From assembly GCA_028023455.1 (NCBI GenBank), contig JAQFVV010000001.1:3410001-3474000 (forward strand): a stretch of DNA of 64,000 nt. The letters run 5' to 3'. Source of the DNA: Epiperipatus broadwayi (Eukaryota > Animalia > Onychophora). The notes beneath the pieces were generated by a model. It made no database searches, had not been told where the DNA came from, and saw only the letters and a program-made list of their open reading frames with translations. Positions 1 to 64,000 of this stretch are shown here, in pieces; the stretch's first letter is position 1; every line of letters starts with the position of its first letter. The translations under genes were made by a program, and so were the position numbers.

Positions 1-1894
1 TGACATTTTTAAAGCAAAAATAAACTTTTATAAGAAATTTGATGATAAATATAGATTATAAATAATGTTTTAAACATAATAAAATATATAATTTAGCTTG
101 AAATCTAAGAATTTAACCAAATATCTGTTGACAGTCAATATTTTAATGTATTCTGACAATAATTCTGGAAATATAACAATAAAATTATGAAAATTATAAA
201 TGTAAACTTTTCTAAATTTGGAAAGCTAATATTGTTCCAAACAATTTTTCACAACTTAGACAAATACTTTTTACTATTTTCTGTTCAATGTCATTTTATT
301 TAATTTTCTTAAGTTTAAATTCAATTATTTTTTTCTAGCTCAACCAATCTAGGTCATTGTTGTAAGGTCTGATAATGTAAAAATATTATAAGCTTAACTT
401 GTCAGATAAAATTTCAATGAAAATCTATTATCTTTGAAACTTTTTATGAGTGAAAATTATTGCCAAGTTTTTATCTAATGACAACTGGATAAAATTGTTG
501 TTTTATATATAAAATCAATAAATTCATCCCATAAATACTGCAAATTTTATTATCATGATTTTTCTTATCCCTTGATTGTAATTAGTCTGTATTTCATTTC
601 TGTGAGCACAGTATTTGTAAATGTTTTATCAAGACAGGTTTCTGCCATCTTTTAATAGTTTATTACCAAAAATTAAGTGCTGTTGGGCAGTAGGATTTTC
701 ATCTTTTTTTGTATAAGTTGATATTAACTTTTTTTAGCTGCAGTTCTAACTTCCAAAATGATAACTTTTCTCTGTATGCATCTTTTAGTTGTCCCCTCCC
801 TCATATTTAAATTTTTTACTCAGAAAGACTATATTTTCATAGACATTATTTTCATTTCTAGTATTTGTTGTACTTCATAATTCACTTACATGAAAGATAT
901 TCTCTCTTTTTTGACATTTCCATCTGATATTTCTTCTAGAATTTTTTGATATATGTTAAGAGCCTCATTACCTAGTGATTAGGGTATCTTCCTGCCATAA
1001 CCTTGATATGAATTTAAATTCCAGTGTTTTTTTTAAGTTTCAATAATTGTCAAAACTTTTATATCTATATCCTTATAGAGATCTACAAAAAAATTAAACA
1101 AATTTAAATAATCTATACAGAAATTAATTTCTTTCAGTATTTATCTAGAAAGAAAACAATGAAGATCATTTTACCACTCATATAAGTACAGGATGGTGAT
1201 AATATTTGATTTTTTTTCTCTTGTTTTATTCTACTCTTAATAACAATAGTCCAATATCTAGATGACTACACATCAGATATGTGAAAGAAAAATTATGAGT
1301 TTGCTTGGAATCTGATAAAATTTCCAGGATTCTCTTAGTCTGAAATTATCTCTCAGATTGTACTAATCATTATAACAAAGATATAATTTATTTAAAGTCT
1401 AGTTGTTGTCACTGCTAATCTTATTAATTTATTATGTTTATATATAACAACAGATTTTGAAGAATCTCTTAGTTTAAGCCTTTTTTGGTTAACAAATATA
1501 TAAATAAAATACTTAATATCCTAAGAATAGTTTTCATTGATTTCAGTCATTATTTAATAAAAATGTTATAGCAACTGATATCGTAGTTTTATGTAAAAGA
1601 AAAAAAAATGTTATAATTTGATTTTCAAGTGTCAAACTTTCTGCACCCACTTCTTTGATATCATTCATTTCAGACAAATAAATTAATGATTATTACTTAT
1701 TATTTATCAGACTAGAGATGATCATAATATTCCTTAGCTATATATAAGCTTTAAATCCACTTAAATATTGCTATAACTACATTTTAATTAAGCATGAACA
1801 CATGGAATAATTAATCCAACTTTTTCCATGTATATCTTTTTAGATATACTTAAAATATCTTTTCTGTAACATATTGTAATATATGAATAAAAAT

Positions 1895-1965
1895 AAATAC
1901 TGAACAAATGCTGAGGACATGTGTAAGAGATTGTAACTTGGGCCAAGTGAAGAATGCTAGTTAGG
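1895..1965 (+). repeat. Family B fragment
   Basis: TACTGAACAAATG...ATGTGTAAGAGATTGTAACTTGGGCCAAGTGAAGAATGCT matches 3382-3445 and 61826-61885. Confidence 0.55.
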
Positions 1966-2889
1966 TGTCATTAGTTTATTTCAGATGTCTTTATTCATAT
2001 ATTTCTAGAATATGTACTGAAAGGAATACTTTAAATATGTTTAAAATTAAATAATAATAATAATTTAATTCATTTTATTATTATTTTAAAAAAGACAAAC
2101 ATTTTATTTTGATTAATATGAAACTTTTTTTTAAATTATAAATTTATTATAAAAGCATGACATTTTAGATAAAGGTACATTTTATAGTAAAGACATCATC
2201 AGTAGTCCCCCAAGGACAGAGAAGACATTATTTAGCAGGGTACTCAATTATGGTGGTACATATTTTTATATCCCCCATACTTTTTACTTCTCTTTTACCA
2301 AAAAAAAAAAAAAATCCTAACCTTATTTGAAACTCCTCAGCTGTCTGAAAGTGCTACTAGCCAGGATTCATTTATTCTGTGTAGTTTGATGCAGTCGTAG
2401 AGAAGCAATTCTGGAGCTCAAGATCTATGGCTTCTGCCCAGCTCAGTCACTGCTAGAGCTCAAACTTTTTATGAATTCCTGAACAGTAAAGCTTTTTCAA
2501 TTACTTACTATATATATTACTTAATTCTAAGGAATAATACTCCTTTATGTTTATTTTATAATCAATAAAATATAATATAAATTGAGGTATCATATTGAGA
2601 AGGGTAAAAAAATTTAGAATTACCGAAAAAGGCTTTTATATATATATAATTTTTATGTTGATGTATTTACAAGTTGTTATTATTATATAATAAAGATTTA
2701 TATTATATTTTATTGATTACTATATATATATATTGTACATATCTATATTAAATATATCTCATTTTGTAATTCATGGCCAGTACATATAATTCAAATGTTT
2801 TCAAAATGACCATATTCACTATGAAGTATAATAATTAGGGATTTTGAAGCAAAAAGGCATTAAAAAAGTTTATTATAAAATTACATGTT

Positions 2890-2980
2890 TTGCATGGTTT
2901 GGTCCGGTGATGGAGTGGCAGACTCTGATGCTCAAGGTCCATAAATCTCAGGCCAATTTGTCATTTCCAAAGTTCAAACT
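2890..2980 (+). repeat. Decayed tRNA-like SINE head family (related copies at ~2380-2465, ~11090-11160 and ~28654-28744)
   Basis: Shared pattern TTGCATG.TTTGGTGCAG.GGTAGAG..GCAGACT..G..CTCAAGGT.CA..GTCA.TTCC with A-box-like 5' part. Confidence 0.45.
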
Positions 2981-3174
2981 TGGTGTGAACTCTTGACTAA
3001 CTAACTATTTGTTAATTATTCATAGAATTGGATTTGCAAAGATATTTTATTAGAGAGATGAAAAAAAGGAAGATATCTAAGCTGAATAAATATTACATAA
3101 TTGAACTTACAATTTATTAATATTTATTTTTTGGCATGCAGTAGACAAAACTATTTGTCAGTAAATAATAAATG

Positions 3175-3610
3175 ATCAGTAAGATTTCTTTAGTGTAATT
3201 TTCACTATATCACTGTCATGCAAGGTATCCATTTTTAACACCTTGTGGATAGATGTAATCATAAACATATAACCAAAGATATGTGAAAAAGATCTATGAT
3301 TGCCAAGCTGAACCAACATTAATTAGGGCAGCACATTTCGCACTTATCAAATAAACTGTAGTAATTTGCTATCTGTATATATTACTGAACAATGATAAAG
3401 ATAAGTGTAAAAGATTGTGATCTGGGCCAACTGTTGAATGCTGTTTCAGCATGAAATATGCATTTTGGGGATCATAGATCTTTTTCACACGTCTTTGGAC
3501 ATATGTTTATGATTACATTTCTTCACAAAGTGTTATAAGTGGATAGAAACCAGTTCCTATCTTGCATGAGAGTGGTGTAATGAATGACTAATAAAAATTA
3601 TTAATAAGGA
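3175..3610 (+). mobile_element. Family B inverted-arm HHR element
   Basis: Inverted similarity between ~3175-3330 and ~3440-3585. The right arm carries GCCAA-CTGTTGA-ATGCT(GTTTC)AGCAT-GAAAT-ATGC-ATT^TTGG (core A6U). It shares arm and tail sequence with 61170-62105. Confidence 0.7.
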
Positions 3611-3643
3611 ATGATTATTAATCAGTTTTTATTATATTTAAAA

Positions 3644-3691
3644 TTAAAACAGGCAAAACTCACAAGCAAAAAAGGTGGTGGTCATGTGATG
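3644..3691 (+). mobile_element. Family A minimal copy (20-nt inverted arm fused to a tail fragment)
   Basis: TTAAAACAGGCAAAACTCAC joined directly to AAGCAAAAAAGGTGGTGGTCATGTGATG. TSD TTATATTT(A/C)AAATT at 3632-3645 and 3692-3705. Confidence 0.8.
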
Positions 3692-4469
3692 TTATATTTC
3701 AAATTGTTATTTTCATTTAAAGTACTGATAACAATGATACTTTTATTTTTAGATAGACACTGATAAACTTGATTTTTATTTATAACTTTTCACCCTTTTT
3801 TTTTATTTGTGTTTTGATGTTAAACTGGTGAGATTTACAATTAATGCATATTTTTTCCTATTTTAAGTTTATAGTTGTAGAATTTTTCTATGGCTCTAAA
3901 ATAAAGTATAATATTTTTTTAATGTAATAAAGATGATTAATAATCTTTAATTAAAGTACTTATTAAAAAATGATTGTTGTGAATAGATGCGAACAAAAAA
4001 TATATATATCAATAAAACAAATTTATGAAATATATATCAATAAATGCAAACAGTTTAAAAAGGATGAGCAGGTTTAGTTTAGATAATGAAGGTTGTTAGC
4101 TGTAATGGGCTAAGTCATAAATTTGAAACACTGGAGAATTATATTAATTGTAAAATTATATATATTTCAAATATTAAATGACCCCACATGGTTAAAAAAA
4201 TCCAGCACTGCCTGCTGCGAAGTAATATATAAATATATTAGAATCTGTATTTCAAAATAGCCAGCCTCAAAATGATACCATTTTGGTATTGTATGCTATT
4301 AGATTTTAAATATTGAAATATGAACTAATTCAAACAAAGAGCTTGAAATTTAAATAAGCAGTGATCTTAACTTCACTAGTAAACAAACATGTTTACTATT
4401 ATTATATAAAGACAAACTAAAGTAATTTTAATCTTTAAACCAACTAAAATAATTACACATGAATTTATA

Positions 4470-6733
4470 TATGTGCGTATAATAAATTTAACACAGGAGG
4501 TAATTAATCATCGATTAGTAAGATCGTATGAAATATGTTAATGTAAAACTAAAGAGACAAAAATTATTAAGAAAAACAATATTTACAGTTGATATTCCTA
4601 ATCTTCAGAAACATTCTAACAAATTTAAATTAGAATTCAGATTTGAATGAAATTAATAAGAAAATAACTGATGCACTTTTAAAAACTGCAACAAAGATAG
4701 CTGGTAGAAAAAAATCAGCAAGTGACCAATAAAATTTCTACTGAGACTGTGGAAAAGAGTCGATAATGATATAAGAAAGTATAATTGTGAATTAACAAGG
4801 AAAGCTGTAGAAGAGAATAAAAGTCTCAAGAGTATAAAACAACATTTTGGTATTGGTAAGAAACATATCTACAATAAGAAAAAATGATGGAATTATTACT
4901 AAAAAGAGAGATGACATAATCGCTTCTCGGCCTTTTGGCTAAGATCAGAGTGTAGTATCTGTTCTTATCAGCTTAATATCTGATACGCTTCCTAATGGGG
5001 GCCAGAATATTAAACTGATTTTTGGAATTAGGTGGAGAGTTAGGGGCTTGCTCCGCCTCCACCACAGGTTGACCTGGTATTGCTTCCAGGAATGGCCCAC
5101 TTATCTTCCCAGAGAAAAAGAGATGACATCATAAAATGGGTGGAAGACTTCTATCAAAAATTATATAGTTATACTTCTATCAAGAATTATATAGTAATAA
5201 AGAATAAGTACCTCCTACATTTATTATATCTTCCAAATTGTCCAGAATTTTAAATGAAGAAGTGAGACATGCAATTAAATTTATGAAGAAAGGAAAAGCT
5301 CCAGATAATGATAGAATTATAATTGATATATTAAAAAAAGTAGGTGATGAAATATAATTTTTTTTTAGCAAAGTTATATACCAATCTAACTGATAAAGAT
5401 GTACCAGATGATTGGAAGAATGCAGTATTAATATTAATATATTAAAAAGGTGATAAAGAAGATATTAGAAATTACAGACCTATCAGCCTTTATTCTGTTT
5501 TATATAAAAATTTTACCAAAATAATTACAACTCATCTGCAGAGAACATTGAATTTTCACCAACCAAGAGAATAAGCTGGATTTAAAAGTGGTTTTAGTAC
5601 TGTAGATCATATCCAAGTATTGAGAGAAATTATAGAAAGGACCAATGAATATGAGTTGCCATTATGCTTCGGATTTGTAGATTATGAAAAGGCATTTGAT
5701 TCTGTAAGCATTTCTTCAGCAATTAAAGCATTAGATCATCAAAGAATAGACACAGGATATTGTCATACTCTGAAGAATATTTTTAAAAATGCAACACCAA
5801 CAATTAGATTACATACTGATACTAGAATAATCATCATTGAGAACAGGATGATTCTATATCTCCAAAACTTTTTACAACAGTGGTGCAAAAAGTATTTTGT
5901 GGATTAGAATGGGCAGCTAAAGGAGTAAAAGTAAATGGATATTATTTAAGTCATTTATATTTTGCAGGTGATGTCGTTATTTTTGTAAATAATGCTCTAG
6001 AGCTTCAGGAAATGTTGCAGGAGTTACCAGATGAAAGTAGGACTAAAGATAAATGTTAAAAAGACTAAATTAATGTTCAATGGATTTTTCTCAAAAGATG
6101 AAAATAATGATTGATTATGATGAGTTAGAAGAAGTTAACTACAAATACCTTGGTCAGATTATTACTACAGATGGCAACATAATGGATGAAATTAATCATA
6201 GAATTAAACTTGGTTGGAGTGCTTTTGGTAGAAATAACTTGATACTAAAAGGAAATATACCTATGTGTTTGAAAAGGAAGGTTTTTAATAAATGTGTTTT
6301 GCCAGTTATTACTTATGGATCTGAGACTTGGACACTTAATAGAAGAGCAATACAGAGACTTCAGACTACTCAAAGAAGTATGGAGAGATGCATGTTAAGA
6401 GTAACAAGAAGAGATTAAAAATACAATATATGGGTAAGAGAACAAATAGGTGTTACTGACCTCAATGAAAAATTAAAAGACTGAAGTGGAGTTGGGCTGG
6501 ACATATTTCTAGAAGAGATGATAATAGATGGACAATTGAAATCTTAAACTGGATTTCATGAGATTGTAAAAGACCCAGAAAGAGACAACGTGTGAGATGG
6601 ATGGATGAAATAAGAAAGTGTGCAAGTATGATGTGAAGAAGAAAAGCTAAAGATCAGAGAAGATGGATTGAACTTGGAGAGAGAGACCTTCATTCTGCAG
6701 TGGATTGATAATGGCTGATGATAATGATGATGG
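4470..6733 (+). mobile_element. RTE-clade LINE copy 1, 5'-truncated and decayed
   Basis: End of the APE domain (NKFNTG..HRLVR-like, ~4480-4525), KAPDND, NYRPIS, GFKSGFSTVDHIQ, FVDYEKAFD, YKYLGQ, CVLPVITYGSETW, LKWSWAGH-like. 3' end CTGCAGTGGATTGAT followed by a (GAT)n-like tail. Multiple stops and frameshifts. Confidence 0.93.
4919..5100 (+). pseudogene. U2: Full-length U2 snRNA retrocopy inserted in an RTE LINE
   Basis: Starts ATCGCTTCTCGGCCTTTTGGCTAAGATC. Branch-pairing GTAGTA at 4952-4957, stem IIa TATCAG/CTGATA, Sm site ATTTTTG at 5018-5024, stem III GGTGGAG/CTCCACC. The stem-IV loop lacks the canonical AGTAC, and the 3' part shows CpG decay. Flanked by duplicated RTE sequence GAGATGACAT (4908-4917, 5120-5129). 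Confidence 0.93.
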
Positions 6734-9700
6734 TAATAAAAAATAAGTAAAGACAACACTGGATTTATACACACTTTTAAAACATGTATAAATGTGTCTA
6801 AAAAAGCAAATGATTCTCAAGATACATTTCTAACAGAAGTCTTCATCAGTTGGTCAAGATCCTTATCCATATATATATATATATATTAGCATCATACTTT
6901 ATCCTGTATCCATAATAATTTAAGTCAATTCAATTTGTGTGACATACTTATTTTAGACATTGTTTTGAATAAATATGTTAGAGATCATTATTAATTATTT
7001 TATTAAGCTAAAAATTATTTATTTATTTTAACTCAAATATAACTTTAAATTCATTTAGTGATTAATATATCAGTTACAAAATCCAATCTCCTCCATCTCT
7101 CTCTACTTATGCGTGGTATATTTAATAACCAATAAAACTTATGAAATATATGGTTAAAAACATACAAAAAAGATAAATGACCCCCAAGATCAATTTCTGA
7201 TAGAACCAGTTGTAATGGTTTACCCAGATGTTTGCCAACATTTTAGCTTTACAGAAATCCATGGCAAATTATTACAATTCAATTTATATGTGTGACATAA
7301 CTTGATCATTCATTTTTAATAATATCAACTTGAATAAATATGTTAAAGATTATAAATACAAATGATAAAGACTGGTTTTGCCAGAAATGCATATTGGGAC
7401 TATTTGCTTCTTTCATATGCTTTTATCCATATGTTTTAAGGGTCTATGGATTTTGTAAGTTTTACTGTATAATGAATATATTTTGCATGAATAGAAAAAA
7501 AAAGAGAAATTAATAATATCATGCTGGGATTTTATAAGTAAAATTTATATCTGGATAAAAAAATAATTTATAACAAAATGATAATAATAATTTTTAACAT
7601 GTATGTCTATGACAGGAGCATCAAAAATGAGTGTGTTCAAATAATATTGCTTTTGTATATTAAAGTGTAGCACTAAATTTATCTGAATAATAAATAGAAA
7701 TTCTTAACTTCACAGTGATATCTTATATTTGATTCATATATATATATATATATATATACATAAGTGAAAAATAGTTTTTTATAAGAGAATAAAAACAAAT
7801 TATGAATCGAATTTTAATTCATAACTTAAATATAAAAATAAATGAAATGGAAATAAGGAGCTTCATTATTTTATGATGAAGTTTTAATGTCAGATGCCAT
7901 AATAAATTATTTTTATGATGAACTGTTGTTATTCATGACCATCAAATATTATTATTTGGTTATATTGATAGTGTTAGCCCAATGTGTCTCAAGCAAAGAA
8001 ATTAAACATTCGTTGATACGGAAATAAAGTATATATTTAAAATATAAATATGTATCAGAAATTTTTATAAGTTCATAGGCGTTCTGAAGAGATTTTTCAG
8101 AAAATAAGGTATTTTTCTAATTATTATTTTTTAAGAGAATAATTGCAAAGAAAATTATTTTGTGTAAAGAAATTTAAGATAGAATATTCTTGTTTAACAG
8201 AATATCGGAAAAGTTCCTTTCAATCCCATGTTTTTATTACACTTAAGCAAAATTCAACTTGTTTTTTGTTTTTTTTCTTATCATGTTTAACCTATGGAAA
8301 AAATATTATTATTATTTTTTTGCATTAAATTCTAACTTTAAAATTTGGATAGATAAACTAAAATTTAATTTAGTTTGCGATTTAAGAAGATTAAGAAACA
8401 TTTACATTACAAAAAAATAATGCAATATAAGAAAATGAATACAAGAGTATTAAGAAAATAGTTAAATGTATTTGTTACAAAAAGAGTCTAAAAGCAGTGA
8501 AAAGATATTCAAAATTTGAATTTAAGAAATATTAAAGTAAACCAATAAAAAAATTCAATTATGTGCACGATGTGTGTGTTTTTTTTTTTTACATTAGTAA
8601 ATATAATTTCTGTTCATCTTGAATTAAAGAAAAACAAAAACAAGTTTTATACTTCAATGACTATAATTACAAAATGTCTCAAATTCCTTCTAAATATTTT
8701 ATTCCATCATTCCTTTTTAATCAAATTTTGCATGAATTATTTTTTCACCATTGTGAAATGTTTCTTAAGTTATTTTTTATTTTTAGAAATCCAATTAAAG
8801 TTATATTGAGCATACATCAGTATTTTTTTCATTACATATGTGATTTTTTTGTATATCATTTTTATCTATATATTTTATTTTTAATAATGTTTTCTTGCAA
8901 CCAATACATGTTCTATATTTTGAGCAGATGACATTTCTTGAATAGCTTTTGCAGTAATTTTTTAGACTAATAATGTACACAAGAACAAATCAAATATTTT
9001 ATTCCAAGATTCAATACAAATGAATATTTTCTGCTACAGCAACTTACCCATGCTTTGACTCCTTGTTTATTGCTGACATATCACTGTTTCTAGTGAAATT
9101 ATTTGTTGTTGGATTCTGATAACTGTAACATAAGGGTTTTAGAATGTGTTCCTTTTTTTTGCTATTAATAAAAATTACTTAATTAAACTAGCAATTATCG
9201 GAGTGTATTACAGATCTTTATTTTTGCTGTTATTTATGATTTAAAACAAAATTTATATACAGGCATTTGAAGTAGACTTGCTTAATCGATGACAATTTTT
9301 CGAATAATAATTAGTATCAAAAAATAGTAGAAGGACTTATCTCCATTTTTGTGAGTTTTAAGTAAATGTACTGAATTATTGTGTGAAAATAAAAAGATAA
9401 AGGCATACATATATTTGTAAAAACTAAGTACAGACAATATAACATTAAGATTTAAAATATATTTGCAGCAGCCACTTGCAAAAGAATGTGACCAACCCAA
9501 TTCCAAAAAGAAAAAAAAAGGAGGCAAACTAGAAATGAATATACAAACCAATGTATTAATCAAAATTGTCTTTTAATTTCTTTTAGAACAAAATTTCCTT
9601 TTTGAAAGTTTCAACACTATCTAATTATGGCTTTCCATTTGTTTTCTATCCTCAGCCATATATTCCCAATGAAAGGAATCAATAATGAATATTTTAGAAT

Positions 9701-12700
9701 AACTTTAAAATAATCTTTATAAAATCATTTGCATAATTATATATGTAACTGAACAGAAGTAACTGACACTTCCAATGAGTTATATAATGCAAATAAACTA
9801 TTCTGAAGACAGATGGTACCACCTGTCTTTTTAGCATTTGTTCTTATTGGAAGCTTCAGTTACTCCGGGTTTTTTATTTATATGTATATTAAATTGTTTT
9901 CTTAACTAATTATTTTTAAAGCTTTTAAAAACAAATATATTAAAAATAAAAAGATTAAAAATAAATAAATAATGCTTTTGCTATTTTAATTCTAAAGAGG
10001 TTACAATGTTTTCTTTTTGATCAAAATATAAATATCTTTTTTTTTCATAACTTATTTGCAGTCTGAATTAATTATCCTTAAATGAAAAGTTTCATAAATT
10101 TGTCCAATACTCTAAATATAATTCAGAGAACTTATCTATTACTTTTAGAAATAATATCAGAAATCATTTTGATAACAAATAGGAATTTTTTTTTTTTTAT
10201 AAAATGAAAAAAAAAATCAAACAATTAGAAAAATCAAAATGGATGTCAGAAAATATAAAAAAGAACATATAAATTAAAAATGATAAAGACTTTTCAAGAA
10301 TCTGAATAGAAAATTGCAACGCTCATCAAAAGACAAAGAGCAATATTATAGCAACATTTACATGAACATTATAAATGGAAACAAGTTTTAAAATAGAGCA
10401 ATTTTTCAGAAAATTTGTAAAATTAAAAGAAGTTTCAAATTTGAGTGACTTTACTAAAAATTGCCAAAGGACATAAATTGTGACTAAAGCAATAAAAATC
10501 ACAAGTAAATAAGCATAACACTCTTGATAAGATCAATTACATAAAGAAGTAAGTCCTCAACAGTAAAAGAAATAATGATCATATTGACCTTAAAATCATT
10601 ATCAAAAGATAAGGCTATAGAAAATGATAATATGGCATTAGAAATATAGAAAATGACCAGTCACTGATTTACATATTAGAAGAAATAATTTTATATTATC
10701 ATACTAAGGAAAGAGGTATATAAACTATCGTATAACATAGTAATATTATATGAAAATCATTCTGCCAAGATTAGTAGCTCATATTCAAATAGAATTGCCA
10801 GGAGACAAAAGCCTTCACTGCTGATTCTTGCCGGATTATTGGGGAAAAAAAATGAATAAAGTCAACAGGATTTTTTTTATTGATTAAGCTCATTATCCTA
10901 AATTATGGAATAACTTGAGAAAAAGAGCTTAATCAGGATGTCTTAATTTTATTATGATGAAACTGTATATCAAATTAGAAGCTACAGTTAAAGCAGTCTT
11001 CAGTAAAATAGATTGGTTTTACATCAGCAAACTAGTAAGTCAGCACTTCTTACTATTACTCTACCTATTCAATTCAACAATTGCCATTTGTGATTTAGTG
11101 CAGTGATTAGGTGTTAGACTGTTGAGTGTATGGTCTTCAGATTGATTCCAGATCATGCATTAGATTTTTATTTATTTATTGTAATTTATAAGCAGTAAGT
11201 GGAACAAATCAGTTATTTTAAAATAGATGCCGGTATATACTAACTGAAAATCCATTTATAATTTTCATTTATCCACCTTCATTACCCAGCATTTAATTTT
11301 GTGTAAAATTTTAAACGAATAATAATTTTACTGTAATATCTTTTAGGTTTGAAAGTATATTTCTTTATTCAATGAATGATAGCATTAATAAACAGTGGTT
11401 GGTAAATGGGTATTCAGAAATTCTTAGCTATGTTAATTCGGACCAATCAAATGAATGTTGTGAACATCGAAGTACTACTGTGAGTTCCGAGTCCATGGTT
11501 ATCTTAATCTTACAGTTATTTATACTGATATCAGTTTAAAATGATTTAAAAATAATCAAATAATAAAAATAATTTCTCAAAATTCACAGCTACCTCATAA
11601 AATAATCAGGTCTCTGGTAGCATAACAATGAATTTTTCTTCAGTTATATCTTTATTAAAATATAAAAACCCACAAAGTTCAACAATTGATTTTTAAAAAC
11701 TAAATATTTATGGAAATAATTTTTCTGTATTTATTTGTTTGTTAAAAAAAAGTTTGCAACAAAACAGATAATTAATGTATGTATATATATATATTAATTT
11801 TTGTAACTTTACATTTTCAAAATTTATAACAATTTTTCATTGAAATGAAAGTTATATCTAATAAATTCAGGTGAGTGGAAATAATAAGAACTGTCAACAA
11901 GAATTGATAATTATTTACTCTAGTATTTTTACATAATAATAAAAGCCAACAATTTATATACATATTTTTTTAGCGACATTCACTAAAAATAATTTAATTA
12001 AATAAGAATTCAGGTATTAGGTGCATCCTTATATATAAAATCTCTATTTTGTTATCTATAATATATATATATGTTTATCCATGATGCTTTATTGGAGTGC
12101 CTTCTGAATTTTTTATTCAGAGGGAGATTCATTAAATAATCTTATATTAAATTCATACTTTGTCTGTAGTCCATAACACTGTCAAATTCACAACAAAGTA
12201 TGGATTTTATTTATAGATTAAACTATAGCTATTTATCAAATGTAACAGATATATTTAAAAAATTACATTTTAATTTAGCTTTATTAATAACTTTAATTTA
12301 TTGTGTTCACTTTAGAAATGTATGTGCTAGGTACATTTTTGAAGTGTACCAAAGAGGCCGGGTTTTTCCAAACATTTTTTTTTTCAAATTGTGAATTTCT
12401 CACATTTATTTATATAATATTAAAATCTTTTGTTTCATTTACACTGAATTAAAAAAAAAGTGATAAATCATCAAATTAGAAAATACAACGACCTTTTCAT
12501 ATGCCGGGTATAAACTTGTTTTAAAATAAATTTTGATAGCTTTGACATCTTGGTGAGTATCAAAAGCGAATATTCCCTGTATTCATATTTATTTGGGCAA
12601 TAAATAGTAATAAAAAAACTTCTAATCATCATGAGAAAATGAGTATGTCCATTTTATCTCCAAGAAAAAAAAAAGAATACAAAGATAAATAATAATATAT

Positions 12701-13249
12701 TAGTGATAAATTCTGTATTGATTATGAAATAAAAATATACCCATAAGTAAAATATGCTAGTTTATTAATCAGTTTATTTAATATTTTGAAATGGTGTCTT
12801 TTAAATTCTGCAGGATTTTTTTTCTGAATATTTCAATATTTTGTCTAATTATAACTATCCAGGGTATTCTACTATTAGCCTTATCTTCTCAATGAGACTA
12901 ATCAATATTGCACTTTTTTCACCATTGTAATATAAATAATGTTTACTTCTACCATAAAAAAATTATGCTCACATTCACTATAAAATACTTTCTTAGAAAG
13001 TCTGCTGTTTGTTTTGAATGCTCAATCCAAAGAAAAGACATTGCATTAATAGATGATATGGTATCGATATATGGCATACTGAAAAACATATTGATTGGTC
13101 TAATGATCTTATTATTATAATTCTAGATTTTTATGAAGCAATCTTAAATGAACTTTAATGCTTTTATGTTAGATTATCAGTAGTCCAAGTTTAACATCTA
13201 GACAATAAAATGGGTAAAATAGCAATACAAACTGTAATAAAAGCATCTC

Positions 13250-15560
13250 ACCATCTAAATTTGCCTTTTTAAAAAATTACCAACATATTTAAATTGGATA
13301 ATATTCTCAAACTGATAACCACTCAAGCTAAAAGTAGCTGAAGAATTTTCTTTCATGACTATCTAATAAGGGATTTGAATTTTTTGGACATTAATTACTA
13401 AACCAAACTGTATATCACCTTCACAAGATTAACTATCTTTTGCCATGCCAAAATACAGAAGCCATGAAGATGCAGTTCTTATTTTTTCTTTAAATCAATT
13501 CAAATTAAAAATTTTACCAATAAACCTGTATCTTATCTTGATCTTTGACTCATTAAGCTACTTATAAACACTTTCAAAAACCAATCATAAAAATCAATAC
13601 AAAATTAGAGTTAGTAAACACCTTTGTTTAACATTAGTTTTTACTTTAAATGCTTCCCATTTTCCACATATAGTAATAATAATTCCTCTCATTCCATCAT
13701 GTAGATGTATAATAAGTTAAATTTTAATGGATAACTAAGTAATTTTTAATAATGCCATGGATTTGATCAAACCAATAAAAGCAATCTATAAATTAGTTTT
13801 TTCTCCAACCCTTTTCTTACATTTGTTTGGCAACAAAACCATGGCTATATTTCTTCTTGATTTATTAAAATCACATTAAGTCTATTAAAATCATGTATTT
13901 ACAAGTAATATATTCAACAAATCTTTGTAAGTACATTGGTTGTGGTAAATATTTATGATGTTGTATGATAATTATTGTAGTCTAGTCTTATCTATTCTTT
14001 TTATTTTTATAAACTGGAAAAACAAAATCATTATTAAGATGAAGTGAAACAAATTTTTTGTTTCCATATATTTATAATAGTTTTGAAGTGATTAATTACA
14101 TCATGATCATATTTCAAACTTTATTTAGGTATCTTATTAGAATCTGCAGCCTTTCCATTTTTAAGATTACAAAAAGTTGTTTTAACTTCCTAAGTCAGAT
14201 ATCTTTGTTCAAATCTAAGTGAGAAGATAGAAGAGATATATCATTAAAAGTCATCATATCACTTTTCGTATTCATATTCAAAAGATGATTTAAATAATTC
14301 CTCTACTTGTGCCATTGATAGATTTAATAGAATTATATAATTTTCAGGTTCATAAATTCCCTTTAATGCATCAAAATGTAATATCCACTATTTGTGAATG
14401 TCCTAATCACTTTTAATCAACTAATCATTTTTAGCCTTTTTGTCAATAGATGAATTTCTACCTTTAATTTTTTATATTGGTTATAAAGCTTCATATTCAA
14501 TTTTATTATTCTGCCAAACAAAAAATGCCATGTTTATTTTTAATCCAATCACAAATAACTAGTCACAATTCTTTTTTTCAATAAACTCAAGAATAGATTT
14601 ACTTGTATCCATAACATATTTTTAAAGAGAATTTCATGTTCCAGAAACATGATAATCCTGAAAATTGAAATTAGCAATTTTACTGTTTAATAGCCGTTGA
14701 AAATTTATCACAATATAGTAAGTACTTCTAAAGGAAAAAAACATTAAATTTCCTACAATTATTATTGAAGTACAATCCATTTTTTTAAATGCAGCTATCA
14801 TTTTAACCTTAGAATATATTAGTCTATGATCTATCCATAATCTGCAAAGATGTTATCTAATTATAAGATTCCATTGTCTTGAGCATGGATGCATCCAAAT
14901 CCCTTTATAGGATTTTTTTAAACAATGTGTTTGAAATAGTTAATGTACATGTTGTATAAAAATTCACTAATAGCAGACCATTTGAACCAAATGCCAACAC
15001 CATTATTTTCAACAACTTTTGGCCAAAGATTATTATTCCTACCAATTTCATTTAATATCAGCGGGATAATAATGCTATTCAGCAAGAGAAAAAAAATCTT
15101 TCTGTGAACTCTCTCAATTTAACAATGGAATAGTGTACAAATAAAATGGGCACTGGTTTTAGTATGTAAATAACATTTTAATACTATTGATACATTTAGC
15201 AATTTAAAAGTAAGATACTAAATTAGATCTTTTAGCAAATCTAATATCATGTGGACTCTTTTTACTGATTGATCAGCCCTTTGTAAAAAAAAAAAAATCT
15301 TGAAACCTCTAACCGTTATAAGTTTACTAATTGCAATAAAAATCTTAAATGTTAATAGATCTTTTACTGTGAATAACGTCATTTGTTCAGGCCATAAAGT
15401 TTTTGCATCAAATAAAATTCACAATCATATATTTTATATACCTACATTATTAAAAAAAAATAGAATTATTACTTTCTGCTTTATAACCATTAATATAATT
15501 CTGCCATTTAATGATTGATTCACCAGGTGCAAGAATCAGGCCAGTTTGTGTGAGATAGGC
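13250..15560 (-). mobile_element. Heavily decayed RTE-BovB-like LINE remnant
   Basis: The minus strand reads WMHPCSRQWNL (~14865-14897; cf. TWMHPRSKxWHLIDY), a GxGxxxSNGLLL-like segment (~14965-15000) and VKTNVKQ(G)C (~13620-13655). No open frame remains. Confidence 0.55.
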
Positions 15561-17285
15561 TATCTTTAGACCTCTTCTATTAGATCACTTCTATTTCTGT
15601 GAAAGACAGGGGAGATCCCTATGTAGGACTTTCTAGTTCACAATTTTTATCAAGTTGAAACTTCTATACCAAATCCAAATCTAAATAATTGTAGTACCTT
15701 GATCAAAGCCTCAACTAAGAATTTTCAATTTATTAAACCTGTACCCATTATTGTTTTCATAGCAATGAGAGATTTTGCTAAAAAGAAAGAAAGAAAAAAG
15801 CAATTGAAATTAGAAATTGCTGCTGTGTGTACTTAAAGGATAGAAAAGGGATTGCACAACCACACACTCCAGATATCATAATTAGTATAGCATGAGAGGC
15901 TCAAAAGAGCAAGCATTACTCAAGTGACTGAAAGTAAAACAGCACCTGGCTTTTGATGAATCAACATTTTATCCTATAAGATAGCAGGAGGTATTCTTAA
16001 TGAGATGCTACGAATTAATTTTTCACAGTTAATCCTAATATCTGAAAGTCATTTCATTATTCACTACTAGTGTCCCTGTCATTAACGAAGTATAACATAT
16101 GATAAAAATAATGTATGTCATCACTATGGATTATTAGGGGATCACCCATTCAAGTATTAAATAAGTATCCCTAATAATTATTTATAAAATGTAAAAAAAA
16201 AAAGTGAATAAAAAAAATCAATTATTAAAAATAGAATTTATAAATTATGATATAAATTTATCGTTTTTTAGTTAAATTTGCCAAAAAAAAATTAATTACA
16301 GACTCAAAGAATTAGTAGAAATTGTAGGAATTTTTCGTTATGTTTATTGAATCAATATATGATTAATACAATCTATTAAATCATAGCTATATGAACATTA
16401 CTTTGTGATTTAATAAAGCAAATCAGTTGAAACAATCAATACTTGGTTTACGCAATAGAATGGCTTATTGGCTATTTTAAAGATTTTTCAATTAAATTCC
16501 TATTAGACAGCAGTGTGCATGTATGTTGGAAAGACTTCAACCATTTGTCTTGAGAAGATCTCACCCAAAAACAATATAATTAGATAAATAAGTTATCAAA
16601 GCACTGAGAGATGAAAATCTTTCAGTTTTTTATTTTTTTTAAATCTAGTTTTTTTCTCTCTCATTTTAATAAATCCTTCATTCATTTTACACGTGATTTT
16701 TTTAAAGATTTTTTTTTATTTTTTTATAATCTTCTGAGATCCAGTTATCATATTTTCTAGCAATAGATCTCATCTAATTCTATTTCAGTTTTTTAAATTC
16801 TTTTAATAATGTTCATTTGATCTCTTATATCACATTCCCGATATTTCTTCGTTATTCTCAAGATGTATCTGTCCATACTTTATTCTGTGGTTTAAAGTAT
16901 CAATATTGCTTTTAAGTGTTCCAAGCAAGCACTAATAAAATATTAAAAACTTTCCATTTCAAACACCTAAGCATATTTTGTTTTGATATCAAGTAATTTT
17001 TTATCTAAAACACTATCCAAATTTAATTCAGTGATCAAACTAATATATTTATACTTAAATTTTCCTAATTTATTACTATAAATCTTTATTGTCTCCTTTT
17101 TTGAAATTATTGCATATTTATCGTTATTCTAACTTGTTCATTTTCTTTTATAACTCTTGAAACATTTCCTGAATCTGAAGCATTATTTGAAAGGGGGAAA
17201 ATACAACCACAATATATGTAAAATCTGGATGATTGTGTAATTTTCATTTATTTTTTCATTCTTATAATTTATTTTAATCTGAAAA

Positions 17286-17971
17286 TTAAAACAGGCAAAA
17301 CTCACTATATATATTGCCACACACAGCAAGCTAGAGTAATAAATGGATGTCAGAAGGCTTGTTCATAAAATCCCCATCTAGTGCCTACTCATTCAATATC
17401 ATGAGACTAGTTTCTGGCTTATGGCCTTCGTCAGTGGGGAGCCTTGGATCTGAGAGCACTGCGTCTAGATCTTAGGATCTAATGCAACCCTCCAGCAACC
17501 ACCTTTTATCTCCATTTAACTTCAAAACTATGAGTCTTAAACTGAAAACATTTTAATGTTTTCAATCCAAGCCAGAACCAAAGACACCAACATGTGTGGG
17601 TACTGAACTGGGTTCAGACCCATATGGCTATATAAGCTAATGGGCTTGTATTAAAAACATTAAAGTGTCTTTCAGTTTAAAACTCATAAATTTTGTAGTT
17701 AAATGGAGATAAAAGGTGGTTGCTGGAGGTTTGCATTAGATCCTAAGATCTAGGTGCAGTGCTCTCAGATTCAAGGCTCCTAACTGATGAAGGCCATAAG
17801 CCAGAAACTAGTCTGGGGATATTGGATGAGTAGACACTAAATGAGAATTTTATGCATAAGCCTTCTGGCATCCATTGATTACTCTAGCTTGCTGTGTGTA
17901 GTGAGTTTTGCCTGTTTTAACAACAGTTATACACAATCATAAGAGGTGGTGGTCATGTGATGTTTATTGGC
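17286..17971 (+). mobile_element. Family A non-autonomous hairpin+tail HHR element (longest copy)
   Basis: Inverted arms of ~270 bp (from TTAAAACAGGCAAAACTCACT to AGTGAGTTTTGCCTGTTTTAA at 17920), tail at 17921-17971, TSD TTAATCTGAA(A/C)ATT at 17274-17287 and 17972-17985. HHR motifs in both arms. No ORF. Confidence 0.88.
17778..17819 (+). ncRNA. Family A minimal type-I hammerhead motif
   Basis: TCCTAA-CTGATGA-A-GGC(CATAA)GCC-A-GAAAC-TA-GTC^TGGGGA, with palindromic ACTAGT in stem III. The mirror copy at ~17399-17440 (-) has TCCCCA-CTGACGA, so the consensus stem I is TCCCCA/TGGGGA. Confidence 0.7.
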
Positions 17972-20412
17972 TTAATCTGAACATTACTTTCCATACAACT
18001 TCTGTTAAATGTTTTGAAGATATGGAATCATCATATCTAACATTCTATAACTGTTAATCTTCTTAGTACCACCATGTAATCTAATTACCTGCTATTGCAT
18101 TTTAATAAATATCAGCATCTTTATTTTGATGTTTCAGTTTTAATTTCTGCAGAATATTTTATATAGACAAATGCTTTTTCATAATCTACCAATCCACTCA
18201 TACTTATTGGTTCTTTCAATAACTTCTTTAATATATTGTATTGTGACCGATTTTCAAATCCAATTTTTTTTATTTGAATCTAACAATCTCTGCAGATGAA
18301 TTGTAATGATCTTGTAAAGATTTTGTATAAAACTGATGGAAAACTAATAGATTTATAATTTCTAATGTCTATTTTTTCATCTTTTTAAAATATTCATATT
18401 AATCTCATATTCTTCAATTCATGGCTTTTTTTGTTACGTAACATGGCCTTTGGCACCTTTTTTGGTGTACTTTTAATACTTCAAATGTAATTAAATGAAT
18501 TAGTATCACACATTCACAATTATCCATATTTATATAATTCAAATAAAAAAAAAGGGTATTTTATGAATCAAATGAAATATGGATGGATTCAAAATTGGTG
18601 CATGTAGTGAGAAGTGGACTCTTCCACGTCCCCATTGGTCACTCATGACCAATGACCGATTACAGTGATACATGTGCAGCCAATATCATCTGACATTTGT
18701 GATTGAATGCATCTGCATAGCAATTGACAATGTGTGGAATATTTAATTTCTTTATTTTTATGTAAATTTGATGTTGTTATTTTTATCTTATTTATTTTTT
18801 AATGCAAAAGTTTACCCCAAGTTTAAAAATGAAAGACATTTCCAGTTACTTCTTGACCATCAGTCCCACTAATAAAACGTCCAAAATGACAGAAAATATG
18901 GAAATATTGGTGCAAGTTGATGTTTCTGAATCATCTCAAGTGGAGAACATCATTCGGCCATAGACACAAACACTAAGAAAATGAATTGAGATAATTTGTC
19001 AGCCGAGAATTGGACAAAATTTTGGAAATCACTATAAATTTTTTATCCAATTATACAAAGTTTTACAATTTTATTTTACATTTAGTTATTAGTTGTATAT
19101 TTGTATTTAACTTTAAATTTGACATGTCTAAAATAAAAAAAATTATGATAAATTTTATTTAAATTTTTTTTATTTGCTTCATAGCATTGGAAAAGCTGCT
19201 TTAAATTTCATTTAAATGATATTTGAATATAATTTTCTTTAGTAAAAAGCTTGACAATAAATGAGTTCCTGTATCTTTTTTATTAAAAAAAAGGCCTGCT
19301 TCAATAATTTGGCACATCTTTATGATTTATATATTTAGTATATAACTTTTCCAACAGACTCTATTTCTTCAACTGCCTTTTTTTTTAAAGATATCATAAT
19401 TCCATCACTTCCAGTAGCACTTTGTAAAATTTAATTACATAACTTCTTCTTTTAAAATATTTGACATCCCCAAAACATTATTGTAATCTTAGGAGCTACT
19501 TCATTTTGTTATCTTTTATTACTATTTAATTCTTTGTAGAACTGTTTTTTGTACTTCATTTTTCCTTTTAGTAATAATGCCACTTTTTATTGTTGAAACA
19601 ATTTTTCTTTCAATCCCACAATGCTGTTTATATTTTTGTGACTTATGTTTTCTTCTATAGCTATATTCTCTTCTATAGTTATCTTTTGTAGTTATAGCTT
19701 CATATGTCATCAATAACTTTTTTTATACCATTTTACAGAATTCTAAATATTCTGTTCTTTAAAATTGACCATTTAAAAATATTTTCATATTTCTTTTTGC
19801 ATCATATATTGTTTTGTCTCAGATGTAAAACTATTAATGAATTGTTACTTTTTTGTACCATATATTTGTCCTACAATTCATAATAGTATCAGTCAGTTAT
19901 CTTCTAGCTTAAATTCATTGGAGTTTATCTGAATTCTTTTAATTTGTGTGTATATGCAAAAAGGAAAATCAGAATCATTGTGTGTGTAATTAAAATATGA
20001 AAGTGTGATTGCGCAAACACAGAATTCTGCTATCACAAGTAATAAAAGATGACCAATGGCCTGACAGGCTCATGTTGACTATCCTATACTAAATTATGTG
20101 ACTGAAGACTAAAAAAAGATAATTCAAACATAATCTTTATTTCTGAAAGTCATTCCACTAACTGCAATTTGACAGTCTATCGATAGCATTAGTACAGTGT
20201 ATTATTATTTGTGTCTTTCTATATATTTTTTCTTCTTCTTGGAATGATTATACTCATTTGAAAGAGGCTTCTGGCAATGATGGCACATACAAATAATTTT
20301 GAATATGTTAGTAGTCTTTTAATAAAATCTAATTTAAAAAAAAGTATTAATAGTGTTATTTGTTTATCTAGACCGATTTACTTTTATTATGAAATGTATA
20401 TTAATATATAGT

Positions 20413-20781
20413 CAAAATAAGAGTCATATATCACATGACCCTATCTCTTAAGCTTGTAAGTTATAAACAATGAGGATTGCCAATTCCTCTACAAGCTATA
20501 TGATAAATGCTTAGCCAGAGCCAGCACTTAAAATATATCTGTCAGGAATCCTCCCCTCCCAAACCCCTGACCATGGTTTCATGCTTTGGCACTCCTCAGA
20601 GAGGTGTCATGGTAGGTTAAGACCCTAGATCTAAAAATACCAACCCAAAGCCAAGCACTTATCTAAAAGTTATCTATTGAGTGCAAAAACCATGGTCAGG
20701 GGTTTGGAGAGGGGTTCCGGACAGAGATATTTTAAGTGCTGGCTCTGGCTAAGCATTTATCATATAGCTTGTAGAGGAATT
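20413..20781 (-). mobile_element. Family C hairpin+tail HHR element
   Basis: Tail at 20413-20480, inverted arms at ~20481-20580 and ~20685-20782, perfect 18-bp TSD TGTATATTAATATATAGT (20395-20412, 20781-20798). Confidence 0.88.
20563..20605 (-). ncRNA. Canonical type-I hammerhead ribozyme (family C)
   Basis: The minus strand reads ACCTCT-CTGAGGA-GTGC(CAAA)GCAT-GAAAC-CATG-GTC^AGGGGT. The core nucleotides are intact, stem I has 6 bp, stem II 4 bp, stem III is the palindrome ACCATGGT, and the triplet is GUC (cleavage between 20569 and 20568). Confidence 0.88.
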
Positions 20782-21899
20782 GTATATTAATATATAGTTC
20801 TAATTTCTGTTTAATGATAAATATAATTTAAAAAGTTATCGTTTCTTAAAAGACTGAATAAAAATTACAGTGCTATTTTTATCTCCAAAGCATATTTTTG
20901 GAGTTTACAATAAATATAGCTGCTATTTTTGGAAAAATACTGATATGTCTTCTAGCATTACAAGCAGTAATTTTTATTTTTAAAAATTGCACTGTAGTTA
21001 AAAATTTTCCTATAATAGCTATGGTTCAGTAATTTTCCCCATTGAATAAATACAGAAAGATTATTACAAATAATATATATTTAATTATTTTCATGATGTC
21101 AGAGAATAAAAACATGTAAATATGATTTACTAAACTACTTTATTAAAAAAGATAAGTCAGAGGTTCAACACATATATAGATTTATGTCATTTGCTTTAAT
21201 AATGATGAATATAATGTTTTTGTTTTAAAGTCATTAACACCTGAACAATTCAGATTATTTTGGAAGCTTAATTTTCTAGAAGCAATTTGAATCTCATCAA
21301 CAGATTTGGAACAACACCTACGTATGGTTATTGAGCTTATCTATTTTATAAATGGAATTAAAGAGCCACTAATCTATGTAAATGGAGATAAATACAAACC
21401 ACGAATCACATAATTAAGGACTGTCAACTTTATGGCTACAGTGATGGAAAAGGACTTAGTAAATCACCAGATAATCTATTTTCTTACTAGAGTCTTTTCA
21501 GATTCTTTTATATTTTGTTACAAAAAAAAATATCCCTATGGTAAATAAAAATAATAATAAAAGCCAATTACTTGAATTTACTTAAAAAAAAACAACAACA
21601 GGTTGGAATTAAAGATACTTTTTAAATATATGCTGATAACTTTAAGAAAGTTTATTTGATGATTAGTTATTAAGTTGACAATTTTTCATAAATAATAAAA
21701 TATCTTAATTCGACGTCATTGATGTGAGGAATCTTAATCATGTCTCAGTCAAAAAGTTTTCTTCAGATTTTGTCAGAAATTAATATATATATAGGTGCAC
21801 AAATATATAAGCTCTCTAAAAACATATATATTTTGGGTTTTTTTTTTTAAAAAATTCATTGAAGTTATAAATCCTTAAATTATTTTGTGCATTGCCTAT

Positions 21900-24800
21900 T
21901 ACTAATATGTGCGTTGTTAGTCAAATTAGATGAGTCGTTTTTAACGAAACATTAGGACAGATTCAAATCAGAAGAAAATGCAGATCATTCTAACATTCGT
22001 TATTACCTTAGCAACAAACCCATATCAATCAATCTTTAAAAATGATGTATTTATTAAGATTTCTTATATATTCACAGAAGCAGCATCGTGCTTGGCTTGA
22101 AAAATATAAAAGGGATTCCATCTACCATCCTTTAGTCTGTATTTATCAGTGTGTGTTTCAAATATATCTACATACAAGTTAGCGTATACTTTAAACAAAT
22201 TCGAAAAAAAAACAAAAAAAACAGGCTTAATTGCAAATGTTAAAAATATAGAGGTTTGCAAAAGTATTATTCTATTTTCTTATTTTATTTTAAAAAAAAA
22301 TAAAATAAAATGGAGAAAAAAAACCGATTTCATCGAATAGCATTTCATGGACAGCAAAATCTATATTATCGACAATATTCGTTTACAATAATTTGCTTGA
22401 ACTAGTTGCTTAGAATAGGTCGCGTGAAGACATTACGCTGATCATCCATCAGTGATAAATGTAGACGTTAATCAATCATAATTTTTATGGCCCGGGGCCA
22501 TAAGATTAATAGGAAAAGTAGCTGTTTACTTGTATATCATATGGTATTATTTTTTAAAATATCTATAAAAATATAGATTTTAATGTTTATTATTAGATAG
22601 AAATAGTTTCCATATAATACAAATTTACTATTAAAATAAGAAAAGTTGTGATTAAGTTCAAATTCAATAGTAAAAAGAATTTTATGACGTCAAGTTACAC
22701 CTGAATGATTTTCTTAGAAGTTGCTTACCTGAAACTTTAATTTTAAGTGACGTCAGATATTAATTTAAGTTTAAAAATAAGTATTAAAATATTTCATAAA
22801 TTTTATAGTTCAAACTTAAAATAATTAAAAATTAAATTTAACAATGCTTATAATTGTTCCGGGTCATCTTTACAAGATTCATTCAACTCCGGAAGTAAAG
22901 ATTTTGCAATATTTGTCAAATTCTTAAATCCTATTTGTTTTCCATCTTATTCATTCATAAATTTTCTTTTAACCAATCATCATTTTCAATTAACCTGTCA
23001 AAATAGTTATGGACAAGTAGGCGGTGTTAAAATACCAAATTTGGAGTTCTGGTATGCATAAATTTACTAATGAAAGCAGCCTTGCTTCATCGAATTGACA
23101 GTTCATTCATAAATCGTTTGGCAAATAGCTAAGGGTTATTATACAAGGCAGTAGTTGGATGTGGTGCAAGCTATCGCTAGGAATCGATCAGTAGCGCGTG
23201 TAGGGCGCCCAAAAGTCTTTAGTAAATGCTGTTGATAATCTCGAACGATAGCATGACAGACAGTTTATACGTTATGTCTCAAGACAACGAGGTTTTTGCC
23301 GAGGATGATCAAATAGTACCCGAATGTTCGCTCCCGCCAAAAGCTGACGACATTCTACCAGCCGGAGCGTGGCAGGTTGGTATCGGTTTACATTGGTCTC
23401 TAAAATATTTTAAGATATCAATTTATCATTTTTTCTCATAACTCTTCGAAATTGTATTTATTATTTTTAATAAGTGAACTTATTTGTTATAATTATTCAC
23501 ATGAATAAGCTTGTAAAAGTTTTATTAAACTATTTTAAGTATTTGCTGGACACTGCCCAGGCTCCATGTTGATACTGAGAGGCCATTGAACGTTATTGTT
23601 GAATTTATATGCTTATCCATCCATCTTTTTCTACAAGTTTTAAATTGCAGAACCTTCGGAAACAAAATATGGACTTTGAACTATTATTGCTTTCCTGTTA
23701 GTAGTACTGTATTACGTTCATCGAAACACACTTCCAGGAAAATAAAACATTTGTTTTCGTTCTTGAAAGACCTTAACGTAAAAGTGCGTAGAAAGAATTT
23801 CCTGCATTAAAAATTGTTTCCCCTTATTATTTTTGAAATTGAAAGTAAATTGATTTTTAAAAAAAAAATGTATTTTTAAAAAGTATCAAATAGTAAATTT
23901 ATATTAACATGTATTTTTCACGCCCCCCCCCCTCCCAATCTTATCTTTTCATTATCATTACAGTTTACTGTTGCAGTAGCGCTTTATTGAATCAATTTAT
24001 GTCGGCGATTTGATAAAAAATAAAGTTACGTCAAATATTTTTTTTTTAAAAAAAATCCTTTTTTATATTTTCATTCCATGTCTAATTGGAAATTCGACAT
24101 TTTCTTGGTGATTTGAGCTGATTAAGGCTAACGTAAATGCAGAGATCCTTTTTTTTTTTTTTTTTTTAAAAAAAAAATCATTTACGAAGCTTGTTGGAGT
24201 ACTGTGATTTTTTCCCAGCGTTGTGAGCCTGTTGGCCACCTATTAACTAAATGCGAATTTACATGCGATGCCAAGCATGAAAAAACAGCGCGTTGGAGAA
24301 GAGCAGCCATTTCTAAAACTTAACGAACAACTAGCACTTTTTAATAGCTATTTTTATTTCATAGTACGAAAAAAGTCGAGCTTTTTTTTAAAAAAAAGAA
24401 AAGAAGAAAATGGTGAAGACAACTCTATCTTCTGTTTGCTTATTCATTTATTTAATTTCATCATTTACATTTAGTTTTTTCTCCACTTTTTATATAAGAA
24501 TTAAGTAAAGAATAATGTGCGGAGGGAAAATGGATGGGGGGAGGGAGGCAGCCTAAAGGACTTGAATTGCAAAATTACCATCAATCTTAAATACAGCCTT
24601 AGGCCAAACTGTTTCTCTGACAAGACTCCATTTACTGGCAACTGATTTGGAAACGACCCAAACAACCCCAGAGCAAGATTTATATATTGGCTTTACTTAA
24701 AAAAAAATTACAGTAATAGCTTTTTTTTTTTAAACACTTGTTAGAACTAAAGGAATGTGCTTTATTTAAATGTTTATGTAAACTATATAGACTATATGTG

Positions 24801-25150
24801 TATGTTAGTATACAAATTCTATGGAAAACTTTTTTGCGCCTCAAAGTAAATGTTATTAAAAATGAATCTTTATAATTGTAGTGAAAATAAAACTTGCATT
24901 TTATTATTATAATCTGTTTTATGTGTGTATTATACTCTATATATTTTATTTGATATCTAATCATGTTTGATAATAAAGGAAAAAAAATTAAATACTTTTT
25001 AAATTCACAAAACGCAAATCATTTGAGCGAGAGAAAAAATGGATTTAGAATCATTTGGATAACTTTGATCCTCAGTTGTCCGATTAAACGTGTGTTGAAT
25101 ATGTATGTGTATGCCTTTGTGCGAAATCTTATAATATTTAAGTTGATTAA
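21900..25150 (+). promoter_or_regulatory. CpG-retaining promoter/intron-1 regulatory domain of the KLF gene
   Basis: CpGs are visibly abundant here and scarce elsewhere in the window. Perfect CRE TGACGTCA at 22685-22692 and 22748-22755, CGACGTCA at 21711-21718, ETS CCGGAAGT at 22889-22896, NF-Y-type AACCAATCA at 22971-22979, and an Inr-like TCATTC at 23103-23108. GC/KLF-like tracts occur at ~23921 and ~24536. Confidence 0.6.
23226..23375 (+). CDS. KLF5: KLF5-like transcription factor, coding exon 1 (MLLIISNDSM...ILPAGAWQ)
   Basis: ATG at 23226 with 50 open codons, then CAG|GTTGGT donor (phase 0). Joins in frame to exon 2 to give AWQ|NKNELDKYL, like the N-terminal WQ..ELE/D(R/K)YL junction of KLF5/6/7. 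The region is CpG-rich. The true start could be a downstream Met (MTDS, MSQD). Confidence 0.75.
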
Positions 25151-25231
25151 TTTTAACAAGTAGATAAATTATTTAATTTATAACCTTAAATTTTATTGAC
25201 AATTTAGTTAATATGTTTTTTCTTTTTTAAG

Positions 25232-26036
25232 AATAAAAATGAACTGGATAAATATTTGTGTAAAGATGAAGTTATACATCTTCCACCTTGCCAAAAACCA
25301 CGTAGAGAAAGTGCATCTGTAATTGACGAATTTTTTGAAGAACAGAGTGGGACCACTTTAGCATTTAACCCAAAATATACAAGATATTTCCCTCCCCAGT
25401 ATCGTAATATAGACCATCTTCGAATGGGACTGAATCGTAATATGCCCATGTCTTTACAAAATCATAAACTTACTGCATTAATGGATGATGATGTTTTTGT
25501 TAAGCCAAATCCTGTGACTTCAAAACCTCTTTCAAATTCAACTAGCAATATTTGGGAAGATGTAACAGCTAGTATTAATAAAGTGGAATCTATGGATATA
25601 AGTCTTGATCCTATGCTAGTGACCAATATTAAAACTGAGCCTATGGACAAGGCAGCTTGTAGTTTTGCAGAAATGAAACTTGATAAATCTAAATCTTTAC
25701 AAGCTTCTCAGACTATTATTTCTCAACAGCAGCCTATTCTTCCTCCTGGTAGGACTATGTATACCTATGGGACTTTACAACAACCACCTCATCAACAATT
25801 CATGTTACCCAGGGGATATTTTCCTCCTACTCCACCTGATTCACAACCTAATAGTCCATCCACAGAATTTCCATTTACTCGAAGGACACCTCCTCCTCCT
25901 TATCCAGCATCTGTAACAATAAACAATACTGTTCCCAATTTGAATGGTGACTCCATGGACATAATGCCAATGAAATATAATAGACGAAATAATCCTGAGC
26001 TTGAAAAAAGGAGAATACATCATTGTGATTTTCCAG
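25232..26036 (+). CDS. KLF5: KLF5-like, coding exon 2 (transactivation/degron region and start of ZF1)
   Basis: Polypyrimidine tract + TAAG acceptor at 25231, then an 805-nt open frame NKNELDKYLCKDE...IKTEP...PPTPPDSQPNSP...TPPPPY...KYNRRNNPELEKRRIHHCDFP-G. CCAG|GTAATT donor, phase 1. YNRRxNPxLEKRRIH is the KLF5-subfamily pre-finger signature. Confidence 0.95.
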
Positions 26037-27245
26037 GTAATTATTTTTTGATAATTATATGGGCAGTACTAGTGAATTGTATTATTATATTTATTACATT
26101 TTAATTGTTCTTAAATAAAAAACAAAATATTGTAAAACTATTTTTCAATTATATCTGTAGTATAATAAATTCTTATTTGACATGCTTTTTCATAATTTCC
26201 CTGTGTTTTTCTAAATATTGGGTAAAGCTTTATCATTATTCCATCATATTCCTTATTGTAACAATTAGGAAAATTTAGTTCACTATTAATTACTACATTG
26301 AAGGGCTATATTTTACAGAGTTGTAATATTTATATATTTATTACATTATTTGCATCTTAGAGTATATAATAATAGAGTAATTTGAATTTTAAAAATGTTT
26401 TTTTTTTATCCAATCATAAAGCTGGCACATTCATAGCTAGAAGCTCAACTTTCTTGAAAAGTCTTTCGTTAAAAGTAGTTAAGAATTAAAAAAAAGTTTA
26501 ATATTTCATATAGTTATACTTTATTCATGAGAGATTGGGCTTACTTATTTGTTTTTTAAGCTATGTATATGGCACCAAATATATAAATGAGAAACAAATG
26601 GAAACCCTATAATAAAATTTATAAATGTATTCATTTCAAATATGTTTATGTAATATATTGTATAGTCTTATGTTCACATTTATGAGCACTTTGTATATAT
26701 TGTGTTTATATCACAAATCTTTGAATAAAAAATAATTTTTAGATACTCTATAACTGAATATATGATGTAGAGGAATGCTAGTTATGACATCATAGACCAT
26801 TTGGTTCTTGCCCTTCACAATAAAAAGAACCAAACTTCAAAATTTTAAAATAATAGTGGCATTAATAGTTATAAATATGTAGATAAGGAGTTGTAATTAT
26901 GATATTAAGTATACCCTTATGTATTTATTATGCATATTACCTTTTTTCACACTCAAAAAGGTTTTTTTTTTATTAATTTAAAAATAAGTTCTTTTACCTA
27001 AATATTTAAAAATAAGTAATTGAATTATTTAGTTATTTTTTTCTTGTAAATAGTTAGATCAGTTCTGCTTAAGATTTTAACTGAAATAATTAAAAACTTG
27101 TTCAGCAATATTTTTTCTAGAAAAGTTTTAATGGTAAAATATTAGTTTTTAAGGTAATGTCTGTATTTTTGTTATTAATTTCTTATAATTGTAAATTTTT
27201 TTTTTTTAATTCTTCATTTATTTACTTTATCATTTATTTTTTTAG

Positions 27246-27305
27246 GTTGTACAAAAGTTTATACAAAAAGTTCACATCTTAAAGCTCATCAGAGAATACA
27301 CACAG
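27246..27305 (+). CDS. KLF5: KLF5-like, coding exon 3 (ZF1: [21 protein letters not shown])
   Basis: T-tract + TTAG acceptor, 60 nt, G|GTAAAT donor, phases 1/1. Canonical KLF finger 1. Too short to appear in the ORF track. Confidence 0.97.
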
Positions 27306-28039
27306 GTAAATAATGAATTTTCCATCCCATCTATATGCATCCATGTTTGCATATTTCTATTCAGAACAATCATTTCAACAAATACATAAATAAATCATTA
27401 ATTATTTTTTATTATCTTAGAAATTATATAAATTTTATAAAATGTAAATATGTCAGTAATATTTTTATATAAGTGATGATAAATTTCTTTAACTATTCAC
27501 TTTTGTTTTTTATTATTATTCACCTTACTACAATCCTGTGTTTTAAAAACTTTACCATTAGCATAAAATCTTTGAATATAGATACGGTAAACATTATTGT
27601 TTTGTATTTATACAGAAAAAAATACACAATAGTATAACAAAAATATAAAACAACAATGTATGGCATTTAGAAAAATCTAGGTGATAATGTTTGTTTGACT
27701 CAAATGCAGTCTGGCAATCTTTGTTATAGTTTTTTCTGTTTATGTCTATATGTTTGGAATATTAATTGTGAAGTATAATATCTATGAGATCTTGGCATTC
27801 TGAATGAAAAAAGATGTGAAATGATTAAAAAGATGAAATTTATCAGGGTCTGTAAAAATATAATATAATTTATTAATTCTTTAGCTATTTACTAAAACAT
27901 GACTATTGTGAATAAAGTCAAAAAGCAATATATGACATTTGAGAAACTATTAATGCTAAAATCCTAACTGATAAGGTCTAGTTAACCATAATTCATACTA
28001 GAATTTGCATGTATGTTTAGATTACGTATGATTGGGTAT

Positions 28040-28155
28040 AAGCCAATAAACATCACATGATCACCATTTCTTATGCTTGCTTATAACTGTTATTAAAACA
28101 GGCAAAACTCACTAGCTGTGAGTGGCAATACATATAGTGAGTTTTGCCTGTTTTA
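28040..28155 (-). mobile_element. Family A short copy (tail + ~20-bp arms) in KLF intron 3
   Basis: AAGCCAATAAACATCACATGA... tail, then TTAAAACAGGCAAAACTCACT...AGTGAGTTTTGCCTGTTTTA. Perfect 12-bp TSD ATGATTGGGTAT (28028-28039, 28156-28167). Confidence 0.85.
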
Positions 28156-30252
28156 ATGATTGGGTATGTATATAATAAAAATTTTGCTTTGTTCTGAATG
28201 CTGCTAATATTAAATGCATCAAAGATATTTGAAATTTTAATTTGCCAAAAACAATAGTCCTTTGTATATAATATTAATATTTCTAGGGCTTATCTGTTAT
28301 ATATTTTTCATATGGAAAAGCAAAGTTGGTTGAATGAAAGAAAAAAGGGTATTTATGTGTAATTACATATCATTACAAAATAATTAAATTGTATAATTAG
28401 CAGTTTCATTATATTATTTTTCAAAATAGCTTTTAATAATATTCATATAGTAAGCTTTAGATTAGCCATGCTGTAACTATTGGCTAAAGGGGGGAAAAAG
28501 ATCAGTCTTTTATACTTTTGGTCAAACATTCATTCTATAATATAAAAAAGAAAAATTCTAGCTTAGATAATGACTTAATTTCTTGATTGATATTCTTTGT
28601 TATTGTTGGCTTATTAGATGAAATAAAAAATATCAACAGTATATTGAATAGCTTTGCATGATTTGGTGCAGAGGTAGAGTAGCTAGCAGACTAAGGATCT
28701 CAAGGTTCACGATTGCAGTCCAGCTGTCACTTCCAGCTCCAAGCAATTAACCATTCAGTTATATGTTTATAGGATATTTGAATAAAGGCAATAAAATAAT
28801 ACAAAGACAATGATTCTAGAAATAGTCTGTTTGAAGATTACAAAATATTAATATAGCTTTGCTTTATTTGTTGATTTGGCTAGAATATTGGGGGAGTGAT
28901 CTAAGTATGTTATAATCAGCATAACTTGATTTAATGCACTACCTTTTTGATTTTGAAGGAATGACAGTAGATAAAGTAATGATTTGATTGGATAATGATT
29001 TTAACATAATTGTTTACAGTAGTATATCATTATTGTTATTTATTATTGACATTTTTTTTTTTTACTAATTATTGTTTAATTAGAGAATTTTCAGAATTAC
29101 TGAAGATTTTTTTTTTTTTTTTGCTGTTTTAACATTAATTAATAAAATAGTTGTTTATTTCCTGGTTTTTTAAATAACTAATTTCATCTTTGTACTAAAT
29201 GTGAATAAGTAAATATTCTTCTTGCATACTTGTTTAAAAATAGCATCTAGAAAGTTTTCCTTCTGGTCCATTGTCATTCTGCAATGTGGCCTTATGTTTA
29301 TATTTTTTTTAATCATCTTTCATCCAATTAGATATATTTTAGATGCAAATAATCTTATCAGAATGAAAACACATCAGTTTTTACTATGAGAAAATTTTTT
29401 AAACAAATGGGATTATTAATTTTTTTTTAAATATATATTTAAAAAAAACTAGATATTTTTTAGACTAATTTTCTAATAGCAATCAATAATAAATAGTGTG
29501 TATGACTTAATCGTTGGTGACTGCATTATAGCTTTTAATGTAAGTTGCTAAAAGAATGCTACCAAAGCTGCAGCAATCTACTTCACATTTACCTTTACAT
29601 ATCATCTGTTGGTGATTGGTATTTTTTGATTTTATATTAATTACAAATATTGATTGATTTGTTTAATGAATATGTATTTAAATAACTTGTATAATTACAC
29701 ATATATATATGTTAGCATTTATTATTGTTTTTTTATCTGCAAAATTAATTACAATACTAATCTTATCATAAATCTACATTGTAAAGGTTTCTGATATGGT
29801 GGTTAGCACGTCCATTTGATGCCCACAAGCTGAGTTTGAACTTGGATAGAATTTAGGGTATTCTCCAGGTTTCAGGCAAACTAGGATTTTTTTTCCTCAA
29901 AGTTATTACCATTGTTAATTCAATTATTTATCAGTCTTTGCAATTATGAATGGGGATCTGGTTATTTATTAACTAGAGGCTAAAACAAAATGGGAAAATT
30001 GCTAAAATCTTCACTATCTGATGATTGATTATCTGATGAGTATGCTTTCTTCTCTGCCAATTTTTGAAAAGCTGTTGATGATGTTTTTGCATGTCTGAAA
30101 TTTAGCATATACACAGAAGTATCCAAAAATAATCCGAATTTTATTATAAATTGTTTGTTTATTTTTTAAGTGTTATAAATTTAATATTTTTCAAATTACT
30201 ATCCCTTTGATGCAATACACCAGTCTAAACATGTTTTTAATTTTTCAAAGTA

Positions 30253-30626
30253 AACATCACATGACCACCTCCTCTTATGCTTGTGTATAACTATTGTTAA
30301 AACAGGCAAAGCTCACTATATATATTGCCACACACAGCAAGCTAGAGTAATCAATGGATGCCAGAAGGTTTCTGGCTTATGGCCTTCGTCAGTGGGGAGC
30401 CTTGGATCTGAGAGCACTGCATCTAGATCTTAAGATCCTAAGATCTAGATGCAGTGCTCTCAGATCCAAGGCTCCTCACTGACGAAGACCATAAGCTAGA
30501 AACTAGTCTGGGGATATTGGATGAGTAGGCACTAGATGGGATTTTATGCACAAGCCTTCTGGCATCCATTGATTACTCTAGCTTGCTGTGTGTGGCAATA
30601 TATATAGTGAGCTTTGCCTGTTTTAA
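30253..30626 (-). mobile_element. Family A hairpin+tail element in KLF intron 3
   Basis: Tail on the left, inverted arms centred near 30435, 18-bp TSD TTTTAATTTTTCAAAGTA (30235-30252, 30621-30638). The left arm has an internal deletion that removes the cleavage site. Confidence 0.88.
30473..30514 (+). ncRNA. Family A hammerhead motif on the KLF pre-mRNA strand
   Basis: TCCTCA-CTGACGA-AGACCATAAGCTA-GAAAC-TA-GTC^TGGGGA. Stem I has 6 bp (one G-U); stem II is damaged. Confidence 0.6.
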
Positions 30627-33600
30627 TTTTTCAAAGTAGTTCAGAAATACTTGTAAGCCTTTTAACTTTTTCCATCACTTTTAAGTCAGCAAAAAAAAAT
30701 TGAGACAATTTTTTTTATTTGAGAGATTAAAAAAAAAAAATCATACAAAGCAAGATCAAACAAATATGACTGATAGATAAGCTGGATTAGGTTGAATTTA
30801 ATTAAAAAGTGTTTCACACTCAAGGTATTGAGAGATTACATTTTGTGGGAATGGAGCTTGCACTCTTTTCTTTGTCACCAAGCAGGATGTTTACCTTTTA
30901 CCACTTCACATAAATGTTTTGGAGCTTGCATATAATTTTTTGAACTAAATTTGAGGAAAAAATGCTGTTTGCGTCCCAAAAAAAAAGGGGGGGGGGTGAT
31001 TTTGGACTTCACTTGCGACTTTTCAGGGACATGATAAATTTAATATTTCAATTAAACCATTCATAAATTTGTGTTTTTATGATATCAGCTTTCTTGTAAT
31101 CTCCTTCAAGTATTACTTTTTTCATATTGTCAAACTTCCAGCTATTATAAAAAAATTGACAAAAGTGCAAAATACATTTTACAAAACAATGTGTTATGTG
31201 GCCCCATCATTTTACACGATGATATCATTTGACAGATTAACACAGAAGGGTTCCTGCAAGATATATGTAATAACATAAATATATACTACAACTAGGCATG
31301 CAAACCAAAGAACGATTCCAGTTATTTTTGGGTCACCCCCCCCCCCCCCCATATTTTATAAAATAAATGTAAAATAGTTGAATTTTACATTGAGCAATAT
31401 TTTTTTGATAAGATATTTAATATATATTACAAAACTGATTAATTTGACTTTTCTTATTAGAAGAATAAATTCTGCTATGGTTACTGTATATGAGTAAAGA
31501 GTTGACTTATAAAACTTTTAATACAAGAAAATAGTCTTTGGTTATTTTGATAAACTATTATTGCGTCACTGATATTCTTTTGGTTTTAAATAATTGAGTT
31601 TTTTAACTTATTGCTCAGATGATTTTATATAATAGTAGTCAATATATATCTAAAATATATTAATATTTTTTTTTTTACAAAAAAAAAGAAAAATTGTAAG
31701 AATGAAACTAAACACATAAATAGGATTTAATTTGCTTTATGGCTGATTTATAGCCTTATTATAATATTTTTTTTATATTTTTCATTTGTAATTAAATACT
31801 TTATTAAATTGCTGTAATATATTGACAATATTAACACATAATTAACATTATTCTTAAAGTACAAGTTTAAAAAAAATATTAATGATTTGCTTCTTTATTA
31901 CATCTTTTTATCTCCCAGTAGAATGATATACTAAATTTGAATAAGAAAGTTTGAATATGAATAATAATCTTGATTATCTGTATGTTTGAAATTATAATAG
32001 CATTAGAATTTGACCAGTGTTTAATTAAACTTTGCATTATTCCATTTTCATAGGCATAGAATGTAAACTTAATTTTATATAATTGAGTAGTTAAATAAAG
32101 TGTGATCTAATTAGAACATTTTTCTTTATTAAATTAAGACTTATATATAAATGCAAAAACATACACCAAATATTAGAACAACAGATATCTTTGTTTTGTA
32201 AAACTTGGTTGTCAATTTAGTGTGTGTATCTTTTTTAGCAGTAAAGATGTACATATTTTCTTTTTAAAGGTTTCTTAAAGATACATATAATAATTTTAGT
32301 CATGAGCCTTGAAAATTAAGTGAAAATGATAAAAGTTTAAATATTAAATTTTAATAAACAATTTAGTTTTATTTTTTTATATTTCTAATAATAAAAATGT
32401 TGCACATATTTTTGTTTAAAAATATTCTCCAGATCAAGGGTCTGCAACAGTTTAAATATGCCAACCAAAAAATTAAGGGAAGTAAAAAATAATGATGTCT
32501 GAGTGATTATAGTTTATATATGAACATTTATTTTAATGACAGAACATAACAGATTTAGCATAATATATAAAGAAAATAAATTCTTTTTTAAAAAAAAATT
32601 ACTTATGATATTAATGAGATTTCAAGGAATAATTTGAAATTTTAAGATCATATCATTAATCATTAATTTGGCTTCGTAATTTACTTTTTATAAATTCATA
32701 TTAAGATATATTTTTTATTAAATATAATAAATAACATGAAATAAAATAATAGTAATGAAATGAAAAGCCAATGAATTTTCACTATGAATTTATGAAAATA
32801 TCTGAGAACTACAGCTATTAACCTAAAAACTTGCTTATATGTAAAGTCAGCTAGTAGACTAGAGAGAGTGGGTTTATTATGCAGTGGCATTCAGACCACA
32901 GGAGCCAATAAAGAAAATATTTATTTGCAAATTACAAAAAAACAGTCTTTGTTTATCATTATAAAAAGAACTGCAAGCTTGGATCAAAGAGTCACATGTG
33001 ACTCATAGATTTATGACTCCTGTCCTAGATGCCTACATTGGAGTATCCATGAACCATAAAAACATTTTAGATTTTGGTTAATATTGTTGTAAAAAAAAAA
33101 AATTTCAAAGTGAAAATTGGGCAAAAGTGGTAGAAGTCAGTGAAAGTATTCTTATTTAAAAATATTCATCTAGATGTATATATTATAATAATTTTAGTCA
33201 TAAACCATAAAAGCAAAATTTAAAATTTATTAATGGTGATGTTGAAGCAAAAAATTATTTCAAAATAAAAGTTTAGTGAAAATGTCGGAAATTTAAGTGT
33301 TAAAATTTATTAATCAATTTAGTTTGTTTACATTTTTCTATCTCTAGGAATAAAATGTATGTATTTTTGTTATTCTTCTGCTTTCTGTCATAAAAACAGA
33401 TGTTGAAATCTGACAAATGTTGATGTCAAAAATTCAAAATGAAAATATTGTACAAGGAAAATAGTGGAAATTTGAGTGTGAATGTAGAAATGGTTACAAG
33501 AGACTATCCAAAATTCTTCAAAGCTTTCCAGTTTTTAGGAAAGCATCAGATATTTATAATCATGGTTTTTTTAAGTTTATTTGTGTATTTTTTGTCAATT

Positions 33601-36600
33601 TATTTCATAATTTTTAGCAGTTTTTTATCATTTCAATTTTTTTTGTACAGATATTAAGTCAAAATAATTAATCAGTCTTGAAATGAAAAAAATCTAAAAA
33701 AAAAATGTGTGATTAAATCAAAGTTCTACAATCTTTTTTTAAAAATGTCAAATTAAAAAATACCCAACTAGCAGAAAAGATTTTCAACTTAAGCAGTTTA
33801 TGTTGCAACATTACAGAATTAATGGAAATTTTTCCTAATGGGAATTAATCCGCAAAAAAAAAAATAATAGTATTATTGTGTAATTAATAGAAATTTTTGC
33901 TTATGTTGATTAATCAAAAGCAAATGGCAGTAACATTACAGAATTAATAATGTGGATTAATTAAAAGCAAATGGCAGATGAATAGCATCAATGAGGTAGT
34001 TATTTGTTAAAAGATCAAGTAATTTAAGAACTTTTTCTACATCTAATACAAGTGTTATTCCTACAAAAGAGTTTATTGTTAACAAAATACAATTCACTGA
34101 ATTCAAGAAAAAAAACTGGATTGCACTGCTAAGGCATGAGGAGGCTGCTAGCATAGATAACATTTTCTCACAAAAAATAGCAATTCTGAAATTGATCATG
34201 AATTTTTTGTTAGGATGTGTAAGATTGTTTTCATTTTAATTTTATACTTTTAAAAGACTAATTTAAAACTGACTGCAGTATGTACAGCAATTAACTATAT
34301 GTAATTTTTTGATTTTTTTTTCTGCTTAAAAGATTGGTTTGGGTGGTAACTTTGATTTAAGCAATGAACCTGTAGTGGATTATTTCTAAATGCATTTCAA
34401 TGTAAAGTACAACAAACTGAGATATAACATTTTATAATCAATTAATTTCTTATAGAAGACCCTATTCTAGCTAATAATTGATCAATAAAAAAAATAAAAA
34501 AACATATAAAACTAGATATTTCAAAAGATTTACTTCCTGTTTCATTTTAAATAATGGTTGAAATAAATATTTTAAGATAATATATAAAATAATGTATTCA
34601 TTTGTATAAAGTATAGTGATTAGTTTTTTGTTTGGGAAAAGGCTTTTTTTACTATTGTTCTTTAAAATTACTATAGCCATTAGAGAACTACCTTATATAT
34701 AAAATACATTTGTGTTAATAGATAGCTGAAAGTTGAATGCAAAGGAGTATATGTCTGTTTTTTAAATCTATGATAAGAAATCTCAGATTGACTTTAAAAA
34801 ATGTCTAACTATTTGTTTCATTAGGTAGACATGAATGCTCAAAACAGCTGAAGTGTATAATGACTGCATTCACTAAAAATGAAAGAACAAAACCTAGAAT
34901 CAGCTGTTGTTGAAAATAAATACTTATTGCAAGTGATTAATGGATATTATACTTTGTAATCAAAACCCAACCATAAGGAAGCAAATCACCGCAGAAATTA
35001 TCTGTCTCTGAATACTGTATTTATCGGAACATTTAATATCAAATTATCATTTCAAAACTATTCTTTAAATGATATGATTGCTACTTGAACCAAGAGGATT
35101 GATACAATAAAATTGAAGAGTGAATGACTTGAAATCTGTTAATTGGCCAAAAAAAAAAAATTAACTTTTTTCTAAGAATATATGTCATTTCTCTAAGACT
35201 TAATGACTTAGTATTTCTATAAACATTGTTCAAATATTTTCTAATTTCGTCTGCATAGAAAACAAACAATTCTTGATATGAATATTGAGCATTCATCATA
35301 TTAGTAAAATAATTACAGTATAGCCAAAGATAAGATGAAAACCTTTCCAAAGATTTGTTATAACAACAATATAGTAAATAAAATTACTCATTAGGTTTGC
35401 CACTTGTTGGGTGATCTTTGAGCATTTTTTTATTCTTGTTTTACTTTCTAATTAAGAATAAATAGATATCCATTTTCTGAGTAACTTTAGATTGTGTGAA
35501 TTGGCTAAGACAATCACTGGAAAGAAAAATGCTTAGCCGGAATACTTCAGATTTAAATCTGGACACATGAGGGAAATTTTTTTTCTTAGATTTAAAACTA
35601 GTAATAGCACTGGAAAGCTGATGAGCTAACGATTACACAAACAGATTTTATGAAAACAAGGTGCTAAATAAAAAGATGATATATGCTTGAATATATCAAA
35701 GCATGTATATCATGTTTTTCTCTTGGCAGGTTGAGATAATTAGGCAATTTATTGATTATCTATGATATTTTGTTGTGTTTGCAACATCATTAATACAATG
35801 TACCCTTACATTTCATTTTTTGAGGTTTTTTGTTTTGTTTTTTTACAGTGAAAGTAGCTCATAAAAAAAATGTGAAACTTGTATTTGTTTTAGAGACTTT
35901 GGAGTTTAAATTTGAGTAAATTTCAATACTAGATTCAAATTTTAATTAGGTTTTTTCATAGATTATTATATTGATTTTTTTTTTTTAATTATTTGTTATT
36001 ATTAATAGAATAACTATTTATCATCATCACACATCTTCAGGAAAACACGAATAAATAAATGTCTTTATGTATTAAATAAATTAATGAAAGAATTAAATAT
36101 CTTCATTTATTTTATAAATATTGCATAAAACTAATTTTATTTATTATATTATTTATGTTTAAATACTTTTTTAAATATTGTAAAATACCGTTTTAAATAA
36201 ATAGAAATTGGATTTGTGTCCAAATTCTTTCAATTTATTATTATTTTTAATTGATTTTCAAATAAGGAAAGTGGATTAAAAAAGAGCAGTTGATAGTCTG
36301 TTTAATAAATAGAACTGCTGTGCTCAAATGTTACCCTCCTAACCATCTAACATACAATATTATACAATAACCAATCAGTATTTGAAACAAATTGGTGTGA
36401 GTTTTGCACACAAATCCAATTAGCTTACCATAAAGCAAACATTTTATTGATTAAACCAATTGTTTGTGAACTTTTTTTTTTAAAAAAAGATATATTTAGT
36501 TTTTAACAACATAAATATATTAACATTTTTTTAGTCTTGTGCAATGATAAACTAATGGATTCATTAAAGTTATGTGCTTGAATATAATGTGCCTCCTATG

Positions 36601-37071
36601 CAATTACCTCTTCTATTATTATTACATATAAATTTATATTATGTCTTTTAGTCATTGTAAGAAAAAGTTTTTCAATTTATAGAGCTGGTAATATCTCAAG
36701 TTTTTTAAGATGGAGTCTGAACTAGCTTTTTCATGACCATTCCTTTATTATTTTAGAGCCTTGTAACTATTATTTATGTCCATTCTTTATGGTCTTGAAT
36801 CTTGTAGTAGTATTTTGTTGAGTATGTAAATTTCCTAATTGTTGCTGTTTTCACAATTATAATGAATTACTTACTGGAAAAATATTTTTGAGCTTTATTA
36901 ATCATAGTTCTTTGTCATCATTAAAGTTTAGAAATTATATTTTTTTCCTAACTAAGAAATAAAACTTGTTTTTGGCTCTATAAACTAAGAATTATTACAT
37001 TCTTTTATGTATCTATATATACAATATATATGTCAGAGAAAAATAATGTGAAGAAATGGGGGATATGTCAA

Positions 37072-37150
37072 GCATTGGTGGCCGAGTGGTCAGAACAGCT
37101 ACCTTACAAGCAATTGTCCCAGGTTTGCGAGTTTGCTTCCTGGCCAATGC
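37072..37150 (+). pseudogene. tRNA-derived retrocopy or short SINE (Gly-like acceptor stem, TAC anticodon loop)
   Basis: GCATTGG/CCAATGC acceptor stem, A-box-like TGGCCGAGTGG, CT-TAC-AA loop with a broken anticodon stem, CCAGG/CCTGG T-stem with an enlarged loop, A-tract at 37162-37173, and TSD-like AAATGGGGGATAT / AAATGGAGAATAT. Confidence 0.6.
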
Positions 37151-38346
37151 TTTGACACATGAAAAAAAAAAAAATGGAGAATATTTTTAAAAAAAAAGGT
37201 GTTTGATTCATCACAAATTCAAAATTTAAATGAACTAGCAGCAGAAGAGTATTAAAATTTATAATAATGTTTGGAATATAATTAAATCAGAATTTATCTC
37301 ATTTTCTATTGCTATACTTTTAACAATGATGTAAATCCATTGAAAGAACTCTCAACAGGATTTTCATTGAATCAATAGTTTCACTTGGAAATTTATATTT
37401 CTTTATTGACTTGCAATTATGCATTTATCCTTTTTTTGTTTATCCTAAATATTTATATACTGTATATATGTATATATTTAAAGAATATGTCTGCTGTAGC
37501 TATTTTATTAAATTTTTATATATAATTTGTGTATAAAAATCTGTTCTTATATAAAAGTGATCACAAAAATATATAAAATGTATATTTAGCGAAATGTTTA
37601 TTTTAATACAAATCTGCAAAATTTAATATTGATTCTTTATTTTTTTTATAATATAAATTCAATTGTAAAATTATGTTTTTTTTTTAATATTGTTTGTCTA
37701 AGCTTGGAAAGTGCCTCAATAGTTTAGTTCATTGCAAGAGTGATTGATGTGAGCGAAAAAAAAAGCTCATTTGAGTGGAACTTTTATACTCCACTTTGCT
37801 ACATTGGTGCTTCAGTGTCACTTAATATACCAAGCATATGAATGAATGTTGGAATGCCTGAAGAGAAAACTATGTGGAATAATTTATTATTCATTGGAGC
37901 TTGTATAAAATAGAAAAAAACAACTCAGTGTTAATATTAAAACCTAAAAACTTTTACAATCAAGTAAAACTTAAAATTTGAATAAAAAAAAGTAAAAAAT
38001 TTAATTTTCATTTCTTTCATCTTTCCCAATAATTATTTTTAAAGAAATAAAAATTTCAAAGTCATTGAAATAATCTTAAAAAAATATTTAGACTTAGCTG
38101 ATTTTTCTGATCTGTTAGTATTTACTCAAGTAACATTTGATTCTTTGCCTTCTTTCATTGATTATATCTTATTAAAATAAAAGTTTTTATTTGAAATGCA
38201 TTTGAAAATCAAATCTTTCTTTTCATATGTCAACATTGTACTTTGCTATTCATAAAGCTTTCCTCTTTATGAATGAAATTAGAAGTCTTTATTTAAATAT
38301 TTTTCATATTGACTTTTTTTTCAACTTTCAAATAACTTTCTGATTT

Positions 38347-39029
38347 AATACTAAATTATCTATGCTCTTTATTACTGTTTCACAATGTTTTTATTACAAA
38401 TCACTGACAGTTTCGATGCTCCAGCAATTTTCTTCAGAATGTAATTTCTGGAAGTTTTAAGTGATTTTACATGGATACAGGAAAATTGACGGCATGTGTG
38501 GATACGGCTGTTCAGTATATTGTTCCCGCCAGATTACCAGGAACAATAAATTATAATAATTATTCCTCTAAAGCAAACCTTTTTTGATTCATATTGGCAG
38601 TTTAAGAAAAATAAAGATAATAATAATTAATAAAATTTAAATAAAATATTCTATCCAAATCAAAATAGCTTCCAAGACTGTGTCTTGGTTATTTTCGTTT
38701 GGATAGAATAATATTTTTATTTAAATTTTATTAAGAATTATTAGCTTTATATTTTTCTTAAACTACCAGTATGAATCAAGGAAAATTTGCTTTAGCGGAA
38801 TAACTATTATAATTTATTGTTCCTGATTATCTGGCGGGAACAATATACTGAATAGCCATATCCACACGTGCCATCAATTTTCCTGTATCCATGTAAAATC
38901 ACTTAAAACTTTTCCCAGAAATTTCGTTATGAAGAAGGGTTGTAATAAAAACATTGTAACAGTAATAAAGAGCATAAATGATTTAGTATTGTATTATGGA
39001 TTTGACAATACAATAAGAAAGATAAAGTT
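38347..39029 (+). mobile_element. Family D long fold-back + tail element in KLF intron 3
   Basis: Arms of ~320 bp (38347-38678 and 38682-38990) closing on CCAAGAC-TGT-GTCTTGG. Putative tail at 38991-39029. Degenerate TSD ATAACTTTCTGATTTA / ATAACATTCAGATTTA. Confidence 0.8.
38402..38441 (-). ncRNA. Family D minimal hammerhead motif
   Basis: The minus strand reads CATT-CTGAAGA-AAATTGCTGGAGCATC-GAAAC-T-GTC^AGTG. Stem I has 4 bp; stem II is partly decayed. The equivalent segment of the right arm is deleted after TGAAGAAG. Confidence 0.65.
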
Positions 39030-40011
39030 ATAACATTCAGATTTATTGGAGTAAAATAGACAAATCAATTCTTTAAGTCAGAAAACAAGAACAGTAGAAT
39101 TAAAAAAGAATTTACATTAACAGAATTAAAATCAATCTGGTGAAAGACAATTAGAAAGTAGAGCTAGCAAATATTTGATCAAAGTATAGAAAACATTAGA
39201 CTTTTTTTTTTTTTGCATAAAATAAAAAATCAAATTGTGCAAAAATTTGCATTTGAAATGATTAACACTAAATTTTTAATTTAAATCTGAGGTTTTAGAT
39301 TTCAATTTAATTTTGAATAATTCATTTTTGAAATAAATAAATTTTACTGTATTTTACTTTTTCTTAGTAATTTGCATTCAGTGTTATAATGAATGTTGAA
39401 TGTAGATGTTGTGTCCTATTAATTAAAATAAGTTGGAGAACAATCTAGATTTATTATTAAGGATTCATTGCCTAATCTACAAAATTTTATCTATTATACT
39501 TTATAAATGTTTCAGTGATGTCTTTTAAGTAGATTTCTGTGATGTCTTTTTTATGATTTACATTTCAGGGTTTTGATAGACTTCATTCAAATCCTTAAGA
39601 GTTTTTTTTTTTGCCTAAGAACCATTGAAAAATAAATGTGTGGAGTAATTCTTGAAATATTGGATTATTTAGTCTTACTGTATAAGAAAATAAATTATTT
39701 AAAAATAGAAAAAAGAAAATACTGCTATATTTTTGCTTATTAAGAGAATATGATCACTCACTGCATACATATTAATTTATCAATGTAAATTAAAAGTATA
39801 TGCATATGAACATATAAATTAATAGTTACAAACATGTGTAAGTGGAATTAAGACTAAAATATAATTGAAGAGTAAAGATATTTTTATTCTACATTATACC
39901 AAATTATTGAACTTATGAGCATTTTTCTTCATTATTTATGTGTTATACTAATAAAAATTATGAATATATATATAAATTTATATACATGACTATAATGCCT
40001 TTAAGGATTAA

Positions 40012-40221
<210 letters not shown>

Positions 40222-40320
40222 CATTGTGGAAAAAATGCTAATCTCACTCTGATAATGACTCTTATTCTCATATATGTCATTAATACAGAAGGGAGACAAC
40301 AGAAACTTTCATCATTTCGT

Positions 40321-40538
40321 AATCACTGTGTTTTATTATGAATTATTTTATGTGCCAACAATAACGAAAAACTGTTGCCTTTTTCAAAAGATTAGAAGAA
40401 AAAAAACTTTCAAAAGAAATTAGCCATAAATCACTGTGTTTTATTAAAAATTATTTTATGTGCCAACAATAACGAAAAACTGTTGCCTTTTTCAAAAGAT
40501 TAGAAGAAGAAAAAACTTTCAAAAGAAATTAGCCATAA
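40321..40538 (+). repeat. ~108-bp tandem duplication in the proximal KLF 3' UTR
   Basis: The unit AATCACTGTGTTTTATTA...GAAATTAGCCATAA starts at 40321 and again at 40429, near-identical. Confidence 0.92.
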
Positions 40539-42033
40539 ACAATTAAACTATCTATTAAAGGTGGTGAAACATTAGGGGATGCAGGATTAGTCTGCAGATA
40601 AATGTGAATATGTAAATATATATATGCATATGTGTATGACTCATTAAGATGTTAGATATATATCTGATATATCCATTAGAAACCAGTCAACACTTAAACA
40701 ATCCCGATATAGAGAACAAACATTTTTGAAACTGTTGTCAAGGCAACCTCCTTTTAACAATATATGTATGTACACATATATCATTCATTGATATTGTGAT
40801 GAATTCTTTTTTGTCTAATAATTTTTATCATAGTTACCCAAGAATTTAGTTTTTTTTTCCTATAATACATTATTATACTATTTAAAAAAAGTTAAATTTG
40901 AGTTTAAATATTGATCACTTTAAAATGTGACTTCATTTTATTTTTATTAATTCCATAAATAGATGTAATTTTCATAAAGACACAACTCTTATAAAGAATT
41001 AACAGTTACTATAAAATAAAAGTTGAAAATAATTATGGATTTGCTCTGGATTAATTCTCCAAATTCCATAAGTGGAAAAAACATTTACATAAAAAATGAA
41101 CACAGAATAATTTTTTTTTTTAAATTTGAATTTTTGATATATGTATATATTTCCTGAGTATTAATAAAACATTTTATTTTATTACAATATTACTTTACAA
41201 GATCTAATAATAAGGACGTTAATACATAAAGTTTTTCACATGCACTAGTTTGATTATTCCTATATTAAAACTTCACATTAATAAGTTAAGTATCTATTGC
41301 ACTAATAATCATTTGCAGCATAATTGAATGCTAATTATTTTTTTTTTAAAAAAGGAAGGCAAAAACCAGTAATAAAAAATGCTAAAGTTCTCATTCAACT
41401 GTAGCAAAAATATTATAAGAAAAAAATGAAGTGAGTATGTGAATGTATTTTTTTTATATAAAGAATGTGGCTTTTCACAAAAAAAATTATGTATAATAAA
41501 ACTTAGTGAGGAACTATAATTTTCTATCCATAATCATAACTTTGTTAATGATATCCTGAGTAGTATTCATCAAGAATAACTTAAATAAATAGAAATGAAA
41601 AATAAAATGACTTTGAAAGATAGTTCACATAATAACATAATGCTATTATGTGGAATATTTTTCAGTCATTTTTTATATGTTCAAGTGACTTCATTTATTT
41701 TTATTTTTCTGTTCAGGAAAGTTATTCTTGATGAATACTACTCAGCATATCATTAACAAAATTATGATTATGGATAGAAAATTTTCTCTAGAGCATTTTG
41801 ATATAGTTCTTCACTAGATTTTATTATACATTTTTTTTTTTTGTGAGATGCTATATTAAAAAAATATGTTTACAAAATGCTCACTTCATTTTTTTTTCTT
41901 ATAATATTTTGGTTACATTTGAACAAAACTTTTAGCATTTTTTATTACTGGTTTTTGTCTTCCTTTTTTTAAAAAAAACAAACAAAATTAATTCACATTC
42001 TATTATGCTGCAAATTATTATTATGCAGTAGAC

Positions 42034-42489
42034 CAGTGGTCTTCAACCACCGGTGCAGAAGTTTTTTTGTTGGTCCATGCTAGACTGGCAAAAAAGTTTG
42101 TAATAACAAAATAATATTTTAATCTTTTAATTAATATAAACAATTTTTATTTATTTTTTCATCACACTTTTACCTGATTAAAAAAAAAAGAAACAGAACA
42201 AAAACAAAATCTAATCAATCATATATAAATTAATTTGTTTTTCTAGTTATCACGATATTTATGGGGGGGGGGGGATAGAATTAAATCTTTTATTACTTTT
42301 CTAAAAAAAGTTCAAAATTAAAAAAAAAAAAGTTTTTTATTATACATACTTTATATATGTATATAACTTCATCTAAAGCTAAGCTGTTTACATCTTTAAG
42401 AAAATTTATCTATAGACTTTTGTTGGTCCGCGCGAAACCTTATTCTTATTTTTATCGGTCCGCAGGTGTGAAAAGGTTGAAGACCACTG
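42034..42489. mobile_element. hAT-superfamily (Charlie-like) MITE
   Basis: TIR CAGTGGTCTTCAACC / GGTTGAAGACCACTG and a perfect 8-bp TSD CAGTAGAC (42026-42033, 42490-42497). No ORF. Confidence 0.9.
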
Positions 42490-45400
42490 CAGTAGACACA
42501 TAACTTATTAATGTGAAGTTTTAATATATGAGTAATCAAACTAGTGCATGTATAAAACTTCATGCATTGAAGCTCTTATTATAAAGTTCAGTTAGATCTT
42601 GTAAAGTAATACTATAATAAAATAAGTCACATCTGTCTGAGGATTTAAGTTTCATTTTAAAGTAAGCAATATTTAAACTTAAATTTAACTTCTTTTTTTT
42701 AAATAATATAATAATGCATTATAAAAGGGGGGGGGGCAAAAAAAGAATACTAAATTCATGGATAACTATGGTAAAAATTATTATATAAAAAAAAAATGAA
42801 AATTTTTCTTTGGAAAGTTTTACTCTGATAAGTTAAAATAGAATTCATCACGATGTCTAATGAGTGATATGTGTGTACATACATATATAACATATATTAA
42901 TATCTTAATGAGTCATACATACACGTATATTGCCCATCCCCTGGTGTTTCACCACCTTTAATAGATGATTTAATTGTTTATGGCTAATTTCTTTTGAAAG
43001 TTTTTTTTTTCTTCTAATATTTTGAAAAAGGCAACAGTGATTACTAAATGATGAAAGTTTCTGATGTCTCCATTTTTCTGTATTAATGAAATATGTAGTA
43101 ATACATATTCATGTCTGTGTAATGAAGAGACGTGTATGCATATCTCCATTTGTTGAAACTTTAAAACAAGAAAACTGTGATGCTTCTTGTGAGCTGTACA
43201 TTCAAAACCATGAAGAATATTAGTTTTAAGAAGTTAAATAGCCATTCCATTATGAAGTACAAAAATTTTCCCGTATTGGGTCCAATATTTAATAAAATAA
43301 ACACCAGAATTATTTTTTTAAATTTGTATATTGTGTATTATATAGAAAAGATATCTGGTGAAGAAATGTAAAGTACAAAAAATAAAATAGTCTAAATGGC
43401 TAAAGCAGCTGTAAATAATTATAATATGTACAGTTATATTTTTATATTATATAATAAGAGCATTTATAAACTGAATTGTAATCAGCAACTTATTTCTGTA
43501 GATAGAAATATTTTGGCAGCCTTAAGCCCTCCAAAGTGTACAAAGTTTTTAATTTGTATAAATAAAGAAAAAAAAATATGAAAAAAATTATATGTATGAA
43601 TATATATATATGCATATATATATATATTTGTTGACCGTAATGGGATCAGTGGGATAATGCTGGGAGATAGAGTTGGATTGCTATGTGGTTGTATTTTATA
43701 AGGCCTACTTTTTTTGTTTGTAAATTTTTTTGGTTAAATATATATAAAAGGTCTAATGTTAAAAGTACAAAGCTAGATATACGAAAGAACCAATAATGAT
43801 TTAATAAATCACTTTTTTAATATTTATTTTGTTTTCATTTATTGTTATTTAACTAATGTTATAACAAGATATCTTGACTAAATGAGAGTTTATTTGGTAA
43901 AACATTAATTAAAGCAAAGACATATTAAATAGTATTAATGCAGCATTTTGTATAAAAAAAATATTGTTTTATTGCTTTTAGAAGAATTTACCAGATAAAA
44001 ATGAGACCAAAATACAATTGTGTGAAAATTCAGACATACCTGGGATGAGAAACAGAAATTATTATTGTTCTATCCGCAAATACTTGGGGAGAAGGGAATT
44101 AAAAAAAAAATATTTAGGTTATTATAAAAAGTATAGGTTGATTTTTCTGAAATATTTTAATGTTAGACATATTTTGGAAGTTGAAAAGGGAGACAAAACT
44201 CAGGTTTTATATATTTTAAATATCTTGTGCCATTTGATTATATAATGAAAGGATTAATCTGCCTGATCATGTTCATATTATTGGTGGTAGCAATCATTTT
44301 AATTAAAATTTCTCAGATCATGCATGTTATGTAAGTAAAATAAACTCTTTATGTTTTTGATATAATCCTACAAAATATTTGTCAGTATTTAATCATAAAA
44401 GACACTTTTATTTATGTCTTCTGATATTCTTTTTACTACAGTAATTAATTCTTAAGTAGGATATTTTTTATATTGGAACAATGCAGTGCCTTTCTGTAAA
44501 AGCTAAACTGTAACATCGACCATTCTGTTACTATATTTACCGATGGCATATTCAAATCATTTCAATTAAAAAAAAGGCCAGTTATTACTAACTTATCTAC
44601 TTATGAACTTTAAGCCAAACATACCAACATATTGCAAGGCTTTCATATTTTGTTAATATATCTTTTGCGAAATTTGTATAAGTTGATTGTGAAATCACCT
44701 AATTATTGCAATCATATCAAAAATAATAGATGAACGTGTGTAAAGTTACTTTCTGATATGCATTGACTATTCAAGTTCTAAAGGAGTGAGTATGATATAT
44801 AAATGTTGAAAGACATAAGATTGTAAGCGATATTATAAATGTTAATCACTTATTAAACAAGTTGATGAATTACAGTTGTGAGATGCTTTAATACGAAGAA
44901 AAACATCACAAGAACTTCAACTGATATACCATTTAACATGAAAATTGACATTTGATTTAGTTATGTAAGTAAAGTATGTATGGAACAAGTTAATATAACA
45001 ACTGATCTTAACATCCATTCAATGAAAATATTGAATGGGGGAGGGGGATTCAAAAGTTAAAATAATTGCAAGAATTAAGATTAATATTTAGAAGGATTAA
45101 GTGTAATGAACTCTAAATAATTGAAAGATTAAGAATCTATTTATTCACTTCGGTTTTATAATCCAATGAATATGAGGTTTCTATATCAATTTCTACAAGC
45201 TGAAAAACATTAGTTCTATAATCTGACTCAATTTCTCAGAATTTTATGAAGCATTCTTAAATGAATGTACAATGGAGGACAGAACATGTGTATAATGAAT
45301 TTGATAGAATACTGGCCCTATAAACAGTATAACTAATTTATTATGAAACATGTATCAAAAGCTTATTGAAGTTTTTATTTTATTATCCAAATTTATCTTT

Positions 45401-46399
45401 TTATTCAAAAAGCTAACAAGATATTCAATTCACTAGTAGAGTAATGTAAGTAATAAAAAAAGATTCAATCTAACTAAAAGAAATTGTTCAATATTGAATT
45501 ATTTATAGATCATCATCTTAACAATTAGATACCATTTTATTGCTACAAAATTTTCTATTAATTGAGTTAAAGGACTAAAGCAATATATTTAAATATATTT
45601 TACATTATGATAATGCTATCCATTCATAAAGTTCTTTGCTATAATTGATAATATTCAACAATAATTATTGCAGTTTTCCATCTTTATATCAATTTAAACA
45701 TCCTTAAGATCTAAGGACAATTTTATGAATATATGTATTTTTTAAAAAAAATCAATCTGAAGCTGCTATCAGATTTTAAAACTATCAGAACTTGCAGCCA
45801 TATTTTAAGATGACAAATTGCTGTTTTAACTTCATTAAGCTGAATATTTTTGTCCAAATCTAAATGAGTAGATATAATTCATATATGAATTTGTGTAATA
45901 TTATTCAAAATGATCAAAATATTAGGGTTTAAATAAATGTAATAGGATTATGATGTTATTAATCCATACATTAGTTTGTCTCAAAAATTTAAAACAATCA
46001 TAATAAACAAACGATATTTCCCCTCAATTTTTAGTAGATCAATTATTTTTGTCTTTCTGTCAGTCACAGCTGATTTTTAATTCTATAAAATTTCGCACTC
46101 ATTTTGGTAATCGGACAATTCCGATCATTCACTCAAAATATATTCTCATTCTTAAAGTAGTAGTTAGTTGTCTTAAATGAATTAGACTTCTATAGACATC
46201 AACAATTTGTTTTAATAAGTTTGAAAATTTATATTGGCAATTTTAGCAATTAATAACTATAAATATCACAAATGACTTGCTTCTGAAGAGGAGGTGTACT
46301 TTTTTCAATATGTTTGGAAAAGAATTACTCGTTAAATCTGATATTTTAACCTTTGTAAATAATTGATTATTTATCCAACAATTAGCCTGTAAATGCTTG

Positions 46400-46860
46400 T
46401 TTTATATTTTGACTCCTAGCAATAATAACATAGTCATAAGATTTCTTAACTTTGAGCATGGATGCATTCAAATTCCTTTATAGTGATTTTTTTGCCAAAT
46501 ATAGTCAATCATTATATTTGTAGAGAAATTAACTTATTCAAATTCACAAAGTCAATATATTACTCTGAATAATTAAAATTGTACACAGAAATCTGTTTTT
46601 AATGGTATAAATGTAATAACATTGTCCAACAAGAAATAGGATGTTGGAGAGTAAGCACTATAATTGGTTTTGAAAGTATTATGCAAGCCTTTTCTTGATA
46701 TACCCATATCTAAACTCATGCAGTTTCCATTCACTTAATGATTTCTTTACTTGAAGCTCATCCATTCTCTGCTATTACAATCATTTTTATTATCTTAAGC
46801 ATTACATCAGCCACGGCAACCTAATGAAATGTAAGAACAGCTCTTTAGACTACCATTTCT
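46400..46860 (-). mobile_element. Second RTE-BovB-like endonuclease-domain remnant
   Basis: TTGAGCATGGATGCATTCAAATTCCTTTATAG (~46452) closely matches 14880-14912. The flanks are too decayed to translate. Confidence 0.4.
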
Positions 46861-47210
46861 AGATTCATTTACATTTAGAATAGACAAGGAATCTCTAGTC
46901 TAAATGGACTACATATATATGTATGCAGACATTTGCCAAATGAAAGTTGACTCAAATGCAATTCCACAGTGACCGATTATTAATTAAATTGTTTGCTTAA
47001 GATCACAACTAAGAACTTGTCTGCTATGTCAGTCTTCATCATTACTTTCTCAATGTAAAGGACTTGTGTATAGAAATAAAAAAGTTTGAACACTAAATTT
47101 CTGTACATGTAAATAAATAAATATGAAAAATCAATTGCACATTTCCATTGGCACAATTAATCCGATGACTAGTAGAAGGAGGCTCGTGATAATTGTGCTC
47201 ACATTCTAAG

Positions 47211-49247
47211 TCATCATCATCAATCCACTGCAGGGTGGTCTCCAAGTTCAATCCATCTTTTCCTATCTTTAGCTTCTCTTCTCCACAGCACCCCTGCACA
47301 CTTTTCTTATTTCATCCATCCATCTCACATGTGATATCTTTCTGGGTCCTTTACAATCTCTTGGAATCCAGTTTAAAATTTCAATTGTCCATCTGTTATC
47401 ATCTCTTTTAACAATATGTCCAGCCCAACTCCACTTCAGTCTTTTAATTTTTTCAATGAGGTCAGTAACACCTGTTTGTTCTCTTTCCCATACATTGCAT
47501 TTTCGATCCCTTCTTGTTACTCCCAACAAGCATTTCTCCTTACTTCTTTGAGTGGTCTGAAGTCTCTGTATTGCTCTTCTATTAAGTGTCCAAGTCTCAG
47601 ATCCATAAGTAAGAACTGGCAAAACACATTTATTAAAAACCTTCCTTTTCAAACACATAGGCATATTTCCTTTTAGTATCAAGTTATTTCTACCAAAAGC
47701 ACTCCAAGTTTAATTCTATGATTAATTTCATCCATTATATTTCCATCTGTATTAATAATCTGACCAAGGTATTTGTAACTGTTAACTTCTAACTCCTCAT
47801 AATCAATCTTTATTTTCATATTTTGAGAAAATCTATTAAACATTACTTTAGTCTTTTTAACATTTATCTTTAGTCCTACTTTCATCTGATAACTCTATCA
47901 ACATTTCCTATAGCTCTAAAGCATTATTTGCAAAAACAACTACATCATCTGCAAAATCTAAATGACTTAAATAATTTCCATTTACTTCAACCCCTTTATC
48001 TTCCCATTTTAATCCACAAAATACTTCTTGCAGCACTGCTGTAAAAAGTTATGGAGTCACCCTGTCTTACATCCTTTTTAATGTTGATCTTCTTACTATC
48101 ATTATGTAATCTAATAGTTGCTGTTGCATTTTTATAAATATTCTTCAAAATATGACAATATCCTGGATCTACACCTTGATGATCCAATGCTTTAATCACT
48201 GAAAAAATGTTTATAGAATCAAATGCCTTTCATAGTCTACAAATCCTAAGCATAATGGCAACTCATATTCATTTGTCCTTTCTATATTTTCTCTCAATAC
48301 CTGGATATGATCTACTGTACTAAAACCACTTTTAAATCCAGCTTGTTCTCTTGGTTGGTGGAAATCCACTGTTTTCTGTAGACGAGTTGTAATTATCTTA
48401 GTAAAAATTTTGTATAAAACTGATAAAAGACTGATAGGTCTGTAATTTCTAATATCTTCTTTATCACCTTTTTTAAATATTAATACTGCATTCTTCCAAT
48501 CACCTGGTACATCTTTATCATTTAGACATTTGGTATATAACTTTGCTAAAAAAAATTTCTATTTCTTCACCTGCTTCTTTTAATATATCCAATTACAATT
48601 CCATCATTACCTGGAGCCTTCCCTTTCTTCATAAATTTAATTGCATGTCTCACTTCCTCATTCAAAATTCTGGGCAATTCAGAAGATATAATATGTATAG
48701 GAGGCACTTGTTCTTTATTACTATATAATTCTTGATAGAAGTCTTATACACATTTTATGATGTCATCTCTCTTTTTAGTAATAATGCCATCTTTTTTTTT
48801 TATTACAGATATAAATTTCCTACCAATACCAAAATGTTGTTTTACACTCTTTAGACTTTTATTTTCTTCTACAGCTTTCCTTGCTAGTTCACAGTTATAC
48901 TTTTTTATATCAATTTCAACTCTTTTCCACACCATTTTACAAAATTCGAGATATTCAATCTTTTTTAATGCATCATTGTTGTATATCCTCATATTCCTTC
49001 TTTTCTTCATAAATTCTCTAGTCTCAGTAGAAATTTTATTGGTCAATTGCTGCTTTTTTCTACCAGCTATCTTTGTTGCAGTTTTTAAAAGTGTATCGCT
49101 TATTTTTCTATTAATGTCATTCAAATCTGAATCATGTTCAAAATCTACTAATACTTGAAACCGATTTGTAAGTTCTAATTTAAATTCATTAGAATGTTTT
49201 TGAAGATTAGGAATATCAACTGTAAATATTGTTTTTATAACTTTTGG
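47211..49247 (-). mobile_element. RTE-clade LINE copy 2 (same family as copy 1)
   Basis: ORF-track peptides CVLPVLTYGSETW, LKWSWAGH, YKYLGQ, VRQGDSI. High nucleotide similarity to 4560-6733, and an (ATC)n tail at 47211-47221. It lacks the U2 insert, which shows the empty site TACTAAAAAGAGAGATGACATCATAAAATG. Confidence 0.95.
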
Positions 49248-49510
49248 ATAAAAAAAAAATATCTATGAATAATTAAAATGTTTTCTTGTTTGTAAAATAA
49301 AATGCTAGATCATCATAATCTAAGTATTATTTCTAACAGAAATGATTATTTTTATGTTAGATATTTTCTTTTATTTTACTGACTGTATCTAACATAAAAA
49401 TGATCATTTCTGTCAGAAATAATACTTAGATTTTGATGATCTAGCATTTTATTTTACAAACAAGAAAACATTTTAATTATTCATAGATAATTTTTTTTAT
49501 CCGAAAGTTA
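49238..49510. repeat. ~125-bp-arm hairpin at the 5' truncation point of RTE copy 2
   Basis: Arms 49238-49363 and 49386-49510 are nearly perfect, with a 22-nt loop. Confidence 0.88.
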
Positions 49511-52500
49511 TTCTATTATTTGTTATTTCTGACATGTCAAATAATCTGAATGTATTAATACATACATGCATCGTGAGACTTATAAAGTGTTTTAAAGAAT
49601 GGTAATCATAATTTGAAATTTATTCAAAGTTTAACTTAGTTTCAAATAATTTAAATCTCCTGGAGTGTAATATATATATAATTATGCATACTATTTAACT
49701 TTTAAAAACCATATGTTTGACTTGTAAATCCTTTCAGAACACACACACACAAAAAGAAGCTTTAAACTGATTGGCTTATATTAGCAAACAATTCACCACT
49801 AAAAACCGAAAGGTTGAACTATTTAAAATTTTTTGAATGATAAATGAAATATTAATGAGAAACTTGAAACCAGTTATGCTATAAATGAAATAAATCGAAG
49901 TTGTATATTTTTTAGAAACTGATAACTAAATACAAAATGAGAAAACATGATTTTGTGTTTTTTCTCCTCCATATTTATCTTCTTTATCATAAGTTAAATA
50001 AATACAATAATTAATAATACTAATATACATGGAAGTAGTAAACGTTTGTATCAGATATCTACATAAATCAAAGGTATTGGAATTCTTTAAGGGATACGCA
50101 CATATTAAAATGTTTGATTCCTAACAGGGACTAGAAATTATGTTAGACAATTCAACTTTTATAAATAATCATTAAAATTGCAATAAATGTAGTTTTTAAA
50201 AACATGTTTTAAAATTTAAACTATTAACTTAAAAAAAAAAAAAAACGGTTATAACAGGATACTCTCTTTGACTGAACTAACCACAAATATTCATTTTTCA
50301 ATGTCTTTTTTTTTTTTTTTAGATTCTTACTACTATAATAAAATTTTACAACTCACCATTAATAATTATTATCAATTAGTTATCACATATTACTTAAATG
50401 TAGTATGTCTGTGTGCATATAAAATGAAAAATAATTGATTCGTCTTATTTTTAATAGAATTATCGATTAAACTTATGGACTGGTAAATCGTTACTTAATT
50501 TAACTTTAAACTTATTTAACAAAAATAAAAATCATATAGATTTTTCACTCTGAATTTGCAGTTTTCTTCTGATAACAATTTACAGTATTTTTAACAACTC
50601 ATTTTCAAGATAACAAGGTTGCTTAGATTTTCAAAAAGAAAATTCAAGGAAGATTGGATGTATTCCAATGATTTTCAAAACATTAATCTTTAAATACATT
50701 AGCTTAAAAAATATATATATCGTTATCAAATATTTTCATATAGCTTTACAAAGAGGTTTTTTTTTAAAGACTTAATGTTATGTGATGCCAAATACAATCT
50801 TTAAAGGTTTTTTCCTGTTCATTGAAAATTTCTGAAACATCAATTCAATATGAATAAAATATATATAAAAGTTTATATCTTAGCTATATTTTTACATTTT
50901 CATTCTGAATTAATTTGAAGTTCTAAGTCTAATTTGCAAGTGTGCAACCTCTGAGCTAATGTTTAGTATTAAATATATCAATTAATTGATAAATTAATAT
51001 ATCTATTAAAACTCTTTAAAAAAATTTTTTTAAAGGTATTATCTATATTCAAAATAGCATTCTATTCTATATCAACTCTAATCATTCCAATCATTAGAAT
51101 TTAGTCATTGATATAGTTTTTAATATTATTTTCAGTACAAAGGAAATGAATTGCATCAATTGTTATATTATTTATTGTATCATATTTTCTATCATCAGTA
51201 GCAACTGATATATAGTTACAAACATATCAATATTTATGTCATTCTAAATTTCTTAATATGTATGTATGGCGCTAATTGTTAACTCAAAGCATAAGCATTT
51301 ACAAATCCTCACATTCTGAAATATTGCAAAAATTGCACATAGATCTCCATCATACAGTATGAAAAAATTTAATTGAGTTTAGCTTGATTGCAATTAATTT
51401 GTAGCTAAATCAAAATATTTTGATATTCTTATCTTCATTCTGATTATGCAAGAATTAAGTATAACATCTAATATTGACAAGTAGTAAATTTTAATATTTT
51501 ACAAGTGTTAATAGGATATAAAAAAATGTAAATAAAGTGAATAATATATTCACACTCTCATTCTAAGATGCTTAAGATTTTCTTGCAGAATTGCATTTAG
51601 GTATGTAGATAAAATGGCTGTTCTTATCATTTCAAAGTCTTTATCTTATGACTTGGATCGAGAGTTTATTCATATTTAACAATCACTAATTGAATATTAT
51701 AGTATGGGGCATGTGTAGAGGGTTGATTACTTTCTTAGAATTAATTTATTAACCTGTGCTAATGATTATTATTTCTTTATCTCAAAAATTTATTTCATAA
51801 TATGTAAAAATGTATTCATCCATCTTCACTACACATGATTCTTAATATCTTGCTTTGCACAAAATTTTAATTAATAATATCTGCTAATCAATTTTATAAA
51901 TATGTAAGGCTCATTAAAATGAGATGCTAGAATTAAATATTGTATATTAAAAGAGCAGCAGGCTAATACTGTATTATTTTTTGCTCATAACACTTTGTTT
52001 TTTAATTAATCAATTTGTCTTTAGAAAATTTAACATGTACATCAAAACATAAGTATTAATATTCAGACATTTGAAATTATTAATCAACTGTAATTAGTAA
52101 GAAAAAAAACTGTTTATTTGAATAAAAGATGTATTGTCACCAAATCACTCTTGGATACTGGAATTATTCGTGATTACGATTTTTTGTACATATAATGCTA
52201 ATGTAGCATTTATTTTAGAAACAAAGTAAGGAACATGTCTGAAAATTTGTGATGATGGCAATTTATTTCTAATTACATGTTAAATGACTTTTAGAAAAAT
52301 TGAAACTTTATTGAAATTTTGATAGAAGATTAGAATATCATCTTAAATTCATTATTCTCAAATCTAAAGGCCCCAAGTTTGATTTCCATGTTAGTGTTGT
52401 CACTGGTCAGGCCAGCAACACCTGAAGAAATAAAGAAAACAATGTAGCATTATATTATTATTTACATTTGAATGTATTTAAAAAGTTTAAATAAAGTTTG

Positions 52501-53589
52501 GCTTTTTAAAAAAAGATATTTAACAATTAATTCTAGATGATTGTAATCTCCAATTCATAATTATAAATGAAATAATACAGCTTAGACAATAACTTATTTT
52601 TATACAAGATATTTTGATAATTTTAAATAGCTTTTTTAAGATTAAAAAAGATATGGGAATAATAAAATATAATAAGTATTACAAAGTAAATCCAGCATTA
52701 TGTAAAAAACAAAATAAAAGCTTTTATTGTCAGATCTTGCTCAGTATGCTCATTATTAATACTAATTCACAAATTTAGAGTATTTTTCTATCAAATTCTG
52801 ATACACTGAAACAATGATTTGATTATCCTTAGTTGATTTTAAGATTTAATGTATGGTTTACCATTTAAGGATTCTGTTTTTTTTAAAATTATAATGCTCT
52901 AACACAATTCTATGTTATGGGCTTACAGCTTGAATGAACCGATAAATTTTGCATTAATGTTTTTTTTTTGACTTTTCTATGAGTAAAATTATTTGCATTC
53001 TTTCTAACTCAAATACATTGTTTTTTGTAAAAAATAAAAATAATTTCATGATGCTGTATTTAGGGTGTATATAAATATTTCAAATATATATTGAAACAAA
53101 TTAAATGCACACAATTTTTTTCTAAAATTATTATGTTTATATGATTATTTAACATAAAAATAATGCTATTTGTTTTATTATGTATAAACCACACCCACAC
53201 AACATAAATGAAAATGAAATTGATAGATAAACAACTGATTTAAATATAATTTATTCAATGGGCTTTCGAAATTTTCATTATTTTTTATTTAATTTAATTA
53301 CTATTTTTAGTACCTATACATACATAAAAGACAAAATATTAAAAACAGTTAAGTTTGGGGTTTATATATGTATTTATTATTGTTATTAGGTGCAAAAATG
53401 TTGGTGTCAACTTCTGTCAGTCATATAAATGACATTCTATCTTTTTATAAGATAATGATGTTTATGACTGTTTTCTTCAACATATTTTAAAGTAATAATA
53501 TGTTACACTATTTCCACCATCTATCATTAAATGTTGAATGTTTAGAAAATTTTAAACTTTTTCAAATACAAACAACTGTTAGTAATAAT

Positions 53590-53694
53590 ACACAAAGATA
53601 ACACACATTAGTAGATTACAACAATACCTGAAGAAGAATACAGAATAATACTACTCAAAATATTGTGTAATCTACTAATATGAGTTGTCTTTGT
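53590..53694. repeat. ~37-bp-arm hairpin with CTGAAGAAG in the loop
   Basis: ACACAAAGATAACACACATTAGTAGATTACAACAATA / TATTGTGTAATCTACTAATATGAGTTGTCTTTGTGT. Confidence 0.6.
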
Positions 53695-53984
53695 GTGTGA
53701 TAATGCAAATAGTCCAACACATTATCACATTTAAAATACCATCATCACAAACTTTCATGAAATTCATTTTAAAGTATTATTTTGTTGTTATAACTGTGAT
53801 CGATTATAGCCAACATCATTCTATATTGCTTCTGCTCAATATAGATATTAATAATAATACCTTAAGACAAATAAAAGAAATTATGTTAATGGAAAATAGA
53901 AGAAAAATAATAAAGATTAGATGTAATTAGAGAAATTTGAATTCAGGACTTATCAGTCTATTTGTGCTCCATTCCATCTCAAAC

Positions 53985-54125
53985 AACGAATACACTTGAC
54001 CAAACATATGTAAAAGGATACATGATCCCTAATATATGCATTTCATGCAAAACCAGAACTCGGCTGTTAGGGCAGATCATATTCTCCCACATGCATATAC
54101 AATCAGTGCTTGGTATATATTAAGA
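53985..54125 (-). repeat. Family B fragment with a decayed HHR
   Basis: The reverse complement AGCACTGATTGTATATGCATGTGGGAGAATATGATCTGCCCTAAC...GCATGAAATGCATATATTAGGGATCATG matches 59145-59230 and 3415-3480. Confidence 0.6.
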
Positions 54126-55422
54126 TAGCATTGGCTCAAACTTTAATTCACAGGCTTTAATCTTTTCATGCTTTCAACTATTCAACCATTCATTTAATTG
54201 AAAAACCAATGATGGAATGCTCAAAGCTCTTATTGGATTTGATATTGAAGTCATACTCATAGAGATTTTACCGCCCTTATAAAAAGTTGTTAGATGAAGA
54301 AAGATAAATTTAGCATATATTTCAGTAAAAGACAAATGATATTATAAATGAACATGATACTTAGTCATATTAAGTTTAGCTTGTCTGTACTCACTAGTCA
54401 TAACATCATATGAAAATAAATATATCTTATTTAAAATAAATTTACATTAGAATTTTGCTGTAGAAGTATTTATTCTTTTTATTGCTGTTCAACCAAGATT
54501 AGAAAATGAATAGAAGTTTGAATACATTTTTAAAACAATAAATACTACATTAAAGGAATTTTAATCTGTGTCAAAGAAATTATAGTAACAATTTATAAAA
54601 TATGCATCAAAAGCATCTATGAAGCTTTTTTTTTTTTTTGCAGTATTCTTTGTCAATATTAGTTTACTTTAAAAAAAAAAGACAAAAAGAGGAAAATGGT
54701 AAAGAAATAACATCTAAGATAAAATATATATAAATATACAATTGGTTGCTAGAATTATATCTGATATTAATATTTGTTGAAATAGGGTAGTTGTTATTGC
54801 ATGATTCTATAACATTTTGAATGATTTATTGTACTTAGATTTGGATCATATTATAATTAGGAAAATAAAATAAAAGTTTTAATACAAATGACCAAATGAC
54901 AGAATTTTTCAAATCACTAGATAAATTAGATTAGATATTGCCTATTATTTTATTTTTAGTTTTTTTGCTGATCTGATGAATTTTATTTTTTTTTATAAAA
55001 TGCTTTTAAATAATGCCATAGAACAACATAATTTATGGGAAATTTTTTTTTTTAGATTAAGAAGAAAATATCTGATCTGAAATTCATGACTAAGTTGATT
55101 TTCATTGAAATGGAATCATGTTATCTTATGTATGATAATGTTAAAATATTCTTTGCAATAAATAAATTGATTAGTAACTGAATATATAAAATTATTTTTT
55201 ATGTTAAAAAATGACTGAAAATATTTTTTCAGCTATTTGTTACATTTTATTCCAAAAACCATTGTAAATTAAGTTAATGAAAAGAGAGAATATTTGGGTC
55301 TACCCTAGTTTTAACCTAAAATACTTCCAACTGTGGGAAGAGACACTCTATCTGCCCATTATAAACTAAATTAAGTTAATGATAAAACTATAGGTTATCA
55401 GAAACAAAACAAACAGCATGAA

Positions 55423-55651
55423 ATTAGACCTGCTGCCTGCGTTTGCAATGGCAGATGTACTAAAAAGTCAAATTTTTAACAATACAAAAAGTATAAATTT
55501 GTACACAAAATTAATAAACACTTTACAATATTAAATAAAATAGGTAGTTGTGACATTTTGATATGGTATTCTGCTGCTGCAAACATTCCTGCTCCCACAC
55601 TAAAGAAAGATGTGACATTTTGCCATCACAAACACGGGCAGCAGGTCTAAT
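55423..55651. mobile_element. Putative MITE with ~33-bp terminal inverted repeats
   Basis: ATTAGACCTGCTGCCTGCGTTTGCAATGGCA versus TGCCATCACAAACACGGGCAGCAGGTCTAAT. The ends are compatible with a TA TSD. Confidence 0.5.
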
Positions 55652-55835
55652 ACATAAGTACCAATACAAACAAATGCATAGATTGATTATTTAATTTCAT
55701 TTCTAAATAAATTAAAATATGAAATTCAATGAAAAATTATAATTTCCAATTTCATTGGATTACTTAAATATTTCTCATAATGCAGACCAGTAGACTTTTA
55801 AAAGAGAGCTAGTGTTACTACATATTTGTCTTCTT

Positions 55836-58056
55836 AAATAGAAATAAAACAAATTAACTCCTTTTTAAAACTTGTTTTTTATATGACTATAATCATGAAA
55901 AAAAAAATCCAACGTTTTGACTACTTTATATAGTTTTTTTCAAGGCATACTAAAATAAAATAATATATATATAACAAATAACACATATTCAAAAAATAAA
56001 AAATTACAAAATATATTCATAACCAAAAATTTACCTTATCTCACTCCCCTTTCCTATTACCAAAAATCACAACTCAAAGAGAAACAATTTCCTTTTTTAT
56101 ATATATATCCTTTAAAACATTTAATTAAAAACCTATTATTTTCTTTTCTGTTTATCTATTAACATCCTATTTAATTCTGGTTTTATTTCATTAATGTATA
56201 CACTTTCTTTTATCATCCTTTCATTATATGACTTAATACATTCCAAAGGCTTTATATCAAAATCCCCATGCTTAAATTTATTCATGTGAATGTAAACAGC
56301 ATAATTTTTATCACCTAAATGCTGTTTTAATCTAGTTTTTAATTTATTCTTACTAATCCCAATATATGTCATTTCTACATTCTTTCTAAAACAATTCAAA
56401 CATTTTATCAAATAAACTGAATTCATAATGTCTAACCTATTATAGTCCCCATTATTATTAATTAAAAGATTTAAACTTGTTTTCTTTTTATAAACTGGAC
56501 AAATTGAAACATTATACTTCCTATTAATCATTTTAACTAATTTCTTAACTTCAATAAATAAATCTTTAGATATATTAAAACCAACATAAACAATGTTTTC
56601 TCTATTCCTACTCCTATCTAATCCCATTCTATTCCTTATTTTATTTACATTTTCATTAGAAAACAAATGTTCAACTACACCCCTAGGATAATCATTCATA
56701 AAACATTCATTCCTAATAATATCAATTTCATTTCCAAACAAATTATTATTTGAACATAACTTAATTGCCCTAATAATTTTATTATTAACAATATTGATTT
56801 TACTATGATTATCAATATCTGAAAACCAATTATTTGATAATCCAAAAAATGTTTTTTTTTTCTAAACACAGATGTTTCTATACTAACACTACCATTCCTA
56901 TCAATTTTTTTTAAAAATTCTAACGTCCATATATTCAATAATATTAATATATTCTTTTTCCATAGTAAATTTTATTTTTTCAACTCTACCATTAATATAA
57001 CTCAAAAAATTATCTGCATTTCTTTTATTACCATTGAAAACCATAAAATAGTCATCAACATATCTAACATAAAAAATTGCTTTATTTCTATTATAATTAA
57101 AAAATTGCTCTTCAAAGTTATACATATATATTCCTGCCAAAAAAACCACTCAGACTATTACCCATACTTAAATCCTCTTTTTGCTTATAAAATTCATCCC
57201 CATATTTAAAAATAAGGTCCCTACAACAAATCACTAATATTTCATATAAAAGAAAAACCTCAAGTTTTAATTTTACCCCTTTCTCTTTATTATATAAATC
57301 CATAAAACAACAAATGTTAATGAATAAAAAGGTTAATAATATGTTAACTGTGTTGTATGAAAAAGGTTGTATGGAAAAATTAGTCAATTAAAAAGAATGG
57401 ATATGAAATGTGCAAAAATCTATGGTTTACCTAAAATACATAAGCTTGGTATTCCAATGAGGCCAATTATTAGTAGTTGTAATACTTATTACAAGAAAAT
57501 TTCAAAGTAGGTGTATAATAATATTTTTAAAAAATATATTACATTATTTGAAAGAAATTGTGTTAATAATTCTATACAGTTTATTAGTAAATTGTAAGTT
57601 TTTTTTAGAAGGTAAGGTTTTTACAAATTTGGTTTTCTTAAAGTTAGATATAGTTAGTATGTATTCTAACATTGATCCGGAGGTTGCTATTTGTTGTTTT
57701 ATGGATTTATATAATAAAGATACAAAACTATGACTGCTTCAAATACACATGCTCTCACATGAAACTACAGTGAAAATAGATATTCTACTATTACGAGAAA
57801 ACAACCATTTTTGGTTATGAATATATTTTGTAATTTTTTATTTTTGGAATATGTGTTATTTGTTATATATATATTATTTTATTTTAGTGTGCCTTGAAAA
57901 AGACTATATAAAATAGTCGAAACGTTGGATTTTTTTTCATGATTATAGTCATATAAAAAACAAGTTTTAAAAAGAAGGAGTTAATTTGTTTTATTTCTAT
58001 TTTGGATATTTATGAACTATTTTGAAAAGAAGAACTCTGTGCTTGATATATTAAAT
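55836..58056. mobile_element. Penelope-like element (RT + GIY-YIG), internally inverted, with inverted pseudo-LTRs and tail
   Basis: Minus strand: LSMGNSLSG, YVRYVDDYF, VYLIKCLNC..TYIGISKNKLKTRLKQH..H (GIY-YIG with CCHH). Plus strand 57315-57720: YGLPKIHKLGIPMRPIISS and KLDIVSMYSNID. Inverted arms at 55836-56030 and 57807-58002, tail at 58003-58056. Imperfect TSD TATTTGTYTTCTTA(A)ATAGAAA at 55823-55844 and 58057-58077. Confidence 0.92.
57892..57928 (+). ncRNA. Variant minimal hammerhead motif in the PLE pseudo-LTR (U3/A8 core)
   Basis: CC-TTGAAAA-A-GACTAT(ATAAA)ATAGTC-GAAAC-GTT-GG: perfect 6-bp stem II, palindromic AACGTT stem III, but only a 2-bp stem I. A decayed mirror copy lies at ~55910-55950 (-). 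Confidence 0.6.
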
Positions 58057-59183
58057 TATTTGTTTTCTTAATAGAAAAAAAAATTCTAAATTAAATATTT
58101 TTCATATATATGTGTGTAACAACTCACTTTTATGGTTAAAGACTATGTATGACTGACTGTTAGTCATAAAAAAAGGTCTTATTTTAATCACATTTGGAAA
58201 TGAGTATTATAATAAAAATTAACGTATTCCATCTGAAATTTATGGATTGATAAAAAATAATGTGAAAAGTATCACATAGTAAAGTATTTAAATATCATTG
58301 TATTTATTTGAATTATGATTTATGTATAATTTTCAAATTGATTAGCAATTTCTTTTTTATTATTAATTTTAGTATTTTTTTGAACGATGTTTTTGTTTCT
58401 TTGTTCAAATTTCATTAATTTTTATTTCAATACTCATTTTCAAATATGCTAAAGATAATTTTTTTTATTAATAATAATTTTAGTCTTTCTTTATACTGTT
58501 AAAAAAATTTGATAGTAGATATTCTATGAGACATACATTATAAAAATATTTATTATAAGATTAAAGAGTTTTTACCGTTCACTGATGAAAAGTTTTTTGC
58601 GTGGTGGGAGATCTTTTACCTAAGCTTGGTTAGACTTAAAACTGCAACTTTTAAAATTATTTGAAATGCTGCAAGTGCAGAGGTATTGCATCTACCTATA
58701 ATACCCATGACTTTGGATAACTTTTTATGAAAATCTTAGAAATTTTCTCTCATGGCTGGCTGATAGAATAAAATACAATTCGAAAAAATTTCAAAAACTC
58801 ATCTCTGGTTATAGACAAACTGATTAATACTGGTTATTTTAGAAGGTTTTGGAGAAGTCTTAGCCCTGCAGTGGGCTAATTATTAGATTGTTTCACTTAT
58901 TTATTTAAAGTGGCTTTTGTTTCGAGTTAATAAATGTATTAGGGAAAAATCTGTATTAAATTAAATATATATACACTTATATATATATATAAACATAAAA
59001 ATAATAAATAAATAAAAAGAAAAAAAACATAATAACGTTCCATCATCAGATTTTCAATGAAATGGATGGCTGAAGAGTTTTGGGTTGGAGTAATTTGAAG
59101 CCTGTCCATTAAAGTATGAATATTGGCTATCTTAATATAAAGCTGAGCACTGATTGTATATATGTGTGGAGATAGTAATCTGG

Positions 59184-59227
59184 ATCAACTGATGATTGCT
59201 GGTTTAGCATGAAATATGTATATTGGT
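59184..59227 (+). ncRNA. Family B hammerhead motif, near-intact
   Basis: ATCAA-CTGATGA-TTGCT(GGTTT)AGCAT-GAA-AT(ATGT)AT-A^TTGGT. Stem I has 5 bp, the core is intact, the triplet is AUA, and there is a U-U at 10.1/11.1. Embedded in a family B fragment at ~59140-59310. Confidence 0.65.
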
Positions 59228-60220
59228 GATTATTTATTTTTTCAACATGTGTATGATCAGGTGGGTCAGCAATATGAGATGGCATGGGGAATCTAGGGTC
59301 ATGTGAAAGTCTGAATTCGAATCCCTTATAATAAAAATAAATAAATAAATTAAAAACAACAACATATATGGAGAAAATAAAGTCATAACATATTAAATCA
59401 TTCTTTGGGTTTTTGCTATAACAAATATCTAGATAACTTTTTTATAATTTGTTGTTTATAAAAATTATTGCTAGATCACTAATTTAATTAATCTTGGGAT
59501 ATTTTTTTAAATTGTCAGTTTTGGCTATTATTAGACTTATGGATAAAACTAATAGAATTCTTTGAGCCACAACATAATTTATTATATTATAATTAAAACA
59601 AAAGCAAACATTTGAAATCATTATTCACATATAAATTTCTAGTACAACAATCTGGGTTTAATCATTAACCTCCCTTGGGACCAGATTATCTGTGTATTTG
59701 TCATACAAAGCAACAAACAATAACTCAGACCTGCTTCTTTTATCAATAGATGTAATAAATAAATGAAACAGTTCCCAAGAATTACAAAGCAATATTTTAA
59801 AAACTCAAATAAATGCAAAAGTAATGAGAGTAGCACTGGCAGTGGAAATTTCTAATCCTTGTTAACTTCCAACCCAATGCCCTGACCAGTAGTCAGTCAT
59901 TCAATTTTTTTTTTTCAAATTGTGTTTTGTAATTTAGTTTTTTTTTTTTTTTTGTAAATAATGGAGCACGGATTTGTTTATGGGTTCATTTCATTCAATA
60001 TATTTTTTTATAACTTTAAAAATTTTTTAAAATTGCAACAAAAAAAAAAAACATTTAAATATATCAAAGAACACTTCTTCACTTTATTATAAACACTTGT
60101 ATTAACTATCTAATGAATATAAGTAAATCGTAATTAAAAATCTAATGTTTTGATATTTATTTATAGTCTTTATTAAGGGTAAGATCATCGATTTGAAAAT
60201 AATTAAAAAAATAAATAAAT

Positions 60221-61101
60221 ATATCTTACAGTAAAAGTGATTAATTATTGTTGGGTATTATGCATAATCACCATCTTAGCAAGTTTGATAAATTTCACTA
60301 AATTTTTCACTTTTAAGGACGATTTCACATAATTCCCAAAGAAGTTGGTAAATGTGGTAAACATGCCAGAATTTTATTTTTTATCAATGAATATAAATTT
60401 GTTTGAGTGATAAATGTTATTGAATAAAGTGATTTTTACATAATTTCCAAAATATAGTTCATAAATTTGATAAATATTATAAAATTTTCCATGTTTTGAT
60501 TGTTTTAATAAAGTAACATATAAATTTAAACAAATTTTAATAAAATGAATCAATATATATATATTCCTTTATTGATGTTAGAACAATGTGAAGAAACAAA
60601 AAAAATCTGTTTCAGTTTAATATTAGATGTATATATCCAAAAGTATCAAAAAATATAGAACTCTAATAATTTTTGGCAAACTACCATGACATTTTGAATT
60701 ACATGACTTTTTATTTTTCTTTCATTTGTATTTGGTTGAATTCCATTTTTTATTGCAATAAGCATTATTAGAGTTTTATCTTTTTCCTTATTAACCTTTT
60801 TGTATATTTTTGTAAACATAATTTTAAGGTGAAACATTTTTCTTAGTTTCCTTATATTCATTAAATCATCCTAATATTAATAAAACAAAAAATGTATTTT
60901 ATTGATTTCATTAAGATGGAAAATTTCATAATATTTGTCAAATTTATGAACTATATTTTGGAAATTATGTAAAATTACTTTAAAAGTGATATATTCAGTT
61001 ACTTATCAAACTTACCAAATTTATTTGGGAATTGTATATAATAGTTGGTAAAAATGAGAAATATAATGAACTTTAACAAACTCACTTTTACTGTAATATA
61101 T
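60221..61101. repeat. AT-rich fold-back-type element with internal subrepeats
   Basis: Inverted blocks at 60221-60242/61082-61101 and 60425-60492/60916-60982 (about 4 differences in 68 nt). The motif ACATAATT(T/C)CCAAA recurs within the arms. Confidence 0.6.
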
Positions 61102-61169
61102 ATATATTTGTAAATTTGATTTAGGAATAAATATTAAGTTTTTCAAGAATTTCAGAGAAATTGTATTAA

Positions 61170-62105
61170 TTTTTCTATAATATAATTTTCACTACACCAC
61201 TCTTTAGAGACTGGTTTCTATCCTCTTTTAACATCTTGTGGAGAAGTGTAATCATAAACATATGATCAAACACATGTGAAAAGGATGTGTGATCCCCAAG
61301 AAGCACATTTCATACTGAATCAGCATTCATCAATTGGCCCAGTCAACAATCTTTTACATATATCTTTATCATTGCTCAATATATAAGGATAGTTATTTAC
61401 TACAGTTTATCACTTAACTTTTATCTTTTAGTGTGAAAGTTTGTTTGTTTGTTTCCTTATTTTGTTACTTTATATCCCAACAAATATTGCAATCAATTTT
61501 GATGAATTTTGCATAATTTTCTTTCTGTTCTTGTAGAGAATTTTAGAGGCTATAAATTTTTGCTATATAGTATTTAATTATTTTAAAATATTGGTATTTT
61601 GTAATATAAAAATGTATCAATGATGTCATAGAAATGCAAAAAAGGGGAACCATTGATTAAAGCATTAAAAACATTGGAAAATGTTGTCACCTTTACGGTG
61701 ATATACATACTACAGAAATGGAGAGAATGATAAATTTTGATAATCCAAAATAAAATTTTATTATGTAAATCTATTTTAAAAATAATTAAATTTTGTTGAA
61801 AGAGTAGTAAATGGCTATCCATATGTACTGAACAATGATAAAGATATGTGTAAGAGATTGTAGTCTGGCCTAACTGATGAGTGCTGGTTCAGTATAAAAT
61901 GTGCATTGTGGAAATTAAACATCTTTCTTACATGTCTTTAGTCATATGTTTGTGATTAGTTCCTTCACATGGCATTGAATGTGAATAGAAATCAGTCTCT
62001 ACCTTGCATGAGAGTGGTGTAATAAAAATTACACTACAGAAATATTATTCATTATGTGAATAATCTCTAGTCTAATAAATGACTAATAAAAATTATTAAT
62101 ATTGT
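61170..62105 (+). mobile_element. Family B inverted-arm HHR element with a ~430-bp spacer
   Basis: Arms at ~61170-61385 and ~61820-62050. Decayed HHRs at 61870-61911 (+, CTGATGA..AAAAT) and ~61295-61340 (-, TTGATGA..GAAAT). The downstream ATGACTAATAAAAATTATTAAT is shared with the 3.6-kb copy. Confidence 0.72.
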
Positions 62106-64000
62106 ATTAATTTATTTCTACTTCATATATAAATACACACATGCATTTAATTTCATTAAAAACATTCATTAATAGGTACTACATTATTTCTTTTTTTCAA
62201 GATTATGAATATTAAATTGACTGTAATAATCAAAGATAAAAATGAATGAACTTTTTTTTATAGTTTACCTCCTATTGTCTATCTTATATTTTATAGAATC
62301 ATTTTTATGTCAATTTAAATATTCAACTTTCCTCTTATTTTATTTATCAAGTTAATTAAAAAATTAATTTACCTTCACAAATATATTTGAAGATATTCTG
62401 AAAACAATTACTATTTTAATAAAAACATATAAGTGCTTAGCCATACAAAAACTTTCAGAAATATGGAATAATGACATTAAACTTTTTTGTTAAAAAAAGT
62501 GATTTAAGTCCACATAGAATATCAAGACATTTATTTGTGAACTATCAAATATAAATATTTTGTAACATTGAGAATTTCTTACTTTTGTTTTTTTTATTCT
62601 TTAAAGAAAGTAAAGTAGATCAATAATTAACGTATTATTTTTTTATTGCATTACTTGAAACTCCAGATAATTTTTCTCTCTGCAAGTTGCATTTAAAGCC
62701 TAATTAAATCATTTCAAAGGTACAATAATATTTTTTCTTTTATTTTTCTTAGACTACCTGAGAAAAAAAATCATTTCATATCTAAGGTAAAAAAAAAAGA
62801 CTCCCTGGCCTCTTGTTTACAATTAATGTGTATTTGTTTCATTAAAAAATACTCTAGAAAATTTTAAAAGTAAATGAACAATTTATTTAGAGCATTGAAT
62901 GACTTTTGATATTTTTCTGCTACTAATTTAATAAAAATTATTTAAAATATTATGTTTCATTTTTCATTCATTCCATATCAACACCTGACTTATTTATTAG
63001 AATGGCCCTATTAACTCTTTTTATAGAAAGATATTTAATATCACATCCAAATTGATTGATACAATATTTCTTTATAAAACAATTTTAATAAAAATCATTC
63101 CACCCAAGGATTTTAAACCTAGCATTTGATCAATAAAAAATAGCCTTGAAAAAAATTAAAAGAAAATTAAGAGCTAAGAAAGTTGCACTATTAAGTTAAA
63201 ATATTGTCTGTACTATTGATATTATTACCGGAAGTATTAACAAAATATGTAAAAACAATATTTGGTATGTTCATCCAGGTTTCATTTTATTAGCCTCTCC
63301 AAAATATTCTTCTGACAAAATTTGTTTAAATTGTATTTATTTTAAAAATTAATAGAATCAATTTTATTCCAAGAAAAAATTAGCTACTGCTTTTTAAAAA
63401 ATCCATCTAATGATAAGTTATTTAAAATTTTCCAAGAGAAAATAAAAAGATAATTTATCCAGATTTTTTTTTAATGATCTAGATGACAAATAATTAAATC
63501 AAGTACACCAGGGTCTCTTTTTGTGCAGATTTTTTAAATGCAATTTTGAAGTTATGCGATTCATGTTTCTTCTTAATATCTTTTTATGCAGTTTTCTTTT
63601 ATGCAATAAAGAAGTTCACATTTCACCTTATATTTTACATACTTTAAATGTCTGTTGGAAAAAGGTTTGGCAATAAATTTAGATACTGTAGAAGATTTAG
63701 AAAAAGATAATGAAACAAGTGAAACCTGTTAATTCACAGCAAAAATGATTCGAGAAAGTCTTCAATTTTCTAATTAATTGGACAATCATTTTTTTTTGTT
63801 AATGAAATGAATTATGAATGAGCTCTTAAATTCCAATGAGAGCTAAATAGTTGTATGCCTGGATATTGTGAGCTTCATAAACAATTAGTAAAATCATCAC
63901 CTCAAAGTTTAATCACCAATTACATTGTCGACAGAAAACAATTAACTTTTAGAATTTTTTTAATGGCTGAGTGAATTAAAGGTTTAAACTTTTGATTGGT

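What the first reader, a model, noticed from the sequence alone, without database searches (positions are those of the whole stretch)
40269..43095. KLF5-like 3' region is a ~2.8-kb palindrome starting ~50 nt after the stop codon
Seen: six colinear inverted blocks centred near 41640. By eye, the inner pair 41521-41582/41718-41780 has 2 mismatches in 62 nt, and 40479-40581/42935-43038 has ~6 in ~103, several of them G-U compatible on the + strand RNA. No TSD, HHR or TIR hallmarks were found, so this looks like an inverted duplication of 3'-UTR-type sequence rather than a TE. AATAAA signals at 41015 and 41163 lie in the left arm. Inference: proximal polyadenylation would give a hairpin-free mRNA, while readthrough would give a >1-kb dsRNA stem (ADAR editing, nuclear retention or hpRNA/endo-siRNA production that could silence the short isoform). 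That would be an alternative-polyadenylation dsRNA switch on a master transcription factor.
Basis: partly seen in the sequence, partly recalled or inferred. Interest (0 to 1): 0.75.

Follow-up and report, generated by a model that had tools for sequence, protein, structure and literature searches.

The report
Old one-off palindrome beside KLF5-like gene
A real 2.8-kb mirror-image duplication of non-coding DNA starts about 50 bases after the end of a KLF5-like gene in a very AT-rich, repeat-rich animal genome, but it looks like an old, decaying one-off copying accident, and nothing in the sequence shows that it acts as an RNA switch.

Summary
Eight colinear inverted blocks run from 40272/43094 to an apex at 41639 (9-nt loop). 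The palindrome starts 51-56 nt after the TGA stop (40219-40221) of a KLF5-type zinc-finger gene.

The arms are 90% identical over 829 aligned columns. Each arm has private changes: a 456-nt MITE with an 8-bp target duplication, a ~110-nt repeat, a 108-nt tandem duplication and a ~220-nt deletion. It is therefore old and not an assembly artefact. The backbone, the last exon and the downstream flank occur only at this locus in the 5.6-Gb assembly. It has no significant target-site duplication and no hammerhead, unlike this genome's abundant fold-back families. The "inverted duplication, not TE" reading is supported.

The proposed polyadenylation/dsRNA switch is not supported by the sequence:
- Mismatches show no + strand G-U bias (31 vs 22, p=0.27; 29 are transversions).
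- The minus strand folds almost as well.
- AATAAA occurs about 3.5 times per kb on both strands, and both cited signals lie in a repeat copy.

If read through, the RNA would form a long interrupted hairpin (helices up to 39 bp), but transcription is untested. The mechanism class is already known (inverted Alus and alternative polyadenylation). The scan earlier found a similar one-off 8.6-kb palindrome elsewhere in this genome (s1-085779). The contig is not human.

The parts
25256..26086 (+). Large coding exon of the KLF5-like gene (approximate ends; open frame)
   Evidence: ORF. Best database relatives are arthropod and vertebrate proteins named Krueppel-like factor 5, at most 39% identity.
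27236..27298 (+). Middle exon with zinc finger 1 (approximate ends)
   Evidence: Six-frame scan finds the [21 protein letters not shown] motif on the + strand at about 27272.
40034..40221 (+). Last exon of the KLF5-like gene (zinc fingers 2-3), stop TGA 40219-40221
   Evidence: Two Pfam zf-C2H2 matches. Best single-stretch PDB match is KLF5 2ebt, 121.9 bits, against about 105 for KLF4. Splice acceptor AG at 40032-33 and the stop checked. Single copy in the genome.
40222..40271 (+). Unduplicated 3' spacer between the stop codon and the palindrome
   Evidence: The arm alignment does not extend left of 40272.
40272..41638 (.). Left arm of the palindrome (1367 nt including private insertions)
40321..40539 (.). 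108-nt tandem duplication private to the left arm, units 96% alike
   Evidence: TRF. The right arm holds one unit.
40653..40762 (.). About 110-nt dispersed repeat (family A) inserted in the left arm only
   Evidence: Many genomic copies at 79-91%, 89% to L005, 3 copies in the 260-kb local sample. The right arm is uninterrupted here.
40923..41208 (.). Dispersed repeat copy (family B) that predates the duplication; holds the AATAAA hexamers at 41015 and 41163
   Evidence: Copies at 70-78% elsewhere. Its last 34 nt (41174-41207) are also in the right arm at 42592-42625, 94%, so the right arm lost about 220 nt of it.
41626..41652 (.). Apex: 9-bp perfect stem around a 9-nt loop, centre 41639
41640..43094 (.). 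Right arm of the palindrome (1455 nt including the MITE)
42026..42497 (.). 456-nt MITE (42034-42489) with 15-nt terminal inverted repeats, flanked by the 8-bp target-site duplication CAGTAGAC; right arm only
   Evidence: 3623 candidate copies, the 39 non-self copies scored are 88-94% identical. Ends and duplication read. The left arm has the unoccupied site at about 41291-41300.
42796..42839 (.). 44 nt private to the right arm
   Evidence: Gap between blocks; sequence.

Best explanation
This is a one-off, locus-specific inverted (fold-back) duplication of roughly 1.1-1.4 kb of non-coding DNA lying just downstream of a KLF5-like gene. Shown: the two arms meet at a 9-nt apex, exist nowhere else in the genome, differ by about 10% (K2P 0.107), and have each collected private changes since the duplication. 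Those changes are a MITE with its own 8-bp target duplication, a short dispersed repeat, a tandem duplication and a deletion. Inferred: the duplication arose by a replication or repair error in which a DNA end folded back on a short inverted repeat (or the polymerase switched template strands) and then returned to the original template at a short AT-rich microhomology. It has since decayed as neutral DNA. If KLF5-like transcripts read through it, they would fold into a long, much interrupted hairpin. Nothing in the sequence indicates that such a hairpin has been kept by selection or that it works as a regulated switch.
For: Real and highly non-random; MFE -1037.6 against about -515 kcal/mol for shuffles. 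Single locus: the backbone pieces 40230-40600 and 41174-41640 match only themselves and the opposite arm; 40770-40935 also gives two weak hits (73-79%) to an old repeat fragment at about 40850-40924 that both arms share. The backbone has zero hits in 260 kb of local background, while repeat family A has 3. Old and genuine: 90.1% identity over 829 columns, 53 transitions and 29 transversions. MITE with TSD in one arm and an empty site in the other. Family A in the left arm only. 108-nt tandem duplication at 96%. Apex symmetric to within 9 nt, as expected for fold-back priming. No sign of selection on an RNA hairpin: 31 vs 22 G-U-type mismatches on + and -, p=0.27, and + and - strand MFE within 2%. 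Poly(A) hexamers at background: AATAAA 3.5/kb on + and 3.9/kb on - across the window. Palindromes are commonplace in this genome: about 4 fold-backs of 0.5-1.4 kb in 200 kb of random sample, and 335 scan notes mention palindromes, among them a one-off 8.6-kb palindrome (unchecked AI notes). Fold-back formation of inverted duplications is an established mechanism (PMC3907307, PMC7467729; titles and abstracts seen).
Against: No transcript, small-RNA or editing data were available, so a function of the hairpin cannot be excluded. The position, starting about 50 nt after the stop codon of a transcription-factor gene, is suggestive. Helices of 39, 35, 32 and 30 bp without interruption would be long enough for dsRNA-binding enzymes. 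The G-U test has modest power with 53 transitions. No related genome was available to date the event or to test conservation. The junction microhomology (ATAT) is not significant in 25% GC DNA, so the formation mechanism is inferred, not shown.
Confidence: 0.72

Rival explanations
1. The palindrome lies inside the KLF5-like 3' UTR. Proximal polyadenylation gives a hairpin-free mRNA, and read-through gives a >1-kb imperfect dsRNA stem that is edited, retained in the nucleus or diced, so that poly(A) site choice tunes KLF5-like output.
For: The palindrome starts 51-56 nt after the stop codon. The + strand RNA is predicted to fold arm on arm, with 776 of 1083 pairs joining the arms and helices up to 39 bp. 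Poly(A)-type hexamers exist in the left arm. No other gene was seen between the palindrome and about 47.2 kb. The mechanism class exists: alternative polyadenylation decides whether inverted Alus are included in human 3' UTRs, e.g. MDM2 (bioRxiv 10.1101/2023.11.30.569399).
Against: No strand-specific preservation of pairing and no + over - folding advantage beyond 2%. About a third of the mismatches are transversions. The arms have accepted a 456-nt MITE, a 110-nt repeat, a tandem duplication and a 220-nt deletion. AATAAA is at background density, and the two cited sites lie in a dispersed-repeat copy. No transcription evidence of any kind.
Confidence: 0.1
2. A mobile-element insertion: either a fold-back or long-TIR DNA transposon, or a Penelope-type head-to-head retro-insertion of the kind that is abundant in this genome, whose family has otherwise died out.
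For: This genome is full of fold-back insertions. The L030 family has 2790 candidates at 87-98% identity, mostly 94-98%. Scan notes describe Penelope-type head-to-head insertions with 8-15-bp TSDs (unchecked AI notes). A 5-bp direct repeat ATATG sits at both outer ends. A Penelope-like GIY-YIG ORF and a hammerhead note lie in the same window.
Against: No second copy of the backbone in 5.6 Gb, although the search reports matches down to 70% identity, and none in the local sample. The 5-bp repeat is matched or exceeded by 10% of random site pairs, and no 8-15-bp TSD exists. No hammerhead core or Rfam hit. The arms are symmetric to the apex, not one full and one truncated copy.
Confidence: 0.1
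3. An independent hairpin-RNA (hpRNA-type) gene with its own promoter that yields endo-siRNAs, unrelated to KLF5-like 3'-end choice.
For: The inverted-repeat architecture resembles Drosophila hpRNA loci, which are Dicer-2-dependent inverted repeats often homologous to their targets (PMC10317233). Helices reach up to 39 bp.
Against: hpRNA arms are typically near-perfect, whereas these are 90% identical and broken by large insertions. The arms are homologous to nothing else in the genome, so there is no trans target. No expression data.
Confidence: 0.05
4. An assembly fold-back artefact (chimeric long read).
For: Palindromes with tiny loops are a known product of library chimeras (own knowledge).
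Against: Artefactual arms would be nearly identical. These differ at 82 of 829 aligned sites and by five large arm-specific insertions or deletions, including a MITE with its own target duplication.
Confidence: 0.02

Closest known systems
Fold-back (inverted) duplications / DNA palindromes formed by hairpin priming or template switching (PMC3907307 in humans; PMC7467729 in yeast)
   Same: Two adjacent inverted copies of local, unique sequence with a very short spacer centred on a short inverted repeat. Short microhomology (ATAT) at the outer junction. One-off event, no mobile-element hallmarks.
   Different: Those cases are large (kb to Mb), usually recent, and often linked to terminal deletions or dicentrics. 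This one is small (about 1.1-1.4 kb per arm when formed), interstitial, fixed in the assembly and old (10% arm divergence). The mechanism here is inferred from anatomy only.
Inverted Alu repeats in human 3' UTRs governed by alternative polyadenylation (bioRxiv 10.1101/2023.11.30.569399; review PMC11263572)
   Same: An inverted repeat placed downstream of a stop codon that could form intramolecular dsRNA only in the long 3' UTR isoform.
   Different: Inverted Alus arise from two independent insertions of a high-copy SINE, with arms of about 300 nt. Here the arms are a single-copy local duplication of more than 1 kb. Transcription, dsRNA formation, editing and isoform use are shown for inverted Alus and are entirely untested here.
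Drosophila hpRNA loci producing endo-siRNAs (PMC10317233)
   Same: Long inverted repeat that would fold into a hairpin transcript. hpRNAs commonly derive from duplicated pieces of the gene they regulate.
   Different: hpRNA arms are near-perfect and yield Dicer-2-dependent siRNAs against coding sequence of a target in trans. Here the arms are 90% identical, interrupted by transposons, non-coding, and have no other homologue in the genome.
Penelope-type head-to-head retroelement insertions and fold-back repeat families of this same genome (scan notes s1-085670, s1-177661; L030 family)
   Same: Palindromic layout with a short apex, in the same genome.
   Different: Those are high-copy, carry hammerhead motifs, and are flanked by 8-15-bp target duplications, often with a one-sided tail. 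The KLF5-adjacent palindrome is single-copy, has no hammerhead and no significant target duplication.

Membership tests
Local fold-back inverted duplication (DNA palindrome) | Two adjacent copies in inverted orientation with a short or absent spacer | tested here: met
   Eight colinear inverted blocks from 40272/43094 to a 9-nt loop at 41635-41643.
Local fold-back inverted duplication (DNA palindrome) | Duplicated sequence is local and unique, not a dispersed family | tested here: met
   The backbone matches only itself and the opposite arm in 5.6 Gb, apart from one old repeat fragment shared by both arms. No hits in 260 kb of local sample.
Local fold-back inverted duplication (DNA palindrome) | Microhomology or a short inverted repeat at the junctions | tested here: inconclusive
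   A 9-bp inverted repeat at the apex and ATAT at the outer junction, but such matches are common in 25% GC DNA (10% of random site pairs).
Fold-back / long-TIR DNA transposon or MITE | Several copies in the genome sharing termini | tested here: not met
   no further copy. By contrast the embedded MITE has 3623 candidates.
Fold-back / long-TIR DNA transposon or MITE | Target-site duplication flanking the element | tested here: not met
   Best direct repeat is 5 bp (ATATG), reached by 10% of random site pairs.
Penelope-type head-to-head retro-insertion | 8-15-bp target duplication around the whole hairpin, hammerhead motif, high copy number | tested here: not met
   No such TSD and no CUGANGA...GAAA core, no Rfam hammerhead at E<=1, single copy. 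The defining features are taken from scan notes and were not re-derived here.
3'-UTR inverted-repeat dsRNA element controlled by alternative polyadenylation (inverted-Alu type) | Both arms lie within a transcribed 3' UTR isoform | not testable with these tools
   No transcript data. The species' own protein was not in the protein database (best hit 39%), so no cDNA contig could be traced.
3'-UTR inverted-repeat dsRNA element controlled by alternative polyadenylation (inverted-Alu type) | The arms can pair into long intramolecular dsRNA | tested here: met
   In silico only: 776 arm-to-arm pairs, helices of 39, 35, 32 and 30 bp, MFE -1037.6 against about -515 for shuffles.
3'-UTR inverted-repeat dsRNA element controlled by alternative polyadenylation (inverted-Alu type) | Proximal and distal poly(A) sites that exclude or include the repeat | tested here: inconclusive
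   Hexamers are present but at background density (AATAAA 3.5/kb on +, 3.9/kb on -). Those at 41015 and 41163 are inside a dispersed-repeat copy.
hpRNA / endo-siRNA locus | Dicer-dependent 21-22-nt small RNAs from a near-perfect long hairpin | not testable with these tools
   No small-RNA data. The arms are only 90% identical and are interrupted.
KLF5 subfamily of Krueppel-like factors (the neighbouring gene) | Three C-terminal C2H2 fingers with KLF linkers, and closest relatives named KLF5 | tested here: met
   Finger 1 exon at about 27272. Fingers 2-3 in the last exon. Best single-stretch PDB match is KLF5 2ebt. Many relatives of the big exon are named Krueppel-like factor 5 by their sources.

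The most novel reading that the evidence does not exclude
The KLF5-like gene makes a long 3' UTR isoform that contains both arms. The resulting >1-kb imperfect hairpin is diced or edited, and its products act back on the left-arm sequence present in all isoforms. This would be an hpRNA born in cis from its own target's 3' UTR, giving a self-limiting loop on a developmental transcription factor in a non-model invertebrate.
Probability: 0.07. Interest if true: 0.55.

Novelty: new member of a known kind. Interest (0 to 1): 0.17.

Why it matters
As it stands, this is a clean, datable example of a small interstitial fold-back duplication that survived in a germline. It lies in a genome where nearly all other palindromes are mobile elements, so it is a useful negative control for separating one-off palindromes from fold-back retroelements there. 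It would matter more only if transcripts were shown to run through it. In that case a transcription-factor gene would carry a home-made long dsRNA in its 3' UTR. Even then the principle, that poly(A) site choice includes or excludes a 3'-UTR inverted repeat, is already described for human inverted Alus.

Tried and rejected
1. Empty-site test. I looked for other copies of the KLF5-like locus to compare the spacing between stop codon and downstream flank. The big exon has partial copies on C12855 (91%), C6230 (78%) and C6204 (90 nt). The last exon and the flank 43095-44700 are single-copy, so no comparator exists.

2. Orthologous loci. The closest proteins in the 5.8-billion-protein set are only 39% identical, too distant for any 3'-flank comparison. 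The species itself seems absent, so no cDNA contig could be traced.

3. A second large protein search with the 61-aa last exon, to fish for short transcript contigs, was not run. The operators flagged the search as costly, and the first search made success unlikely.

4. Rfam on 38000-46000 gave only a chance mir-297 hit (27.5 bits against a gathering score of 90) in TA/TG-rich sequence.

5. Species identity. My guess of a velvet worm, from the 5.6-Gb size, could not be confirmed. The paper look-up gave no GC content or matching assembly statistics, so I leave the organism as a panarthropod-like invertebrate. It is not human (about 25% GC; best hits are arthropods).

6. Three parallel contig sets. 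The idea that G000 holds three parallel contig sets (C1, C6197 and C12393 are all about 35.2-35.5 Mb) did not help, because this locus is present once.

7. First global alignment. It used cheap gap extension and mis-threaded the insert regions. I replaced it with block-wise BLAST and alignment.

8. MITE-end alignment. One alignment of MITE ends used wrong locus offsets. It showed only that other copies also end at ...CCACTG.

Full report
WHAT IS THERE

The window is very AT-rich (22-31% GC in every 2-kb bin). It comes from a 5.6-Gb assembly. It is not human, and I treated it as an invertebrate contig.

A KLF-type gene lies on the + strand, with three recognisable coding pieces:
- A large exon at about 25256-26086.
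- A small exon with zinc finger 1 near 27272.
- A last exon at 40034-40221 with fingers 2 and 3, ending in TGA at 40219-40221.

The last exon's best single-stretch match among solved structures is KLF5 (2ebt, 121.9 bits, against about 105 for KLF4). Many relatives of the large exon are named Krueppel-like factor 5 by their sources. The closest are a centipede, a scorpion and horseshoe crabs, at only 37-39% identity. "KLF5-like" is therefore a fair label. I searched the exons one by one by reference and did not build or search a joined model.

THE OBSERVATION

It is confirmed. The repeat finder and BLAST of the left half against the right half give eight colinear inverted blocks, from 40272/43094 inward to 41638/41640. 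The apex is a perfect 9-bp stem (41626-41634/41644-41652) around a 9-nt loop, with the centre at 41639. The palindrome starts 51-56 nt after the stop codon. Chance is excluded, with BLAST E-values down to 7e-74. The folding energy is twice that of shuffled sequence, at -1037.6 against about -515 kcal/mol.

ANATOMY AND AGE

Over 829 aligned columns the arms are 90.1% identical, with 53 transitions and 29 transversions. The K2P distance is 0.107, or about 0.05 per arm. Each arm has private changes:
- Right arm: a 456-nt MITE (42034-42489) with 15-nt terminal inverted repeats and a perfect 8-bp target-site duplication, CAGTAGAC. The left arm keeps the unoccupied site. This MITE family has at least 3623 candidate copies, and those scored are 88-94% identical.
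- Left arm: a ~110-nt dispersed repeat at 40653-40762, absent from the right arm.
- Left arm: a 108-nt tandem duplication at 40321-40539 whose units are 96% alike, so it is younger than the arm split.
- Right arm: a deletion of about 220 nt. A second dispersed repeat (family B, about 40923-41208) was already present before the duplication, because its last 34 nt are in both arms. The right arm has lost most of it.
- Right arm: 44 private nt at 42796-42839.

This pattern rules out an assembly fold-back artefact and shows an old germline event.

IS IT A MOBILE ELEMENT?

Once the embedded repeats are set aside, the backbone is unique. The pieces 40230-40600 and 41174-41640 match only themselves and the opposite arm in the whole assembly. 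The piece 40770-40935 gives in addition two weak hits (73-79%) to an old repeat fragment at about 40850-40924 that both arms share. The search tool reports hits down to about 70% identity.

Because that tool skips very common words, I cross-checked by BLAST against 260 kb of local background, made of the rest of the window plus 20 random 10-kb samples. The backbone pieces gave no hit, while family A gave three.

The best direct repeat at the outer ends is 5 bp (ATATG). Ten percent of random site pairs in this window do as well. There is no hammerhead core on either strand and no Rfam family beyond one chance hit.

Fold-backs are otherwise common here:
- About four of 0.5-1.4 kb occur in 200 kb of random sample.
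- The largest of these belongs to a family with 2790 candidates, mostly at 94-98% identity.
- The scan's own notes, which are unchecked AI notes, list 335 palindrome notes in this genome.
- Many of those notes were read as Penelope-type head-to-head retro-insertions with 8-15-bp target duplications and hammerheads.

The KLF5-adjacent palindrome meets none of those criteria. The same kind of object has therefore been seen before on other DNA of this genome.

HOW IT MOST LIKELY AROSE (INFERRED)

The likely cause is a replication or repair error. A free 3' end folded back on the short inverted repeat now at the apex, or the polymerase switched strands there. It copied about 1.1-1.4 kb back toward the gene, and then returned to the downstream template at an AT-rich microhomology (ATAT at 43090-43094). 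Fold-back formation of inverted duplications is established in humans and yeast (PMC3907307, PMC7467729). The junction evidence here is weak because such short matches are common in this composition.

DOES IT WORK AS AN RNA SWITCH?

I ran four tests that the sequence allows.

1. Strand-specific selection. If the + strand RNA hairpin were maintained, transition mismatches should favour G-U on the + strand. They do not: 31 are G-U on + and 22 on - (binomial p=0.27). A further 29 mismatches are transversions that break pairing on either strand.

2. Folding. The minus strand folds almost as well as the plus strand, at -1015.8 against -1037.6 kcal/mol.

3. Poly(A) signals. AATAAA occurs 225 times on the + strand and 247 times on the - strand of the window, about 3.5-3.9 per kb. 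The left arm has six where about five are expected.

4. Integrity. The arms have tolerated a MITE, a dispersed repeat, a tandem duplication and a deletion.

None of this shows that the region is untranscribed. If read through, the RNA is predicted to pair arm on arm (776 of 1083 pairs), with uninterrupted helices of 39, 35, 32, 30, 28 and 27 bp. By general knowledge of ADAR and Dicer substrates that is long enough for dsRNA-binding enzymes. The switch is therefore possible but unsupported, and the sequence looks like neutral decay.

COMPARISON WITH KNOWN SYSTEMS

Structurally it is a small, old, interstitial member of the class of fold-back inverted duplications. It also resembles Drosophila hpRNA loci (PMC10317233). 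It differs from those in three ways: the arms are imperfect, they are interrupted, and they have no other homologue in the genome. Even if the switch were real, it would be a new instance of a known principle.

WHAT COULD NOT BE DONE

- No transcript, small-RNA or editing data are reachable with these tools.
- No close relative's genome is available, since the best protein identity is 39%.
- The locus has no paralogous copy of its 3' end for an empty-site test.
- A second large protein search for short cDNA contigs was left out on grounds of cost and low expected yield.

VERDICT

The "inverted duplication, not a transposon or an artefact" reading is supported. The "alternative-polyadenylation dsRNA switch" is unsupported speculation. 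The object is ordinary for this palindrome-rich genome, and interest is low unless expression data show read-through.

Noticed in passing
window 42026-42497; copies in L012-L016: A 456-nt MITE with 15-nt terminal inverted repeats (starting CAGTGGTCTTCAACC) and an 8-bp target duplication, a length typical of hAT-type elements (own knowledge). At least 3623 candidate copies in the genome; those scored are 88-94% identical.
   Followed up: partly
L030:4579-5945 (G000:C5:1004579-1005945): A young, high-copy family (2790 candidates, mostly 94-98% identical) built of roughly 340-nt units arranged both in tandem and inverted, giving 1.4-kb fold-backs. It is a different kind of palindrome from the KLF5-adjacent one.
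   Followed up: partly
G000:C12855:212798-213585, G000:C6230:6705767-6706173, G000:C6204:4676237-4676326: Partial copies of the large KLF5-like exon (91%, 78%, and 90% over 90 nt) with no matching last exon anywhere. They may be gene fragments or pseudogenes.
   Followed up: no
window 55836-58002 (and 53993-54217 / 59038-59263): A 201-aa ORF with a GIY-YIG nuclease domain (56136-56741, minus strand, Pfam E=7e-7). It sits between 195-nt inverted repeats that are 95% alike, nested in an older inverted pair (73%). It looks like a Penelope-like element remnant in a fold-back setting.
   Followed up: no
window 6080-6418 (+) and 47269-47682 (-): Two ORF fragments share a nearly identical peptide stretch (ILKGN.PMCLKRKVFNKCVLPV.TYGSETWTLNRRAIQRLQTTQRS), so they are copies of one retrotransposon family. 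Pfam gave no hit for the second at E<=0.01.
   Followed up: no
G000 contigs C1, C6197, C12393: The contigs that I take to head three runs of contig numbers have almost the same length (35.48, 35.37 and 35.19 Mb), as if the assembly held three parallel sets. Yet the KLF5-like 3' end is present only once. Unexplained.
   Followed up: partly
window 27300-40033: The intron before the last KLF5-like exon is about 12.7 kb, in keeping with a giant, repeat-rich genome.
   Followed up: no
window 40653-40762: A ~110-nt dispersed repeat (family A). It accounts for most of the 855 first-look candidates and has 3 copies in a 260-kb sample. Its type (SINE or MITE) was not determined.
   Followed up: partly
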